Positions 1-64,000 of a DNA stretch of 64,000 nt are shown piece after piece. Source of the DNA: an uncultured Gemmatimonadales bacterium (GTDB lineage: Bacteria > Gemmatimonadota > Gemmatimonadetes > Longimicrobiales > RSA9); NCBI GenBank assembly GCA_963798085.1, contig CAWCRS010000003.1, positions 896,001-960,000 of the forward strand. The letters run 5' to 3'. The translations under genes were made by a program, and so were the position numbers. A model generated the notes under the pieces. It was not told where the DNA came from. It was given only the letters and a program-made list of their open reading frames with translations, and searched no databases. Position 1 is the stretch's first letter; every line of letters starts with the position of its first letter.

Positions 1-124
1 GGTAAAGGGCGTATTGCCAACGCGTTACCGAATACTTAACACGGTGTTGAAAGATGGCGTCGAACCGGCTTTTCAACCGGAATCGTGAGGTGCGCCGAAG
101 CCCGCACCGGGCGCGTTCGCGGAT

Positions 125-169
125 GGAAAGAAACCGGGCCGGGATCGCATCGCTGCCGATCCCGGCCCG
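125..169 (-). terminator. Intrinsic terminator of the parA-parB-M23-bactofilin operon
   Basis: 13-bp perfect stem CGGGCCGGGATCG/CGATCCCGGCCCG (135-169), followed on the minus strand by GTTTCTTT, just past the bactofilin stop. Confidence 0.7.
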
Positions 170-185
170 CATGATGGCGTGCGCG

Positions 186-665
186 TCAGTTGCGCGCTAC
201 CTGAACTGCGGGTGTCGACGACAATGAACCGGAAGTCGACGACAATGAACCGGAAGTCGACGGCGTGCTGGTCTGGAGCTTCGGCGCCGACGTCGGCATG
301 CTCGCCTTGATCTCGCCGACGTATACAGAGCCGTTCACCTGACCGCCCTCGTCCAGCTTGATGCGGCGGGCGCGGATCTCGCCCTCGACCGAGCAGGTGG
401 CCTGCAGCTCGAGGCGACTCTCCGCGATCACCTTGCCATTGACGCGGCCTCCGACGATCGCATCCTGGGTGATCAGGTCCCCTTCCACGGACCCGTCCTT
501 CCCCACGACGACCGCCTTCCCCGCCCGCACCGTGCCTTCGACCTTCCCTTCGATCCGCAACGTACCGTCGGTCTCGCAGTCGCCTACTACGCGCATGCCG
601 GGGCCGATGATCGAGATTACGCTCTCCCGTGGCTGCGGTGTGATGATGTCGTCGGTCTTGGCCAT
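186..665 (-). CDS. Bactofilin (polymer-forming cytoskeletal protein)
   Basis: SIIGPGMRVVGDCETDGTLRIEGKVEGTV...GRVNGKVIAESRLEL beta-helix repeats; Ser/Thr-rich tail. Confidence 0.9.
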   Translation of the reverse strand: MAKTDDIITPQPRESVISIIGPGMRVVGDCETDGTLRIEGKVEGTVRAGKAVVVGKDGSVEGDLITQDAIVGGRVNGKVIAESRLELQATCSVEGEIRARRIKLDEGGQVNGSVYVGEIKASMPTSAPKLQTSTPSTSGSLSSTSGSLSSTPAVQVARN

Positions 666-712
666 GGTCTCGTTCCTCTCCGGAGTTCCTCGGTTGATGA
701 TCGCCATTGCGC

Positions 713-1462
713 TCACGGTTGGTGGATGAACTGCAGAGGATCGACCCCTCGGCCGTCCTTGCGAATCTCGAAATGTAGGTTTGGTGCCGACGAGCGGCCG
801 GTCGATCCGGCCAGGGCTACGAGCTGCCCGCGTCCCACGCGGTCGCCTTCGCGCACCAGCACGCGAGAGGCGTGCCCGTAAAGCGATTCCATGCCTCCAC
901 TGTGATCGATGACCAGATAGTTACCATACACGTCATCGCGGCGCACCTCCTTGACCACACCCGCCGCCATCGCACGAACTTGCGTCTCGGCTGGCACCGC
1001 AATGTCGATGCCCGGATCACTGCCTTTGCCCGCCGCATTCACGTCGCTCCGCGCCACGAAGCCCGGCACGGGCAGCGGCCACGCGAACGCCGGCGGATCC
1101 CCGTCAGCATTGTTGGCGTTGCGCAGTGGCGGGAGCACGAGACCGCTGTCGAGCACGGTGCCACCTGTCCCCAGCATCTGGCGCACGCGCTCGTACTGAG
1201 CCTCGACATCTGCCAGCGTTTGGGCAAGCTCGACGACGCGAGTCCGCTCCCCTTCCAGCTCTTCCAGTTCCCGCACCAGCGCCGGGACCCGACTGGCTTG
1301 TGCCGCGACGGGAAACCAGGACGCGATCACGACGCCGACGAACAGCACGACCACCGCACTCACACCGAGGGCGAGCTTGAGCTTGCCGTACGGTATTTCA
1401 TACGTGCGGGTCTCCAGATCTCCGTGTGGAACAACAATGAGCGTGAGCCGGCGATCATCCAT
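713..1462 (-). CDS. M23/LytM family protein with N-terminal TM and coiled coil (degenerate active site)
   Basis: WPLP, GIDIA, YGNYLVIDH, YGHAS, GSTGRSS..LHFEIR motifs; ATG at 1462. Confidence 0.85.
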   Translation of the reverse strand: MDDRRLTLIVVPHGDLETRTYEIPYGKLKLALGVSAVVVLFVGVVIASWFPVAAQASRVPALVRELEELEGERTRVVELAQTLADVEAQYERVRQMLGTGGTVLDSGLVLPPLRNANNADGDPPAFAWPLPVPGFVARSDVNAAGKGSDPGIDIAVPAETQVRAMAAGVVKEVRRDDVYGNYLVIDHSGGMESLYGHASRVLVREGDRVGRGQLVALAGSTGRSSAPNLHFEIRKDGRGVDPLQFIHQP

Positions 1463-1496
1463 GCTGCTTCCTCTGGCGGCCAGGTGGGGTGTGGCT

Positions 1497-2396
1497 TCAG
1501 GAGACCACGTCGACCGCGGACTTCCCGGCAACGAGTTCGAAGACCCGCTCAAAATCTTCGGCACCGTAGAATGGGATCTCAATGCAGCCACCCGGTCCAC
1601 GGCCCCTGCGGATGCGCACGGGTGTCCCTAACACGCGTTGCAACTCGTCCTCGAGCATCCGCTCCGTCGGATCTCGCACCTTCTTTTCCTTGCGCGGCTT
1701 GCGCTGCGGTGAGCGCTGCTTCTGGACGTGTGCCTCCAGCTCGCGCACACTCCAGCCCTCGTCCGCTGCCGACAGCGCCACTTCGGCCATGCGTCGTTCA
1801 TCGGCCAGGCTGAGCAGCGCCCGCGCGTGTCCGGCCGTCAGCCGTCCGTCCGCCAGCAGCTGCCGCACGGATGCTGGCAAACTCAATAGTCGCAACGAAT
1901 TAGCTACAGTGGACCGATCTTTCCCCACGAGCTCGGCAATCTGTTGCTGGGATAGCGAGAACTCGTCCCCCAGCCGGCGATAGCCCTCGGCCTCTTCGAG
2001 CGGCGCGAGCTCAGACCGCTGGAGGTTCTCAACCATGGCCAGAACCAGCAGCGTGCGGTCGTCGACGTCCCGGACAATCGCCGGTATCTCCTTCCATCCC
2101 AACCGCATAGCGGATCGCCAGCGGCGCTCTCCTGCCACCAGCTCGTACTGCACCACACCCTGCCCTGGCTTCGACCGCACCACAATGGGCTGGAGCAGCC
2201 CGTTCTCGCGTATCAATGCGGTGAGATCGGCCAGTTCCTGCTCGGAGAACTCGCGTCTTGGCTGATAGGGGTTAGGGGCGATAGCGGACACGGGGATCAT
2301 TCGCGCCTGGATCGTCGACGGCGCGCCGCTCTCCCCGAGATACTCGCCGAGGAGAGCTCCGAGGCCGCGGCCGAGGCGGTCCCGTTTCGTGCTCAT
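1497..2396 (-). CDS. parB: Chromosome partitioning protein ParB
   Basis: RLGRGLGALL N-terminal peptide, NPYQPRR, GERRWR CTPase motif, ENLQR, HTH. Confidence 0.97.
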   Translation of the reverse strand: MSTKRDRLGRGLGALLGEYLGESGAPSTIQARMIPVSAIAPNPYQPRREFSEQELADLTALIRENGLLQPIVVRSKPGQGVVQYELVAGERRWRSAMRLGWKEIPAIVRDVDDRTLLVLAMVENLQRSELAPLEEAEGYRRLGDEFSLSQQQIAELVGKDRSTVANSLRLLSLPASVRQLLADGRLTAGHARALLSLADERRMAEVALSAADEGWSVRELEAHVQKQRSPQRKPRKEKKVRDPTERMLEDELQRVLGTPVRIRRGRGPGGCIEIPFYGAEDFERVFELVAGKSAVDVVS

Positions 2397-3208
2397 CGCG
2401 CGGCCTGCCCTTCGGTCCTGCGGGCCGGCTTCTCTGCTTGCTCTTTCTCTCGATCAATGATCTCGCGCGCGAGGGCGAGGTAGGCCTGGGCACCCGCGGA
2501 GACAACGTCGTAGAGCAGGATGGGCTTGCCGAAGCTGGGCGCTTCCGCCAGGCGAACATTGCGGGGAATGACGCTGCGAAAAACGCTGCTGCCGAAATAC
2601 TCCTTGGCCTCTTCCGAGACCTGGCGCGAGAGGTTGAGGCGCTGGTCGAACATGGTCAGCAGGACGCCCTCGATCTGCAGCGTCGGATTGAGGTTCTGCT
2701 GGACCAGGCGGACCGTGTTGAGCAACTGGGAAAGTCCTTCCAGCGCATAGAATTCGCACTGGATGGGAATGAGCACTGCATCGGCGGCAGTGAGTGTGTT
2801 CAGCGTCAGCAGCCCGAGAGACGGCGGGCAGTCGACGAGGACGTACTCGTACCGGCCGCGCGTCTCGGCGAGGGCGCGCCGAAGCACCTGTTCGCGTTGC
2901 GGCTGGTTGACGAGTTCGACCTCGGCACCGACCAGGTCCTGATTGGCGGGCGCCACGTCCAGGTACGGGAAGTGCACGCCGTGCTTGATGATACGCTCGA
3001 TGGGCACGCCATCGACCAGGGCGTCGTAAATGGACAGCTCGATGGAGCCGCGGGTAATGCCGAGCCCGCTTGTGGCATTGGCCTGCGGGTCCATATCGAC
3101 CACCAGCACCTTGCGCTCGGCGACGGCGAGCGCCGCGCCGAGGTTGATGGCGGTAGTGGTCTTTCCCACGCCGCCCTTCTGGTTGGCAATGGCGATGACG
3201 CGGGGCAT
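2393..3208 (-). CDS. parA: Chromosome partitioning ATPase ParA/Soj
   Basis: NQKGGVGKTTT deviant Walker A, DPQANAT, DCPPSLG, PRNVRLAEAPSFG. Confidence 0.97.
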   Translation of the reverse strand: MPRVIAIANQKGGVGKTTTAINLGAALAVAERKVLVVDMDPQANATSGLGITRGSIELSIYDALVDGVPIERIIKHGVHFPYLDVAPANQDLVGAEVELVNQPQREQVLRRALAETRGRYEYVLVDCPPSLGLLTLNTLTAADAVLIPIQCEFYALEGLSQLLNTVRLVQQNLNPTLQIEGVLLTMFDQRLNLSRQVSEEAKEYFGSSVFRSVIPRNVRLAEAPSFGKPILLYDVVSAGAQAYLALAREIIDREKEQAEKPARRTEGQAAR

Positions 3209-3280
3209 CCAGCTCCTGGCAGCCAGCGGTTGCATGTGAAGGGGGTCGCAATATATCCGGCATGCTCGTGCCCGGAAAGC

Positions 3281-3296
3281 TGTTTCACGTGAAACG
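3281..3296. promoter_or_regulatory. parS centromere site
   Basis: TGTTTCACGTGAAACG, 15/16 match to the TGTTTCACGTGAAACA palindrome, upstream of parA. Confidence 0.9.
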
Positions 3297-5029
3297 CAGG
3301 TTCGTACCGCTTCGCGTTGGTCCAGAGCTCACGCGAAGGGCGGCAACCCTGCGGCGGAGCCCGGTTGACCCCAACCTGCTCTGACCAATGGCTCCGTCTT
3401 GGACACCTTTGCGGTTTCGAGGGATGCACACACGCACCCGCGAAGCGGCGAATGGCCGAGCGCGTCGCCGCAACGCGGTCGACCGGCCCGTGGCGAGCCG
3501 ATTTCCCTCGAGGCAGTGCGTCTCAGGGGAGTCTGGGCATACCAGACCCAAGCTGCCGCCAGCTGTCAGCTGCTGCGGTCCGGGTTCACGAGACGGGATG
3601 GCGGGCTGATAACTCGCAGAGGCACGACCTGATAAGTCGCAGAAGCACGCCCGGCACCACGCGCCTCGTGCTCCAAGGCGCGGAACGCCTCCCGGCTGCA
3701 GCCTGCCTGCGATTCGCGGCCGCCACCCTGGGTTGCGGGTGGATCGTTGGCGACGTCGTGTCCGACCCATCCGGCCCGAACCATTGGCTCTCCCTTCGGA
3801 CGCCTGCGTCGTTCCATTTCGGCTTCCTGGATTGGCAGAGGCGAGCTTGGAGAGGGCTGATGGCGAAGGGAGCACCTCGATAGCGACGGCGTGGTCAGAC
3901 CGCCGGAGCTCGTGCCCAGGCCAATGTCCCCGTCACGCGCGCGCCCAGGAATGGCTGACGCAGCTCAATGGCACCGTTCGAGATGCCGGCTGGTCCTGCT
4001 GCCGGAGCCGGCGTGCGCTGGCACCTGAGCATTTCGCAGAGGCTTCCCCGAGCGCTGTGGTCGGTCGGGAGCGCCGGAAACGGCATTGCGCTAACTCATT
4101 GACACGCATTGCAATGGCCTCTCCGCCCAGTCGCGTGCAATCCTGAGACCTTGTGAGTCAGGGCTGGCTGTGGAACAGGCACCGTTTATCTGGGCGTACC
4201 TTGCCTCACTGATTCATCACGCAGGAGGAGAATCGCCCGCCTCCGACTTCAAGGCCTCCACTTTCTATGACCGCGGACAATGTCGTCCAGTCTGCGGCAC
4301 GGCCTCTTGCTGATGGGCACCTGTGCGCTTGCGCGGTGACGGAGGTGCGCAACGATCCCGGAGCGCGCGCAGGGGTGACGGGACTTGCGACCGCCTGCTG
4401 GGCTGCGAAGACCGGAGCGGCGCCGCCGGGGGGATCACCACCGAAGACGGCCACATGAAACGGGCTGCATCCGCGGCGGCCTCATGGCTGTGGCTGCCCC
4501 CCCATCATTATCGACGACCGTACAGGGACGAGCGGGAGCGACGGGGAACCGCAGGGCCGGTGATCAGCTGGAGCGTTGCTGGATCGACGCCGGTGCTGGG
4601 CGCGTTCGCGGCCGTGGGTAACACGGAGTTGAGTGAGCCCAGCATCGAGGAGCGCGGCCGGGAACAGTCCGTTGGACAGAATTGGCGACCGCACCTGGGC
4701 CCGAAACGTCAGCAACCAAAGGAGTTCCCGCTGCTCCAGGGCGCTTTGCCGCCACAATCGCGGGCGATCCCGGGCTTCCCAGAATCGGCGTTTGCTTGCT
4801 CCGCGGCAGGCGCGACCGTTGGCATCCGGCCCGGCGCTGGGCACGCCCACGCACGCACTGCCTGCCGAGCGGAAGCGGGAACTGCACCCACGGGCGAAGG
4901 GCAGCTCTGGGCACGAGGACAGACAGCCGGGGTGCTGGCCTTCACGCCGGCCGGCAGGCAGACGGAACAGGCCACGCGCTCGGTGCCCGCCTGCGGCCGG
5001 TGAGCGAGCGCGCCCGGCTGAGGCGCGGA

Positions 5030-5045
5030 CGTTTCACGTGAAACA
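5030..5045. promoter_or_regulatory. parS centromere site
   Basis: CGTTTCACGTGAAACA, 15/16 match to consensus. Confidence 0.9.
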
Positions 5046-5810
5046 TCTCCCCTGGATCGATGGCAGCCGGTCCTCCCGTTCGCTGCCGCTGCCGCAGGTG
5101 CCCGGCTACAGCCGCCTTTGCAGTCCCGCTCAGCGCCCTTGCGTGCAGCCGAAGCCGGTGATGGGAGCACATCGCGCCGCCGCCGGTGACTCGAAGCGGC
5201 GCCGCCGGACGAGTCATAGGCAGATCCGCTGCGATTCGCTTAAGTGACTGTGATATATTGCGATACGCCATAAATGACAGCCGCAGGGGTTGCTCTCTGA
5301 CACCCATTCACGTGCTCGCCTGCGGGTGCAACCACGCAAGTGTCCGAGAGATCAGCGACCCCGACCGACGTCGATGCAACGCGCGTACTGGATCTGCCGC
5401 CCTGCCACTGAGCGCATTCGGTGGCTCGTCCAGGACTGACCGAGCGCGGGTAGGCCGGGTCCTCCGGTCAAGCCCACGGAGAAAAACGAGCGGCTACCGC
5501 GCGGGCTCGCGCCCGACAAGCAGAGCACATCGACTGCAGAATCCCGGAACCGCTCCGCTCCTCGAGCTGTGGGTACCCCGACGGCGACCGGACGGTCGGC
5601 ACGCAACGCCATACCGTACAACACGTTGCAGGTCGGCGATCAGAAGAGGTGCGGCCCGGCGAGCGCTGCGAGCAGGCACGCACTCGCCTCCTCGCGGCCG
5701 TGCCGAGGGCGTCCGCTCGCGCCGGTTGCGCATCCGCTCGAGTTCACGGAGTCTTCAGGAAGGTGCCCGGGTCGACCGGGGTCCGGAGCCACTGCATCGC
5801 AGGTAAGTCT

Positions 5811-6104
5811 ATGCAGCAGCACGACATGGAAGCCGTGCGGCGGAAATTCCTGGTGTTCGGCAGGGTGCAGGGTGTGGGCTTTCGGGCCTGGACGATCCGG
5901 CGGGCAACCGAGCTGCAGCTCCGAGGCACCGTACGAAACCGGCCGGATGGCGCGGTCGAGGTTGAGGCGCTGGGAAGTGGCCCGGCCGTGGCACGGCTGC
6001 GTGAACTGCTGGCGCGCGGTCCCGCATCTTCGCAGGTGCGTGATGTGCGCGAGCTGGCGGCGGGCGCCGACCCGCTGCCGGCGGGCTTCGATGTGGCGTG
6101 GTGA
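5811..6104 (+). CDS. acyP: Acylphosphatase
   Basis: GRVQGVGFR and GTVRNRPDGAVE signature motifs. Confidence 0.92.
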   Translation: MQQHDMEAVRRKFLVFGRVQGVGFRAWTIRRATELQLRGTVRNRPDGAVEVEALGSGPAVARLRELLARGPASSQVRDVRELAAGADPLPAGFDVAW

Positions 6105-6476
6105 GGCAGGTATCTCCCGCACGCAGGAGCGCACGCGAGCGCGGCACGCACCTTCTAACACACAATTGCGAACCGAGGCAGCGCGAGCCTGCGCTCGTCG
6201 CACCGCAGCACCCAGCACCAACAGCGCGGGCGCGAGAAGCACTGTTCCCTTCCGCTTCATCGGCTCCCACATCAGCAGGTCACGTCGCTGGTGGCGACCA
6301 TGGCAGACGCGTTCGTTGCGCGGCGCTGTCATGAAGTGAGCGTGGTGGCTGATCGTTATCCGTTACGACCCCAACGCACGGCGCCGCGAGACCCGCAGCC
6401 GGACGGTTGGAAGGCCGCGCTTCGGTGAAGGCGCACTGAAGGCTGGAATTGCGACCGCTTCCGGACAGCCCGCAGA

Positions 6477-6653
6477 TTCCTAACACGACATTGGCAGACG
6501 CCAAAAAACACGTCCGGTCGTGGACCGCGCCCGACTGCTCGCGGTGCCGGCCGCCGTGCGCCGACAGCCGGCGTTGCCATCCGGATCGAGCGGTTTGACT
6601 TGGGCCGGAGCGCCGTTCGGGCGATTCGCGCGCCGCTAATGTGTAGTTAGGAA
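6477..6653. repeat. attC-like imperfect inverted repeat
   Basis: TTCCTAAC-ACGA-CATTGGC at the left end pairs with GCTAATG-TGTA-GTTAGGAA at the right end (R/L-box-like layout). Confidence 0.4.
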
Positions 6654-6676
6654 GCCCCGGCACCCCGTGCCGGGGC
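6654..6676 (-). terminator. GC hairpin downstream of yidC, possible terminator
   Basis: Perfect 10-bp stem GCCCCGGCAC-CCC-GTGCCGGGGC; weak U-tract. Confidence 0.4.
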
Positions 6677-6762
6677 GCGGCCCGCGGCGCGTGGGGCGCC
6701 GATTCGTGCGGGCTGCAGGATCGCTTCGTGGGGCCGGCGCCGGGGACGCGGCTCCGCCGGGG

Positions 6763-8430
6763 CTATGACTTGGGTTTCGGCGTTCCCATGCGCCGCTGGC
6801 GTTCCTTCATGATCTGCAGCTGCTGCGGCACCGACGCGATGTTCATGGACGCGTAATAGAGGTTGAGGCCGGAGGCGAAATTGAGGAACAGGAACGTCAG
6901 GAATGCCGGCATGAAGTAGGTCATGTACTTCATCTGCGCGGGAGCGTCCTTGGTCGTGCGCATGTTGAGCCACTGCTGCACGAACATGCTGAGGCCCAGC
7001 GCGACGGGCAGGATGTAGAACGGGTCTTTGCGCGCCAGGTCGGGCAGCCAGAGGAACGGTACGCCGCGGAATTCGATCGTGCTCTGGAATACGAAGAAGA
7101 GCGTGATCAGCACGGGCAGTGGCAGCAGCATGGGCAGGCAGCCGCCCGCCGGGTTGAAGCCCTCTTCCTTGTAGAGCTTGAGCATCTCCTGCTGCAGTCG
7201 CTGCGGGTCCTGCTTGTACCGGGTCTGGATGTCCTTGATGCGCGGCTGCAGTTCCATGTTCTTGAGCTGCGAGCGCATGGCCTTGGCGTTGAGCGGCCAG
7301 AGCACGAAGCGGATGAGGAAGCCGAACAGGATGAGCACCCAGCCATAGCTCAGGCCGAGCGCGCGATGCATCTGGAGCAGGGCCCAGGTGATGGCGTGGC
7401 CCAGCGGCCGCAGCACGGGCTGCAGGAAGCGCCAGCCGAAAACGCTCACGTCCTGCAGCTGGTTGTTGAGCGCCGCCATGCGGTCGAATTCCTGCGGCCC
7501 GACGTAAATGCGGTAGGCGAGCCGGCCGCTCTGGTCGGCGAGCAGTGTGGCGGTCAGGTGTGCGGTACCCGGGAGGCCGGTCGTGTCCGCAATCAGACCG
7601 CCGAACGGCATGGGTGACGAGTCCGCCTGCATCGCGGCAACCAGGAAGTACTTGTTCTTGAGCGCCCACCAGTTGAGCGGTCCGTTGTCGACGCGCGACG
7701 CGTGGAAGCGGGCCAGTGAAACGCTCTGGATTCCGGTCTGCGGGTTGTTGATGACGTACGCGGCAGCCCGCTGGTCCTCGGTGGGCACGGCTTCATTGGA
7801 GCGAAGCGCGGGGCCGGCATCGATCAGGAGCTGAGGCGTCGTCGTGGTTCCGACGACCTGGGCGGTGACATCCACGACATAGCTGTCGGGCCGGAACGTG
7901 TACGTCAGGACCATGCCCACGCCGGTGGCAGGATCCGACCAGGTGAGTCGCAGGGGTGTGGGCTGTTGTCCTTCGGCCAGGCGCAGGCCGGCGGCCGGCG
8001 AGACGGTGAACGTGGCGCCGCTGAGCTCCACGGTACGCTCGCCGATGCGCAGGCGGTGTCGAATGAGGCCCGGCCCGGCCGGCGGCTCGAGCTGGACCGG
8101 CTGTCCCTCCAGTCCGGGCGCGAACGACTCGTAGCGGAGCAGCTCTTCGGAGACCAGCGCGCCACCCAGCGTGGAAATGCCGAAGCGGTAGAGCGGTGAC
8201 TCGACGCGCACCGTGTCGGCGTGGGCGGTCGCCGGCGTCGGCGCTGGTGGAGTTACCGCTCCCAGTGCGGGCGCGGGGACCGCGGGCGGCTGCGCGGGAG
8301 TCGTCTGCGCAGCCGTATCGACATCGACCGTCGCCGGCGGCGGCCGGCGCACCGGTGGCAGCAGGATATTGGTGAGGATGACGACGGCGATCATCAGGAT
8401 CACCGCCAGCAGGAATCGTCCGCTCTCCAT
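6763..8430 (-). CDS. yidC: Membrane protein insertase YidC
   Basis: Periplasmic domain, YVGPQ, GGCLPMLL, FLWLPDL..DPFYILP, SGLNLYY; canonical gene position. Confidence 0.97.
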   Translation of the reverse strand: MESGRFLLAVILMIAVVILTNILLPPVRRPPPATVDVDTAAQTTPAQPPAVPAPALGAVTPPAPTPATAHADTVRVESPLYRFGISTLGGALVSEELLRYESFAPGLEGQPVQLEPPAGPGLIRHRLRIGERTVELSGATFTVSPAAGLRLAEGQQPTPLRLTWSDPATGVGMVLTYTFRPDSYVVDVTAQVVGTTTTPQLLIDAGPALRSNEAVPTEDQRAAAYVINNPQTGIQSVSLARFHASRVDNGPLNWWALKNKYFLVAAMQADSSPMPFGGLIADTTGLPGTAHLTATLLADQSGRLAYRIYVGPQEFDRMAALNNQLQDVSVFGWRFLQPVLRPLGHAITWALLQMHRALGLSYGWVLILFGFLIRFVLWPLNAKAMRSQLKNMELQPRIKDIQTRYKQDPQRLQQEMLKLYKEEGFNPAGGCLPMLLPLPVLITLFFVFQSTIEFRGVPFLWLPDLARKDPFYILPVALGLSMFVQQWLNMRTTKDAPAQMKYMTYFMPAFLTFLFLNFASGLNLYYASMNIASVPQQLQIMKERQRRMGTPKPKS

Positions 8431-8457
8431 TGAATCGTGCTCCCCAGGGACCGCGCT

Positions 8458-8670
8458 TCAGGGCACTGGATCGTAGCCGCTTCCGCCCCACGGGTGGCAC
8501 CGCAGGAGGCGACGCATTGCCAGCCAACCGCCGCGTGCGGCGCCATGCTTGCGCACGGCCTCTTCAGCATAGGCCGAACAGGTCGGCGTGTAGCGGCATG
8601 CGGGTCCGAGCCAGGGCGACACTCCCGATCGGTAACCGCGAATCATGATCAGGAGAAACCGCGCAGCCAT
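8458..8670 (-). CDS. yidD: Membrane protein insertion efficiency factor YidD
   Basis: [11 protein letters not shown] and [14 protein letters not shown] motifs. Confidence 0.95.
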
Positions 8671-9041
8671 TGTTGTTCCAGCCAATCCACCAACTCCGTA
8701 CGCAACTCGGCGAACGTAGCTTCGTATGCCGTTCGCCGCGCTCGCACCAGCACGTCGCGTCGGGTGTCCCGGGATTGCATCCGGGGCAGGATCTCGACGC
8801 GGAGGATCTCCCGCAGGCGGCGTTTCACCCGGTTCCGATCCACCGCTGTGCGGCCATGGCGAGGTACGACTACCCCCGCCCGTGTAGAAGCGAAAGGGGA
8901 AGCGGAGTCGTAGACGTCCAGGTGGGCCGTCCGGCTCCTCTTCCCCCGTGTCATCAGTGCGCGGATCTCAGTACCGCGCGTCAACCGCCGCGAACGTGGA
9001 AGCCTTCGATCGTGCTCGCGGCCGTCCCCCGCCGCGATCAC
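8649..9041 (-). CDS. rnpA: Ribonuclease P protein component
   Basis: [13 protein letters not shown] (RNR motif); lies between rpmH and yidD; GTG start inferred. Confidence 0.92.
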
Positions 9042-9049
9042 GGGGACCG

Positions 9050-9202
9050 TTACTTCGAACCCACGGACACGACGAGGTGCTTCCGGCCCTTCCGGCGCCG
9101 CCGGTTGAGCGTCTCGCGTCCGGCCTTTGTCGACATCCGTGCGCGGAACCCGTGCTTGTTCTTGCGCTTGCGGTTGCGCGGATTGAACGTCGGCTTGCCC
9201 AT
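9050..9202 (-). CDS. rpmH: 50S ribosomal protein L34
   Basis: Manual translation [50 protein letters not shown] (absent from the ORF track). Confidence 0.96.
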
Positions 9203-9322
9203 TCCTCAGCACTCCAGATCGAGATCGCGTCCAGCGGAGCTTGGAAGTATAAGTCTGCCGCGTCGGGTGGGTCAACGCCGCATGGAGGATTCCGGGCTGA
9301 GTCGAGGACTCCCGCGATTGAC

Positions 9323-9331
9323 TTATCCACA
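9323..9331 (+). promoter_or_regulatory. DnaA box upstream of dnaA
   Basis: Perfect TTATCCACA in the rpmH-dnaA intergenic region. Confidence 0.8.
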
Positions 9332-9390
9332 TCTGCGGCCTACCTTGGCGCGCCTCGAATTCGTGACCCGCCCTTCCGAAACGAAAGCCA

Positions 9391-10770
9391 ATGGAACTGA
9401 CGGCGTCGGAGGCATGGACCCGCATACTGGAGCGGGCCCGGCCTCTTCTTCCCGACCACACGTTCCGCATCTGGCTCGAGCAGACCGAGCCCATCGCGCT
9501 GACGGATGAGCAGCTGGCCGTGGGAGCGAAGGACGCCTTCGCAGCAGAGTGGATCCAGGACAAGTACGGTGTACTGCTGGCGGACGTGGCGGAACGTGTA
9601 TTCGGACGACGCCTGAACCTCGCGTTCAAGGCCCATCCGCGCGGTGCTGGCGACCGCCGGCCATCGCCGTTCGCGGGCAGCGAGCAGTCGTCGCCGGCGC
9701 CGATGGCGGCGGCGGCCGCGCCATCGCGCACACCGGTGGCAGTGGGAGCGGCGCTCAACGAGCGCTACTCGTTCAGCCGCTTCGTGCGCGCGCCGAACAA
9801 CGAGCTGGCGGCAGCCGCGTGCCTTGCGGTGGCGGAGGCTCCCGCCCGCATGTACAATCCACTCTTCATTTACGGTGGTGTCGGGCTGGGCAAGACGCAT
9901 CTCATGCACGCGATCGGACACGCGATCGCGGCGAGGGATCCGGCGAAGCGCATCGCCTATGTATCCAGCGAGCGCTTCACCAATGACATGATTGCATCGA
10001 TCCAGGAAGGTCGCATGCCGGATTTCCGCCGCCGGTATCGCGAGATCGATCTGCTGCTGATCGATGACGTGCACTTCCTGGGTGAGAAGGAGCGAACGCA
10101 GGAGGAGTTCTTCCACACGTTCAATACGCTGCACGAAGCGCAGCGGCAGCTGGTGATGACCAGCGATCGTCCGCCCAAGGACATACCCGGGCTGGAGGAG
10201 CGGCTGGTGTCGCGCTTCGAATGGGGTCTGGTGGCCGACATCAAGGCACCCGATCTGGAGACCCGTGTGGCGATCCTGCGCAAGAAGGCGGAAGACGACA
10301 AGATCGCGCTGGACGATGAGGTCCTGGAGTTCATTGCCAGAAACTGCCGGTCCAATGTTCGTGAGCTGGAAGGCGCGATCATCAAGCTGCTCGCCTATTC
10401 CTCGCTCACGCGTCGTGACGTCACGACGGAATTGGCCCGTGAAGCGCTGGGCGGCGTGCTCAAGGAGCTGGACGCGACGCCCGAAGTCACGGCGCAGCTC
10501 ATACGGCAACGGGTCGCCGAGCAGTGGGGTGTGACGGTCGATGGTCTGACGTCGAAACGACGCACGCGGGAACTGACCGTGCCTCGCCAGGTGGCGATGT
10601 TCCTGATCCGCGAGCTGCTCGATGTGCCGCTCGTGGAGATCGGCAAGCTGTTCGGTGGACGCGATCACTCGACCGTGATTCACTCCGTCGGCAAGGTGGA
10701 AGAGGATCTGCGTGCCGACACGGAGCTGCGTACGCGCGTGGAGCTCGTGCGCGGGCTGCTGCGCGGGTGA
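9391..10770 (+). CDS. dnaA: Chromosomal replication initiator DnaA
   Basis: YNPLFIYGGVGLGKTHL, LLIDDVHF, SRFEWGL, FGGRDHSTV. Confidence 0.99.
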   Translation: MELTASEAWTRILERARPLLPDHTFRIWLEQTEPIALTDEQLAVGAKDAFAAEWIQDKYGVLLADVAERVFGRRLNLAFKAHPRGAGDRRPSPFAGSEQSSPAPMAAAAAPSRTPVAVGAALNERYSFSRFVRAPNNELAAAACLAVAEAPARMYNPLFIYGGVGLGKTHLMHAIGHAIAARDPAKRIAYVSSERFTNDMIASIQEGRMPDFRRRYREIDLLLIDDVHFLGEKERTQEEFFHTFNTLHEAQRQLVMTSDRPPKDIPGLEERLVSRFEWGLVADIKAPDLETRVAILRKKAEDDKIALDDEVLEFIARNCRSNVRELEGAIIKLLAYSSLTRRDVTTELAREALGGVLKELDATPEVTAQLIRQRVAEQWGVTVDGLTSKRRTRELTVPRQVAMFLIRELLDVPLVEIGKLFGGRDHSTVIHSVGKVEEDLRADTELRTRVELVRGLLRG

Positions 10771-11072
10771 TGGAGTGAGGATAGCGCGTGGAAGCAATGT
10801 GTATTTGCGCCACGCTCTCCACAGCGAGGGGACGGGACTGTGGGAACGGTGGACAGCATGGCAGATCCGTACAGGTCGAATGAACACGAGGCATGAGGGT
10901 GCATTGGCGCATGATCGACGAATATCGGAGGTGTCGCATTGGCTTATCCACGGTTCCACATTGCCTATTACTATGACTGAGAAATATCTCTTATTTACTG
11001 GAAGATCTGTTCTGTGTGGGAACCTGACCGGAATGGCGCCGGCAGGACGACGCGTCTGATCGGGGTGAGCGC
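10771..11072. other. oriC (dnaA-dnaN intergenic origin)
   Basis: Tandem boxes TTATCCACG/GTTCCACA (10944-10960), then GCC, trio-like TATTACTATGAC and an AT-rich stretch; further degenerate boxes nearby. Confidence 0.85.
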
Positions 11073-12188
11073 ATGCGATTCAAGATCACACGAGACAATC
11101 TGCAGCAGGGTCTGGCGGCGGTAGCGGCGAGCATACCGACACGCACGACGTTACCCGTTCTCTCGAACATCCTGGTGCAGGCCGGATCCGGATCTGTTTC
11201 CATGAGTGGCACGGACCTCGACATTGCGGTGGCTGTGAGTGTGCCTGCGGAGGTCGAGGAGGAAGGCGCCATCACGGTTCCCGCGAAGAAGCTGCAGGAG
11301 CTGGCGCGCGAGCTGCCGGAGCATCCCGTGCGCGTACAGTCGAAGGGTGATCGTTTCGAGTTGAACTGCGGACGCGCATTGTTCAAGCTGAACGGCATGC
11401 CGCGTGACGAGTTCCCGACCTTTCCCGCAGTGAACTTCGACACCAGCTGGAAACTCAAGGGGCAGACGCTGCACGATCTGATCCGGCAGACTTCCTTTGC
11501 GGTATCGACAGAAGAGAGCCGGCCGATTCTTAACGGCGTGTTATGGCAGCTCGATGGCGCCACCATGCGCATGGTGGCCACGAATGGACACCGGCTGGCA
11601 CGCATGACGGTGCCGGTTTCAGCGGCGGCGACACCGCGCGAGGATCTGATCGTACCGCCCAAGGCACTGCAGCAGGTGGAACGGCTTTTCGGTCCGGAAG
11701 ATGAAGTCGAGGTTGCGCGCAACGAGAACCATTCGGGATTCCGGCGCAATGGAACACAGGTGTTCACACGGCTGATCGAGGGACCGTACCCGAACTACGA
11801 GCAGGTCATTCCGCGTGACAACGACAAGATCGTCATCGCGGATCGGAATCTGCTGACGCAGGCGCTGCGTCGCATGGCGGTGGTGGCTAGCGACCAGACG
11901 CACCGCGTGCGCCTCAGCTTCACCAGCGGCTCACTGCGCTTCTCGGTAGAGACGCCGGATCTCGGCGAAGCACACGAAGAGCTGGAAGTGGATTACCAGG
12001 GCGAGCCCCTCGAGATCGGCTTCAACGCCAGCTATCTCCTGGAAGTGCTGAAGTACATGCCGACGGAGGAAGTGAAACTGGCGTTCAAGGCGCCCGAGCG
12101 TGCGGCAACGATCGAGCCGGCAGCGAGCGGTGATGCCGAGACGCCGGATTACTTCTGCCTCGTGATGCCGCTGCGGTTGCTCGAGTAG
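11073..12188 (+). CDS. dnaN: DNA polymerase III beta sliding clamp
   Basis: LPVLSNIL, ATNGHRL, LIEGPYPNYEQVIP, GFNASYL, VMPLRL. Confidence 0.98.
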   Translation: MRFKITRDNLQQGLAAVAASIPTRTTLPVLSNILVQAGSGSVSMSGTDLDIAVAVSVPAEVEEEGAITVPAKKLQELARELPEHPVRVQSKGDRFELNCGRALFKLNGMPRDEFPTFPAVNFDTSWKLKGQTLHDLIRQTSFAVSTEESRPILNGVLWQLDGATMRMVATNGHRLARMTVPVSAAATPREDLIVPPKALQQVERLFGPEDEVEVARNENHSGFRRNGTQVFTRLIEGPYPNYEQVIPRDNDKIVIADRNLLTQALRRMAVVASDQTHRVRLSFTSGSLRFSVETPDLGEAHEELEVDYQGEPLEIGFNASYLLEVLKYMPTEEVKLAFKAPERAATIEPAASGDAETPDYFCLVMPLRLLE

Positions 12189-12194
12189 CAGGGG

Positions 12195-12783
12195 TCAGTC
12201 GGCGAGCAGCTCCGCGGTCGTGTACAGCGTTGTCAGCGGCAGCGCAGCATCACGGATGCGCTCGGCACCGCCTTCCTGCCGGTCGACAATGGCGAAGACG
12301 CCGAGCACGGTAGCGGTGGTTTCGCGCAATGCCGCGACAGCGTTGAGTGCGCTCTCCCCGGTGGTGATCACGTCCTCTATTACAACAACGCGCCCAGCAT
12401 TCGGGGAAGGCCCCCTCGATGCGGCGACCGGCGCCATGCGCCTTGGCTTCTTTGCGCACGGTGAAGGCATCCAGCGTCCGGCCGGCTGACGCCGCGGCAT
12501 GCGCAATCGCGTAGGAAACCGGGTCCGCGCCGAGCGTGAGACCGCCCACCGCATCCGGGGCCCAGCCCTGCTCATCGAGCGTCGCGAGTCCCAGACGTCC
12601 GATCAGCAGCTGCCCCTGCCCCGACATCGTGGTGATGCGCGCATCGATGTAGTACGTCGAACGACGCCCGCTGGAGAGCACGAAGTCACCACGACGCAGT
12701 GATTTCGCGCGCAACAACTCGAGCAGCGCCGTGCGTTCCTCCGTGAGTGCCTTCAGCGAGCCCCGGCCACGAATCTCACTCAT
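12195..12783 (-). CDS. pyrE: Orotate phosphoribosyltransferase (one frameshift near 12410)
   Basis: GDFVLSSGRRSTYYID and RKEAKAHG in one frame; VVIEDVITTGES PRPP motif in another. Confidence 0.9.
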
Positions 12784-13061
12784 GTACTCTGCTCCGCAGC
12801 CTCGTTCCACAGCTCACTGCTGCCGGGCGCAATCGCATCGACATCCAGCCTGCGGCGAGCAATCGGTTCCGCATTGGCAAAGTCGCTGCCTCCCTTCCAT
12901 TCGATGAACTCCAGGAACTGATCCTGCCGCTCGGCGCCCTGGTAGCGCCATGCCCTGCCACTGGCGGTCGCAACGGCGTCCCGCAACCGCTGCCACGCGT
13001 GGTCGTACCCATCGCTCCGGTCCAGCGCCATTTGCCGCCTCGTGACCAGCAATCGCCTCAT
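12780..13061 (-). CDS. Hypothetical protein (93 aa), overlaps pyrE start
   Basis: ATG with upstream GGAG; protein-like composition (QFLEFIEWK); 4-bp overlap with pyrE. Confidence 0.6.
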   Translation of the reverse strand: MRRLLVTRRQMALDRSDGYDHAWQRLRDAVATASGRAWRYQGAERQDQFLEFIEWKGGSDFANAEPIARRRLDVDAIAPGSSELWNEAAEQST

Positions 13062-13171
13062 CTTCACTCCTCCGGCGCAGGGGGCGGGTCGGACGCGAAG
13101 AAACTCCAGTAAGCGAGGCTCAATGGCAACGGTCTCTGCGCGAAGCAGCGACCGGCCGAGCAATCCGATGG

Positions 13172-13351
13172 CGGACCGTCTTGGCATTCTTTCCTTTCGG
13201 CCTGAGCCGCTATCCCACCGACGCAGTCAGCCATGGAAACTGGTCACTCGATGTGCGCCTGCGACGCCTGCATTGCGATGTGCGCCGGAACGCAAGAACG
13301 CCAAGACGGTCCGATGCATCCGTTGCGCAAGAACGCCAAGACGGTCCGATG
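13172..13351. repeat. Intergenic repeat set: one inverted plus two direct copies
   Basis: CGCAAGAACGCCAAGACGGTCCGATG at 13291-13316 and 13326-13351; near-identical reverse complement at 13172-13191. Confidence 0.75.
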
Positions 13352-13353
13352 GA

Positions 13354-14976
13354 TCAGTTGCGCGGACGAAGAGTGCTCTCGGTGAGGGCGAGGAGTGCGT
13401 CGACGAGGAGGGCGAGGAGGGCGGCGGGGATGGCGCCGGAGAGGATCATGTGGGTGTCGGAAAGGGCGAGGCCCGCGACGATGGGATCGCCGAGGCCGCC
13501 GGCACCTACGAACGCGGCGAGTGTGGCGGTGCCGACGTCGATTACCGCGGCTGTGCGGATGCCTGCCATGATGATGGGCGCGGCCAGCGGCAGTCTCACG
13601 TAGCGCAGGACCTGGCCGGGCGTCATGCCGAGGGCTTCGGCGGTGCTGGCGGCTTCGGGGCTCGCGTCGCGGACACCGCTGTAGGTGTTGCGCACGATGG
13701 GGTAGAGCGAATAGAGCAGGAGTGCGGCGAGGGCGGGTTTCACGCCGATGCCGAGCAGCGGGATCATGAACGCGAGCAGCGCGATGCTCGGAATCACCTG
13801 CAGCAGGCCGACGGCGCGGATGACGGATTCGGCGCCTCGCCGGTTGCGTTCGAGGGCGAGGCCGAGGGGCACGGCGATGAGGAGGCCGAGGACCAGCGAG
13901 ACCGCCACGAGCAGCAGGTGACGGAGCGTGAGGCGGGCGAGGACGCGGCGGCGGGACCACAGGTACGAGGGCAGTGTCGTCGCCTGCAATGTGTCCCGGC
14001 TGACGGACGCGGCCGCGCGCTGGGTGAGGCCAAGCGAATCGAGGGCGGCGCGCGCGACATTGGCGATGGCGGTGCCATCCACTTCGACGCGGCGATTGAG
14101 GGAGCGCATGAGGGCCACGTCGAGCCGGCCGCTCAGCGCAGTGAGCGCGGCCACGGCGTCCGGGCGGTTCTCCGCGACGCGGCGGCTGACGATTGCGGCG
14201 GCCTGGTACGCAGGGAAGAAACCGCGCACATCGGTGAGCGTGACGAGGTCGTAGCGATCGATGAAGCCATCGGTCGAGTAGCCATCGATCACATCGACCG
14301 CGCCGCTCGCGAGCGCCTGATACTTCACGGCCTGGAGCAGCGCGCGCACATCGCGGAATCCGAGATCGTAGGCGCGCGTGAGTCCGGGCAGGCCGTCCTG
14401 GCGGCCGATGAAGTCGGGTGTGAAGCCGGCGATCAGGCGGGGTCCGACGCGCGCGAGGTCCTCGAGGGTGCGCAGGCCGAGGCTGTCCGCGGTGCGGCGG
14501 CGCACGGCGATCGCGTACGTATTCTCGAAACCGAGCGGCGGCAGCCAGCGCACACCCCAGCGCTGCGCGAATTCGCGCGAAACCGTGTCGAACACGCGCA
14601 GCGCGTCCGACTGCGGGGGCTGGTGCAGCACGGCGACGAGGCCGGTCCCGGTGTATTCGGGATACACGTCGATGGCGCCATTGCGCAGCGCGCCGAAGGC
14701 GATCTCCGTGGCACCGAGGCCGGGGCGCCGGTCCACGCGGATGCCGCGCGCCTCGAGCAGCTGCGCGAACATTTCGGCGAGCACGTAGGACTCACCGAAC
14801 GGCTTGGAGGCGACGATGATCGGCCCCCGTTCGGTCGTCTGCGCGGCGTTCGAGGCGGGGTCAGCGCCCGGACCGCGTGTGCCCGCCGTATCCTGCCTGG
14901 CGAATCCCGGCGATCCGCGGAAGAAGAGCAGGAATGCGAGTCCGGCAGTGGCCCGCGCGAGGCGAATCCGCTTCAT
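13354..14976 (-). CDS. Glycine betaine/ergothioneine-type ABC transporter, fused substrate-binding protein and permease
   Basis: SKPFGES, DVYPEYTGT, GFENTYA, FFPAY binding-protein motifs; IPSIALL, EALGMT (EAA loop), GAGGLG permease motifs. Confidence 0.9.
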   Translation of the reverse strand: MKRIRLARATAGLAFLLFFRGSPGFARQDTAGTRGPGADPASNAAQTTERGPIIVASKPFGESYVLAEMFAQLLEARGIRVDRRPGLGATEIAFGALRNGAIDVYPEYTGTGLVAVLHQPPQSDALRVFDTVSREFAQRWGVRWLPPLGFENTYAIAVRRRTADSLGLRTLEDLARVGPRLIAGFTPDFIGRQDGLPGLTRAYDLGFRDVRALLQAVKYQALASGAVDVIDGYSTDGFIDRYDLVTLTDVRGFFPAYQAAAIVSRRVAENRPDAVAALTALSGRLDVALMRSLNRRVEVDGTAIANVARAALDSLGLTQRAAASVSRDTLQATTLPSYLWSRRRVLARLTLRHLLLVAVSLVLGLLIAVPLGLALERNRRGAESVIRAVGLLQVIPSIALLAFMIPLLGIGVKPALAALLLYSLYPIVRNTYSGVRDASPEAASTAEALGMTPGQVLRYVRLPLAAPIIMAGIRTAAVIDVGTATLAAFVGAGGLGDPIVAGLALSDTHMILSGAIPAALLALLVDALLALTESTLRPRN

Positions 14977-15719
14977 GCGGCGCTGAGCCGGGCGCGCTGC
15001 AGCAGAGCGCGCACGTAATCGTTGGCGGGTTCTGCGACGAGTGTGTCTGGTGGCGCGATCTGTTCAATGCGACCGGCCCGCATCACGGCAATGCGATCGG
15101 CGAGGCGCGCGGCCTCGTGCAGGTCGTGCGTGACCAGGACGGCGGCCACGGACAGCTCGCGGCGCAGCGCGAGAAAGGAATCCTGCAATTCCGCGCGGGT
15201 GATGGCATCGAGCGCGCCGAACGGTTCATCGAGCAGGATGATCGCGGGCCTCGCGGCGAGCGCGCGCGCAATGGCGACGCGCTGGCGCTGGCCGCCGGAC
15301 AGCTGCGAGGGCATGCGGTCGGCGAACGTGCCGGCGGGCATGCCCACGAGATCGAGTGCGCGACGCGCGAGTGCGTCTGTATCGGCGGAGCGCTGGAGCC
15401 AGGGCACGAGCCCGACGTTGCGCAGGACGGGCCAGTGCGGCAGCAGGCCGCCCTCCTGCGGGACGTAACCGATGCCGCGGCGCAGCGCGATGACGTCGAC
15501 GGAACCGATGTCGCGGCCGGCGACTCGGATCGTGCCTGCGTCCGGCTCGACCATGCGATTGAAGCAGCGTAGCAGCGTACTCTTGCCGGCGCCGCTCTCA
15601 CCGACCAGAGCGACACATTCGCCAGCCGCGACAGAAAGCGAGACGTCGTCCAGCGCGTGGCCCTCGCCGTAACGCTTGCGGATGTGCTCGGCCTCGAGGG
15701 CCGGGTTGGATTGCGTCAT
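14973..15719 (-). CDS. ABC transporter ATP-binding subunit (OpuA/ProV-like)
   Basis: GESGAGKST, LSGGQRQR, LLDEPFGALD, VTHD. Confidence 0.93.
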   Translation of the reverse strand: MTQSNPALEAEHIRKRYGEGHALDDVSLSVAAGECVALVGESGAGKSTLLRCFNRMVEPDAGTIRVAGRDIGSVDVIALRRGIGYVPQEGGLLPHWPVLRNVGLVPWLQRSADTDALARRALDLVGMPAGTFADRMPSQLSGGQRQRVAIARALAARPAIILLDEPFGALDAITRAELQDSFLALRRELSVAAVLVTHDLHEAARLADRIAVMRAGRIEQIAPPDTLVAEPANDYVRALLQRARLSAA

Positions 15720-15923
15720 GGCCCCGATAGTACAGGCGGCCGGAGGCGGGCGGAACGGGCGGGCGGAACGGGCCCAGAGCGGGTCGGACCTGGTCGGGCA
15801 CCAAATTCGCGATCCGGGCATTACACGTGAGCGCGTTGGTCGAGAGCGGCCTCGCCTGCTAGCTTGCGGCAAGCGGGCTCGTCTCCGCTTCTCGCCGCTG
15901 TTTTTCGTGAACTCCGGAGGACC

Positions 15924-17232
15924 ATGCAAGGCACCACTGTCTCCGTGCACGACATCGCGCGCAAGCTGGCGGAGGCGCGAGCGCGCACGCTGCTGCTGGT
16001 TTCGCCGCTGAGCGAGGATGATCTGCGGCGGCAGCACGATCCACTGATGGGCCCGATCATTCTGGGACCTGGGTCACATTGCGCATTTCGAGGAACTCTG
16101 GCTGCTCGACAACACGCGCGGCGAGATCCGTTTCGGCGAGATGCCCGGCATGTTCAATCCCTTCGAGAATCCGCGCGCGGTGCGTGGGAAGCTGGAGCTG
16201 CCCACGCTGTGTGCTTCGCTCGAGGTGATGGCGGAAGTGCGAGAGCGCGTGCTCGAGCAGCTCGAGCAGACGGACTTCGTGAACGCGCCGGCGCTGCTGC
16301 GTGATGGCTACGTCTACAACATGGTTCTGCAGCACGAGTATCAGCACGACGAGACGGTGCTGCAGACGCTCCAGCTGAAGCAGGGTTCGCCCTATGCGGC
16401 GCCGCGGGCGGCGCCGGTACCGGCGGCGAGACTGACGCTGGAATCAGGCGCCATGGTGCGTTTTCCAGGCAGCCGTGTGAGCATTGGCACGACCGACCGC
16501 AGCGCGGCCTACGACAACGAGCGGCCGGTCCACGAGGTCGAGCTGTCGTCGTTCTGGATCGACGTCGCACCCGTGACGAATCGCGAGTACCTGGAGTTCA
16601 TGGAAGCGGGCGGTTATCGCAAGCGTGAGTTCTGGTCGGACGCCGGTTGGGCGTGGCTGCAGGAAGCGGGCGTCGAGGCGCCGAAGTACTGGTCGCGCGA
16701 GAGCGGGGCCTGGCAGGTGCGCACGATGGACCGCGTGACGAGTGCGGAAGCGCGCGTGCCGGTGTGCCACGTGGGCTGGCACGAGGCGGAAGCGTACGCG
16801 CGCTGGGCCGGCAAGCGCCTGCCGACGGAATTCGAGTGGGAGGCGGCCGCCACGTGGGATCCAGCCGCGCGCGCTGCGCGTAGCTATCCATGGGGCGACG
16901 ACGCGCCCGGACCGTTGCACGCGAATCTCGACCAGCTCGCGTTCGGCACGGCACCGGTGGGTGCGTACCCACGCAACGTCTCGCCCATCGGGTGTTACGG
17001 CATGATCGGCGATGTGTGGGAGTGGACGTCGAGCGATTTCCGCGCCTATCCGGGCTACGAGACGTTCCCGTACAAGGAGTACTCGGAGGTGTTCTTCGGC
17101 AGTGACTACAAGGTGCTGCGCGGCGGCTCATGGGCGACGCGGCCGGGAGCGATCCGCGGCACATTCCGGAACTGGGACTATCCCATCCGGCGGCAGATCT
17201 TCAGCGGATTCCGGTGTGCCCGTGATGCGTGA
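15924..17232 (+). CDS. egtB: Ergothioneine sulfoxide synthase EgtB (frameshift near 16060)
   Basis: RQHDPLM..WDLGHIAHFEELW, HEYQHDET iron motif, FGE-like domain, FRNWDYPIRRQIFSGFR; GGAGG RBS before 15924. Confidence 0.9.
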
Positions 17233-18182
17233 TGACGGTGTGCTGACAACCACCGGCGAGGGGATGCTCGCCGAGGTATGGGAAGGGCTCCACCGCGCGC
17301 AGAAGGAGCTTTCCCCGAAGTACTTCTACGACGAACGCGGCTCGCGGCTGTTCGACGAGATCACGAGCCTGACAGAGTATTATCCGACTCGCCTGGAGCG
17401 CATCCTGCTGCACAAGCACGCGCACGAGTGGTTGAGCCGCAAGCGGCCGCGCGCGCTGATCGAGCTGGGCGCGGGCAGCGCCGACAAGACGCGCATCCTG
17501 CTGGACGCGATGCCGCAGGAAGGCGGCTGGTACATCCCCATCGACATCAGCGCGACGTACCTGGAGGAAGTGGCGTCGCGGATTGGTGCCGAGTATCCGC
17601 ACCTGCGCATCCTGCCGGTGGAGTCGGACATTTCGCGCGGTCCCGTGGTGCCGCCGGACATGCCCAAACCGGCTGTTATCGCGTTCCTGGGCAGCACGAT
17701 CGGCAATTTCGAGCCGCGCGCATCGGCAGCGGCTGCTGGGCCGCGTGCGCCGTGCCATGAGCCTGCACGATCGTTTTCTCATTGGCGCGGACCTGGTGAA
17801 GGACATCCAGGTGCTGGAGGCGGCGTACAATGATGCCAGGGGCGTGACCGCGGAGTTCAACCTGAACGTGCTGCACGTGGTGAATCGCGAGCTGGGTGCG
17901 GATTTCGACGTGGACGCGTTCCAGCACGTCGCCTTCTACAACGTGGCGGCGTCGCGCATCGAGATGCACCTGCGTTCGCGTAGTGGCGCAGGCAGTCACG
18001 ATTCCGGGTGCGGGCACCGTGCGCTTCGAGGAAGGCGAGACGATCCGCACGGAGATCAGCTGCAAGTACACCCGGCGCAGCCTGGAGCGGAATGTTCGCC
18101 GCGGTGCGGCCTGGAGCTGGAGAGCTGGACCACGGACGCGGCCGGCTGGTATGCCCTGGCGACGGCGAAGGTACGCGCGTGA
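17225..18182 (+). CDS. egtD: Histidine N-alpha-trimethyltransferase EgtD (frameshifted)
   Basis: PKYFYDERGSRLF, EYYPTR, ELGAGS, FLGSTIGNF, AYNDARGVTAEFN, RIEMHL, TEISCKY spread across frames. Confidence 0.92.
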
Positions 18183-19431
18183 CACGCGGGCCCGTCCTTG
18201 ATCTCGCGGGTGTGACCCGCAGCATCGCCGCGGCGAGTTTCGGCGCCGCGCTGCGGCTGCGGGCGCCAGGCGCATGGGCATCGAGGCCGAGCTGATCCCG
18301 CTGGATGCGACGACGCATCGTGTTGCACCGCTCGCGCAGCGCGTGCTGCCGGTGGTGCAGCGATTCGCGAAGGCGGCGGGCTGGGAAGTCTCGCCATCGG
18401 CCAAGGGTGCGCCGAAGCTGCTGGTGCCGGGGGGCGGCAGTCTCACGTTCGAGCCCGGCGGCCAGATCGAGTATGCGACGCCGCCCGTCACGTCGCCGTC
18501 CGTTCTCCTGCGACACGCGCGCGCCGTGCTCGCACCGCTGGTGGGGTTCGCCGCCGACGCGGGCATCGAGCTGCTGGGGGCAGGCCTCGATCCGTACAAC
18601 GGCATCGAGGCGGTGCCGCTGCAGATCGAGGCGGACCGCTACCGCTGCATGGATGCGTATTTCGCGAGCATTGGCCGCGCGGGTGCGCGCATGATGCGGC
18701 AGACCGCATCGATCCAGATCAACGTCGACCCGGGCGAGGATGCGGCGCTCACCTGGCGCGTGCTCAACGCCGCTTCGCCCGTGCTGACCGCAATGTTCGC
18801 AAACTCGCGGCGCTACGCAGGCGCTGACACGGGGTATGCGAGCTACCGCGCGCAAACGTGGCGCGAGCTGGATCCGTCGCGGACCGGGCTGGCATGGCGG
18901 GAAGGCGATGCGGTGAGCGGCTACGTGGATTTCGCGCTCGGTGCCGCGGCCATGTTCGTGCGGTCGGAGGATGGCGCGTATCTTCCCTTCCGCGAATGGG
19001 TGGCGCGAGGCGCAGCCACGGCCGAGAGCACGGCCGCGCATATGACCACGCTGTTTCCCGATGTGCGGGCGCGCGGCTATTTCGAGGTACGTGCGATCGA
19101 TGCGCTGCCGCTGGAGTGGTACGCCTCACCTGTGCTGCTCCTGGCAGGGCTGGCGCTCGATGCGCGTGCGACGCGCGAAGCGGCCGAGCTGCTGGGAGCA
19201 CCGGATGCTTCCCTGCCGGCGGTGGCCGCGACGCGAGGCATGCGAGACGACACCATGGCGGTCACGGCGGCGACGCTCGTTGACATTGCGCTGGCGGGCT
19301 GCAGCAGACTGGGCGAGCTCTGCAGTGACCAAGACATAGAGCTGGCGGCTGACTGGTTCGCGCGCTTCACGCGTCGCGGGCGTTCCCCCGCGGACGAGCC
19401 GGCGCCGGCCAGCATTGCGAGCGCCGCGTAA
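18179..19431 (+). CDS. egtA: Glutamate-cysteine ligase, EgtA/GCS2 family (probable frameshift near 5' end)
   Basis: GIEAE, TFEPGGQIE, MMRQTASIQ, FANS, HMTTLFPDVR.RGYFEVR. Confidence 0.8.
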
Positions 19432-19446
19432 CACACACCGGTCCGG

Positions 19447-20283
19447 GTGCACGAACTTCTCAAGGCACTGATCCTGGGCGTGGTCGAGGGCGTGACGGAG
19501 TTCATTCCCGTCTCGTCCACGGGCCATCTCATCATTGCGGGCCACTGGCTGGGCTTCGAAGGCGATTTCGAGACGCTCTTCGAGATCTTCATCCAGCTGG
19601 GCGCGATCCTGGCGATCGTGTGGCTCTATCGCGCGAAGCTGTTCGGCGCGCTATTCAACGCTGCCCCATTGAAGGTGTCTTCGGAGGAACATTGGCGTTC
19701 GCAACCGGCCGCGCGGCGCCTGATCGTGAACCTCATCGTCGCGTTCATTCCTGCCGCCGCTGTGGGCTTCCTGATCCACCACTGGATCGAGGACCACCTG
19801 TTCAGCACGGCCACCGTGGCGGGCGCGCTGCTGGTCGGCGGCGTGGGCATTCTCGCTGTGGAGAAGTGGAAACCGGCCGCGCGCGTGGCCACCGTCGACG
19901 ACATACCCACGCGCTCGGCACTGGGTGTGGGACTGGCGCAGGTGCTCTCGCTGTTTCCCGGCGTCTCGCGCTCCGCCGCGACGATCATGGGCGGAATGGC
20001 GATCGGCCTGTCGCGCGAAGCCGCGACCGAGTTCTCCTTCTTCGTTGCCGTGCCCATCATGTTCGCCGCGACACTCTTCGAGCTGGTCAGCAAGCGCGCG
20101 CTGCTATCCGGAGCGAATGTGCCTGTGCTCGCGGTGGGCTTCGTCACCGCATTCCTGTCCGCAGCAGTGGTGGTGAAGGCATTCGTGCGGTATGTGGCGG
20201 GGCACAGTTTTGCGGTGTTTGCGTGGTACCGGATTCTGCTCGGGGCGCTCCTCCTGGTTCTGTTGTATTTCCTGCCGCGTTGA
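19447..20283 (+). CDS. uppP: Undecaprenyl-diphosphatase
   Basis: GVVEGVTEFIPVSSTGH, IQLGAILA, PGVSRS. Confidence 0.96.
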   Translation: MHELLKALILGVVEGVTEFIPVSSTGHLIIAGHWLGFEGDFETLFEIFIQLGAILAIVWLYRAKLFGALFNAAPLKVSSEEHWRSQPAARRLIVNLIVAFIPAAAVGFLIHHWIEDHLFSTATVAGALLVGGVGILAVEKWKPAARVATVDDIPTRSALGVGLAQVLSLFPGVSRSAATIMGGMAIGLSREAATEFSFFVAVPIMFAATLFELVSKRALLSGANVPVLAVGFVTAFLSAAVVVKAFVRYVAGHSFAVFAWYRILLGALLLVLLYFLPR

Positions 20284-20326
20284 ACGGCGTTGCCCCAGCC
20301 CGAGCCCCAGCAACGCGGTCCCCAAC

Positions 20327-21112
20327 CTACTTGGAACCCCGACGTGTCCAGACGAGGATGACGCCGCAATCCGTCCGACTCTTGTACTGGATGGGGATGT
20401 TGGCGCCGACGTAGATCTCCATGCCTTCCATGGTGGCGGGGCGGACGACGTCGAAGTTGGTGTTATCACCGGACACGCCATCGATGTAGAGCATGGGCGT
20501 GCAGCCCTGGTTGCGATTGATGAAGACGCGGCGGACGCCGGCGCCGCCGTAGTCGATCTTGATGCCGGGCTGATCATAGAGCAGGTCGGTCAGCTCCTGC
20601 GGGTTCTTGTGTTCGATGTAGGCGCGGTCCATGAAGCGTGCCTGTCTGCCGTACTCGGTGCGCCGGTCGTAGAAGCCAACCGACTGGAGCTTGGCGGAGC
20701 GCACGGTCACTTCAATGGGTGGCAGCTCGAGGGGTTTGGTGGAGAGCTGCACCTCGGTTTCCTGCAGTTCGCGCGGCTGGATGCGCACAGGCGCGGAGCG
20801 ACTCTCGTAGCCGATCAGCTCGACCTCGAGCAGCTGCAGGCCCGAGGGCACATCCTTGAGCGAGAACTCGCCGTTGTTGTCCGTGATGGCATTGAGTTGC
20901 GTGTCCTTGATGGAAACGCGCGCACCGGCGAGTGGTTTCTTCGCGTTGTGGTCGACCACAGTGCCGATCAGCTGGCCGGGCGGGTCCTGCGCGCGCGCGG
21001 GCATGGCGAGGCAGAAAAAGGCGAGTGGGCCCAGGATGATTCGGGCGACGCGGCCGGCGTGGGCGGTGTGGGCGGTGTGGGCGGTGTGGGCGACGAACGT
21101 TCGCGAGTGCAT
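20327..21112 (-). CDS. Secreted protein with carboxypeptidase-regulatory-like domain and TonB plug-like domain
   Basis: Signal peptide, PLAGARV..TDNNGEF, IGY, GFYDRR, CGVILVWTR; AHT x3 microsatellite in the leader. Confidence 0.75.
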   Translation of the reverse strand: MHSRTFVAHTAHTAHTAHAGRVARIILGPLAFFCLAMPARAQDPPGQLIGTVVDHNAKKPLAGARVSIKDTQLNAITDNNGEFSLKDVPSGLQLLEVELIGYESRSAPVRIQPRELQETEVQLSTKPLELPPIEVTVRSAKLQSVGFYDRRTEYGRQARFMDRAYIEHKNPQELTDLLYDQPGIKIDYGGAGVRRVFINRNQGCTPMLYIDGVSGDNTNFDVVRPATMEGMEIYVGANIPIQYKSRTDCGVILVWTRRGSK

Positions 21113-21577
21113 TGGGAAACCTCCAGCAGCTTCGAGCAGATCGGATTCGGTGCAATGTACACCCCGCGGGGCGGGCATGGTTCGCGGGGCTGCGAGCTTC
21201 CGTTGGTGCGGCGGGTGTCAGATAGCCCTGCGTAAGGACCGGCCCGGTGCTTCGCAACCCTTTAGCCCAGCGTCAGGAAAGGCCCACTGCTCATGACCTG
21301 CCGGTGTCGTGGTAGTTGCGGCGCCCGAGGCTCGCTGGTCACTCATGCTCTGGCAATCTGGAGGCATGGCCGGGGGGCCCCTGAGCCCGTGGGAAAAGTG
21401 TGGCTGCGAAGCCGTGCCGATGGGGGCTGAGCTACGTCTGGCTCACGGCGTGACTGCGCCTCCTCGAGCGCGTGGCCATATCTCATTGCACGACATACGT
21501 CTCGGCTGGCGGTGCGGCACGCTGGAGGAACGGTGGCGCTGGCGAGGCCAGGCCGAGCGAAAGCCTGCGCCTGCGCG

Positions 21578-21853
21578 CTACGCCTCGACTGACGACGGCG
21601 GATCGAGAAGTGCCTCCAGGCGGAGGCGGATCCGGTTCAGCGTGCGACGCGCTTCGAGATCGGTGGGGAGGAGATCCCAGGCCTGACTGGCCTGCTCCCG
21701 GACCCAGATCAGCTCTTCCCGAATGGTCTGCACCTCCCGAAGCAGACCCTGCACATCGACCACGACATGCCCCTTCTGCGTCAACTCGGTGACGGAGGCG
21801 AGGCCACGACGGGTGTCTACGTTCTGCGGCATTACGAGAATCCTGCGCGTCAT
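21578..21853 (-). CDS. Hypothetical helical protein
   Basis: Coiled-coil-like composition (LLREVQTIREEL...RIRLRLEALL); start uncertain. Confidence 0.45.
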   Translation of the reverse strand: MTRRILVMPQNVDTRRGLASVTELTQKGHVVVDVQGLLREVQTIREELIWVREQASQAWDLLPTDLEARRTLNRIRLRLEALLDPPSSVEA

Positions 21854-22142
21854 TGGCGGCCAACCTGTCACGGTTTTCTTGTCCGGGGGTCTAACGACAA
21901 TGTTAGAGGCCCTGCTCAATTCCGAGTCTCGCGCGGGGCGGGTCCGTTTGTGTCGGGGATTCCTCGCCAGATCTGTGAGGCATCGCACCAGAGCGGCCGG
22001 GGGACGACACCGGCTGGCGTTGGCGCACGCCCGTGCGGGGCTGCTGCGAAGCATCGCGGCGACCATCCGGCGGCACTGCGTTGTTCAGGGTCCCGCGGGC
22101 GCTCGCTGGCACCACGCGGTTGGCCGACTGCCGCGCCGCGCT

Positions 22143-23285
22143 TCAGGCGGCGTCGACCAGCTGACGAACCAGGTCCGCGTTGGTATCCGTGCGCTTCATG
22201 CGCGTGAGCAGGATGTTCATGGCATCGTGCGCGGGCAGCCCTGACAATTCGCGGCGCAACGCGTGCGAGGCGCGCAGCATGCCTTCATTCAGCAGCAGCT
22301 CCTCGCGGCGAGTGGCGCTGGCGTTGAGGTCGATGGCCGGGAAGATGCGACGGTCCGCCAGCTCGCGGCTCAGCACCAGCTCGCTGTTGCCCGTGCCCTT
22401 GAACTCCTCGAAGATCACGTCATCCATGCGCGAGCCCGTGTCGACCAGCGCGGTGGCGATGATGGTGAGCGCGCCGCCGCCCTGCGTCGGATCAATGTTG
22501 CGCGCACTGCCCAGAAAGCGCTTCGGCTTCTCCAGTGAATTCGCGTCCAGTCCGCCGGTCAGCGTCTTGCCACTGCCACGCTCGACCGTGTTGTAGGCGC
22601 GGGCAAGGCGGGTGATGGAGTCGAGGATCACGACCACATCGCGACCCATCTCGACGCGGCGGCGCGCGCGCTCGAGCGTGATCTCGGCGACCGCGACGTG
22701 ACGCTCGGCCGGATGGTCGAAGCTGGATGCGATGACTTCACCGAATCCGCACATCTCCATCTCGGTCACTTCTTCCGGACGCTCATCCACGAGCAGAATG
22801 AAGAGCGCGCAGTCCGGGTAGTTTTTCACCACGCCTTCCGCGACCGACTGCAGCACCGTGGTCTTACCGGCCTTGGAAGGCGAGACGATCATGGCGCGCT
22901 GGCCGCGGCCGAACGGGCACAGCAGATCGATCACGCGATTCGTGAAGTCAGGCTGGTTGCGACGCTTGATGCCGCATTCGAGCACGATCTGCTGATTGGG
23001 GTGCTGCGCGCTGAGGCGATTGAAGTCGGGGCGGCGGCCGATCTGCTCGGGCGGCAGCCCGTTGAGCAGATCCACGCTGGTGAGGGGTGGATTCTTGCCG
23101 CGTCCCGGCGATGGACCCGCTTCGCCTTGCAATTCGTCACCGGCACGCAGGCCGTAACGCTGAACAATGCGGGGCGGCACATACACATCGCCATCCATGG
23201 GCAGGTAACTCGCCTCACGTGAGCGCAGGAACCCCGCGCCACCCGACGTAAGGTCGAGCACGCCGAATGCAGGTCGGCTACTCAA
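22143..23285 (-). CDS. rho: Transcription termination factor Rho (short form)
   Basis: GFLR, DVYV, GRGQRAMIVSPSKAGKT, DERPEEVT, LDSITRLARAYN, FEEFKGTGN. Confidence 0.95.
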   Translation of the reverse strand: MSSRPAFGVLDLTSGGAGFLRSREASYLPMDGDVYVPPRIVQRYGLRAGDELQGEAGPSPGRGKNPPLTSVDLLNGLPPEQIGRRPDFNRLSAQHPNQQIVLECGIKRRNQPDFTNRVIDLLCPFGRGQRAMIVSPSKAGKTTVLQSVAEGVVKNYPDCALFILLVDERPEEVTEMEMCGFGEVIASSFDHPAERHVAVAEITLERARRRVEMGRDVVVILDSITRLARAYNTVERGSGKTLTGGLDANSLEKPKRFLGSARNIDPTQGGGALTIIATALVDTGSRMDDVIFEEFKGTGNSELVLSRELADRRIFPAIDLNASATRREELLLNEGMLRASHALRRELSGLPAHDAMNILLTRMKRTDTNADLVRQLVDAA

Positions 23286-24125
23286 TCCGTTTTCTTCCGA
23301 TTCTGTTCTACGGGATCACTCGCGATGCGCACGTACTCACACGCGTGCACCGCACCAGCATCATGCGGGGTGCAAACCGAGGGCCGCTGTCGTAACACGC
23401 ATCAGAACACGAATGTTCCACCGCTGCGCGTGCTGCGCGGTGACACCCGGCACTGCAACGCGGGTGTACCAGCATTTGCGTTGCAGGCATCCGTAAGTCT
23501 TCGGAGAACGCGCAGTTCGAGCATCGCGCGAGCATGTGTGCACGTTTTGTGAACCGGCTCTACCGTCCCGGTTTCCGCGCGCCTCACACCAAGCACGAAC
23601 CGTCTGCGTATCCATCCTTGAGCGCATCCGTCCGCAATGCGACCTTCCTGCGCGACGGGCCTCACGGTTCGTCACCCCTCGCCGCCGCAGCCTCTTGCGC
23701 ACGTTGGACCCCCAGGCTGCGGCGGCACCCCTCCTCTTCGCGACCGTCCGCACACTCGTGTTTCCGATCGGGTCGCGCTCTCTGCTGAAAAGCGTTGCTG
23801 GTTTCTGGGGCTGGGGCTGGTTGCTGGGGTAACGGATCCTGCTGCTGATCCGCACCCGGTTGCCCAACACCGCATGCTGCTCGGCGGGACTGCTGCTGGG
23901 CTGACCCAGAAACGTTGCGAGTCAAGGCGGGTTGGGCTGCGAACAGCCGTGTTCCACGCTGGCCCGCGTGACCGGGAAAGCGGCCGGATCGTTGGATTCC
24001 GGAACCGTCATTCCCGCGTCACAACCCATCTGACGAACGAGGGTCCCGAAACGTTGGGTTGCTCCGGGCGAGGTGATCGGGTAGCGGGGGAACAGGCGCC
24101 AGCCGGGTGCAGCCGTCGACGCGGG

Positions 24126-27011
24126 TCAGCCCACTTGTGCGTACTCCTCGATGGGCGGGCAGGAGCACATGAGGTTGCGATCGCCGGCGGCGTTGTCGAC
24201 GAGGCCGACGGCGGGCCAGAACTTGTGCTCGCGGGTCCAGGGCGCGGGGAAGGCTGCGCGCTCGCGGGAGTAGGGGCGGTCCCAGTCGTCCGATATCACG
24301 GTATCCGCGGTGTGGGGCGCGTTCTTGAGCGCGTTGTTGCGGCGGTCGGCCACGCCGATCTCGATCTCGCGGATCTCCTCGCGGATGCCGATCAGCGCAT
24401 CACAGAAGCGGTCCAGCTCGGCCTTCGACTCGCTCTCCGTGGGCTCGATCATGAGCGTACCGGCCACGGGGAAGGAGACCGTGGGTGCATGGAAGCCATA
24501 GTCCATGAGGCGCTTGGCGATGTCGACGGCCTCGACGCCCGCGCTGTTCTTGAGGGCGCGCGGGTCGATGATGCACTCGTGTGCGACGGTGCCATCGCGG
24601 CCGGCGTAGAGCACGGGGTACTGCGCGGCGAGGCGGTGGGCGACGTAATTCGCGTTGAGGATCGCGACCTTCGTGGCCAGCGCGAGGCCATCGGAGCCCA
24701 TCATGCGGATGTAGGCCCAGGAGATGGGCAGGATGCTGGGGCTGCCCCAGGGCGCGGAGGCGACCGCGCCAATGGCCTGCGCGCCGCCTGTGGGAATCAC
24801 GGGATGGCCGGGCAGGAAGGGCGCGAGGGCCGCGGTCACGCCGATCGGACCCATGCCCGGGCCGCCGCCGCCGTGGGGAATGCAGAAGGTCTTGTGCAGG
24901 TTGAGGTGGCAGACGTCGGCGCCGATGTCGCCGGGGCGGCAGAGGCCCACCATGGCGTTCATGTTGGCGCCATCCATGTAGACCAGGCCGCCGTGCTCGT
25001 GCACGATGGCGCAAATGGTGCGAATGCCCTCCTCGAAGATGCCGTGCGTCGAGGGATACGTGACCATGAGCGCTGCCAGCGAGCCCGCGTGCTCGGCCGC
25101 CTTGGCGCGCAGGTCGTCAATGTCGATGTTGCCGTGATCGTCGGAGCGTACGACGACGACGCGCAAACCCGCCATTACCGCGCTCGCCGGATTGGTACCG
25201 TGCGCGGACTGCGGGATGAGGCACACGTCGCGGTGCGCTTCGCCCCTTGCTTCGTGGTACGCGCGGATCACGAGCAGGCCGGTGAACTCGCCCTGTGAGC
25301 CCGCGTTAGGCTGGAGTGACACGGCGTTGAAGCCGGTGATGTCCGCGAGCCAGCCTTCGAGCTGCTGGAAGAGCTGCGTGTAGCCGGCGGCCTGCGCCGT
25401 AGGCGCGAAGGGGTGCAGCCTGGAGAAGCCCGCGTACGTGATGGGCAGCATCTCGGCGGCCGCATTCAGCTTCATGGTGCAGGAGCCGAGCGGGATCATC
25501 GAGGTGGTGAGCGAGAGATCGCGCGACTCGAGCCGCTGGATATAACGCAGCATTTCGGTCTCCGACCGGTAGCGGTGGAAGACCGGGTGCGTCATGAAGT
25601 CAGAGGCTCGACGGAAAGCCGGATCGACATCGTCGCCTGCATCCTGGATGAGGCGCGCGACATCCGGCTGCTTGCCGCCTGCGGGCTGGAACGCGGCCAG
25701 CACGTCCGCCAGGTCCTGCTCGCTGACGGTTTCGTCGAAAGCCACGGACAGAGAGTCGTCGCCCAGGGAACGGAGGTTGATGCGACGACGCTCGGCCGCC
25801 GCGATCACCGCGTGCTTCGCCTGCGCACCGCCCGCCACCTTCACGGCGACCGTGTCGAAGAAAGGCGAGGCGCCGGGCGAGTGGCCCTGCTCGCGCAGCC
25901 CTGCGGCCAGCGCGCGTGCCAGCTGGTGCACGCGACGGGCAATGCGCGTGAGGCCGTCCGGCCCGTGATAGACGGCGTAGAAGCTGGCGACCACGGCCAG
26001 CAGCACCTGCGCCGTGCAGACGTTGCTGGTGGCCTTCTCACGGCGGATGTGCTGTTCGCGCGTCTGCAGCGCCATGCGCAGGGCAGGCTTGCCGCGCGAG
26101 TCGTGCGACACGCCGATGATGCGGCCGGGGATCTGGCGCTTGTAGTCGTCACGCGTGGAGAAGAAGGCGGCGTGCGGGCCGCCGTAGCCGAGCGGCACAC
26201 CAAAGCGCTGCGAGTTGCCGACGACGGCGTCCGCGCCCCATTCGCCGGGCGGCGTCAGCAGTGTCAGCGCGAGCAGGTCCGACGCGACCGTGACCAGGCC
26301 GCCGGCGGCGTGCACGAGGTCGACGAAACCGCGATAGTCGTGCACCGAGCCATCGGTTGCGGGATACTGGATGAGCGCGCCGAACACGCGCGCGTCCGGC
26401 TGGTAGCTGCGATGGTCGCCCACCACCACGGTCCAGCCCCTCGCCTTCGCGCGCGTGCGCACGACATTGATCGTCTGCGGATGACACAGCTGGGAGACGA
26501 AGAAGGTGTCACGCGCATCGTCGCCTTTCACCGCATGGCACATGGAGAGCGCCTCGGCGGCGGCGGTGCCCTCGTCCAGTAACGAAGCGTTAGCCACGGG
26601 CAGTCCGGTCAGGTCGATGACGGCGGTCTGGAAGTTGAGCAGCGCCTCGAGCCGGCCCTGCGCGATCTCCGCCTGGTAGGGCGTGTAGGCGGTGTACCAG
26701 CCGGGGTTCTCGATGATCTTCCGCAGAATGACGGGCGGCGTGATGGTGTCGTGGTAGCCGAGCCCGAGGTAGGAGCGGAAGACCTGGTTGCGACCGGCGA
26801 GGTCGGACAGCTCGCGCAGCGCCTCGTACTCGCTCACGGCCTCGCCCACGGCGAGGCGGCCGCGGTAGCGGATGGTCTCGGGGATGGTGGTGTCGATGAG
26901 CGCGTCCAGCGAGTCGTAGCCGAGCGCGTCCAGCATTTCCCGGGTCTCGGTCTCACCCGGACCGATGTGGCGGCGTACGAACGGGTGGGCCGAGGCGGGC
27001 GACGTGTTCAT
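24126..27011 (-). CDS. gcvP: Glycine dehydrogenase (decarboxylating), single-chain P protein
   Basis: [43 protein letters not shown] motif. Confidence 0.98.
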
Positions 27012-27361
27012 CACGATTCTTCCGGTGCCGGTTTTCAGGGCCCGGGCCTGCCAACAGAGGCGGGCCTTCAGCGGCGGCGCACGATCTGTGGGCGGGCTGG
27101 GCCGCAGTGAGAGCGCAGTGAAACGGCATAAACCTATTGCGCGCGTCAAGCGGATTGAACGGGCGCAGCCGAATGCGCATCGGCTCATCGCACGCGATCC
27201 GACCTGCGGAACGTAACTCCGGCAGCTCGCCCGCGTCTGATATCCGGCTCATGCGGCTGCCGGCATGCTCCAATCCGTCACGTGGGCGGGCCGGGTATCA
27301 CACTTGTCGGCGCGGGGTGCTGCTCCGAAGTTGCCATCACCGTAAGGAGGTCGCCGTACCC

Positions 27362-29134
27362 ATGCAGTGGGCCGCTATTGCGGCGTTCGCCATTCTGGTC
27401 GCGTTCCTCGTGGGCCATCGGCTGCGGCATCGTCGCGGTGGCAGAGTCGTACGCCAGGGCGAGGCCGGGACAGGCGCCGGGGCGGCGGGAGCCGGGCCGG
27501 ACGGCGAGGTGAGCGCGCCGCCGGAGGAGCGCACGGCATCGGTTCCCGTGGTCCGGTCCAGGCCTGCCGCAGCGCCGACGGCGGCGATCGCGACAATGGC
27601 CGGACCTGATCCGCGCGCCGAGGATGTGCGGTTCACGGTCTATCGGCCGGCCGCGGTTCAGCCGGAGCGGTGGAGTCCGCTGCTGGTATTCGCGCATCGC
27701 ACGGACACGCCCCCTGATGCGCCGCCGGGTACGCCTTCACCGGCGGAGCAGGTGCGCGACGAGGCGGAGCGCGTCCTCGGAGCGAAAGCCCGGTCCTACG
27801 CCCGGCTGTCCGAGGACAGCGCGTCGCCGATCCTGAGCGGCTCCCGGCTGCTGTTCCTGCCGCACATGAACGGCGTCGAGTTCAACCCGCCGCACGCGTC
27901 GGTCGACTGGAACGATGACGTGCAGATGGTCTACTTCCAGCTCCGCGCTGATGCCGCACTCGAAGGAACGAAGGCACGCGGCAGCCTGTCGGTCTACTGC
28001 GGGCCGCTGCTGCTCGCGGAGATGGCGCTCGTGCTGCGAGTCAGCGCGACCGCCGATGCCGAAGCGCAGAGTGACGTGGGCGAGAGCGTGGCGCCGTATC
28101 GGAAAGTGTTCGCGTCGTACTCGCACCGTGACGAATCCATCGTCCGGCAAATGGAGACGTATGCCAGTGCTTTCGGCGATGAGTACCTGCGCGATGTCAC
28201 CAAACTGCGCGCGGGCGAGGCGTGGAATGCGCGTATTGCCGGGCTGATCGAGGAAGCCGACGTGTTCCAGCTGTTCTGGTCGTGGAACGCGATCGAATCG
28301 GAGTACGTACGGCGCGAGATCGAGCACGCCATCGGCCTCGGCCGGCCGCACTTCATCCGCCCGGTCTTCTGGGAAGATCCGCTGCCCTCAGCGCCGGACC
28401 GCGACCTGCCGCCGCCGCGGCTGAGTGTACTCCACTTCCAGCGTCTCCCGATCACGGGCGGCGGGCCCGCGAGCACGGGGGCCACAGCACAGAATCCAGG
28501 CGAGGCGGTGGCGGGCCGGGCCGGTCGACGGCGGCTGCTGCCGAACGTCGCGGTGATAATGGTCGCCCTCGCGGGTGTGGCGATCATCGGGCGCATGAGC
28601 CCGGGATTGCTCCCGCGTGCAGGCGACCACGGCACGCCAGTCGAGGTGCGGCCCGCAGCGGATTCCGCTTCCACAACACAGGCGCAGCCGTCGTCTGGAC
28701 GGGGAAGACCATCGAGACCGCCGGACCCGCGGATGCCGGACACGGACCCCCCGCCCCAGCCTTCCGATATGAAACCTCCGGCGCAAATGCAGGGCGACCC
28801 GCTTTCGCGCGACGCGATCCGATCGGCGATCGTCGCGTTCGTCGCGGCACTGAATGCGCGGGACATGGCGCGCGTCGCGCCCGTGATGTCATCCGAGATG
28901 CGGCCGCATTGGCGCGATCTGCTCACCGACCACTCGGCCGTCACGGATTTCAGCGCCACGCTGGGGCCGGTCGACGAACCCACCCTTCGAGGCGACAGCG
29001 GCATGGTGTCGTTCTCAATGCGCGTCAGAATCGTCTCCCGCGGCGGCGACACGCTGCGCCAGACCCTGCGCTTTACCGGCCACGTGGAGCGCGACGTCAC
29101 GGGCTGGAAGCTGCGGTCGCTGGTCAGCCACTAA
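27362..29134 (+). CDS. Membrane-anchored TIR-domain protein with C-terminal NTF2/SnoaL-like domain
   Basis: N-terminal TM; KVFASYSHRD...ADVFQLFWS...SEYVRREIEHA TIR motifs; second TM; Pro linker; AIVAFVAALNARD helix followed by beta strands. Confidence 0.75.
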   Translation: MQWAAIAAFAILVAFLVGHRLRHRRGGRVVRQGEAGTGAGAAGAGPDGEVSAPPEERTASVPVVRSRPAAAPTAAIATMAGPDPRAEDVRFTVYRPAAVQPERWSPLLVFAHRTDTPPDAPPGTPSPAEQVRDEAERVLGAKARSYARLSEDSASPILSGSRLLFLPHMNGVEFNPPHASVDWNDDVQMVYFQLRADAALEGTKARGSLSVYCGPLLLAEMALVLRVSATADAEAQSDVGESVAPYRKVFASYSHRDESIVRQMETYASAFGDEYLRDVTKLRAGEAWNARIAGLIEEADVFQLFWSWNAIESEYVRREIEHAIGLGRPHFIRPVFWEDPLPSAPDRDLPPPRLSVLHFQRLPITGGGPASTGATAQNPGEAVAGRAGRRRLLPNVAVIMVALAGVAIIGRMSPGLLPRAGDHGTPVEVRPAADSASTTQAQPSSGRGRPSRPPDPRMPDTDPPPQPSDMKPPAQMQGDPLSRDAIRSAIVAFVAALNARDMARVAPVMSSEMRPHWRDLLTDHSAVTDFSATLGPVDEPTLRGDSGMVSFSMRVRIVSRGGDTLRQTLRFTGHVERDVTGWKLRSLVSH

Positions 29135-29233
29135 CAGCGCATTCGCGCTCGCAGGGAAGGCGTCCATCCTGCCGGGCATTGGAGCAGCAGCCGGCTTCGA
29201 AGGCGAGTGCGGCAGGGACCGCTGTGTGGTCGG

Positions 29234-32197
29234 TCAGCTGCTGAATCTGACGACCATTTCCTCGAACTGGCGCAGTGTGCGGCCGCCAAAGGCCTGCTGC
29301 GAGCGGCCGCGCTCGAGGATGCCCAGGGCCTCGCGCGCGAGTGCGAGCGCGTCCGCATTCCGGCCCAGCCTGTCGCCGAGCAGGGCGGCGAGGTTGCCGA
29401 GCGTGCCCGCGAGTGTGCGCGGGTTGTCGATCATGCGGACCACGCGGAGTGCTTCCTCGAGCCGCTCGCGCGCCGCATCGATCTGGCCCATGCCCTCGTA
29501 CGCGAGCCCCTGGTAGTTGAGCGCCCAGCATTCGGTGACGCGGTTCTCGACCTCGCGTGAGATCTCGAGGCAGCGTGTGGCCAGGTCGAGAGCGGACGGG
29601 AACTGGCGGAGTCCGACATCGACGGATGCGATGTTGGACAGGGTGAGGCCTTCGAGCCCGCGATTGCCCATCTCGCGATGGATGTCGAGGGCCGCGAGCA
29701 GGTCCAGCTTTGCCTCATCGAGCCGGCCCATGTAGCGGCGGGAGATGCCCATGTCGTTCAGGTCTTCCGCCTCGCCGGTGCGGTTCCCGGTCTGGCGGTG
29801 CAGCCGCAGCGCTTCGGTGAAGTGCTCGATGGCAGTGGTGAGCATGCCCCGCTCGAATGCGACGGAGCCGATCTTGTTGAGGAGGTCGGCTTCCACGGCG
29901 CGGTCCGGCACGGCGCGGGCAATGCGAATGGCTTCGTCGTAGCAGCGCATGGCGCGGTCGTAACGCGTCATCCGCCAGAAGGTCTCGCCCAGGTACTTCA
30001 GCGTGATGGCGACATTGCGCTGATCGCCCAGCTGCTTCTGCCGGTCGAGCGCGCGCTCGAGCATCTCGCGTGCCTGGGGGAAGCGGCTGCGCGTGCGCTC
30101 CAGCTCACCCAGGTCGCTCAGCGTCGCAGCCTCGGTCGCGACATCCCTCGCCGCCGCGAGGGCGTCGGTGAGGTAGTCGTGCGCGGCGGCCGGGTCGCGG
30201 CGGGAGAACCACCTGCCCAGCAGGTGCAGGAAGAGACGCTCGTGATCGGCGTGGTCGAGTGCGCGCGCACAGGCGAGGCCGAGGCGGAGCACCGCCAGGC
30301 CGCGGTCGCCGGTGCCGTAGCGGCGCAGTACGAAGTCGGCCGTGGCCACGCAGTAGTCGAGCGCGGTCTGCAGCAGCGGCCGATCGGCGTCCGCCGGCGG
30401 CCTTCTAACAGCGAGTTTGGGCGCCGTCCAGGCCGCGAGGTCACCGAGCAGCGGGGTGGCGCGGCCCAGCAGCTCGAGCCCGCAGGTGCGGATGTGCGGG
30501 AACAGCAGCGCCAGCTGGTTCCACTCCTGGATGGGGCGGGCGAAGCCGGCGCGCGCGCGACCGATCACAAGCTGATACCAGCGCTGGCGCGCGGCTTCCA
30601 TTTCCGCGGGATTCCCGGCCAGCAGCTGGCGGGCGTACGCGCGCAGCAGCGGGTGCAGCGCGTACCCGCTGTCAGGATCGCCGTCGATGAGCGAGCGGTT
30701 GTCGAGGCCATCCAGCGCGTCGCGCGCGGCGAGTGCTCCCGGCTCATCGCCCCAGACGCTGTGAATCATGGCGGCATCCATGCGGCCGCCATTGGGGAAT
30801 ACGCCCAGATCGAGAAAGCGACGCGTCCAGTCCGTATGCAGCGCGCGATCCAGCGCTTCCAGCTCGTCCACGCTGATGGCGAGGCTGGCGGCGACGCTCT
30901 CGTCCTTGGTGACCGTGCGGGCGACGCGCAGGCGGAAGCCGCCCAGCCCGCGCTCGAGGCTGTCGCTCAGCTCGGAGACCAGCCCGGGCAGATCGGCGGC
31001 GCGCGTGAGGCGCGCGGACGCGAGCACGAGCGCGAGGGCGTGTCCGTCGACGCGCTCGATGAGCTGCTCCACCGCGGCCGACTGCTTCCGGAATTCGTCC
31101 TCACTGAAGCGGGCACTGAGACGCAGCTGGAGGCGGTCGTGAATGAGGGAAGTGGCGTCGTCGTCCGAAAGCGGACCCAGTGAATAGACGCGGGCGCCGA
31201 GTTCCGCGGCGACCTGTGCGGAGCGCGTCGTAATGATGCGCGTGGCGTCGGGCGGCAGCGCGGAGAGCAGCGTGCGCGTCTGCGGCACATCCGCTTCGCT
31301 CACGTCATCGATCAGCACGAGCAGCTCGCCGAAGCCCGCGAGCAGCGCGCGCACATCATTGGGCCCGTACTCGCGGGTGGGCTGCTGGCCCAGCGCGCGC
31401 AGCGCATCATCGGCCCAGCGGTTGAGCACGAACGTGTCCGCCGACGGAATCTCGCCGCGCGTCTCGAGCAGCACGCCGCCCGGATAACGCGGTGCCAGGC
31501 GGCGGACGAGCTCCTGCGCCAGCACCGTCTTGCCCTGCCCGCCCAGGCCCTGGATCGCGATGGTCGTGCGGCCGCTGGACACGCTGCCGGACTCGTCGTC
31601 GATCAGCGCGGCGAGCGCGGCGAGATCCTTCTCGCGGCCGACGAACGGGTTGTCCAGCGGCGGCGTCTGATCCGAGAGTCGGCGTCCCGGCCGCAGCGCG
31701 AAGCGGCCAATGCAGTCGCGCAGTGCAACGAGCGCCTGGTCACGATCGCTGGTGAAATCGATGCCCTGGAAGCGCGCGAGATGCGCCGGCGGCGGCGGTG
31801 GCACGAACAGCAGCGGGATCATGCGACGCAGCAGCCGCTCGCCTTCGAGCTGCTCCCAGAGGATCCAGGTCCGGTCACGGGCCGGGTCCGTGGCGTGCGC
31901 CGTGACCAGCGCGACCACGATGTTGCACTGCAGCAGGGCGCGCTTCAGGTCCTGCTTCCACGGATCGCCGCCCTCGATGTCGATGCGATCCACCCAGACG
32001 CTGGCAACGCCGCGCGCAATGAGCTGCTCGCGCAGCCAGAGCGCGATCTCGCGGTCTTCGCTGGCGTAGCTGACGAAGAGGTGCGCCCAGAGCACATTGC
32101 CCGGCGGCACTGCGGCAGTGGACGTGGCGGATGTCGGCGGCGCCGTGGCGGATGCCGGCGGCGCCGCGGTGGGAGGCGCGGCGGGGAGCGTGGACAT
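29234..32197 (-). CDS. TIR-NB-ARC(STAND)-TPR protein (NLR-like)
   Basis: LFVSYASED TIR motif; FVGREKDL, GLGGQGKT, LVLIDDV, IITTR, GHALAL, LHPLLR; multiple TPRs. Confidence 0.88.
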   Translation of the reverse strand: MSTLPAAPPTAAPPASATAPPTSATSTAAVPPGNVLWAHLFVSYASEDREIALWLREQLIARGVASVWVDRIDIEGGDPWKQDLKRALLQCNIVVALVTAHATDPARDRTWILWEQLEGERLLRRMIPLLFVPPPPPAHLARFQGIDFTSDRDQALVALRDCIGRFALRPGRRLSDQTPPLDNPFVGREKDLAALAALIDDESGSVSSGRTTIAIQGLGGQGKTVLAQELVRRLAPRYPGGVLLETRGEIPSADTFVLNRWADDALRALGQQPTREYGPNDVRALLAGFGELLVLIDDVSEADVPQTRTLLSALPPDATRIITTRSAQVAAELGARVYSLGPLSDDDATSLIHDRLQLRLSARFSEDEFRKQSAAVEQLIERVDGHALALVLASARLTRAADLPGLVSELSDSLERGLGGFRLRVARTVTKDESVAASLAISVDELEALDRALHTDWTRRFLDLGVFPNGGRMDAAMIHSVWGDEPGALAARDALDGLDNRSLIDGDPDSGYALHPLLRAYARQLLAGNPAEMEAARQRWYQLVIGRARAGFARPIQEWNQLALLFPHIRTCGLELLGRATPLLGDLAAWTAPKLAVRRPPADADRPLLQTALDYCVATADFVLRRYGTGDRGLAVLRLGLACARALDHADHERLFLHLLGRWFSRRDPAAAHDYLTDALAAARDVATEAATLSDLGELERTRSRFPQAREMLERALDRQKQLGDQRNVAITLKYLGETFWRMTRYDRAMRCYDEAIRIARAVPDRAVEADLLNKIGSVAFERGMLTTAIEHFTEALRLHRQTGNRTGEAEDLNDMGISRRYMGRLDEAKLDLLAALDIHREMGNRGLEGLTLSNIASVDVGLRQFPSALDLATRCLEISREVENRVTECWALNYQGLAYEGMGQIDAARERLEEALRVVRMIDNPRTLAGTLGNLAALLGDRLGRNADALALAREALGILERGRSQQAFGGRTLRQFEEMVVRFSS

Positions 32198-32226
32198 GGC
32201 CGGGGCGTCGGGTTCGAGTGCGGGAT

Positions 32227-32823
32227 TCAGTCGTCGTCCTCCGCATCGTGCGGTGGGTGAAGCTCACCTGCGTCCTGTAGTGCTTCGCGATAATGGTCGA
32301 GCAGAAGGGTCACACCATCCGCGAGGTACGTGGTCTCATCGAAGAAGCGCCCGAACGCCTGCCCCAGCGCCCACGCGCCCGTGCGCGTCCAGATCACGTC
32401 ATCCCAGCGCGGCAGCAGCCTGGCCGGATCGCGGACCAGCCATTCCGCATCGGGCGCCGCACTGTAATAGCTGGCCTCGCCCAGCAGCTCCTCCGTGCCG
32501 AAGGTGTAGACGGGCGAGGTGCGGCGCCGGTAATAGCGCTCGCGCTGGTCGAGCAGCTCGAGCTCCTCGGCGGTGACGGGAAAGGCGAGCCCATTGAAGG
32601 CGAAGCCCTCCGCCCGCTCGACATTCAGCGCGCCCACCTCAATGGGCCGCTGGCTCATGCGGAAGCTGGGCTGGTAGTGCGTCGGGCGGAGGTTGCAGAG
32701 GCGACGGTACCCGGGCACGACGACCGGGATCATGTCCTTGTCCGCGGCGGCGCGGTCCCCGACCGTTTTCGCCATGGACTTGCGGTAGAGGAGGGTGCCG
32801 TAGGCTACGAGCAGCGTTTCCAT
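32227..32823 (-). CDS. Gamma-glutamylcyclotransferase-like protein (GGCT/ChaC fold)
   Basis: N-terminal AYGTLL, GYRR, LDQRERYY motifs. Confidence 0.7.
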   Translation of the reverse strand: METLLVAYGTLLYRKSMAKTVGDRAAADKDMIPVVVPGYRRLCNLRPTHYQPSFRMSQRPIEVGALNVERAEGFAFNGLAFPVTAEELELLDQRERYYRRRTSPVYTFGTEELLGEASYYSAAPDAEWLVRDPARLLPRWDDVIWTRTGAWALGQAFGRFFDETTYLADGVTLLLDHYREALQDAGELHPPHDAEDDD

Positions 32824-33067
32824 TTTTCCGATTTTGTGGTGGTCCCTGGTTGGTGCGGTGGCAATCGGGGGGGTGGGCGGTGTGGGCGCAAGGCGGGGTG
32901 GGGCTCGGGCTGGGGCTGGGAGGAGGAGTGCGGAGTTGTTGAGGCGGGGTTTGCGAGGAGGCGCGTGGTTTGGCGTTGCGGTGGGTGCGTGGTTGGGTTG
33001 ACGTTCGCACGGCCGCGTGTGGATCTGCTGAGTAATGCGTCCTTGAGTCCATTCCGCTCGCGGGGCG

Positions 33068-33097
33068 TTGACCGGGGGCGGGGGCGGGGGTTAGGGT
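33068..33097 (+). promoter_or_regulatory. Sigma70-like promoter of tRNA-Asn
   Basis: TTGACC-18 nt-TAGGGT ending 9 nt before the tRNA. Confidence 0.55.
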
Positions 33098-33106
33098 TGT
33101 TGTTCT

Positions 33107-33178
33107 TCCCGCGTAGCTCAGTGGTAGAGCAGCCGGCTGTTAACCGGCGGGTCGTAGGTTCGAGTCCTACCGCGGGAG
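33107..33178 (+). tRNA. tRNA-Asn (GTT), CCA not encoded
   Basis: Cloverleaf: TCCCGCG/CGCGGGA acceptor stem, AGCTCAGTGGTAGAGC D arm, CCGG-CTGTTAA-CCGG anticodon arm, GTTCGAGTC T loop. Confidence 0.97.
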
Positions 33179-33370
33179 TTGAGGATGTTGGCTATCAGGC
33201 AAGCAGGCTCACGGAGAAAGACCGGTGGGCCTGTTTTGCATCCGGGCACTTCGGATCGGCCGATCGAGGCATGTGCCTGGCCGCGGTACAGCCCGACCAT
33301 TCGACGTGCATATGCGCCCCTGCGCTTGAGACCGGCTGGTGCCATATATGTTTGACACATGTCTGTTACT

Positions 33371-33599
33371 GTGAGGACGACCGTGTATCTGGATGCGACC
33401 GACTACCGGCGGCTGAAGGGGATGGCGCGGGCGCGAGGGCCGGACTGCGGCGGAGCTGGTGCGCGAGGCGGTGGCGGAGTACGCGCGCCGGCACGTGGCG
33501 GCAGACCTGCCGCAGAGTCTGGGCGCGGGTCGGAGCGGCCGCGGCAATGTGGCGGAGCGAGCGGAGACGCTGCTGTCCGGTCTGGGAACGGACGCGTGA
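33371..33599 (+). CDS. CopG/RHH antitoxin (VapB-like; frameshift near 33445)
   Basis: RTTVYLD...AELVREAVAEY RHH pattern; stop overlaps the PIN gene start. Confidence 0.75.
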
Positions 33600-34009
33600 T
33601 CGTTGCGGACACGGGAGCGATCATCGCGCTGATCAATGCGGACGACCGCCGCCACGAGGAGATGCGGCGCGCCTTCGAGGCGGAGCCGCGCGCATGGGTG
33701 CTGCCCTGGGCGATTCTCCCCGAGGTGGACTATCTGCTGCTGCACCACGTCGGCGAGCGCGCCGAAAGGGAGTTCGTGCGCAATGTGGCGGAGGGCCGCT
33801 GGCCGGTGGAGTGGGGCGACGAAACCAATGTGGCGCGCGCAGCGGAGCTGTGCGAGCAGCATCCTGACCTGCGGTCAGGCATGGTCAATGGCGTGGTGAT
33901 GAGCGTGGCGGAGCGGCTGCGGGCGCGGGCGATTGCCACGCTCGATGAGCGGCATTTCGGGGTGGTGCGGCTGAAGCGGAAGGTGGCGCTCTGGCCGAGA
34001 GATCTGTGA
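33596..34009 (+). CDS. PIN-domain toxin (VapC-like)
   Basis: IVADTGAIIAL, LPEVDY, IATLDERHF. Confidence 0.88.
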   Translation: MIVADTGAIIALINADDRRHEEMRRAFEAEPRAWVLPWAILPEVDYLLLHHVGERAEREFVRNVAEGRWPVEWGDETNVARAAELCEQHPDLRSGMVNGVVMSVAERLRARAIATLDERHFGVVRLKRKVALWPRDL

Positions 34010-34229
34010 GCGGGTGGCGCGCCGATCAGGAGCGGGATTCGCAGTACTTCCGGATGCGATTGACCCGCCAGGACGAGCGCAGCAGGCCTTCCTGAATCCG
34101 CGTCAGAAGCTCCTCCGAAACCCCTCTCGCAAGCACGCTTCCCCGTTCAGCACTGCCGCCTCCAGATCGCTGAAGCGAACAACCATGCCGTTGCTGAAGT
34201 GCACCACGGTCTCGTGCCGAATGAACGGG

Positions 34230-34537
34230 TGGCTGCCCGGTGAGAGGACGACGCCAGGTCGCCGGGCGTGGCGGTCACGACCTCGGTGATACTGTCGAAG
34301 GGCGATCCCGCCTTCTCGTGCGCCTTGCGGACGTGCTCCGCGCTGGGCGCCATGCTGAAGCAGTATGCGCGGCCGTCCTCGAATCCGACATGGGCGCGCA
34401 GCACCACGTTGCCTTCCTCGCGGCTGTGCTTCTCGACAGGCGGCGAAGAACGTCGCGAACTCCTCTTTCGAGATCCCGGCCGGGAACCTGTTCGAGCGGT
34501 GGTCGTGGGTGTCAATGAAAAACTTCATCGGTCGCAT
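34230..34537 (-). pseudogene. DUF4242 (SCO4226-like) protein, frameshifted and fused to an unrelated fragment
   Basis: FIDTH, GRAYCFSMAPSAEHVRKAHEKAG..DSITEV. Confidence 0.65.
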
Positions 34538-34929
34538 CGTGATCCTCCGTAAAGGTGGTGCCTCCGGTTGTTGGGGGGCGATACGGGGAAGTGTAGCAGG
34601 GGCGACGGGGTGTCTGGAACCTGGGTCTCTGAAGGAGAGTCTCGAACGAGTCAGCCTAAATGATAGCACCGGGAGGCTGCCCGGCCGCCGTGTTTCCAGA
34701 GTGGCGTGAGGCAGTTCACAAGCAGCGCGAACGGTGGCGCCTTGTCCCGAATTGACATATTGTGACCGGCGACCCCGCACTCCAGCGCGGGGACGCGGCT
34801 GCGGGTCCGCACACATGATCGTGTACTTGCCTTGTCATCGGTTGACGACTGTCGCGCCAATTGATTCCAGTGCGCGCCACTAATGACTGAGCAGAAGAAC
34901 TCGGCGATGCGGCCATCGCGGGAAGGGAT

Positions 34930-36960
34930 ATGAAGCTCAAGCACGCCATCATCGAAGTGATGGATCGGGACCTTCTCAAGCAGGTCTGTGACCGTCTCGA
35001 GATCGAGGCCGTCGACAGACGCAGCCGCGGGGATCTGCGGCCGCAGTCTCGCGAAACCGTAGGGCGAAAGCGGAAGAGCTGCTCGACTACCTCAACGAGA
35101 AAAATGTCAAGGAGGTTTGCGAGCTGGTCGGCGTTTCATCGCATGGGCGCCGCGCTGTTTTGGTCGAGCGCCTGCTGGGCAGTGACAGGACAAGAATGGA
35201 ACCACGAACAATGAAGGAGATGAAGCTCCGACTCCAGCCAGAAGTAGCACCGGCTCGCGGAAGGCGAAGCCCGACGCTCCAGAAAGGCAGCAAATGGATT
35301 GGCTCTCTGACGAGGAGGAACACTCCGCGCCAGCGCGATCAGCTCGAGCATCTCGAAGCGCGCGCAGGACATCGCGGAAGGTCAGGCAGGGGAATGCGGA
35401 GAGCGCCGCTGTCATAGGGTATGAGGCGCAGCTGTGGCAGATGGCCGACGCTCTGCGCGGCAGCATGGATGCTGCGGAGTACAAACACGTTGTTCGGGGT
35501 GATCTTCCTCAAGTACATCTCGACGCGTTCGAGGAGCACCACGCGAAGCTGGATGCAGAGCGCTCGTCGGGTGCCGATCCCGAGGACCCGGACGAGTACC
35601 GCGCGCTCTCCATCTTCCGGGTCCCGCCCGAAGCACGCTGGCCGTACCTGCGCTCCAACGCCCGACAGCCCACAATCGGCCAGCTCGTGGACAACGCGAT
35701 GGCTGGCATCGAGCGGGACAACCCTGCCCTCAAGGGAGTGCTTCCGAAAGACTACGCGCGCCCGGCACTGGACAAGACACGGCTCGGGCCAGCTCATCGA
35801 CATGATCAGCAATATCAAGGTAGGCGACGAGGCCAGCCGCGCGCGCGATGTGCTCGGCCGCGTGAACGAGTACTTCCTCTCGCAGTTTGCCAGCGCGGAG
35901 GGCAAGAAGGGCGGCGAATTCTACACACCACGTTGCGTTGTGAAGCTTCTGGTAAAGATGGTCGAACCCTACCGCGGCCGCGTGTACGATCCGTGCTGCG
36001 GCTCCTCCGGCATGTTCGTCCAGTCCGTGGAGTTCATCCGCGCTCACTCGACTGCGAATGGCAATGGCGGTGCTGCACCAGGCAAGAAACCAGACATCTC
36101 GATCTACGGCCAGGAGTCGAACTACACCACGTGGCGCCTCGCCAAGATGAACCTTGCGATCCGCGGGATCGACGGGCAGATCGCACACGGCGACACCTTC
36201 CGTTCCGACAAGCATCCCGATCTGAAGGCGGACTTCATCCTCGCCAATCCACCGTTCAACGTGTCCGACTGGGTGGCGAACAGTTGCGCGACGACAAGCG
36301 CTGGAAGTTCGGCGTACCGCCGACAGGGAACGCAAACTTCGCCTGGGTGCAGCACATCGTGTCCACCTGGCGCCTGCCGGCGTTGCCGGTTTCGTGCTCG
36401 CGAACGGCTCAATGTCGTCCAATCAGTCGGGCGAGGGTGAGATCCGCGCGAATCTGATCGAGGCCGGCCTGATCGACTGCATGGTGGCGCTGCCGCCGCA
36501 GCTGTTCTATTCGACACAGATCCCGGCGTGCCTCTGGTTCATCGCCCGTGAGCGATCGAATGGCATGTTTCGGGATCGCCGCAGTCACAGCTTATTCATC
36601 GATGCCCGCAAGCTCGGCGAGATGGTGGACCGAACGCATCGCGAGCTGACCGATGAAGATATCGCACGCATAGCAGATATCTATCACGCCTGGCGGGGGG
36701 AAACGGGAGCAGGCAGGTACGTTAATGTCCCGGGCTTCTGCCACAGTGCCGGAATAGACGAGGTCCGTAAGCACAGCCACGTGCTGACGCCTGGTCGATA
36801 CGTAGGGGCTGAACAGTCCGCAGAGGACGTTGAGCCGTTTCATGAGAAGATGGTGCGGCTATGCGCAAGCCTTCGAGAACAACAAGACGACGCTAGGAAG
36901 CTGGAGGATGCCATTGCCGCGAACCTGACGGCTTTGGGTTATGTCGAATGTATGAGTTGA
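34930..36960 (+). CDS. hsdM: Type I R-M methyltransferase HsdM with N-terminal extension (several frameshifts)
   Basis: [27 protein letters not shown] (motif I), ANPPFN (motif IV), LTPGRYVG. Confidence 0.9.
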
Positions 36961-38272
36961 CGGCACTCCGAGATGGAGGCTGGCTTTATCGCCCCGAGTT
37001 TCCGCCCGACTGGCAAAGGCGGCCATTGTATTCCTTGGCAAAGTGGGTGAACGGTTTAGCCTTCCGCGACATTCAATTTAGCACGGCTGGCATGCCGGTG
37101 ATCAAGATCGCCGAAATCAAGGGCGGGATTACGGATCAGACCAAGTTCACGCGACAGACGTTCGATGATTCAGTCCGTGTGCGTCCGGGCGATCTACTGT
37201 TCTCCTTGTCGGTCAGCCGGAGACATTGATAGATGCGTTCTGGTGGCGTGGTCCAGAAGGATGGCTGAACCAACACGTGTTTAGGGTGACATCGAGCAGC
37301 AATGTCGATACAGCGTTCTTATACTATCTCCTGCGATATCTAAGGCCACACTTCGTGGGAATCGCCCGCAACAAACAGACGACTGGCTTGGGGCATGTTA
37401 CGAAGCGAGATCTGGAAAACATTCAGGCAGCCTATCCTACGATGGCCGAGCAACGCGCTATTGCACACATCCTCGGCACGCTGGACGACAAGATTGAGTT
37501 GAACCGCCAGATGAGCGAAACGCTCGAGGCAATGGCGAGAGCGCTATTCAAGTCCTGACTCGTGGACTTCGATCCGGTGCGTGCCCAAGCCGAAGGCCGC
37601 GACACAGGTTTGCCCAAGCATATCGCCGATCTCTTCCCCAACCGGCTTGTCGATTCCGAGCTCGGCGAGATCCCGGAGGGTTGGGAGTTGAAGAGCCTCG
37701 ATGCGATCGCACAGTTTCTGAATGGATTGGCGCTTCAGAATTATCCCGTTTCGGACGGCCGCTCAATCCCTGTTGTCAAGATCGCCCAATTGCGCAGAAA
37801 TAGCACCCATGGCGCGGATCAGGCTAGCGCGGATCTCGAGCGGAGCTACGTCGTCGATGATGGCGACATCCTGTTCTCGTGGTCGGGCTCACTTGAGTGC
37901 GTGCTTTGGACCGGTGGTCGTGGGGCTCTGAACCAGCACATCTTCAAAGTTACGTCGTCATCTTATCCACAGTGGTTTCTTTTGTTCGCGGTTCACTGCA
38001 CATCTCAAAGAGTTCCGGCGAATCGCGGCAGGCAAAGCAACCACAATCGGCACATCCAGCGGCACCACCTGTCCGAAGCGTTAGTCGCCGTCCCACCGCT
38101 CACACTTCTCAGTGGGTTAGACCGAATGATTTCGCCATTCGTCGAGCGATCATGGAAGCTAAGAGTCGAATCCCGAACGCTTGCCGAAATACGCGACACA
38201 CTACTTCCTAAACTTGTTTCCGGCGAGCTGCGCGTGAAAGACGTGCATCGCTTCGCCGCAAAGGCAATGTGA
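36948..38272 (+). CDS. hsdS: Type I R-M specificity subunit HsdS (frameshifts and an in-frame TGA at 37556)
   Basis: [45 protein letters not shown]; two TRDs. Confidence 0.9.
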
Positions 38273-39237
38273 TGAGCAACGTTTGGTGCGTCCGAGCCGA
38301 GTGGGGAACCTACACCCGCCAATTCGTCGAGGGTGGGTACGTGGCGATCGGCTGGATAAACGGCGTGGATCTGACCGCGATCCGCACGCGAGAAGAGCTA
38401 TACCCGTTGTACAAGCAGGCGCACCCGGAAGACACGAGCAACATCGTGATCGGCCAGCAGGTCGGACAGATCGCTCGCTTCCTGCTCGAGATACGCGCGG
38501 GTGACTACGTGATCACCCCTGCGGCCGACACCGAGCACCTGCACCACGGGCAGGTTTCTCCCGATCCGTCGTACTTCTATGCCCCCGGCGACGCCGCATG
38601 TCCCTATCCGCACCGCCGGCGCGTTTATTGGTCAAAGAACACGCTGAAGCGTGGCGACTTCTCCGTTCCTTTCCAGAACACCATCCGCTCGTCGCTCACG
38701 GTCTTCGCCGTTTCGCAGCGCGACGAATTCCTCGCAGCGATCGGCCGGACCAATGTCACTCCACAACACCCGGCGCCGGAATATGACCCGTATCGTGTCG
38801 TCTCGAGCAGATCCTCGAACTTGATGACAAGGAGTTCGAGATCCTCGTCGCTCACCTGCTGACGGCGGTCGGTTTTGAAGGTTCCGAGGTGACCGGGAAG
38901 ACGGGGACGGGGGCGTCGACGCCATCGGCGAGCTGAACGTTTCGAATCTCGCCAAGGTCAAGGTCTACGTGCAAGCCAAGCGGTACAAGCTCTCCTCCAG
39001 AGTGACCGCGGGCACGGTACGACAGCTACGCCAGGCCATCCCGTTCGGCGGCCAGGGCGCATTCATCACGACCGCGGGCTTTCAGTCAGCCGCTGCCGAC
39101 ATTGCGCTGGAGGCCGGCTTCCCGCGCATCGGGTTGGTAAACGGCAGACAGCTCGTTGACCTGCTGGTTGAGCACTGGAGTGACATTCCGCCGGAGTTTC
39201 GCGAGCGGCTTGGGCTAAAGCCGGGGTTGGTGCGAGC

Positions 39238-39241
<4 letters not shown>
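38272..39241 (+). CDS. Mrr-like restriction endonuclease inserted between hsdS and hsdR (frameshifted)
   Basis: WCVRA..YVAIGW N-terminal domain; [32 protein letters not shown] (PD-(D/Q)xK). Confidence 0.82.
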
Positions 39242-42844
<3,603 letters not shown>

Positions 42845-43203
42845 GCAAGCCCTTGCGCTAGAACAATTTACACGGTATGGCGGTCCAACGCGCCAAGGGA
42901 TTCGTGGCCGAGCGCCCAACTTCCGGGTTACGGCAATATCGGGGCAACTTTCCGATGTCACAGGGTCCTGTTATCGTCCCCATCTGCGTGAACGTCCCAC
43001 CAGGACTTCGCAGCCTCGGGTACCGCGCCTGCGGACATCCCACAACCATCAAGGGACGAGAATGGTTAGTCACCGCCGCCAATCTGATCCGCGAGTGGGA
43101 GCGCGGATCTGCATTCTGGGTCTAATGTGTCGGTTCACACTGTCGAGATCATTTCTACCCACGATTTGTTCATCCAGTTACCAGGGCGCCGCGGCTCCGA
43201 TCG

Positions 43204-44973
43204 ATGAACATTTTCTCATTTTTCTTCCCGCAAGGACAGCCCGCAGCGGTCGTCCTGAATGCAATCATAACGGTAGTTGGCGTCATGGCACTAGTGCGCC
43301 TGTACCTCAAGGGCGTGCGGCCGCTTCACGGTGAAGCGAAGGCGTTGGCGGACGTTGAAACGTGTTTGAAAGGGGACGTCTCGGCAGACGTCATCATCGA
43401 AGCCGCCCAATCGGTACCGCCGGAGACACTTGTCGCTGTTCGCATTGATGAACTTGCCCGGTTACGCGAACTGGGCGAGTGAGATTTCACCCGACCTCCC
43501 TGCTGGAACTGGCTCTCGCGCGTTTGGATAGACGCACCGCGTTTGCACGCTGGGCCGCGAGCGCCATTGTCCTCATGGGATTGGGCGGGACGCTGCTGGG
43601 CCTTTCGATCTCCGTGACCGCGGCTACCAAAATTGTTCGGGACAGCAACACGCTGCCCTCGTTCGAGAGCGTCCTTACCCCATTCGCCGGACTTCAAACG
43701 GCCTTCTCAACGACATTGAATGGCATCCTCTTGGGCTTTGGCCCTCGGAGCGGGCATAGCATTCATTCGAAGCAGCCAAACGCGCTTCCTCGTCGAACTT
43801 GAACGATTCACGATGATTCGACTGGTACCGCGTTTTGTAGCGCGCCAACAGTGGCTCTCGTGAATGCGGTGCGGACCTTAGGGGCGATCGAAAGTAAGCT
43901 GGAACGAGCCTTTGACGCGATCACCACGGAAGTAAAAGACCGCGGCCTATCCCTGGTTCTGAGCATAGAGACTGCTTTCGACAATCTCACGACTAACTTC
44001 GATGAGCGGGCACGCGAACTGCTCGAGGAGTATGTCTCCACGAATGAAGCCGTGACTAAACTGATCGGGAATTCCGACGAGACGGCTACGCTCGCCGCCA
44101 CCATTGAGTCTATGGCGATGGCGACGGAAGCGACGCAACGTGCGGCTACTGTCACGTTGGAGTTTGGAACTGCATTCTTGTCAAGGACCGAGGACCAGCT
44201 CAACCGCGAACTCGAAGCCATCCACCAGACACTATCCCGGGAAGCACTCCGAATCAGCACTGCGGCAGAAGATCAACGAGAGATATTCCGGGATTTGACG
44301 GTCAAGTTCGCCGGTTTCCTCCCCGAACTGAAACAAGGCGTAGATAGTGCATTGGCGGACGAACATATGCGCTTTCAGCAGATTCTCGAAGCGTGAGGAG
44401 GCAAGGTGGTCATCATCTGCAGCGGCGCTATCGGATTCGCTGGCCGACCTTGTCAGAGGTACGACCGAGCTCCACACTACCGTCGACGGTCTCCGTGAGA
44501 AGGTGCAGGAGCGCGCGACGACGCTAGAACGCGTGCATGCGGGACTGGCCAACATTGAGTCAGCTGTACGCGAGACGACCGAGATGATATCTCGCACAAC
44601 CGAAGCGCTGCCTCAGAGATTTGCCAAATTGATGGATAGCCGCATTTCGGTTTCGCAAGCTTGGCCAACCCGTGGGCCAGACAAGCCTGGCGCGGAGGCT
44701 ACACTCAAATCCAGCAACCGCCCGAACGGGGAGACCGCGCCATCCACGGTGCCCGCTACAGCGGCTAGTGCCGACCACAGAGTGCCAAGTGAGTCCCAAC
44801 ACTTGAAGGTAGCCGGAATGGAACCACAGGGAAATGGGGCCGCAGAAGAACCCAGCCCAGATCGCGGACCACGCCCGACACCTCCGACGCGAAGCGCAAG
44901 CGGTCCGCAGGCAGCGGGAAACCGACCGCAGACATTGGTGCGCAACCTGTTCGCCAGATTGCTGGGACGCTGA
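43204..44973 (+). CDS. ZorA-like MotA/ExbB/TolQ protein with long helical tail (frameshifts near 43480, 43740, 44390)
   Basis: Three TM segments including LMGLGGTLLGL and GLQTAFSTTLNGI channel motifs, followed by ~250 aa of heptad-rich helix. Confidence 0.72.
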
Positions 44974-44982
44974 GCCAGGGTC

Positions 44983-45619
44983 ATGGCGTCGATCGATCTT
45001 CGTGTCGGCAAAGAAGGCGACGAAGTCAGCTTCTGGAGTGTCGTTGCGGATCTGTCCCTCACTACGGTCCTCATGCTGGTCCTGCTAGTGCTTGTCCAGT
45101 TCCTGGCCACCTTCCGCGAAAGCAGGATCAACCAAGAGCTCCAGTTGCGGCAACACGAGATGAAAGTTGCATTAAACGGTATCAGCACCGGTTCCATAGG
45201 GATCGACAGCATTGCACCAGACCGGCAACGTTTGACCTTCGCGAACCAGTTGCTGTTCGAGAGCTGTGATGTCACTCTGCATGGCCGAGGAAGGGAATTG
45301 CTACGGAAAGTGGGCTCGGTGATTCGCGATCGGCAAAACTACTTTGAGTCCATCCACGTTGAAGGACACGCGGACGCCAGATCCACTGGCGGTGCGGCTT
45401 GTCCGTACGCCTCGAATTGGGAGCTATCGTCCCAGCGTGCGACGGCGGTGGTGCGTATACTCGCCGATAGCGCCGCACTGGATCCGCGGATGCTGTCAGC
45501 AACCGGCCGCGCAGAGTTTCATCCGATTTGATGTTGTCGATCTTAACCGCAATCGACGCATTGAGATCATCCTGCTGTACGACCGTGCAGCAATAAGTGC
45601 CAATAGCGTTTCTCATTGA
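44983..45619 (+). CDS. ZorB-like MotB/OmpA protein (frameshift near 45525)
   Basis: FWSVVADL TM with conserved Asp; VEGHAD, NWELSSQRA, NRRIEI peptidoglycan-binding motifs. Confidence 0.82.
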
Positions 45620-45690
45620 AGAGAAGTCACGTACGGGGCAGTATCGCGGTGCAGAGAGCCGTGTCCAAATACCATACGCGGAGCTGAGGA

Positions 45691-48600
45691 GTGAACGACG
45701 CAAGATCACCCGATCGCAGCCGAGAAGACCTGGTCGACCGGGTCAGCAGAGTCTTCGGTTTCTTGAAGGCGGTTCAGGAAGAGCGCAATCCGCCTCCTAC
45801 CCAAATCCGGCAGCACCCCTGGGTCCTCCGCTTCAGTGACATTCCGCAACACGACTGCACGCATATTCGGCCCATATCATCATATCTCAATACTGAGGAG
45901 CGTGATGTACCTGATGCCGGAAGGCGCGACGCGATTCTGACGGTCCGGAGGCCACAGCTAACCGATCCACCTACTCCTCCGGCTGAAATACGCAAATGGC
46001 TGAAGGGTACCTGGTCCGATCCAAAACTTCTGCCGGAGCACCTTTCTGTCCCACCCTCAGGAATGGACGACGATCTGGAGACATTTGACCATGATTCAGG
46101 CCGCGCCCAGGCGTGGACAGCGTGGATCAATGAGTGGCGGCAGTGGTCGGATTCGGAGCGTCCCACGCGGGTCGTCCTTGACCTGTATCAACGGCTGTTT
46201 GCTTTGCACGGGCGGCTGGAGCGCGAGAGTGAAGCGTATGAACTCATGGTCGGTGACGGCATACTACAGTGGCACGCTCCGGGCGGGCAACCCGTCCAGC
46301 ACCCGATCCTGCTGCAAGCTGTAGATCTAATCTTCGAGTCGGGGCGCGCAACCTTCCGCATTCTGGAAGGCGATCGCCCAACTGAATTCTATTCCTCAGC
46401 ATTTGCCCGAAATCCCAACGTAGATGGTGCACGCATTCGAGCCTACAGCAAACGCGCAGAAGAACATGGATTACACCCATTGGCGCCAGGCGAAACGACA
46501 GGCTTTCTGCGCGACTTGGCCGCATCGCTGAGCGCCGGCGGCGAGTACATGGACGGGCCTGTCGAGCGCAAAGCCACATTCGGACCCTGTTATCGGCCGC
46601 GATCCGGTTCTGTTCCTGCGGCGTCGAGGAGAAGGACTTCAGCGCGTCATAGAAAAGATCCTGATTGATCTGCAGGAAGGCGGTCAGATTCCGTCGTCGA
46701 TCCTTCGCATTACTGGCATTGACCCCGAACCGGGTCTCTCGCGTTTGCCTGCTCGCGGCAATTCATGGGACGAACCACAAGACGTCCTGCTGACCAAGGA
46801 AGCCAATCAGGAACAGATCAAGATTGCTGAACGGCTGGAGCAGTCTGGTGCTGTGATCGTGCAAGGCCCACCCGGAACCGGCAAAAGCCACACAATTGCC
46901 AATTTGATCGGACACCTTCTCGCGCGTGGTTCGCGGGTTCTCGATCACCAGCCATACCACCAAAGCACTGAAAGTCCTGCGTGAGAAGGTTGCGGAAAAA
47001 CTCCAGCCTCTCTGCGTCAGCGTTCTCGAAACGGATCAGGCCGGGCGCGAACAACTTGAGCAAGCGGTAACTGCGATCGTGGCTGCCTTGGCGGATCGAG
47101 ATCCTGATCGCCTGAGAGCCGATATCCGCAGTCTTCGTGTAGAACGCGATCAACTTCTTGTACATCTCCGAGATGTGGAACGTTTGCTCCTTGAAGCTCG
47201 CCGCGCAGACTACTTACCCGTGTCCATTGGCGGCAAGACGTGCACACCCGGGGAAGCGGCGCGCGAAGTGGCCTCGGGCGCCCACGCTCATGGTTGGATC
47301 CCGGGCCCCGTAGAAGCCGGGGCGCCGCTGCCACTCAGCGTCACGGCCATCAACGACCTGTATGCCACGAATGTTGCCGTAACTATCGACGCTGAGCAAG
47401 AACTCATCGAATCAATCCCTGCCTCGGACGAATTGCTGCAGCCAGATGAGTTTATGCAAGTTGTGGCGGGGTTGGTCAGCGACCAGTCTGCTGTCTTCGA
47501 TGCGTATTGGAGCTCACCTGCATCGCCGGATGACAGTATTGACTATGAAACGCTCGGAGAAGCAGCTATACGGGCAATGGCGCCTCTCACCAATGACTCA
47601 GGTTGGGAGATCGCGATAGTTGCGGCCGGCAGAAGGAAGGAAGGGGCCGCGGCTCCATGGATCGAATTGATCCGATCTATCGAGACCACGACCGCAACGG
47701 CGGCTGGAATCCAGGAGACTCTGATTCGGTCTGACCCTCATTTGGCTGATGACATTTCGCTCACCGACTCACTCCGGCTGGCAACCGAAATCGCAGCGCA
47801 CGTGCGCCAGAAAGGTCATGTTGGGCGCCTCCAGAAGCTGTGGCAAGCTGATTGGCGTCATTTCATTGCCAAAGCGCGGAGCAGAAACACCGAACCAGAC
47901 ACCCTTGAGGATTTTGAGGCGCTCGCTGCATACACGAAGTTGTTGATCCAGCGAAAGAGCCTGGTTGATCGCTGGGATCGGCTGATGGCGCCATTAGGCG
48001 CACCGACTTGCGCTGAGTTGGGGCCGGAACCAGAGATAACTTGCGAGCAATATGTGCCGGGCATTCAACAAGCTCTCGACTGGACGGCAAGGATGTGGGA
48101 GCCAGCTTGTGCAGCGCTCGAGGCAGCCAACTTCGATTGGGAGCAATTTATCGGCGATCAATCTGCAGACCTGAGACAGTACGGCGACCTGCTGCGGATC
48201 CGCGACAGCGTCCTTGGACCGCTGCAGCAGTGCTTGGCCGTCCGGCAGGCGGCCGTCCGCCACGAGAAGTCAATGATTGTGCTGGAGGCATTGGAAAATG
48301 CACTTGCGGGTTTCGTTGGTGCAACGACCACCAATCTGAAGAAGGCGGTAAAGTTACGGGACCCCGATGCCTACGCCATTGCATTCAACCGATTTGAGGA
48401 CCTTCGGGCGCGTGATGCCGTCCTGCGTTCGCGTTTAGCGTGGCTGAAAGCAGTCGATACCAGCGCACCAAACTGGGCCCAACACATTAGAAGCCGCGAC
48501 GGGAAGCACGGAGCTCCCCTTCCTCCTGGCGATCCCAATCGAGCATGGCGCTGGCAACAGCTGAGCCAAGAGTTAGATCGCCGTGCATTGATTGATACCG

Positions 48601-50191
48601 TTCGGTTAACGCGCGAGCGCGAAGAACTCCGCGGCCGTATTCGCCACGTAACGGTCGATCTGATCGAGGCACAGTCATGGCTTCATCAGATCGAGCGGAC
48701 TGCCAGCGACGAGCGAAGGGCATTGGTCGGGTGGGCCGATACAATGCGGCGGATCGGCCGCGGTAACGCCGCCGGGCACCAATCCTGCGAGCTGAGGCTC
48801 GCAAATTGATGGATAAAGCGCGTTCAGCCGTGCCAGTATGGATAATGCCCTTGTCGCGTGTTTTCGACAGCTTCGATCCCGGGAGGGAGAGATTTGACGT
48901 AGTGATTATCGACGAGGCGAGTCAGGCAGACATTACTGCACTTGTTGCGCTGTATATGGGGCGCCAAGTTGCTGTTGTTGGCGACCACCAGCAAGTCAGT
49001 CCTCTCGATGTCGGGCGGGATCTGGGGAGTCTCGACAGCCTGATTGCCCAACACCTCGCAGACATTCCCAGCAGCCATCTCTACGACGGAAAGACCTCCA
49101 TTTACGATCTGGCGCGCCAAAGCTTTGGTAGCACGATTCCGTTAATGGAGCATTTTCGGTGCGTACCGGAAATAATCGAGTTCAGCAACGGCTTATCGTA
49201 CAACTGGACCATCAAACCACTGCGGGACGGAGCAAACGCGGTTGTCGGACCTCCAACGGTCGAGTTCTACGTATCAGCTGTGCAGGCGCAGCAAAGGCGC
49301 AACCGGAAGGAGGCACTTTGGATTGCGGCTCTGCTACAAGCTTGCATTGAGCAACCGGCATATTCCGATAGCACGTTCGGAGTCATCTCCCTGGTTGGTG
49401 AGGAGCAGGCTATCGAGATCGAGACGCTGCTGCACAGAGAGTTGCCGCCATCGGAGATCCACAAGCGCCAGATAGTCTGCGGCAACGCAGCGCGATTTCA
49501 AGGGAATGAGCGTAATGTGATCTTCCTCTCAATGGTCGATGCACCGTCAGGTGACGGCCCGCTTGCGCTTCGTTCACAAGACCTTTTCAAGCAGCGCTTC
49601 AATGTGGCAGCCAGCCGTGCCCGCGACCAGTTGTGGCTTGTGCATTCACTCGACCCCGGAACGGATTTGCAGCCGGCGGACTTGCGCAGGCGGCTTATCG
49701 AGCATGTCCGAGACCCGGGACGACATCTCCGCGAGCTCTCCCGAGAGCAGGCCCGTACAGAATCCGAGTTCGAGCGCGAGGTGCTTCGTGCATTGGTTGC
49801 AAAGAACTACCGAGTTCGGAGTCAGATTCATGTGGGGTACTATCGTATTGACATGATCGTCGAAAATTCCGCAGGAAAGAAGGTCGCAATTGAGTGCGAT
49901 GGCGAACGGTTCATCCGATCGAGAAGATTCCTGCCGACATGGCCAGGCAAGAAAAATCCTGGAGCGCCTGGGTTCGACCTTCATCAGGATCCCGTGGAGC
50001 AGGAATGGTACCGGGAGCCGGATAGGACGCTGGATGAAGTGATGAATGAACTGAGCCGACTTGGCGTTGATCCGCTCGGACCTGCAGATAGCCTGATAAC
50101 CGTGGCAGCAATGGAGTTGAAAGAAGCAGTCATTCGGCGAGCCTTCGAAATCGCTAACGAACGGAGGGTGAAGTGGAGCCCATTTCCGTGA
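45691..50191 (+). CDS. Large SF1 (Upf1/DNA2-like) helicase with C-terminal Vsr/DUF559-like nuclease (several frameshifts)
   Basis: QGPPGTGKSHTIAN, FDVVIIDEASQ, VGDHQQ, HFRC, FQGNER, RFNVAASRAR; ESEFE..YRIDMIV..AIECDG. Confidence 0.85.
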
Positions 50192-50323
50192 CTGCCTAGA
50201 TTGGATCCGAAGCTCATCCACATTACTTTGGCACCGGGCGCCACAGCCCGGCGAACGCAGTGTGCAAGCAGCCATATGTGACGCGCGACGGGCAGCTGGC
50301 TCCGTTCTTTACGAGGAGGCAGA

Positions 50324-50440
50324 ATGGCGCGAATCGCCGAAAAGGAACCAGTGTTCGAAGCGGTCGTTCGATGGCGTGAGAAGTGTCTGATCGCTGATGG
50401 CTCGATTCTCTCAGACGAACATCTCTGGGCACCGTCACGT
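50324..50440 (+). pseudogene. Truncated N-terminus resembling McrB-family GTPases
   Basis: GAGGAGG RBS then MARIAEKEPVFEAVVRWREKCLIADGSILSDEHLW, after which similarity ends; family recalled from memory. Confidence 0.45.
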
Positions 50441-50664
50441 CAGACTACCGCTACGACACAACCCGTCCCGAGTATCAGAATGTACGATCAGTACAATGGG
50501 ACAGCGTTGGCCCATGGCCTAGTCGTTCCGCATTAAGCCGGGATCTGGTTCTCCGTGGTCAGCGTCGGGTGGTGCCGGGGGACCGAGGCTAACGGCTCGA
50601 GAGTTGTGCTTTAAGGCAACAAGCCTCCGAGCGTTGTTCGGGTGAGGCCGTTGTGGCTGATGTT

Positions 50665-50961
50665 TCACGGCTTGCACCGGTTGCAGTGATTCAACTCCAA
50701 CACGTCGATGCCGAGCGCAACCGCGTTGTCGTACAGATTGACAACGGTGTAAAACAGATACTTCGGCGCCCGAGAGGTTTGGCCTTTGCCCTTCAACTCG
50801 AGGCGATAAGACAAGGTGGCGCAAATTGCTCTGTGGAGCGTATAGCGTCCGTTTCGGCCGCGGGTCAGAATGACGACAAATCCACTATGGTACTCGCGAA
50901 GACCTGCCTGGTACTCATCTTCATTCTCCTTCAAGCGCACTCCGTCGGCGAATGCACGCAT
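50665..50961 (-). CDS. Small Cys/His-containing hypothetical protein
   Basis: GFVV...LHRAIC...CNRCKP pattern, possible metal binding. Confidence 0.55.
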   Translation of the reverse strand: MRAFADGVRLKENEDEYQAGLREYHSGFVVILTRGRNGRYTLHRAICATLSYRLELKGKGQTSRAPKYLFYTVVNLYDNAVALGIDVLELNHCNRCKP

Positions 50962-51183
50962 TAGTCAGCTTCTCCGGGTTGCTGTGGATAAGCACAAACC
51001 TACCCCATAGATCGTGCGAGAGGGCCACCGGCGGCCTTCGTAACAACCGAATTGGCCGGACCTGTCGAGCGCCCAGCTTTTCCGCTCACGCAACTGCTGC
51101 CAGCTGACAAGGCGCTATTGCTGGCTACTGCTTGGCGTCTGAGCGCCGATGCCCAAACGCCGGCGCGGGTTAAGCACGGGCTA

Positions 51184-53894
51184 TCAGCGGCGCATCGACT
51201 GTAGCGGGTCCGCGCGCGCAGCCCGCAGCGCGGGCACCAACGTAGCGCTCAGCGCCACGACCAGCACGGTAGCTGCGGTGACAGCGAGCACGAAAGGATC
51301 GCCGGGAGAAGTGTGGAAGAGGAGAGGTTGCACGAGGTGGCCCGTGAGGCGGACGAGCACGAGGCCGATGAGCACACCGGTTGCGCAGTGATGAACGGCG
51401 CCCGACCGAGCACCGATCCGAGGATACGCCCCTGCCGCGCACCGAGCGCCACGCGAATGCTCAGCTCGTGCAACCTCTCGCCCACCACGCAGGACATCAC
51501 ACCGAAAAGACCGACGGCCGAGAGCAGGATCGCGAGCGCGGCGAAAAGGCCGAAGAGCACGGCGCCCAGTCGCGCGGGGCGAGTGTCGCCGGCGAGCAGC
51601 GTGGACATGGGTACCACGTCGACCAGGGGCAGCTCCGGAGCGACGCTCTGCAGGCGTTCGTGGATGACGCGCACACTCGCGAACGCATCGCCGGCAGGCC
51701 GCACGAGAAGCGCGCGCAGACCGGAAATGCCACGACCCGCCTGCTCGGGCACATAGAGCTGCGGTCCGGGAGCATCATCACCGAGACGGGGGGACCGCGT
51801 AGATTCCGCCACGCCGACCACCGTCGAGCAATGCAGCCCCTTCTCGCCGAGGTGTGTCATCCCGATATCAATGCACTGGCCAATGGGATCGGCGTCGGGC
51901 CACAGCACGCGGGCTAACACGTCGTTTACGATCGCGGTATTGCGGCCGTCCTGCGAGGCGAACGCTCTGCCTCGCAACAGTCGCGTACCAGCCGTCTCGA
52001 AGTACTCGCTGGATACCGCCATCATGCGTACTTCGGCGTTGTGCAGCTCGGGAATCGTGTCGCGGCCGGGCAATGCCACGGTAGTGCTCAGGTAGGAGCG
52101 GTAGGGCATTCCCTCGACGAGCGCGGCGTGCTCGATGCCGGGCATCCGCGACAGCTCCTCGAGCATTGTGCGCAGCACGTCATTCGCCTGCGCGTCCGAG
52201 AACCCTGCGGCGCCGAGATCGGTCGAGACCAGGAGCAGGCGATCGGCATCCATGCCGGTGCGCAGCCGCGACCCATTCACGAAACTGCGCACGAAAATGC
52301 CGGTGCCGGTGAGGAGCACGACGGCGGCGGTCGCCTGCAGAACCAGCAGCACCTGGCGCGTGCGCGTAGGCGAGGCCGCTCGCATGCCGGAGCGCAGCTC
52401 GTGCGCGAGATCGGCAGGCGCGGCGCGCAGCGCGGGGAGCAGCGATGTGCTGACGCCCACGAGCAGCGTGACGAGCGCGGTGAAGAGAAAGACGTGCGCG
52501 TCGACCGGTGATTGCGGCCATGCGTAGTCGTCCAGCAGCAGGTGCTGCAGCAGTCGGCCGCCCGTGGCCACGAGCAGCAGGGCCGCGGCACCGCCCAGTA
52601 CCGCGAGGAGCAGCGACTCGCTCAGCAGCTGCGTGAACAGGCGCCCGCGTGTGATGCCCAGTGCCATGCGCAGTGTGATCTCGGGCCGGCGTCGCAGTAT
52701 GCGGGTGAGCAGCAGATTGGCCACGTTGACACAGGCCATGAGCAGCACCAGCAGGGACACGACACCCAGGACAAACGCCACGCGACTGGCGGCAGGAATG
52801 TTCGCGGAGCGCGCTGGAATGATGGGGTCGAGCTGCAGGCGATCCCGCTCCGCGCTCTGGCCACCGGCCGCCTCGCCCGCGCGGTAGATCGCGGTTGCCT
52901 GCGCCGCGGCCGCCGCGGGGGCAACGCCCGCGCGCAACCGCCCGCGCACGCGCAGCAGCTGCATCCGCCGCATCGTGCGCCAGGTATCCAGCGGGAAGCG
53001 CGGCGCGTCGGCGGCGTTCAGCGGGACGAAGACATCCGCCGGCTCGAGGTCGACGCCGGTGAAACCATTCTGCGGCACACCGACAATCGTGAACCAGCCG
53101 GTGCCCAGCTGAATGCGACGGCCGAGCACGCCGGGATCCTCGCCGTACTCATTGCGCCAGAGCCGGTGGCTGAGCACGACGACATTCCCGGCCGCCGTGG
53201 GGACGTCGTCGCCCGGGCCGAGCAGGCGGCCGAGCGCGGCACGAACGCCCAGCATGGGGAAGTAGCCGCCGCTGACTAACAGGCCTTTTACGGAGCGGGC
53301 CTGCGCTCCCCGTCCCAGCGCGATCGCTTGCGGATACGTCTGCGCCGCCAGTGCCGCGAAGTTCGTGGCGCTGCGCTCGAGATCCTGAAACGACGGGTAG
53401 GACATCGAGGTGCGCGTGTATTCCGACGGGCCATCGTGCGCGCGCGTGTCCAGGCCGTAGACATCCTCCGGCGCCACAATGCCGGCGGGCGCGCGCAGCA
53501 GCAGCCGGTCGACCAGCCCGAACATCGTGGCATGCGCGCCAATGCCCAGGGCGAACGTAAGGATTGCCGCCAGGCTGTAGCCGGGCGAGCGGCGCAGCTG
53601 ACGCCACGCGTAGCGACCATCCTGCCAGCGGCGCTCCAGCCATTCGCGCGCGCCCAACACGCGTTCCTTGCGCCTCGCCGCTTCATGCAGCTGCCTTCTC
53701 GTGCTTTCCGCGCCGAAGCGACGCTCCGCCTCCGCGCGCGCGTCCGGCTCCGACCACCCTGCCGCGATCAGCTCTTCCACGCGCAAGTCGACGTGCGACG
53801 CGATCTCCTCATCCAGCTCCGCGCTCCGGCCTGCGTCGCGACGCGGCACGCGCCGGCGCCCGCGGGATCCAGGATCGGCAGGCGAGGATGTCAT
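51184..53894 (-). CDS. ADOP-family duplicated ABC permease (MacB_PCD/FtsX; frameshift near 51390)
   Basis: ELDEEIASH, RRSPGY..LGIGA, ACVNVANLLL, IRVALGA, PALRAARADP. Confidence 0.88.
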
Positions 53895-54220
53895 GCATCC
53901 GCCAGCACCGTGTGCAGCATCGTCGCATACTCCAGCAGCCGCGACGTCTCCTTGCGCAGCTCCTTCCGTCCCGCGCTCGTGAGCTGGTAGTAGCGCGCCC
54001 GCCGGCCGTTCGCCGTCACGCCCCACTCGCCGCGAATCGCTCGCCGCTGCTCGAGCCGGATCAGTGCGTGGTACAGGGCGCCATCCTCCACATCCAGCGC
54101 GCCACCCGAGCGCTGCTCCAGCCAGCGCGTGATCTCGTAGCCGTGCAGCGGTCCCTCCGCCAGCGTGCGCAGCACCAGTACATCCAGCGTTCCCCGCACC
54201 AGCGCGATCGTCTTCTTCAT
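53891..54220 (-). CDS. PadR family transcriptional regulator
   Basis: GTLDVLVL, LHGYEI, GALYHALIRLE, RRARYYQLT; overlaps the permease start. Confidence 0.92.
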   Translation of the reverse strand: MKKTIALVRGTLDVLVLRTLAEGPLHGYEITRWLEQRSGGALDVEDGALYHALIRLEQRRAIRGEWGVTANGRRARYYQLTSAGRKELRKETSRLLEYATMLHTVLADA

Positions 54221-54484
54221 GATCGGTGCTCTCCTCCCAGTATCTTGGGGCAAGCATGTCAGGTCAGGAGCGAGGCGGCAATACCGTCGGGACGAAGTGA
54301 GGTGCGTGCGCCGCGAGCGGTGGTAACGCGGGTTGCGCGGCGGTGGGCGGGACACGACTGACGGTGTTACGATTCCTCGGTACTTGTGCACAACTACCGA
54401 GGCTTTGTGACATCGGACACGCCGCACTAATGTGTTCCGCGTTCATCGATTCGAAGTTCTCGGGCGGAGGCCGGCAGCCACAAG

Positions 54485-54645
54485 GTGGCGGATGGCGTCT
54501 ACGACCACACGTCGATCGTGCGCAGGATCGAGGAGTGGCGCTGGGAGCTGCAGCCGCTAACGCCACGCGATGCGGCGACGAACAACCTGGCCGGCGCGCT
54601 CGACTTCCGGCAGCGGCCTCGCCTGGTCGCGCCGCCACAACGCAC
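54485..54645 (+). pseudogene. C-terminal fragment of a phosphoesterase/phospholipase C
   Basis: YDHTSIVRRIEEWRWELQPLTPRDA..NNL.GALDF. Confidence 0.6.
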
Positions 54646-54659
54646 CGGCCCGCGGACGG

Positions 54660-54971
54660 AGACGGACTTACGTCACGAGCGCCTCGTGCGGCTGCACGTG
54701 CAGCGCGCGGCGTAGCTGCACGGCGGCCGCCACAATGCTGACCGCGCCCAGCGCCAGTACGGCGAGCACGGCAAACAGCGGGCTGGCTGCGCGCGCGCCG
54801 TAGAGGAAGGACGCCATGAGCCGGGCGGTCACCCATGACGCGGCCAGTCCGGCGATGACGCCGATGGCGACGATGCGCAGTGCGTGACCGTACACGGCCC
54901 GGGCCACGTCGCGGTGCCTCGCGCCGAGAGCCACGCGGACCGCGATCTCTCTCGAGCGTGTCGCCACGGTG
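54660..54971 (-). repeat. Near-identical copy of the 3' end of the 58032-60473 permease
   Basis: 54660-54971 matches 58023-58335 with only a few substitutions. Confidence 0.9.
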
Positions 54972-55160
54972 CCCTCTGGGACCGCCTCGCGGAGCTGGCC
55001 GAGGAGTACATCCGCAAGGGCGACCGCCTCTACGTCGAGGGACGGATGGAGTACGACTCGTTCGAGCGAAACGGCGTCACTGTCCCCACAGCAGAGGTCG
55101 TCGTGCGCGAGCTGGTCCTGCTCGGTGCTCCGTCGAACAGCGCCTCGATCGCGGACCGTG
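54972..55160 (+). pseudogene. ssb: Fragment of single-stranded DNA-binding protein (second half of the OB fold)
   Basis: LWDRLAELAEEYIRKGDRLYVEGRMEY...AEVVVRELVLLG. Confidence 0.75.
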
Positions 55161-55500
55161 AGGCAGGCGATCAGCAGGTTGTTGATCGCCCACAGCCAGG
55201 CACCGTCTGGCCACTTCGGTGCCATCGCCACCTCGCCGAACAGGAATGCCACGCCGAGAACGACCGCCGCGGTGACGAGACCGACGAGCAATCCGCGCGC
55301 CCAGCTCCACGCGCCCCGGTGGAGACGCAGCGCAGGCCAAACGAGCAGCAGCCAGAATCCGGCGAGGGGCTTGTCGAGGTTGAGGTACGTCGTGAATGGG
55401 ATCGCGTCCAATGTGTACCGCACTGGTCCGATGACGCGCAGGTTGTCGAATCCCGCCAGTTGCGCGACATGAACAGGGCGAGGGAGTTGCTCGTCGAGCA
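55160..55500 (-). pseudogene. Internal fragment of a CPBP-family intramembrane protease
   Basis: GFDN, PFTTYLNLDKPLAGFWLL, PKWP...NNLLIACL; truncated before the EE motif. Confidence 0.6.
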
Positions 55501-55562
55501 CAACGCGCGGAAGGCGAAGCTAAAGAGGGAGAAACATGGGGAGCCACATCGGAGAAAGGAGA

Positions 55563-55880
55563 GATGGTCCCCCGACACCTACCCGCGACTTCAAGCGAAC
55601 GGTAGCGACACGCGTGGAGCGCGATCCGGCTTTCGCGCGCGCGATGCTCAATGAAGCGGCGACACTGTTCCTGAACGGCGAGCCGGAAACAGTGCGCATG
55701 TTGCTACGCGATCTGGTGAACGCCACGGTCGGCTTCGAGCAGCTCGCCAGGCTGACGGAGAAGCCGGCCAAGAGTCTGCATCGGATGCTGTCGGCCAACG
55801 GCAACCCCAGCATGGACAACCTCGCAACGATCGTCGACGATCTCCGGGATGAACGTCGAGATCGAGCTGCATGCGGTGCA
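55563..55880 (+). CDS. Addiction-module antidote-like HTH regulator (ends uncertain)
   Basis: TRDFKRTV..RDPAFARAML, LRDLVNATVGF, KSLHRMLSANGNPSMDNL. Confidence 0.7.
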
Positions 55881-55973
55881 GGCCCCGTGATTCGAAGCGC
55901 GAGCATCTGTCCACCGATATGGGCGAAGCGAAACGGCCGCCCGTTCGACAAGGTGGCGCAGACGTTCCACCAG

Positions 55974-57562
55974 TCAGAGCGAATCCACCGCACGAACGAC
56001 ATACCCGAGCACGAAGTTCCCGAATGGCGTCGCGGTCCTGCCTGACGGTTGCCGCCTCCAGCGTCTCGAAATACGGAATGCGGTCGTCACTTCGGATGGT
56101 GACCCAGGGGAAGCCCGCAGTCATGAGGCAGAGGTTCATCAGGAATCGTGCGATCCGACCGTTGCCGTCCGGAAACGGGTGAACCGCCACAAAGTCCAGA
56201 TGAACGAGTGGCGCCCGGACGATTGCTGGCTCACGAAGTTCGTTCGCCAACTCGATATGCTGCTGCATGAGTTGTGGCACCTTTTCCGGCAATGGAGGGA
56301 CGTAGCGCGCACCGCGCAGGTAGGCCGGGTTGCTGCGCCAGCCACGCAATGCGTCGGCATCGATGATGCCGGCCTCCACAGACGGCGAGAAAAGGTCCTG
56401 ATAGAGCGTCTGGATCAGCGGCTCCGAGATGTCGAGGCTTCCGTCTGATTCGTTGATGATCGCGATGCAGCGATCGAACGCTGCCGAATAGCCTTTCACC
56501 GCCATTCGTGCCTTCACATCCTCCGGATCGTGCCCGCCGACCTGCCGGCCAGCGATCACGGCCGAGACTTCTTCGGGCGTGATTCGATATCCCTCGATGG
56601 TCGTGGAGTGGTAGGCGTCATAGGTCTTCGCCGCCTCCGCTTGCCGCACCAGCCGGGATCTGTCGAAACGGGGCTGTTCAATGTGAGAGGCAAGCTCTTC
56701 CCGGATCTGGTCGAAGAAGCCGCGGAAGGTCACCTCGTGTCGCGCCAACCACGGAGAGATGGATCGCGCCTGCGACACCAGCCTTGGAATCACGACCTCC
56801 GAGCCGACACCCGTGCGTGCCCGGCTGATGTGTTCCCCGTGTTCGATGGCAAGCAGGCCGTCGAGCTGTTCCGCGAGACGCCCGTTGCCGGCATTGCCCG
56901 CCATTTCCGCCAGGCGCCGGATGACCAGCGGGCGTGGCATACGGGACCACTCCTGTTGGAGCGCGGGCCTGGAAACGATCAGAGAACGAAGCCAGATCGC
57001 GACCCGTTCCAGATGATCTCGCAGTGTGGTCAGCGGAAGCGCGAGCAGCGTCCGCTCCGGTCGATCCACGGAGAGTTCCGCCCCATCCAGGACGATCGTC
57101 TTCGCCTCCTCCGGGACGACGTCGCCCGGCATCGCCTGCAGCTCGAGCCCGTCACACAACTCGAAGGTATAGTTGCTTCGACTGCTCCCGTGACGGATAC
57201 GAAGGCGGGCCGGCGGCGTCGCATCCTCAATGTACAGCTGCACCGCCGATTCTCGTTCGAGAACTGCGGGCTCGTAGTTCTTGAGAATCGCCTGCACGAT
57301 CCGCCAGTAGTTGCGGAGGCACAGGTCCCGGTCCGGCTCACGCTCGGGCGTCTTGAGGATCCAGGCTTGTCCTCCTGCCGCTTCCACCGCATAGCCACCG
57401 CGGAGCAGGAGGCCGCGCCCCCTTCCCCGCGGTTGTTCGGACCGGGCCATGACGAGGCGGTCGTTCTCGACCTGATCCCTCCACCACGCGATGGCCACGT
57501 CCCTGCTTCTGAGCGTCGGTCCGGTCAGTCCTCGCCTCCGGCAGGTACTTTTGCTCTAACAA
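55974..57562 (-). CDS. Fic-domain protein with long N-terminal extension (frameshifts near both ends)
   Basis: Canonical HPFPDGNGRIAR motif and HSTTIEG inhibitory motif. Confidence 0.85.
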
Positions 57563-57724
57563 TCTTGGTACGATTACTATATCATGTCTGGTACGAAGGC
57601 TCTAATCAAGCAAGTACGATCGCGATACCCTGAAGCTGGGTCAAGTGGCAGGAGGGCGGCGCCCGACCACAAGCCAGTGACGCGAAACGGCCGCCTGCAG
57701 GCGGTCGATTCCTCGCGCGAGAGG

Positions 57725-57893
57725 CTGCTATGGTTTCTGCTATGGTTTGAGTCCGGTTTCTGCACGGATCAGCCACCTTCGATGTCGGCCTGATCCCGGC
57801 AACCCGTTGAAATCACGACCTTTTCTCGGGATCCGCCCTGACTCCCACCGAAATGGGGTTCAGGGGGTCGCCGGTTCAAATCCGCCGTCCCGA
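57725..57893 (+). mobile_element. att-site remnant: tandem arm-type repeats plus the 3' half of tRNA-Pro(GGG)
   Basis: CTGCTATGGTTT x2 (57725-57748); ATGGGGTTCAGGGGGTCGCCGGTTCAAATCCGCCGTCCCGA runs from anticodon loop to acceptor stem, with no 5' half. Confidence 0.7.
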
Positions 57894-58031
57894 TTTTCTG
57901 AAGTTCTTGCGGTACACAGGCAGAGGTTCATCAGGAATCGTGCGATCGATTTCGCCTGTTATGAACTCACCGGCCCGCGGACGGACAGACGTTACGGGGC
58001 GGGTCTCGGGTGCCATGCAGTAGAGACGGAC

Positions 58032-60473
58032 TTACGTCACGAGCGCTTCGTGCGGCTGCACGCGCAGCGCGCGGCGTAGCGGCACGGCGGCCGCCACAAT
58101 GCTGACCGCGCCCAGCGCCAGTACGGCGAGCACGGCAAACAGCGGGCTGGCTGCGCGCGCGCCGTAGAGGAAGGATGCCATGAGCCGGGCGGTCACCCAT
58201 GACGCGGCCAGTCCGGCGACGACGCCGATGGCGACGATGCGCAGTGCGTGACCGTACACGGCCCGGGCCACGTCGCTGTGCCTCGCGCCGAGAGCCACGC
58301 GCACCGCGATCTCTCTCGAGCGTGTCGCCACGGTGAACGCGAGCACGCCATAGAGTCCGAGCGCGCTCAACAGCATCGCGAGAATGCCGGCATAGGAAAC
58401 GGCGCTGCCCGCGAGGCGCACCGAGCGGTAGGCGTCGGCGATGGCCTGCTGGACGGGCTCGACGTCGCTGACGGGGACGGCGGGGTCGACGGCGCGGGCG
58501 GTGGTCTGCAGCAACATCCGCGTCGCGGCCGGGTCGCCGGTCACGCGCACCGCGAACCTCGCCTCAATGGCGGTGGGGTCCTGCCAGAAGGCGGTGTAGA
58601 CGACGGGGGCGCCGGCCTCGTCAGGACGGCGCACGCGGTGGTCGCGGACGACGCCGATCACGGTGGCTTCGGCGCCGTCGACGACGAGCGGCTGGCCAAT
58701 CGGCGAGGCGTCGGGCCACTGGCGACGGGCTAACGCTTCGTTGACCACGACCACGCGCGGCGAGCCGACGATGTCACGGTCGTCAATGGCGCGGCCGGCG
58801 ACCAGCGGGATGCCGAGGGTCTCGAAGAAACGCGGGCCCACCTGTTTCCAGGCGGCTTCGGGCTGCGGGGTGCCGGCGGGCGGCGTGTGACCCGGAAGCC
58901 ACGTCGTCGCATGAAATCCGTAGAACCAGACCTCGCCGGTGCCGGCGAGGGTGACCGATTGCACGCCGGGCACCGACTCGAGGCGGGCCACGATCTCGCG
59001 CAGCACGGGCCTGGCGCGGGCGGTGTCGTAACCGACGAGGCCGGGCCGCACGCGCGTGCCCACGACGTGCGCGGCATTGGCGAGTGCGTCACGCAGGACA
59101 TTGCGCATGCTCTGCACGAGCATGCCGGCGCTCACGAGGCCGAGGCAGGCGAGGGCGATCTGCAGGGCGAGGAGGATATCGCGCGCAGGGGTCCGGGCGC
59201 GGCCGCCGGCACGGGCATCGCCGCGGAGCACGCCACCGGGATCGGCGCGCGCGACCTGGACGGCCGGGCCGACGCCGAAGGCGAGGCCGGCCATGAGCGC
59301 GAGCAGCGCGGCACTCGCCATGACCATGGGGCTGAGGCGCAGCCCATACGGGAAGCGCGCTCCCAGGTACATTGACTCGAGTGCGGCCTGCAGCCAGATC
59401 GCGACAAGCAGACCCGCGCCCGCGCCCAGCAGTGCAAGCGCGACGCCTTCGATCGCCAGCTGGCGCACGATGCGTGACGGGGAGGCGCCGATGGCGCGGC
59501 GGATGGCGATCTCGCGGTAGCGCGCGACGCCGCGCACGAGGAGCATGCCGGCAAGGTTGGCGCAGGCGACGAGGAGGAGGAGCACGCCGGCCGCCAGCAG
59601 CAGGGCTACGACCTTGCGGTGGTCGTCGCGGTGGGTTCCCGCGGCAACGCCTCGCAAGGGCCGGAGCTCCAGGCGGAAGGCGCCGTCGAAGGCGCCGAAG
59701 GTGACGCGTGCGTCGCGCTGGCTGGCGAGGCGCTGGCCGAGCACCGTCATTTCGGCCTGTGCCTCCTCGAGCGTGCGGCCGGGTGCGAGCCCGCCGAGGA
59801 GCGCGAGGATGCGGCAGTCGCTGGCGAAGGCATTGCCACAGAAGCGGTAGCCGATGGCGAGCGTCGAGAGGGGAATCCAGACATCGTTCGGCTCGCCGAT
59901 CTGCGCGCCGCGGAACGCGGGCGGCGCGACCCCCACCACGGTGAAGGCCGCGCCGTTGAGCATGAGCGTCCGGCCGATGACGCCGGGGTCCCCGCTGAAC
60001 CACTCGTGCCACGCACGGAACGAGAGCACCGCGACGGGCGCCGGCGTGCGCGCGCGGTCCTCCTCGTCGTTGAAGAAGCGGCCGGCGGCGGGCCTGATGC
60101 GGAGCAGCCGGAAGTAGCTGGCCGAGACGACGGCGCCGGCGACAATGCGTGCGTCACCGGCCTGCGTCAGTGTGAGCGGCGATGTCGAATAGTGCGCGGC
60201 CACCTGCGTCAGCGTCCGGCTCTGCTGCACCAGGCTCGCGTACTCGTCCCAGGCGAACGCGCTCGGCTCGTAGATGCGGTCGCCGAAGCTCGCGTAAATG
60301 CCGACGACGCCGCGGCTGTCGGCGCCGGGAATCGGGCGCCGGAAGAGCGCATCGGCGAGAGAGAGGATCGCGGTGTCGGCACCGATGGCGAGCGCCAGCG
60401 TCACGACGGCAACGCCAGTGAACACGGGGCTCCTGCGCATGATGCGCAGGCAGTAGACGAGGTCGTGCTTCAT
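58032..60473 (-). CDS. ADOP-family duplicated ABC permease
   Basis: RRSPVFT..LALAIGA, ACANLAGMLL, REIAIRRAIGA, REIAVRVALGA. Confidence 0.9.
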   Translation of the reverse strand: MKHDLVYCLRIMRRSPVFTGVAVVTLALAIGADTAILSLADALFRRPIPGADSRGVVGIYASFGDRIYEPSAFAWDEYASLVQQSRTLTQVAAHYSTSPLTLTQAGDARIVAGAVVSASYFRLLRIRPAAGRFFNDEEDRARTPAPVAVLSFRAWHEWFSGDPGVIGRTLMLNGAAFTVVGVAPPAFRGAQIGEPNDVWIPLSTLAIGYRFCGNAFASDCRILALLGGLAPGRTLEEAQAEMTVLGQRLASQRDARVTFGAFDGAFRLELRPLRGVAAGTHRDDHRKVVALLLAAGVLLLLVACANLAGMLLVRGVARYREIAIRRAIGASPSRIVRQLAIEGVALALLGAGAGLLVAIWLQAALESMYLGARFPYGLRLSPMVMASAALLALMAGLAFGVGPAVQVARADPGGVLRGDARAGGRARTPARDILLALQIALACLGLVSAGMLVQSMRNVLRDALANAAHVVGTRVRPGLVGYDTARARPVLREIVARLESVPGVQSVTLAGTGEVWFYGFHATTWLPGHTPPAGTPQPEAAWKQVGPRFFETLGIPLVAGRAIDDRDIVGSPRVVVVNEALARRQWPDASPIGQPLVVDGAEATVIGVVRDHRVRRPDEAGAPVVYTAFWQDPTAIEARFAVRVTGDPAATRMLLQTTARAVDPAVPVSDVEPVQQAIADAYRSVRLAGSAVSYAGILAMLLSALGLYGVLAFTVATRSREIAVRVALGARHSDVARAVYGHALRIVAIGVVAGLAASWVTARLMASFLYGARAASPLFAVLAVLALGAVSIVAAAVPLRRALRVQPHEALVT

Positions 60474-60689
60474 GCGGGCATCCTCTCCGTGGCGGTCGCC
60501 CGCGTGTGCAGGGCAACCGCCGCGCCAGCGCGCGCCCGGGGCCAACCGCTTGCTGCGGTTGCGATTGGCGGCGCCTGCCGGAACTCCACTGCGGGCGTGT
60601 CGTGCCGATTCCGGGAATCCGCGATCGATAACGGAACGACGCGCGCGGCTGCCATCCGCAAGTTCGACGACATCCCCTGCTGCGCCCGG

Positions 60690-61115
60690 GGCCGCTCGGG
60701 CTGGGCGAGGTCGTGTACAGCACGACCCTGCTGCCGGGCGAACAGGTGCGGCTGGCCACCACCGACCGGCGCAGCCGCTTCAGCTTCGACAGCGAGAGCA
60801 AGCTCAGCTACCGCAGCGAGCAGAACCGCATCAACAAGACGGAGACGATGAAGCTGGAGCTGGTGAGCATCGAGCGGCGGGTGATCGATCCGGTGGCGCT
60901 CATGCCGGTGCCGGCCAACCCGGTGTTAGCGGTGGGCAACATCGCCAGCATCCCGCAGGAGGTGCCGGCCACGGCGGAACGCGAGGCGGCGCTCGCCGAG
61001 GTCGATGCGCAGCTGGTGGAGCGGGGGCTGATCGACAAGGCGGGCGGCAAGGTCAGCACGGCGGCGCAGAAGGAGTTCGGCTACGAGCGTCGCGTCGCGC
61101 TGCCCACGGCGGGCG
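60690..61115 (+). pseudogene. Fragment of an uncharacterised protein, truncated by the TA locus
   Basis: Coding-like codon usage (LGEVVYSTTLLPGEQVRL...LPTAGV); no credible start or stop. Confidence 0.4.
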
Positions 61116-61505
61116 TCACGCGCCCACGTCCACGAGATCCGAATATTTCGCGAGCAGACGATCGACCGTGAGCAGGCGCGCCGGCTCGTGCAGCGCCTGC
61201 GCGATCAGCAGCCGGTCGAACGGATCCCGATGGTGAAGCGGCAGGTTGCGAACCGCGGCCGCGTGCACCGCCATAACAGGGAGTTCGTCGAAGCCACGCT
61301 CCACAGCGGTCCTGGCGATCTCCTCCGGCGCCACCTCAAGCGAGATGCGCCCGATCTGCATCCTGATCTCCAGTTCCCAGATGCTGGCGGCCGAAAACAG
61401 AACCTCGTTCTGCGCTGATTCGAGCCGCTCGCGAAACAGCTCGGGTAGCCGGTCGGGCTCGAACGCTGCCCGGAGCAGCACGTGCGTATCAACGAGCAGG
61501 CGCAT
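61116..61505 (-). CDS. PIN-domain toxin (VapC-like)
   Basis: LLVDTHVLL, SAASIWEL, HRDPFDRLLIAQA. Confidence 0.92.
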   Translation of the reverse strand: MRLLVDTHVLLRAAFEPDRLPELFRERLESAQNEVLFSAASIWELEIRMQIGRISLEVAPEEIARTAVERGFDELPVMAVHAAAVRNLPLHHRDPFDRLLIAQALHEPARLLTVDRLLAKYSDLVDVGA

Positions 61506-61749
61506 CCGTTCGACCTTCGAAATCGGCAATGACCTCGTCGGGCAGTGCCGCGTCGAAATCGTGTGGGACCCGGAATTTTCCCTTGAGCCAGCCGAGCTTG
61601 CGGCGCTTGCGGGCGGGGCGCACGGGCACCAGCCGCGCGACCGGCTTGCCAGCCTTCGCGATCACGATTTCCTCACCACCGCCGGTCCCCTCGACGAGGC
61701 GGGAGAGATGGGTCTTGGCCTGGTGGATGTTGATGGTGCGGACGCTCAC
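61489..61749 (-). CDS. Phd/YefM family antitoxin
   Basis: NIHQAKTHLSRLV, EIVIAKAGKPVARLVP, DFDAALP. Confidence 0.92.
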   Translation of the reverse strand: MSVRTINIHQAKTHLSRLVEGTGGGEEIVIAKAGKPVARLVPVRPARKRRKLGWLKGKFRVPHDFDAALPDEVIADFEGRTDAPAR

Positions 61750-61762
61750 AGCGATTTCTGCA

Positions 61763-61785
61763 TTTGGTTTAGTTTAGTCTAGTCC
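61763..61785. promoter_or_regulatory. Probable TA operator (5-bp tandem repeats)
   Basis: TTTGG-TTTAG-TTTAG-TCTAG-TCC directly upstream of the antitoxin. Confidence 0.5.
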
Positions 61786-61858
61786 ACATCAGGGGTCTGC
61801 AGCGAAGGAGGAGCGAACGCAACGGCGGAGAGGCCAGGACTGGAGAGCCGCGGCTCAT

Positions 61859-62776
61859 TCAGCCCTGCGCGCGACGCGTGAAGCGGCCGTCGCTCAGCAC
61901 GACCCAGGTCTTCCCGCCGTCGGACGATGTCGAGTAGATGTGGCGGATCACGCCGGGCGACACGTTCTGCAGCACGTTCAATGCGAGGACGCGATTGCCC
62001 TTCGCATCGAGCACCCAGCCCTGGAAGCGCATCGCGCCATCCTTGTACTCGCCCTCGAAATCGTTGGACGCGTTGGCGTCGTCGTTCCAGATCATGCGCC
62101 AGACGTGACGGTTCGCGTCATAGAACGACATGCTCATTCCCTTCTGCCCGAGCTTGCTCACCCAGCGCTCGACAATGACGCAGCCGTCATACTCGCGCGT
62201 GTTGTCCAGCTCGCCCGAGGGTGGCGCGTCGGGTGTGTTCCACGGTGCGGCGTCGAAGGTGCCGACCCAGAAATCGAACGTATGCACGGCGCGACAGGGA
62301 TAGCGCACCTCTTCCGCTTTCTTCCTGATGTCGGCGAACTCGGCCATGGCGCGCAGGGGCGCGAACGCGGGCTCGCTCTCGAGCTGCGCGGGCGGCGCGC
62401 CGAGTGTCGCGGCCGTGCGAAGATGCTCCAGCGCGCCGCGGGTGTCGCCCTTGCGCGCGAGGACGCGCGCGATCCGGTACTGGACCAGTGCGGGCTGGAA
62501 CTCGAGCTGCGCGGCGTGCGTGTACGCGGCCACGGCATCGTCGCTCCTGCCGAGCTGCTCCAGGCTGCTGGCGAGGCGGAACCAGGCCATGGCGTTGCTT
62601 GCATCGTCGCGCACAATGGCGCGATACCTGTCAGCCGCGGTTTGCCACTGGTTCTGCTGGAACGCGGAATCGGCGCGGGCGAGCGCGGCCGCGTCTGCCT
62701 GCTGCTGGCCGGAGGCGGCACCGAAGGCGAGGAGGCACAGCAGGGACGACGTGGTGATCGATCGGGTGATGCGCAC
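61859..62776 (-). CDS. Secreted TPR protein with C-terminal beta-barrel (DUF1579-like) domain
   Basis: Signal peptide, TPRs, FDFWVG.F, GCVIVERW, SSDGGKTW; GAGGAG RBS. Confidence 0.7.
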   Translation of the reverse strand: MRITRSITTSSLLCLLAFGAASGQQQADAAALARADSAFQQNQWQTAADRYRAIVRDDASNAMAWFRLASSLEQLGRSDDAVAAYTHAAQLEFQPALVQYRIARVLARKGDTRGALEHLRTAATLGAPPAQLESEPAFAPLRAMAEFADIRKKAEEVRYPCRAVHTFDFWVGTFDAAPWNTPDAPPSGELDNTREYDGCVIVERWVSKLGQKGMSMSFYDANRHVWRMIWNDDANASNDFEGEYKDGAMRFQGWVLDAKGNRVLALNVLQNVSPGVIRHIYSTSSDGGKTWVVLSDGRFTRRAQG

Positions 62777-63360
62777 GGGGTTACTCTCCTCTGACCGTTG
62801 TACAATCGCGTGGAGCTCGTGGGCCCATTCGAGCCGCGGCGAATCAATGGAGCGACTGCGGTGCGGCGTCACGCTCCGAGGTGCGAACGGCATGGATTCA
62901 ATGGCTGATTCATTGATTGGCCGTGCGTTCCTGGTACACTTCGCTAACCGCTGTTTGGACCAGCCTCGATCCCAGTGACAGCCGGAGCAGCTGGCAGGTG
63001 CAGGGATTCCGCTGGGCGTACTAGCACTGTGTTAAGACCGGACGTGCAGAGCCGGCCCGCCCATGCTGGAGCCGGGAACATGGCTGCTGAACGGAGCGCG
63101 ACCCGCGCGTTTGCGGGCGTCGTCTGACCCCACGGGCCGGGGTCGGTCATCCCGGGGGATCCGGCTTGTCTTATCCAGGTTCAAGCGCCCTGGGAAGCTG
63201 CGGGATATGCTGGATCTCATCGCTGGCTTCGAAGCGGGAGAGCGGCCAACCTGAGCGGACAGCCCGTCGAACTGGAGGACGATCGCTCGTCGGATTCGTG
63301 GAGAGGCAATGCGGCGATCGTGTCGCCTGTAATCCGTAGTGAAGCGAAAGGCAACCGAGG

Positions 63361-64000
63361 ATGAGCAAGCTGCGCTTCAGCCTGGCCATGTCACTGGACG
63401 GCTACGTGGCCGGACCTGACCAGAGCCTGGAGAACCCGCTGGGCGAGGGCGGTATGCACCTGCACGACTGGGTGTTCCCGCTGGAGGCGTTCCGCCGCAT
63501 GCACGGCGAGGAAGGCGGCGAGGTGAACGCCAGCTCGGGTGTGCTCGAGGAGACGTTCGCGAACGCGGGCGCGTACATCATGGGGCGCAACATGTTCGGC
63601 CCGATCCGCGGCGGGTGGGATGCGTCGAACCCGTGGAACGGCTGGTGGGGCGAGAACCCGCCGTACCACACGCCCGTGTTCGTGCTGACGCGGCATCCGC
63701 GCGCACCGCTCGTGATGCAGGGCGGGACCACGTTCCACTTCGTGACCGACGGCATCCACGCGGCGCTGGAGCAGGCGAGGGGGGCGGCGCGCGGGCAGGA
63801 TGTGGTGATTGCGGGTGGTGCCAGCACGGTGCAGCAGTACCTCGCCGCGGGGCTGGTGGACGAGGTGAACGTGTCGCTCGTGCCGCTCTTCCTGGGTAGC
63901 GGCGAGCGGCTGTTCGACAAACTGGGCGCGCTGCCGCGGCTGGAGGCGGTGCGCGCGGTCGAGGCGCCGGGCGTCACGCACCTGCGCTATCGCGTGCTGC
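63361..64000 (+). CDS. Dihydrofolate reductase/RibD C-terminal family protein (runs off the window end)
   Basis: MSLDGYVAGP, IMGRNMF, PVFVLT, GGAS, LGSGERLF, VTHLRY. Confidence 0.9.
   Translation, partial: MSKLRFSLAMSLDGYVAGPDQSLENPLGEGGMHLHDWVFPLEAFRRMHGEEGGEVNASSGVLEETFANAGAYIMGRNMFGPIRGGWDASNPWNGWWGENPPYHTPVFVLTRHPRAPLVMQGGTTFHFVTDGIHAALEQARGAARGQDVVIAGGASTVQQYLAAGLVDEVNVSLVPLFLGSGERLFDKLGALPRLEAVRAVEAPGVTHLRYRVL

What the first reader, a model, noticed from the sequence alone, without database searches (positions are those of the whole stretch)
43204..50191. Candidate new Zorya variant: ZorA/ZorB-like motor coupled to an SF1 helicase-Vsr nuclease
Seen: three tightly spaced co-oriented genes with lower GC than the flanks. 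They encode a 3-TM MotA/ExbB-type protein with a long helical tail, a MotB/OmpA protein with the conserved TM Asp (FWSVVADL), and a ~1500-aa Upf1/DNA2-like SF1 helicase ending in a Vsr/DUF559-like nuclease. Established: Zorya type I pairs ZorAB with ZorC and the SF2 helicase ZorD, type II with the HNH nuclease ZorE, and type III with ZorC/F/G. None of these partners is recognisable here, and there is no flagellar or TonB context. Inference: an ion-driven membrane sensor of phage injection that recruits an SF1 helicase-nuclease effector, inside a defence island.
Basis: partly seen in the sequence, partly recalled or inferred. Interest (0 to 1): 0.85.

Follow-up and report, generated by a model that had tools for sequence, protein, structure and literature searches.

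The report
Zorya-type motor with helicase-nuclease partner
A rare three-gene unit joins the membrane ion motor of the Zorya anti-phage system to a large helicase-nuclease that usually stands alone, which looks like an unnamed Zorya variant, although no experiment has tested it and this copy is frameshifted.

Summary
In detail: a 3-TM ZorA-like gene with a long helical tail, a ZorB-like gene (invariant TM Asp, OmpA domain) and a ~1,500-aa UPF1-like SF1 helicase ending in an MTES_1575/Vsr-like nuclease, in a low-GC island beside a type I R-M system. No ZorC-G is detectable. The window copy has 11 frameshifts and no in-frame stop, probably read errors. All 3 other genome loci of this ZorAB group also carry such a helicase co-oriented within 2.1 kb, in permuted orders (A-B-SF2-H, H-A-B, A-B::IS-H); a fifth is probable from a shared contig length. 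The link is one-sided: the helicase family is huge (at least 5,220 clusters), 9 of 12 loci read lack ZorAB, and 4 more distant ZorAB-like pairs show no such helicase (one untestable downstream). Best reading: an unnamed Zorya variant whose motor was coupled to a pre-existing stand-alone helicase-nuclease. Recruitment and defence are inferred, not shown. Most ZorA tails end in a MinD-like amphipathic motif. The scan noted a similar architecture earlier on other DNA (four-gene MotAB-helicase operons); no sequence look-alike links them to this family.

The parts
43204..44973 (+). ZorA-like gene (about 589 aa if read through): 3 TM helices, membrane-proximal helical domain, ~260-aa helical tail, Pro-rich linker, amphipathic C-terminal motif; frameshifts near 43482, 43732, 43839, 44395
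   Evidence: model and fold search of relative P0059; PADLOC ZorA3 E 4e-13 for the G433 relative
44935..44973 (+). C-terminal motif LVRNLFARLLGR, similar to the MinD membrane-targeting sequence; conserved in the main ZorA clade
   Evidence: MinD tag KGFLKRLFGG in PMC5471200
44983..45619 (+). ZorB-like gene (about 212 aa): one TM helix, short helix, OmpA-type peptidoglycan-binding domain with two invariant Cys; frameshift near 45530
45049..45051 (+). Codon of Asp23, the conserved TM aspartate (counterpart of EcZorB Asp26, inferred)
   Evidence: invariant in 16 of 16; PMC11946911 passages
45691..50191 (+). UPF1-like SF1 helicase-nuclease (about 1,500 aa): ~340-aa N-terminal domain with no match found, RecA1 with ~600-aa helical insertion, RecA2, MTES_1575/DUF559 nuclease; frameshifts near 46580, 46944, 48770, 49912, 49953, 50003
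46865..46888 (+). Walker A, GPPGTGKS
48911..48925 (+). Walker B, DEASQ
49769..50053 (+). REase_MTES_1575 (Vsr/DUF559-like) nuclease domain with ESEFE, RIDM, IECDG, RQ, ERLG motifs present across three frameshifts
35294..42844 (+). Context: type I R-M operon (hsdM, hsdS, PDC-S02/Mrr-like gene at 38269-39241, hsdR), also in many frame pieces
33106..33179 (+). Context: tRNA-Asn near the left edge of the lower-GC island (integration site inferred)

Best explanation
An unnamed Zorya variant. A ZorA/ZorB-type inner-membrane ion motor (probably A5B2) senses envelope disturbance at phage injection, and its cytoplasmic tail localises or switches on a single-chain SF1 helicase-Vsr-like nuclease that unwinds and cuts the incoming nucleic acid, taking the place of ZorCD or ZorE. 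The helicase comes from a large family that normally works without a motor; the motor is an added sensor. Shown by sequence: the parts, intact motifs, recurrence and island setting. From known biology: motor assembly, Asp-dependent ion flux, tail-dependent recruitment in E. coli type I Zorya (PMC11946911). Inferred: physical coupling, phage trigger, DNA (rather than RNA) as target, and that the window copy is intact in the cell.
For: Motor type: the ZorB profile matches solved Zorya ZorB chains over the whole length (8vvn, 8vvi, 8qyd; positions 5-210 of 216) but flagellar MotB/PomB/MotS only from position 39 or later; the two best Foldseek hits of the ZorA model are E. coli ZorA (8qyk, 8qyd; E 1.7e-3, 1.9e-3); PADLOC ZorA3 E 4e-13 and 1e-9 for the G433 and G626 relatives. 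Linkage: 3 of 3 other genome loci of this group have an AAA_11/AAA_12/nuclease helicase co-oriented within 2.1 kb: G433 A-B-SF2-H, G1191 H-A-B (helicase stop overlaps the ZorA start; all three ORFs intact), G626 A-B::IS-H (ZorB end overlaps the helicase start). They come from three families of the host class and different islands (type I R-M, Hma, McrBC), and the helicase subfamily is in only 7 of 251 genomes of the order, so chance adjacency is unlikely (inference). Catalytic motifs are present.
Against: Only four read loci, one with ZorB split by an IS while the helicase stays whole. The helicase family has at least 5,220 clusters against about 16 for ZorB and 39 representatives for ZorA; 9 of 12 loci of the subfamily read here have no ZorA/ZorB profile hit (one of the nine is on a 5.3-kb contig). 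The nearest relative of the G1191 helicase (51%) is a stand-alone gene, and the G626 helicase is only 24-26% identical to the others with no detectable shared N-terminal domain. Four more distant ZorAB-like pairs show no such helicase (G508 ends at ZorB, so its downstream side is untestable). Foldseek E-values are above 0.001 and NCBIfam ZorA/ZorB cut-offs are far from reached. The window copy has 1.6 frameshifts per kb against 0.23 in 60 conserved genes.
Confidence: 0.6

Rival explanations
1. The helicase-nuclease is an autonomous single-gene defence protein (Hhe/ProA-like). The ZorAB pair is a recurrent neighbour that acts in parallel (for example by depolarising the membrane) or only adds synergy, with no direct recruitment.
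For: Huge stand-alone family; 9 of 12 loci without ZorAB; linked helicases need three label changes on the tree; helicase intact where ZorB is IS-split; in G1191 the helicase also overlaps the end of HmaC, in G224 it follows vWA/PP2C/kinase-like genes, so it attaches to several systems.
Against: No locus of this ZorAB group was found without the helicase (4 of 4); gene overlaps and permuted order; published ZorAB pairs do not protect without their soluble partners (PMC8565338 passage; PMC11946911 passage).
Confidence: 0.22
2. The unit is real and coupled but not anti-phage: it links envelope state to nucleic-acid handling in another conflict (plasmid or conjugative DNA entry, contact-dependent attack) or acts on RNA as UPF1-like helicases can.
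For: UPF1-like helicases act on RNA and ssDNA, and CoCoNuT CnuH-Vsr fusions are predicted to target RNA (PMC10542128 section 8); distant ZorAB-like pairs sit with kinase, PP2C-like, Tubulin_2, Hsp70, Clp-type and CHAT-like genes.
Against: All four loci lie beside restriction-type defence genes; patchy distribution (1 of 15 and 1 of 3 genomes within two genera) is typical of defence genes.
Confidence: 0.12
3. The window copy is a decayed, non-functional island (independent of whether the system works elsewhere).
For: 11 frameshifts in 7 kb, about seven times the rate in 60 conserved genes (that background is biased toward intact genes); breaks are not clearly enriched at homopolymers (7 of 11 near a run of 3 or more, background 41%); long genes left of the tRNA are unbroken.
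Against: No nonsense codon on the aligned path of about 2,200 codons, all catalytic motifs kept, the neighbouring R-M genes are broken the same way, and 12 of 60 conserved genes of this assembly also carry frameshifts: the pattern expected of long-read consensus error in a poorly covered region (inference).
Confidence: 0.25
4. A divergent member of Zorya type I, II or III whose partners were missed.
For: Weak hits to ZorA1/2/3 and ZorB1/2/3 models; G433 has an SF2 helicase after ZorB.
Against: No ZorC/D/E/F/G hit in the window or among the 14 proteins scanned from G433, G626 and G1191; the G433 SF2 protein hits PbeA, ResIII and DEAD, not ZorD, and is absent from the other three loci; no room for another gene in the window operon.
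Confidence: 0.04

Closest known systems
Zorya type I (ZorA-ZorB-ZorC-ZorD; E. coli structures 8QYD/8QYK, PMC11946911; Shewanella 8VVN, PMC11890865)
   Same: 3-TM A subunit with long helical tail; B subunit with TM Asp joined to an OmpA-type domain without a flagellar plug-linker, with conserved Cys pair; an ATP-dependent helicase-nuclease as soluble partner; defence-island setting.
   Different: No ZorC; the helicase is SF1 (AAA_11/AAA_12) with a fused MTES_1575 nuclease, not the SF2 ZorD; shorter A subunit (500-660 aa) ending in an amphipathic motif; gene order varies; far below NCBIfam cut-offs.
Zorya types II and III (ZorE HNH; ZorF/ZorG; PMC8565338, PMC11890865)
   Same: ZorAB core; three-gene layout as in type II with one nuclease partner.
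   Different: No HNH ZorE, no ZorF/ZorG/ZorC hit.
Hhe (NF042953), ProA (NF058533) and PADLOC candidate PDC-S37
   Same: Large SF1 helicase with C-terminal Vsr-like nuclease; best library hits of the helicase (PDC-S37 E 4e-30 to 1e-69).
   Different: Hits cover only the motor and nuclease; 144-216 bits against cut-offs of 1,500 and 2,000; no DUF4011 hit; these are single-gene models with no membrane motor.
CoCoNuT type III-B CnuH (PMC10542128)
   Same: UPF1-like helicase with a large helical insertion after Walker A and a directly fused Vsr-like nuclease, used as a module within a larger system.
   Different: No McrB/McrC partner in the window; the preprint's main text never mentions Zorya, MotB or OmpA; homology to CnuH itself not tested.
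Flagellar stator MotAB and ExbBD/TolQR
   Same: MotA/ExbB-like TM fold, TM Asp, OmpA-type domain.
   Different: Long A tail, no plug-linker, no flagellar or TonB genes nearby, single copy in a low-GC island.

Membership tests
Zorya (ZorAB core) | ZorA: three TM helices of MotA/ExbB type plus long cytoplasmic helical tail | tested here: met
   Foldseek best hits ZorA though E 1.7e-3; PADLOC ZorA3 E 4e-13 for G433
Zorya (ZorAB core) | ZorB: TM aspartate and OmpA-type domain without long linker | tested here: met
Zorya (ZorAB core) | zorA directly followed by zorB on one strand | tested here: met
   4 of 4 read loci; six further A-B pairs share contig lengths
Zorya (ZorAB core) | A5B2 assembly, ion flux, peptidoglycan binding | not testable with these tools
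   seven chains exceed the complex tool; needs experiment
Zorya (ZorAB core) | Ca2+ site of EcZorA (Glu86, Glu89) | not tested
   no residue-level alignment to EcZorA was made
Zorya type I | ZorC and SF2 helicase ZorD in order zorABCD | tested here: not met
Zorya type II | HNH nuclease ZorE | tested here: not met
Zorya type III | ZorF and ZorG (with ZorC) | tested here: not met
Zorya (curated models) | NCBIfam ZorA/ZorB score cut-offs | tested here: not met
   ZorB1 25.4 bits against 400; window ZorA pieces no hit
Zorya | Anti-phage activity that needs motor and soluble partner | not testable with these tools
   needs plaque assays
Hhe / ProA | Curated cut-off and DUF4011 N-terminal domain | tested here: not met
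Hhe / ProA | SF1 motor plus C-terminal Vsr-like nuclease | tested here: met
CoCoNuT type III-B | McrB/McrC homologues in the operon | tested here: not met
   none in the window; G626 has McrBC 1.3 kb away on the other strand
Flagellar stator MotAB | Plug-linker in B subunit and flagellar gene context (features from 10.1101/2024.07.22.604496 passages) | tested here: not met

The most novel reading that the evidence does not exclude
ZorAB is a portable membrane sensor that has been bolted onto a pre-existing stand-alone helicase-nuclease at least twice (two unrelated helicase subfamilies, permuted gene order) and, in more distant lineages, onto kinase, tubulin-like and Clp-type signalling modules. 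In this branch the tail tip carries a MinD-type membrane anchor, so the tail would arc back to the membrane and be released or twisted by rotation to license the nuclease.
Probability: 0.25. Interest if true: 0.88.

Novelty: new variant of a known kind. Interest (0 to 1): 0.66.

Why it matters
How the Zorya motor passes its signal to an effector is open. Here the effector is one polypeptide whose close relatives (51% identity) occur without any motor, so linked and stand-alone copies can be swapped to ask directly whether ZorAB confines or switches on a nuclease that otherwise works alone. An intact three-gene copy exists (G1191, contig C65). It would add a fourth effector class to Zorya, give a likely role to a helicase family of thousands of unnamed clusters, and the conserved tail-tip motif offers a specific handle on tail function.

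Tried and rejected
Three viral scans found no relative. Plasmids: no full-length ZorB match among 30 records. Family f4: 15 of 401 genomes matched, all only from profile position 40 on, i.e. the OmpA part; 11 of 13 matches in the phylum sample were of that kind too; these rows were set aside before counting ZorAB loci. No sequencing run was listed, so the frameshifts could not be checked; no RNA holder listed. Complex prediction of three ZorA tail pieces with the helicase N-terminal domain gave no verdict. The helicase N-terminal model (pLDDT 85) had no Foldseek match, best VIA Z 6.1 on a helix pair, and no Atlas hit; this does not show a new fold. The one-clade test did not finish. Promoter/terminator and repeat scans showed nothing above chance at the locus. 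Nine literature searches listed no paper describing ZorAB with an SF1 helicase.
Full report
OBSERVATION. The window is G000:C3:896001-960000. Three co-oriented genes span 43204-50191 with gaps of 9 and 71 nt, at 57.6% GC against 67-68% in the flanks. They follow, 360 nt downstream, a type I R-M operon with an inserted PDC-S02/Mrr-like gene, in an island that begins near a tRNA-Asn at 33106. All three genes are in frame pieces. A frameshift-aware alignment to family profiles needs 4 (A), 1 (B) and 6 (helicase) shifts and no in-frame stop. That is 1.6 per kb against 0.23 per kb in 60 conserved genes of the same assembly (a sample biased toward intact genes). The R-M genes are broken likewise. 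No run was listed to check reads. I read the breaks as long-read consensus error (about 75%), because motifs are intact and nonsense codons absent; decay is not excluded.

THE MOTOR. Gene A has three hydrophobic segments. Its middle piece found 39 representatives at E up to 0.001, mostly 500-660 aa; 32 of them were aligned, with invariant G, T and F positions in TM2 and TM3. A model of one relative (P0059, pLDDT 77) is all-helical with a tail of about 260 residues, a disordered linker and a short terminal helix. Foldseek ranks E. coli ZorA first and second, ahead of TolQ and ExbB, but at E 1.7e-3 and 1.9e-3, below its significance mark. PADLOC ZorA models are hit weakly by the window piece (E 0.009), better by G433 and G626 (E 4e-13, 1e-9) and not at all by G1191 at 1e-4. 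Gene B has 15 close relatives of 198-227 aa (43-54% identity) among 47 hits; Asp23, two Cys and the GHxD/NWELS motifs are invariant in 16 of 16. The B profile covers Zorya ZorB chains end to end but flagellar MotB, PomB and MotS only from position 39 on, which fits the linker-less ZorB build described in PMC11946911 (passages). The genome has no second ZorA-like copy. A C-terminal motif matching a simple amphipathic pattern ends 21 of 39 A sequences tested, including the window, G433 and G1191, and not G626 or the four distant pairs (the pattern misses some similar ends). It resembles the E. coli MinD membrane-targeting sequence KGFLKRLFGG (PMC5471200 passage); one relative ends RGFLSRLFGGS. 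Membrane binding is an inference.

THE HELICASE. The pieces are colinear with intact proteins of 1,511 and 1,547 aa. Pfam gives AAA_11, AAA_12, MTES_1575 and, in intact relatives, DUF559. Walker A, Walker B and nuclease motifs are present. Best library hits are PDC-S37, ProA, Hhe and Mokosh models, over motor and nuclease only and far under curated cut-offs. The N-terminal 340 residues fold confidently but matched nothing in three searches. The layout (helical insertion after Walker A, fused Vsr-like nuclease) is like CoCoNuT III-B CnuH (PMC10542128, passages and first part of section 8).

IS THE HELICASE A PARTNER? Overlapping samples of the host phylum (401, 401, 73, 401, 401, 15, 3, 5 and 5 genomes; highest handle seen G1272) gave six other ZorAB-like loci, and a collection scan one more (L001). 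They split by similarity, not by neighbour: G1191, G433 and G626 score E 1e-99 or better to the A profile (G1191's protein is in the profile), the other four E 1e-33 or worse; the B tree groups the first three with the window (support 0.85) and excludes the four; the A tree agrees with weaker support. All three close loci carry an SF1 helicase-nuclease on the same strand: G433 A-B-(SF2 helicase)-H, then WYL and hsdM genes; G1191 hmaB-hmaC-H-A-B, with overlapping H and A and all three ORFs intact; G626 A-B-H with B split by an IS and its end overlapping the helicase start. Their operon GC is 59-61%. A fifth case is probable: A protein P0079 and helicase P0119 both lie on a 15,239-nt contig of the same source; 0.09 such matches are expected by chance and P0119 groups with G433's helicase. 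The same method links six A-B pairs. The helicase subfamily is in 7 of 251 genomes of the order, counting G000 and G433, so 3 of 3 adjacency with permuted order and different island neighbours is hard to get by chance (inference; related loci are not independent).

AGAINST AN OBLIGATE SYSTEM. The helicase family has at least 5,220 clusters. Of 12 subfamily loci read, 9 have no A or B profile hit in the DNA fetched (six loci in five genomes, three plasmid-collection records); one lies on a 5.3-kb contig. On a quick IQ-TREE tree of 18 rows, the window, G1191, G433 and P0119 helicases fall in one supported set of 8 with a stand-alone gene (G485, 51% to G1191; this genome is unpublished, and this point rests on it) and three rows of unknown context; three label changes are forced (FastTree with 50 rows similar). 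One gain with losses is therefore possible for these four. G626's helicase is a different subfamily (24-26%, no N-terminal match), implying a separate capture or exchange. The four distant ZorAB-like pairs sit with kinase, PP2C-like, Tubulin_2, Hsp70, Clp-type and TPR genes; G508's contig ends inside ZorB.

MECHANISM. By analogy with E. coli type I Zorya, where peptidoglycan binding, the TM Asp and the tail are needed to recruit ZorC/D to the infection site (PMC11946911 passages; review PMC13434031 passages), I propose that this motor recruits or de-represses the helicase-nuclease at the injection site. Because published ZorAB pairs do not protect alone (PMC8565338 passage) and no other gene is shared by the four loci, the helicase is the only candidate effector. 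Confidence 0.6. The main rival (0.22) is an autonomous helicase with the motor acting in parallel.

COMPARISON AND NOVELTY. It works like Zorya and has a ZorAB-type core, but fails the partner test of types I, II and III, so it is not filed under any of them. Three subtypes are named in PMC11890865 (passages) and PMC11946911. Nine searches (listings only, except the papers cited; 10.64898/2026.05.13.724313 seen as abstract and outline, about Druantia; 10.1101/2024.07.22.604496 as passages) showed no description of ZorAB with an SF1 helicase. The library lacks most subscription papers, I read no supplements, and candidate tables there could hold it. Earlier notes of this scan describe four-gene operons of a flagellar-type MotAB, an SF1 helicase and a small protein in other genomes (e1-7582768, e1-1352017, e1-6760069); sequence look-ups with this ZorB, ZorA, helicase and region found no link to them, and their stated lengths leave little room for a long-tailed A subunit, so I treat them as a parallel, unverified case. 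One note on a stand-alone relative of the helicase (e1-4108357) agrees with the family being large and unnamed. One ZorA relative is labelled Gemmatimonadales, which suggests the host group. Verdict: new variant of a known kind, interest 0.66.

Noticed in passing
L001:8489-19682: A more distant ZorA/ZorB-like pair (PADLOC ZorA3 E 7e-13) in a Holophagales MAG is followed by a Clp-type AAA+ gene, a Ser/Thr kinase, a long TPR-like protein and what reads as a CHAT-domain gene; no helicase.
   Followed up: partly
L181:6-9858 (G508), L182:2301-12287 (G410), L174:1751-10453 (G080): Three more distant ZorAB-like pairs: after Tubulin_2 and Hsp70-like genes (G508), directly upstream of a 1,444-aa kinase-like ORF resembling BREX PglW (G410; name from recall, untested), and after kinase/PP2C-like genes with an unrelated gene between A and B (G080). 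Possibly a separate family of motor-linked conflict systems.
   Followed up: partly
L213:8267-14593 (G1191): HmaB and HmaC (PADLOC E 0) lie directly upstream of the helicase, HmaC overlapping its start; downstream, an rpoB C-terminal fragment converges on zorB.
   Followed up: partly
L180:10350-11840 (G626): An IS with an rve transposase splits the ZorB-like gene; McrBC lies divergently upstream of zorA.
   Followed up: partly
L207:5003-12465 (G224): A stand-alone member of the helicase subfamily follows vWA-like, PP2C and kinase-like genes, a TerY-P-like triad as described beside CoCoNuT helicases.
   Followed up: partly
window 38269-39241: A PDC-S02/Mrr-like gene (E 3e-77) is inserted between hsdS and hsdR.
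   Followed up: partly
window 39654-40874: The hsdR reading frame contains a Peptidase_S24-like segment (residues 146-278 of ORF 39765-40874) inside the helicase region.
   Followed up: no
window 27137-32197: Two convergent TIR_2 genes left of the tRNA: a 665-aa TIR protein and a 987-aa TIR-NB-ARC-TPR protein.
   Followed up: no
window 54659-54958 and 58023-58322: A 300-nt direct repeat (98%) brackets 3.1 kb holding a Fic-domain gene, an ssb-like fragment and a probable antitoxin, inside a permease gene cluster.
   Followed up: no
G000:C2:13210-18689: A second, more distant SF1 helicase-nuclease in pieces elsewhere in the genome, with no ZorA profile hit on that contig.
   Followed up: no
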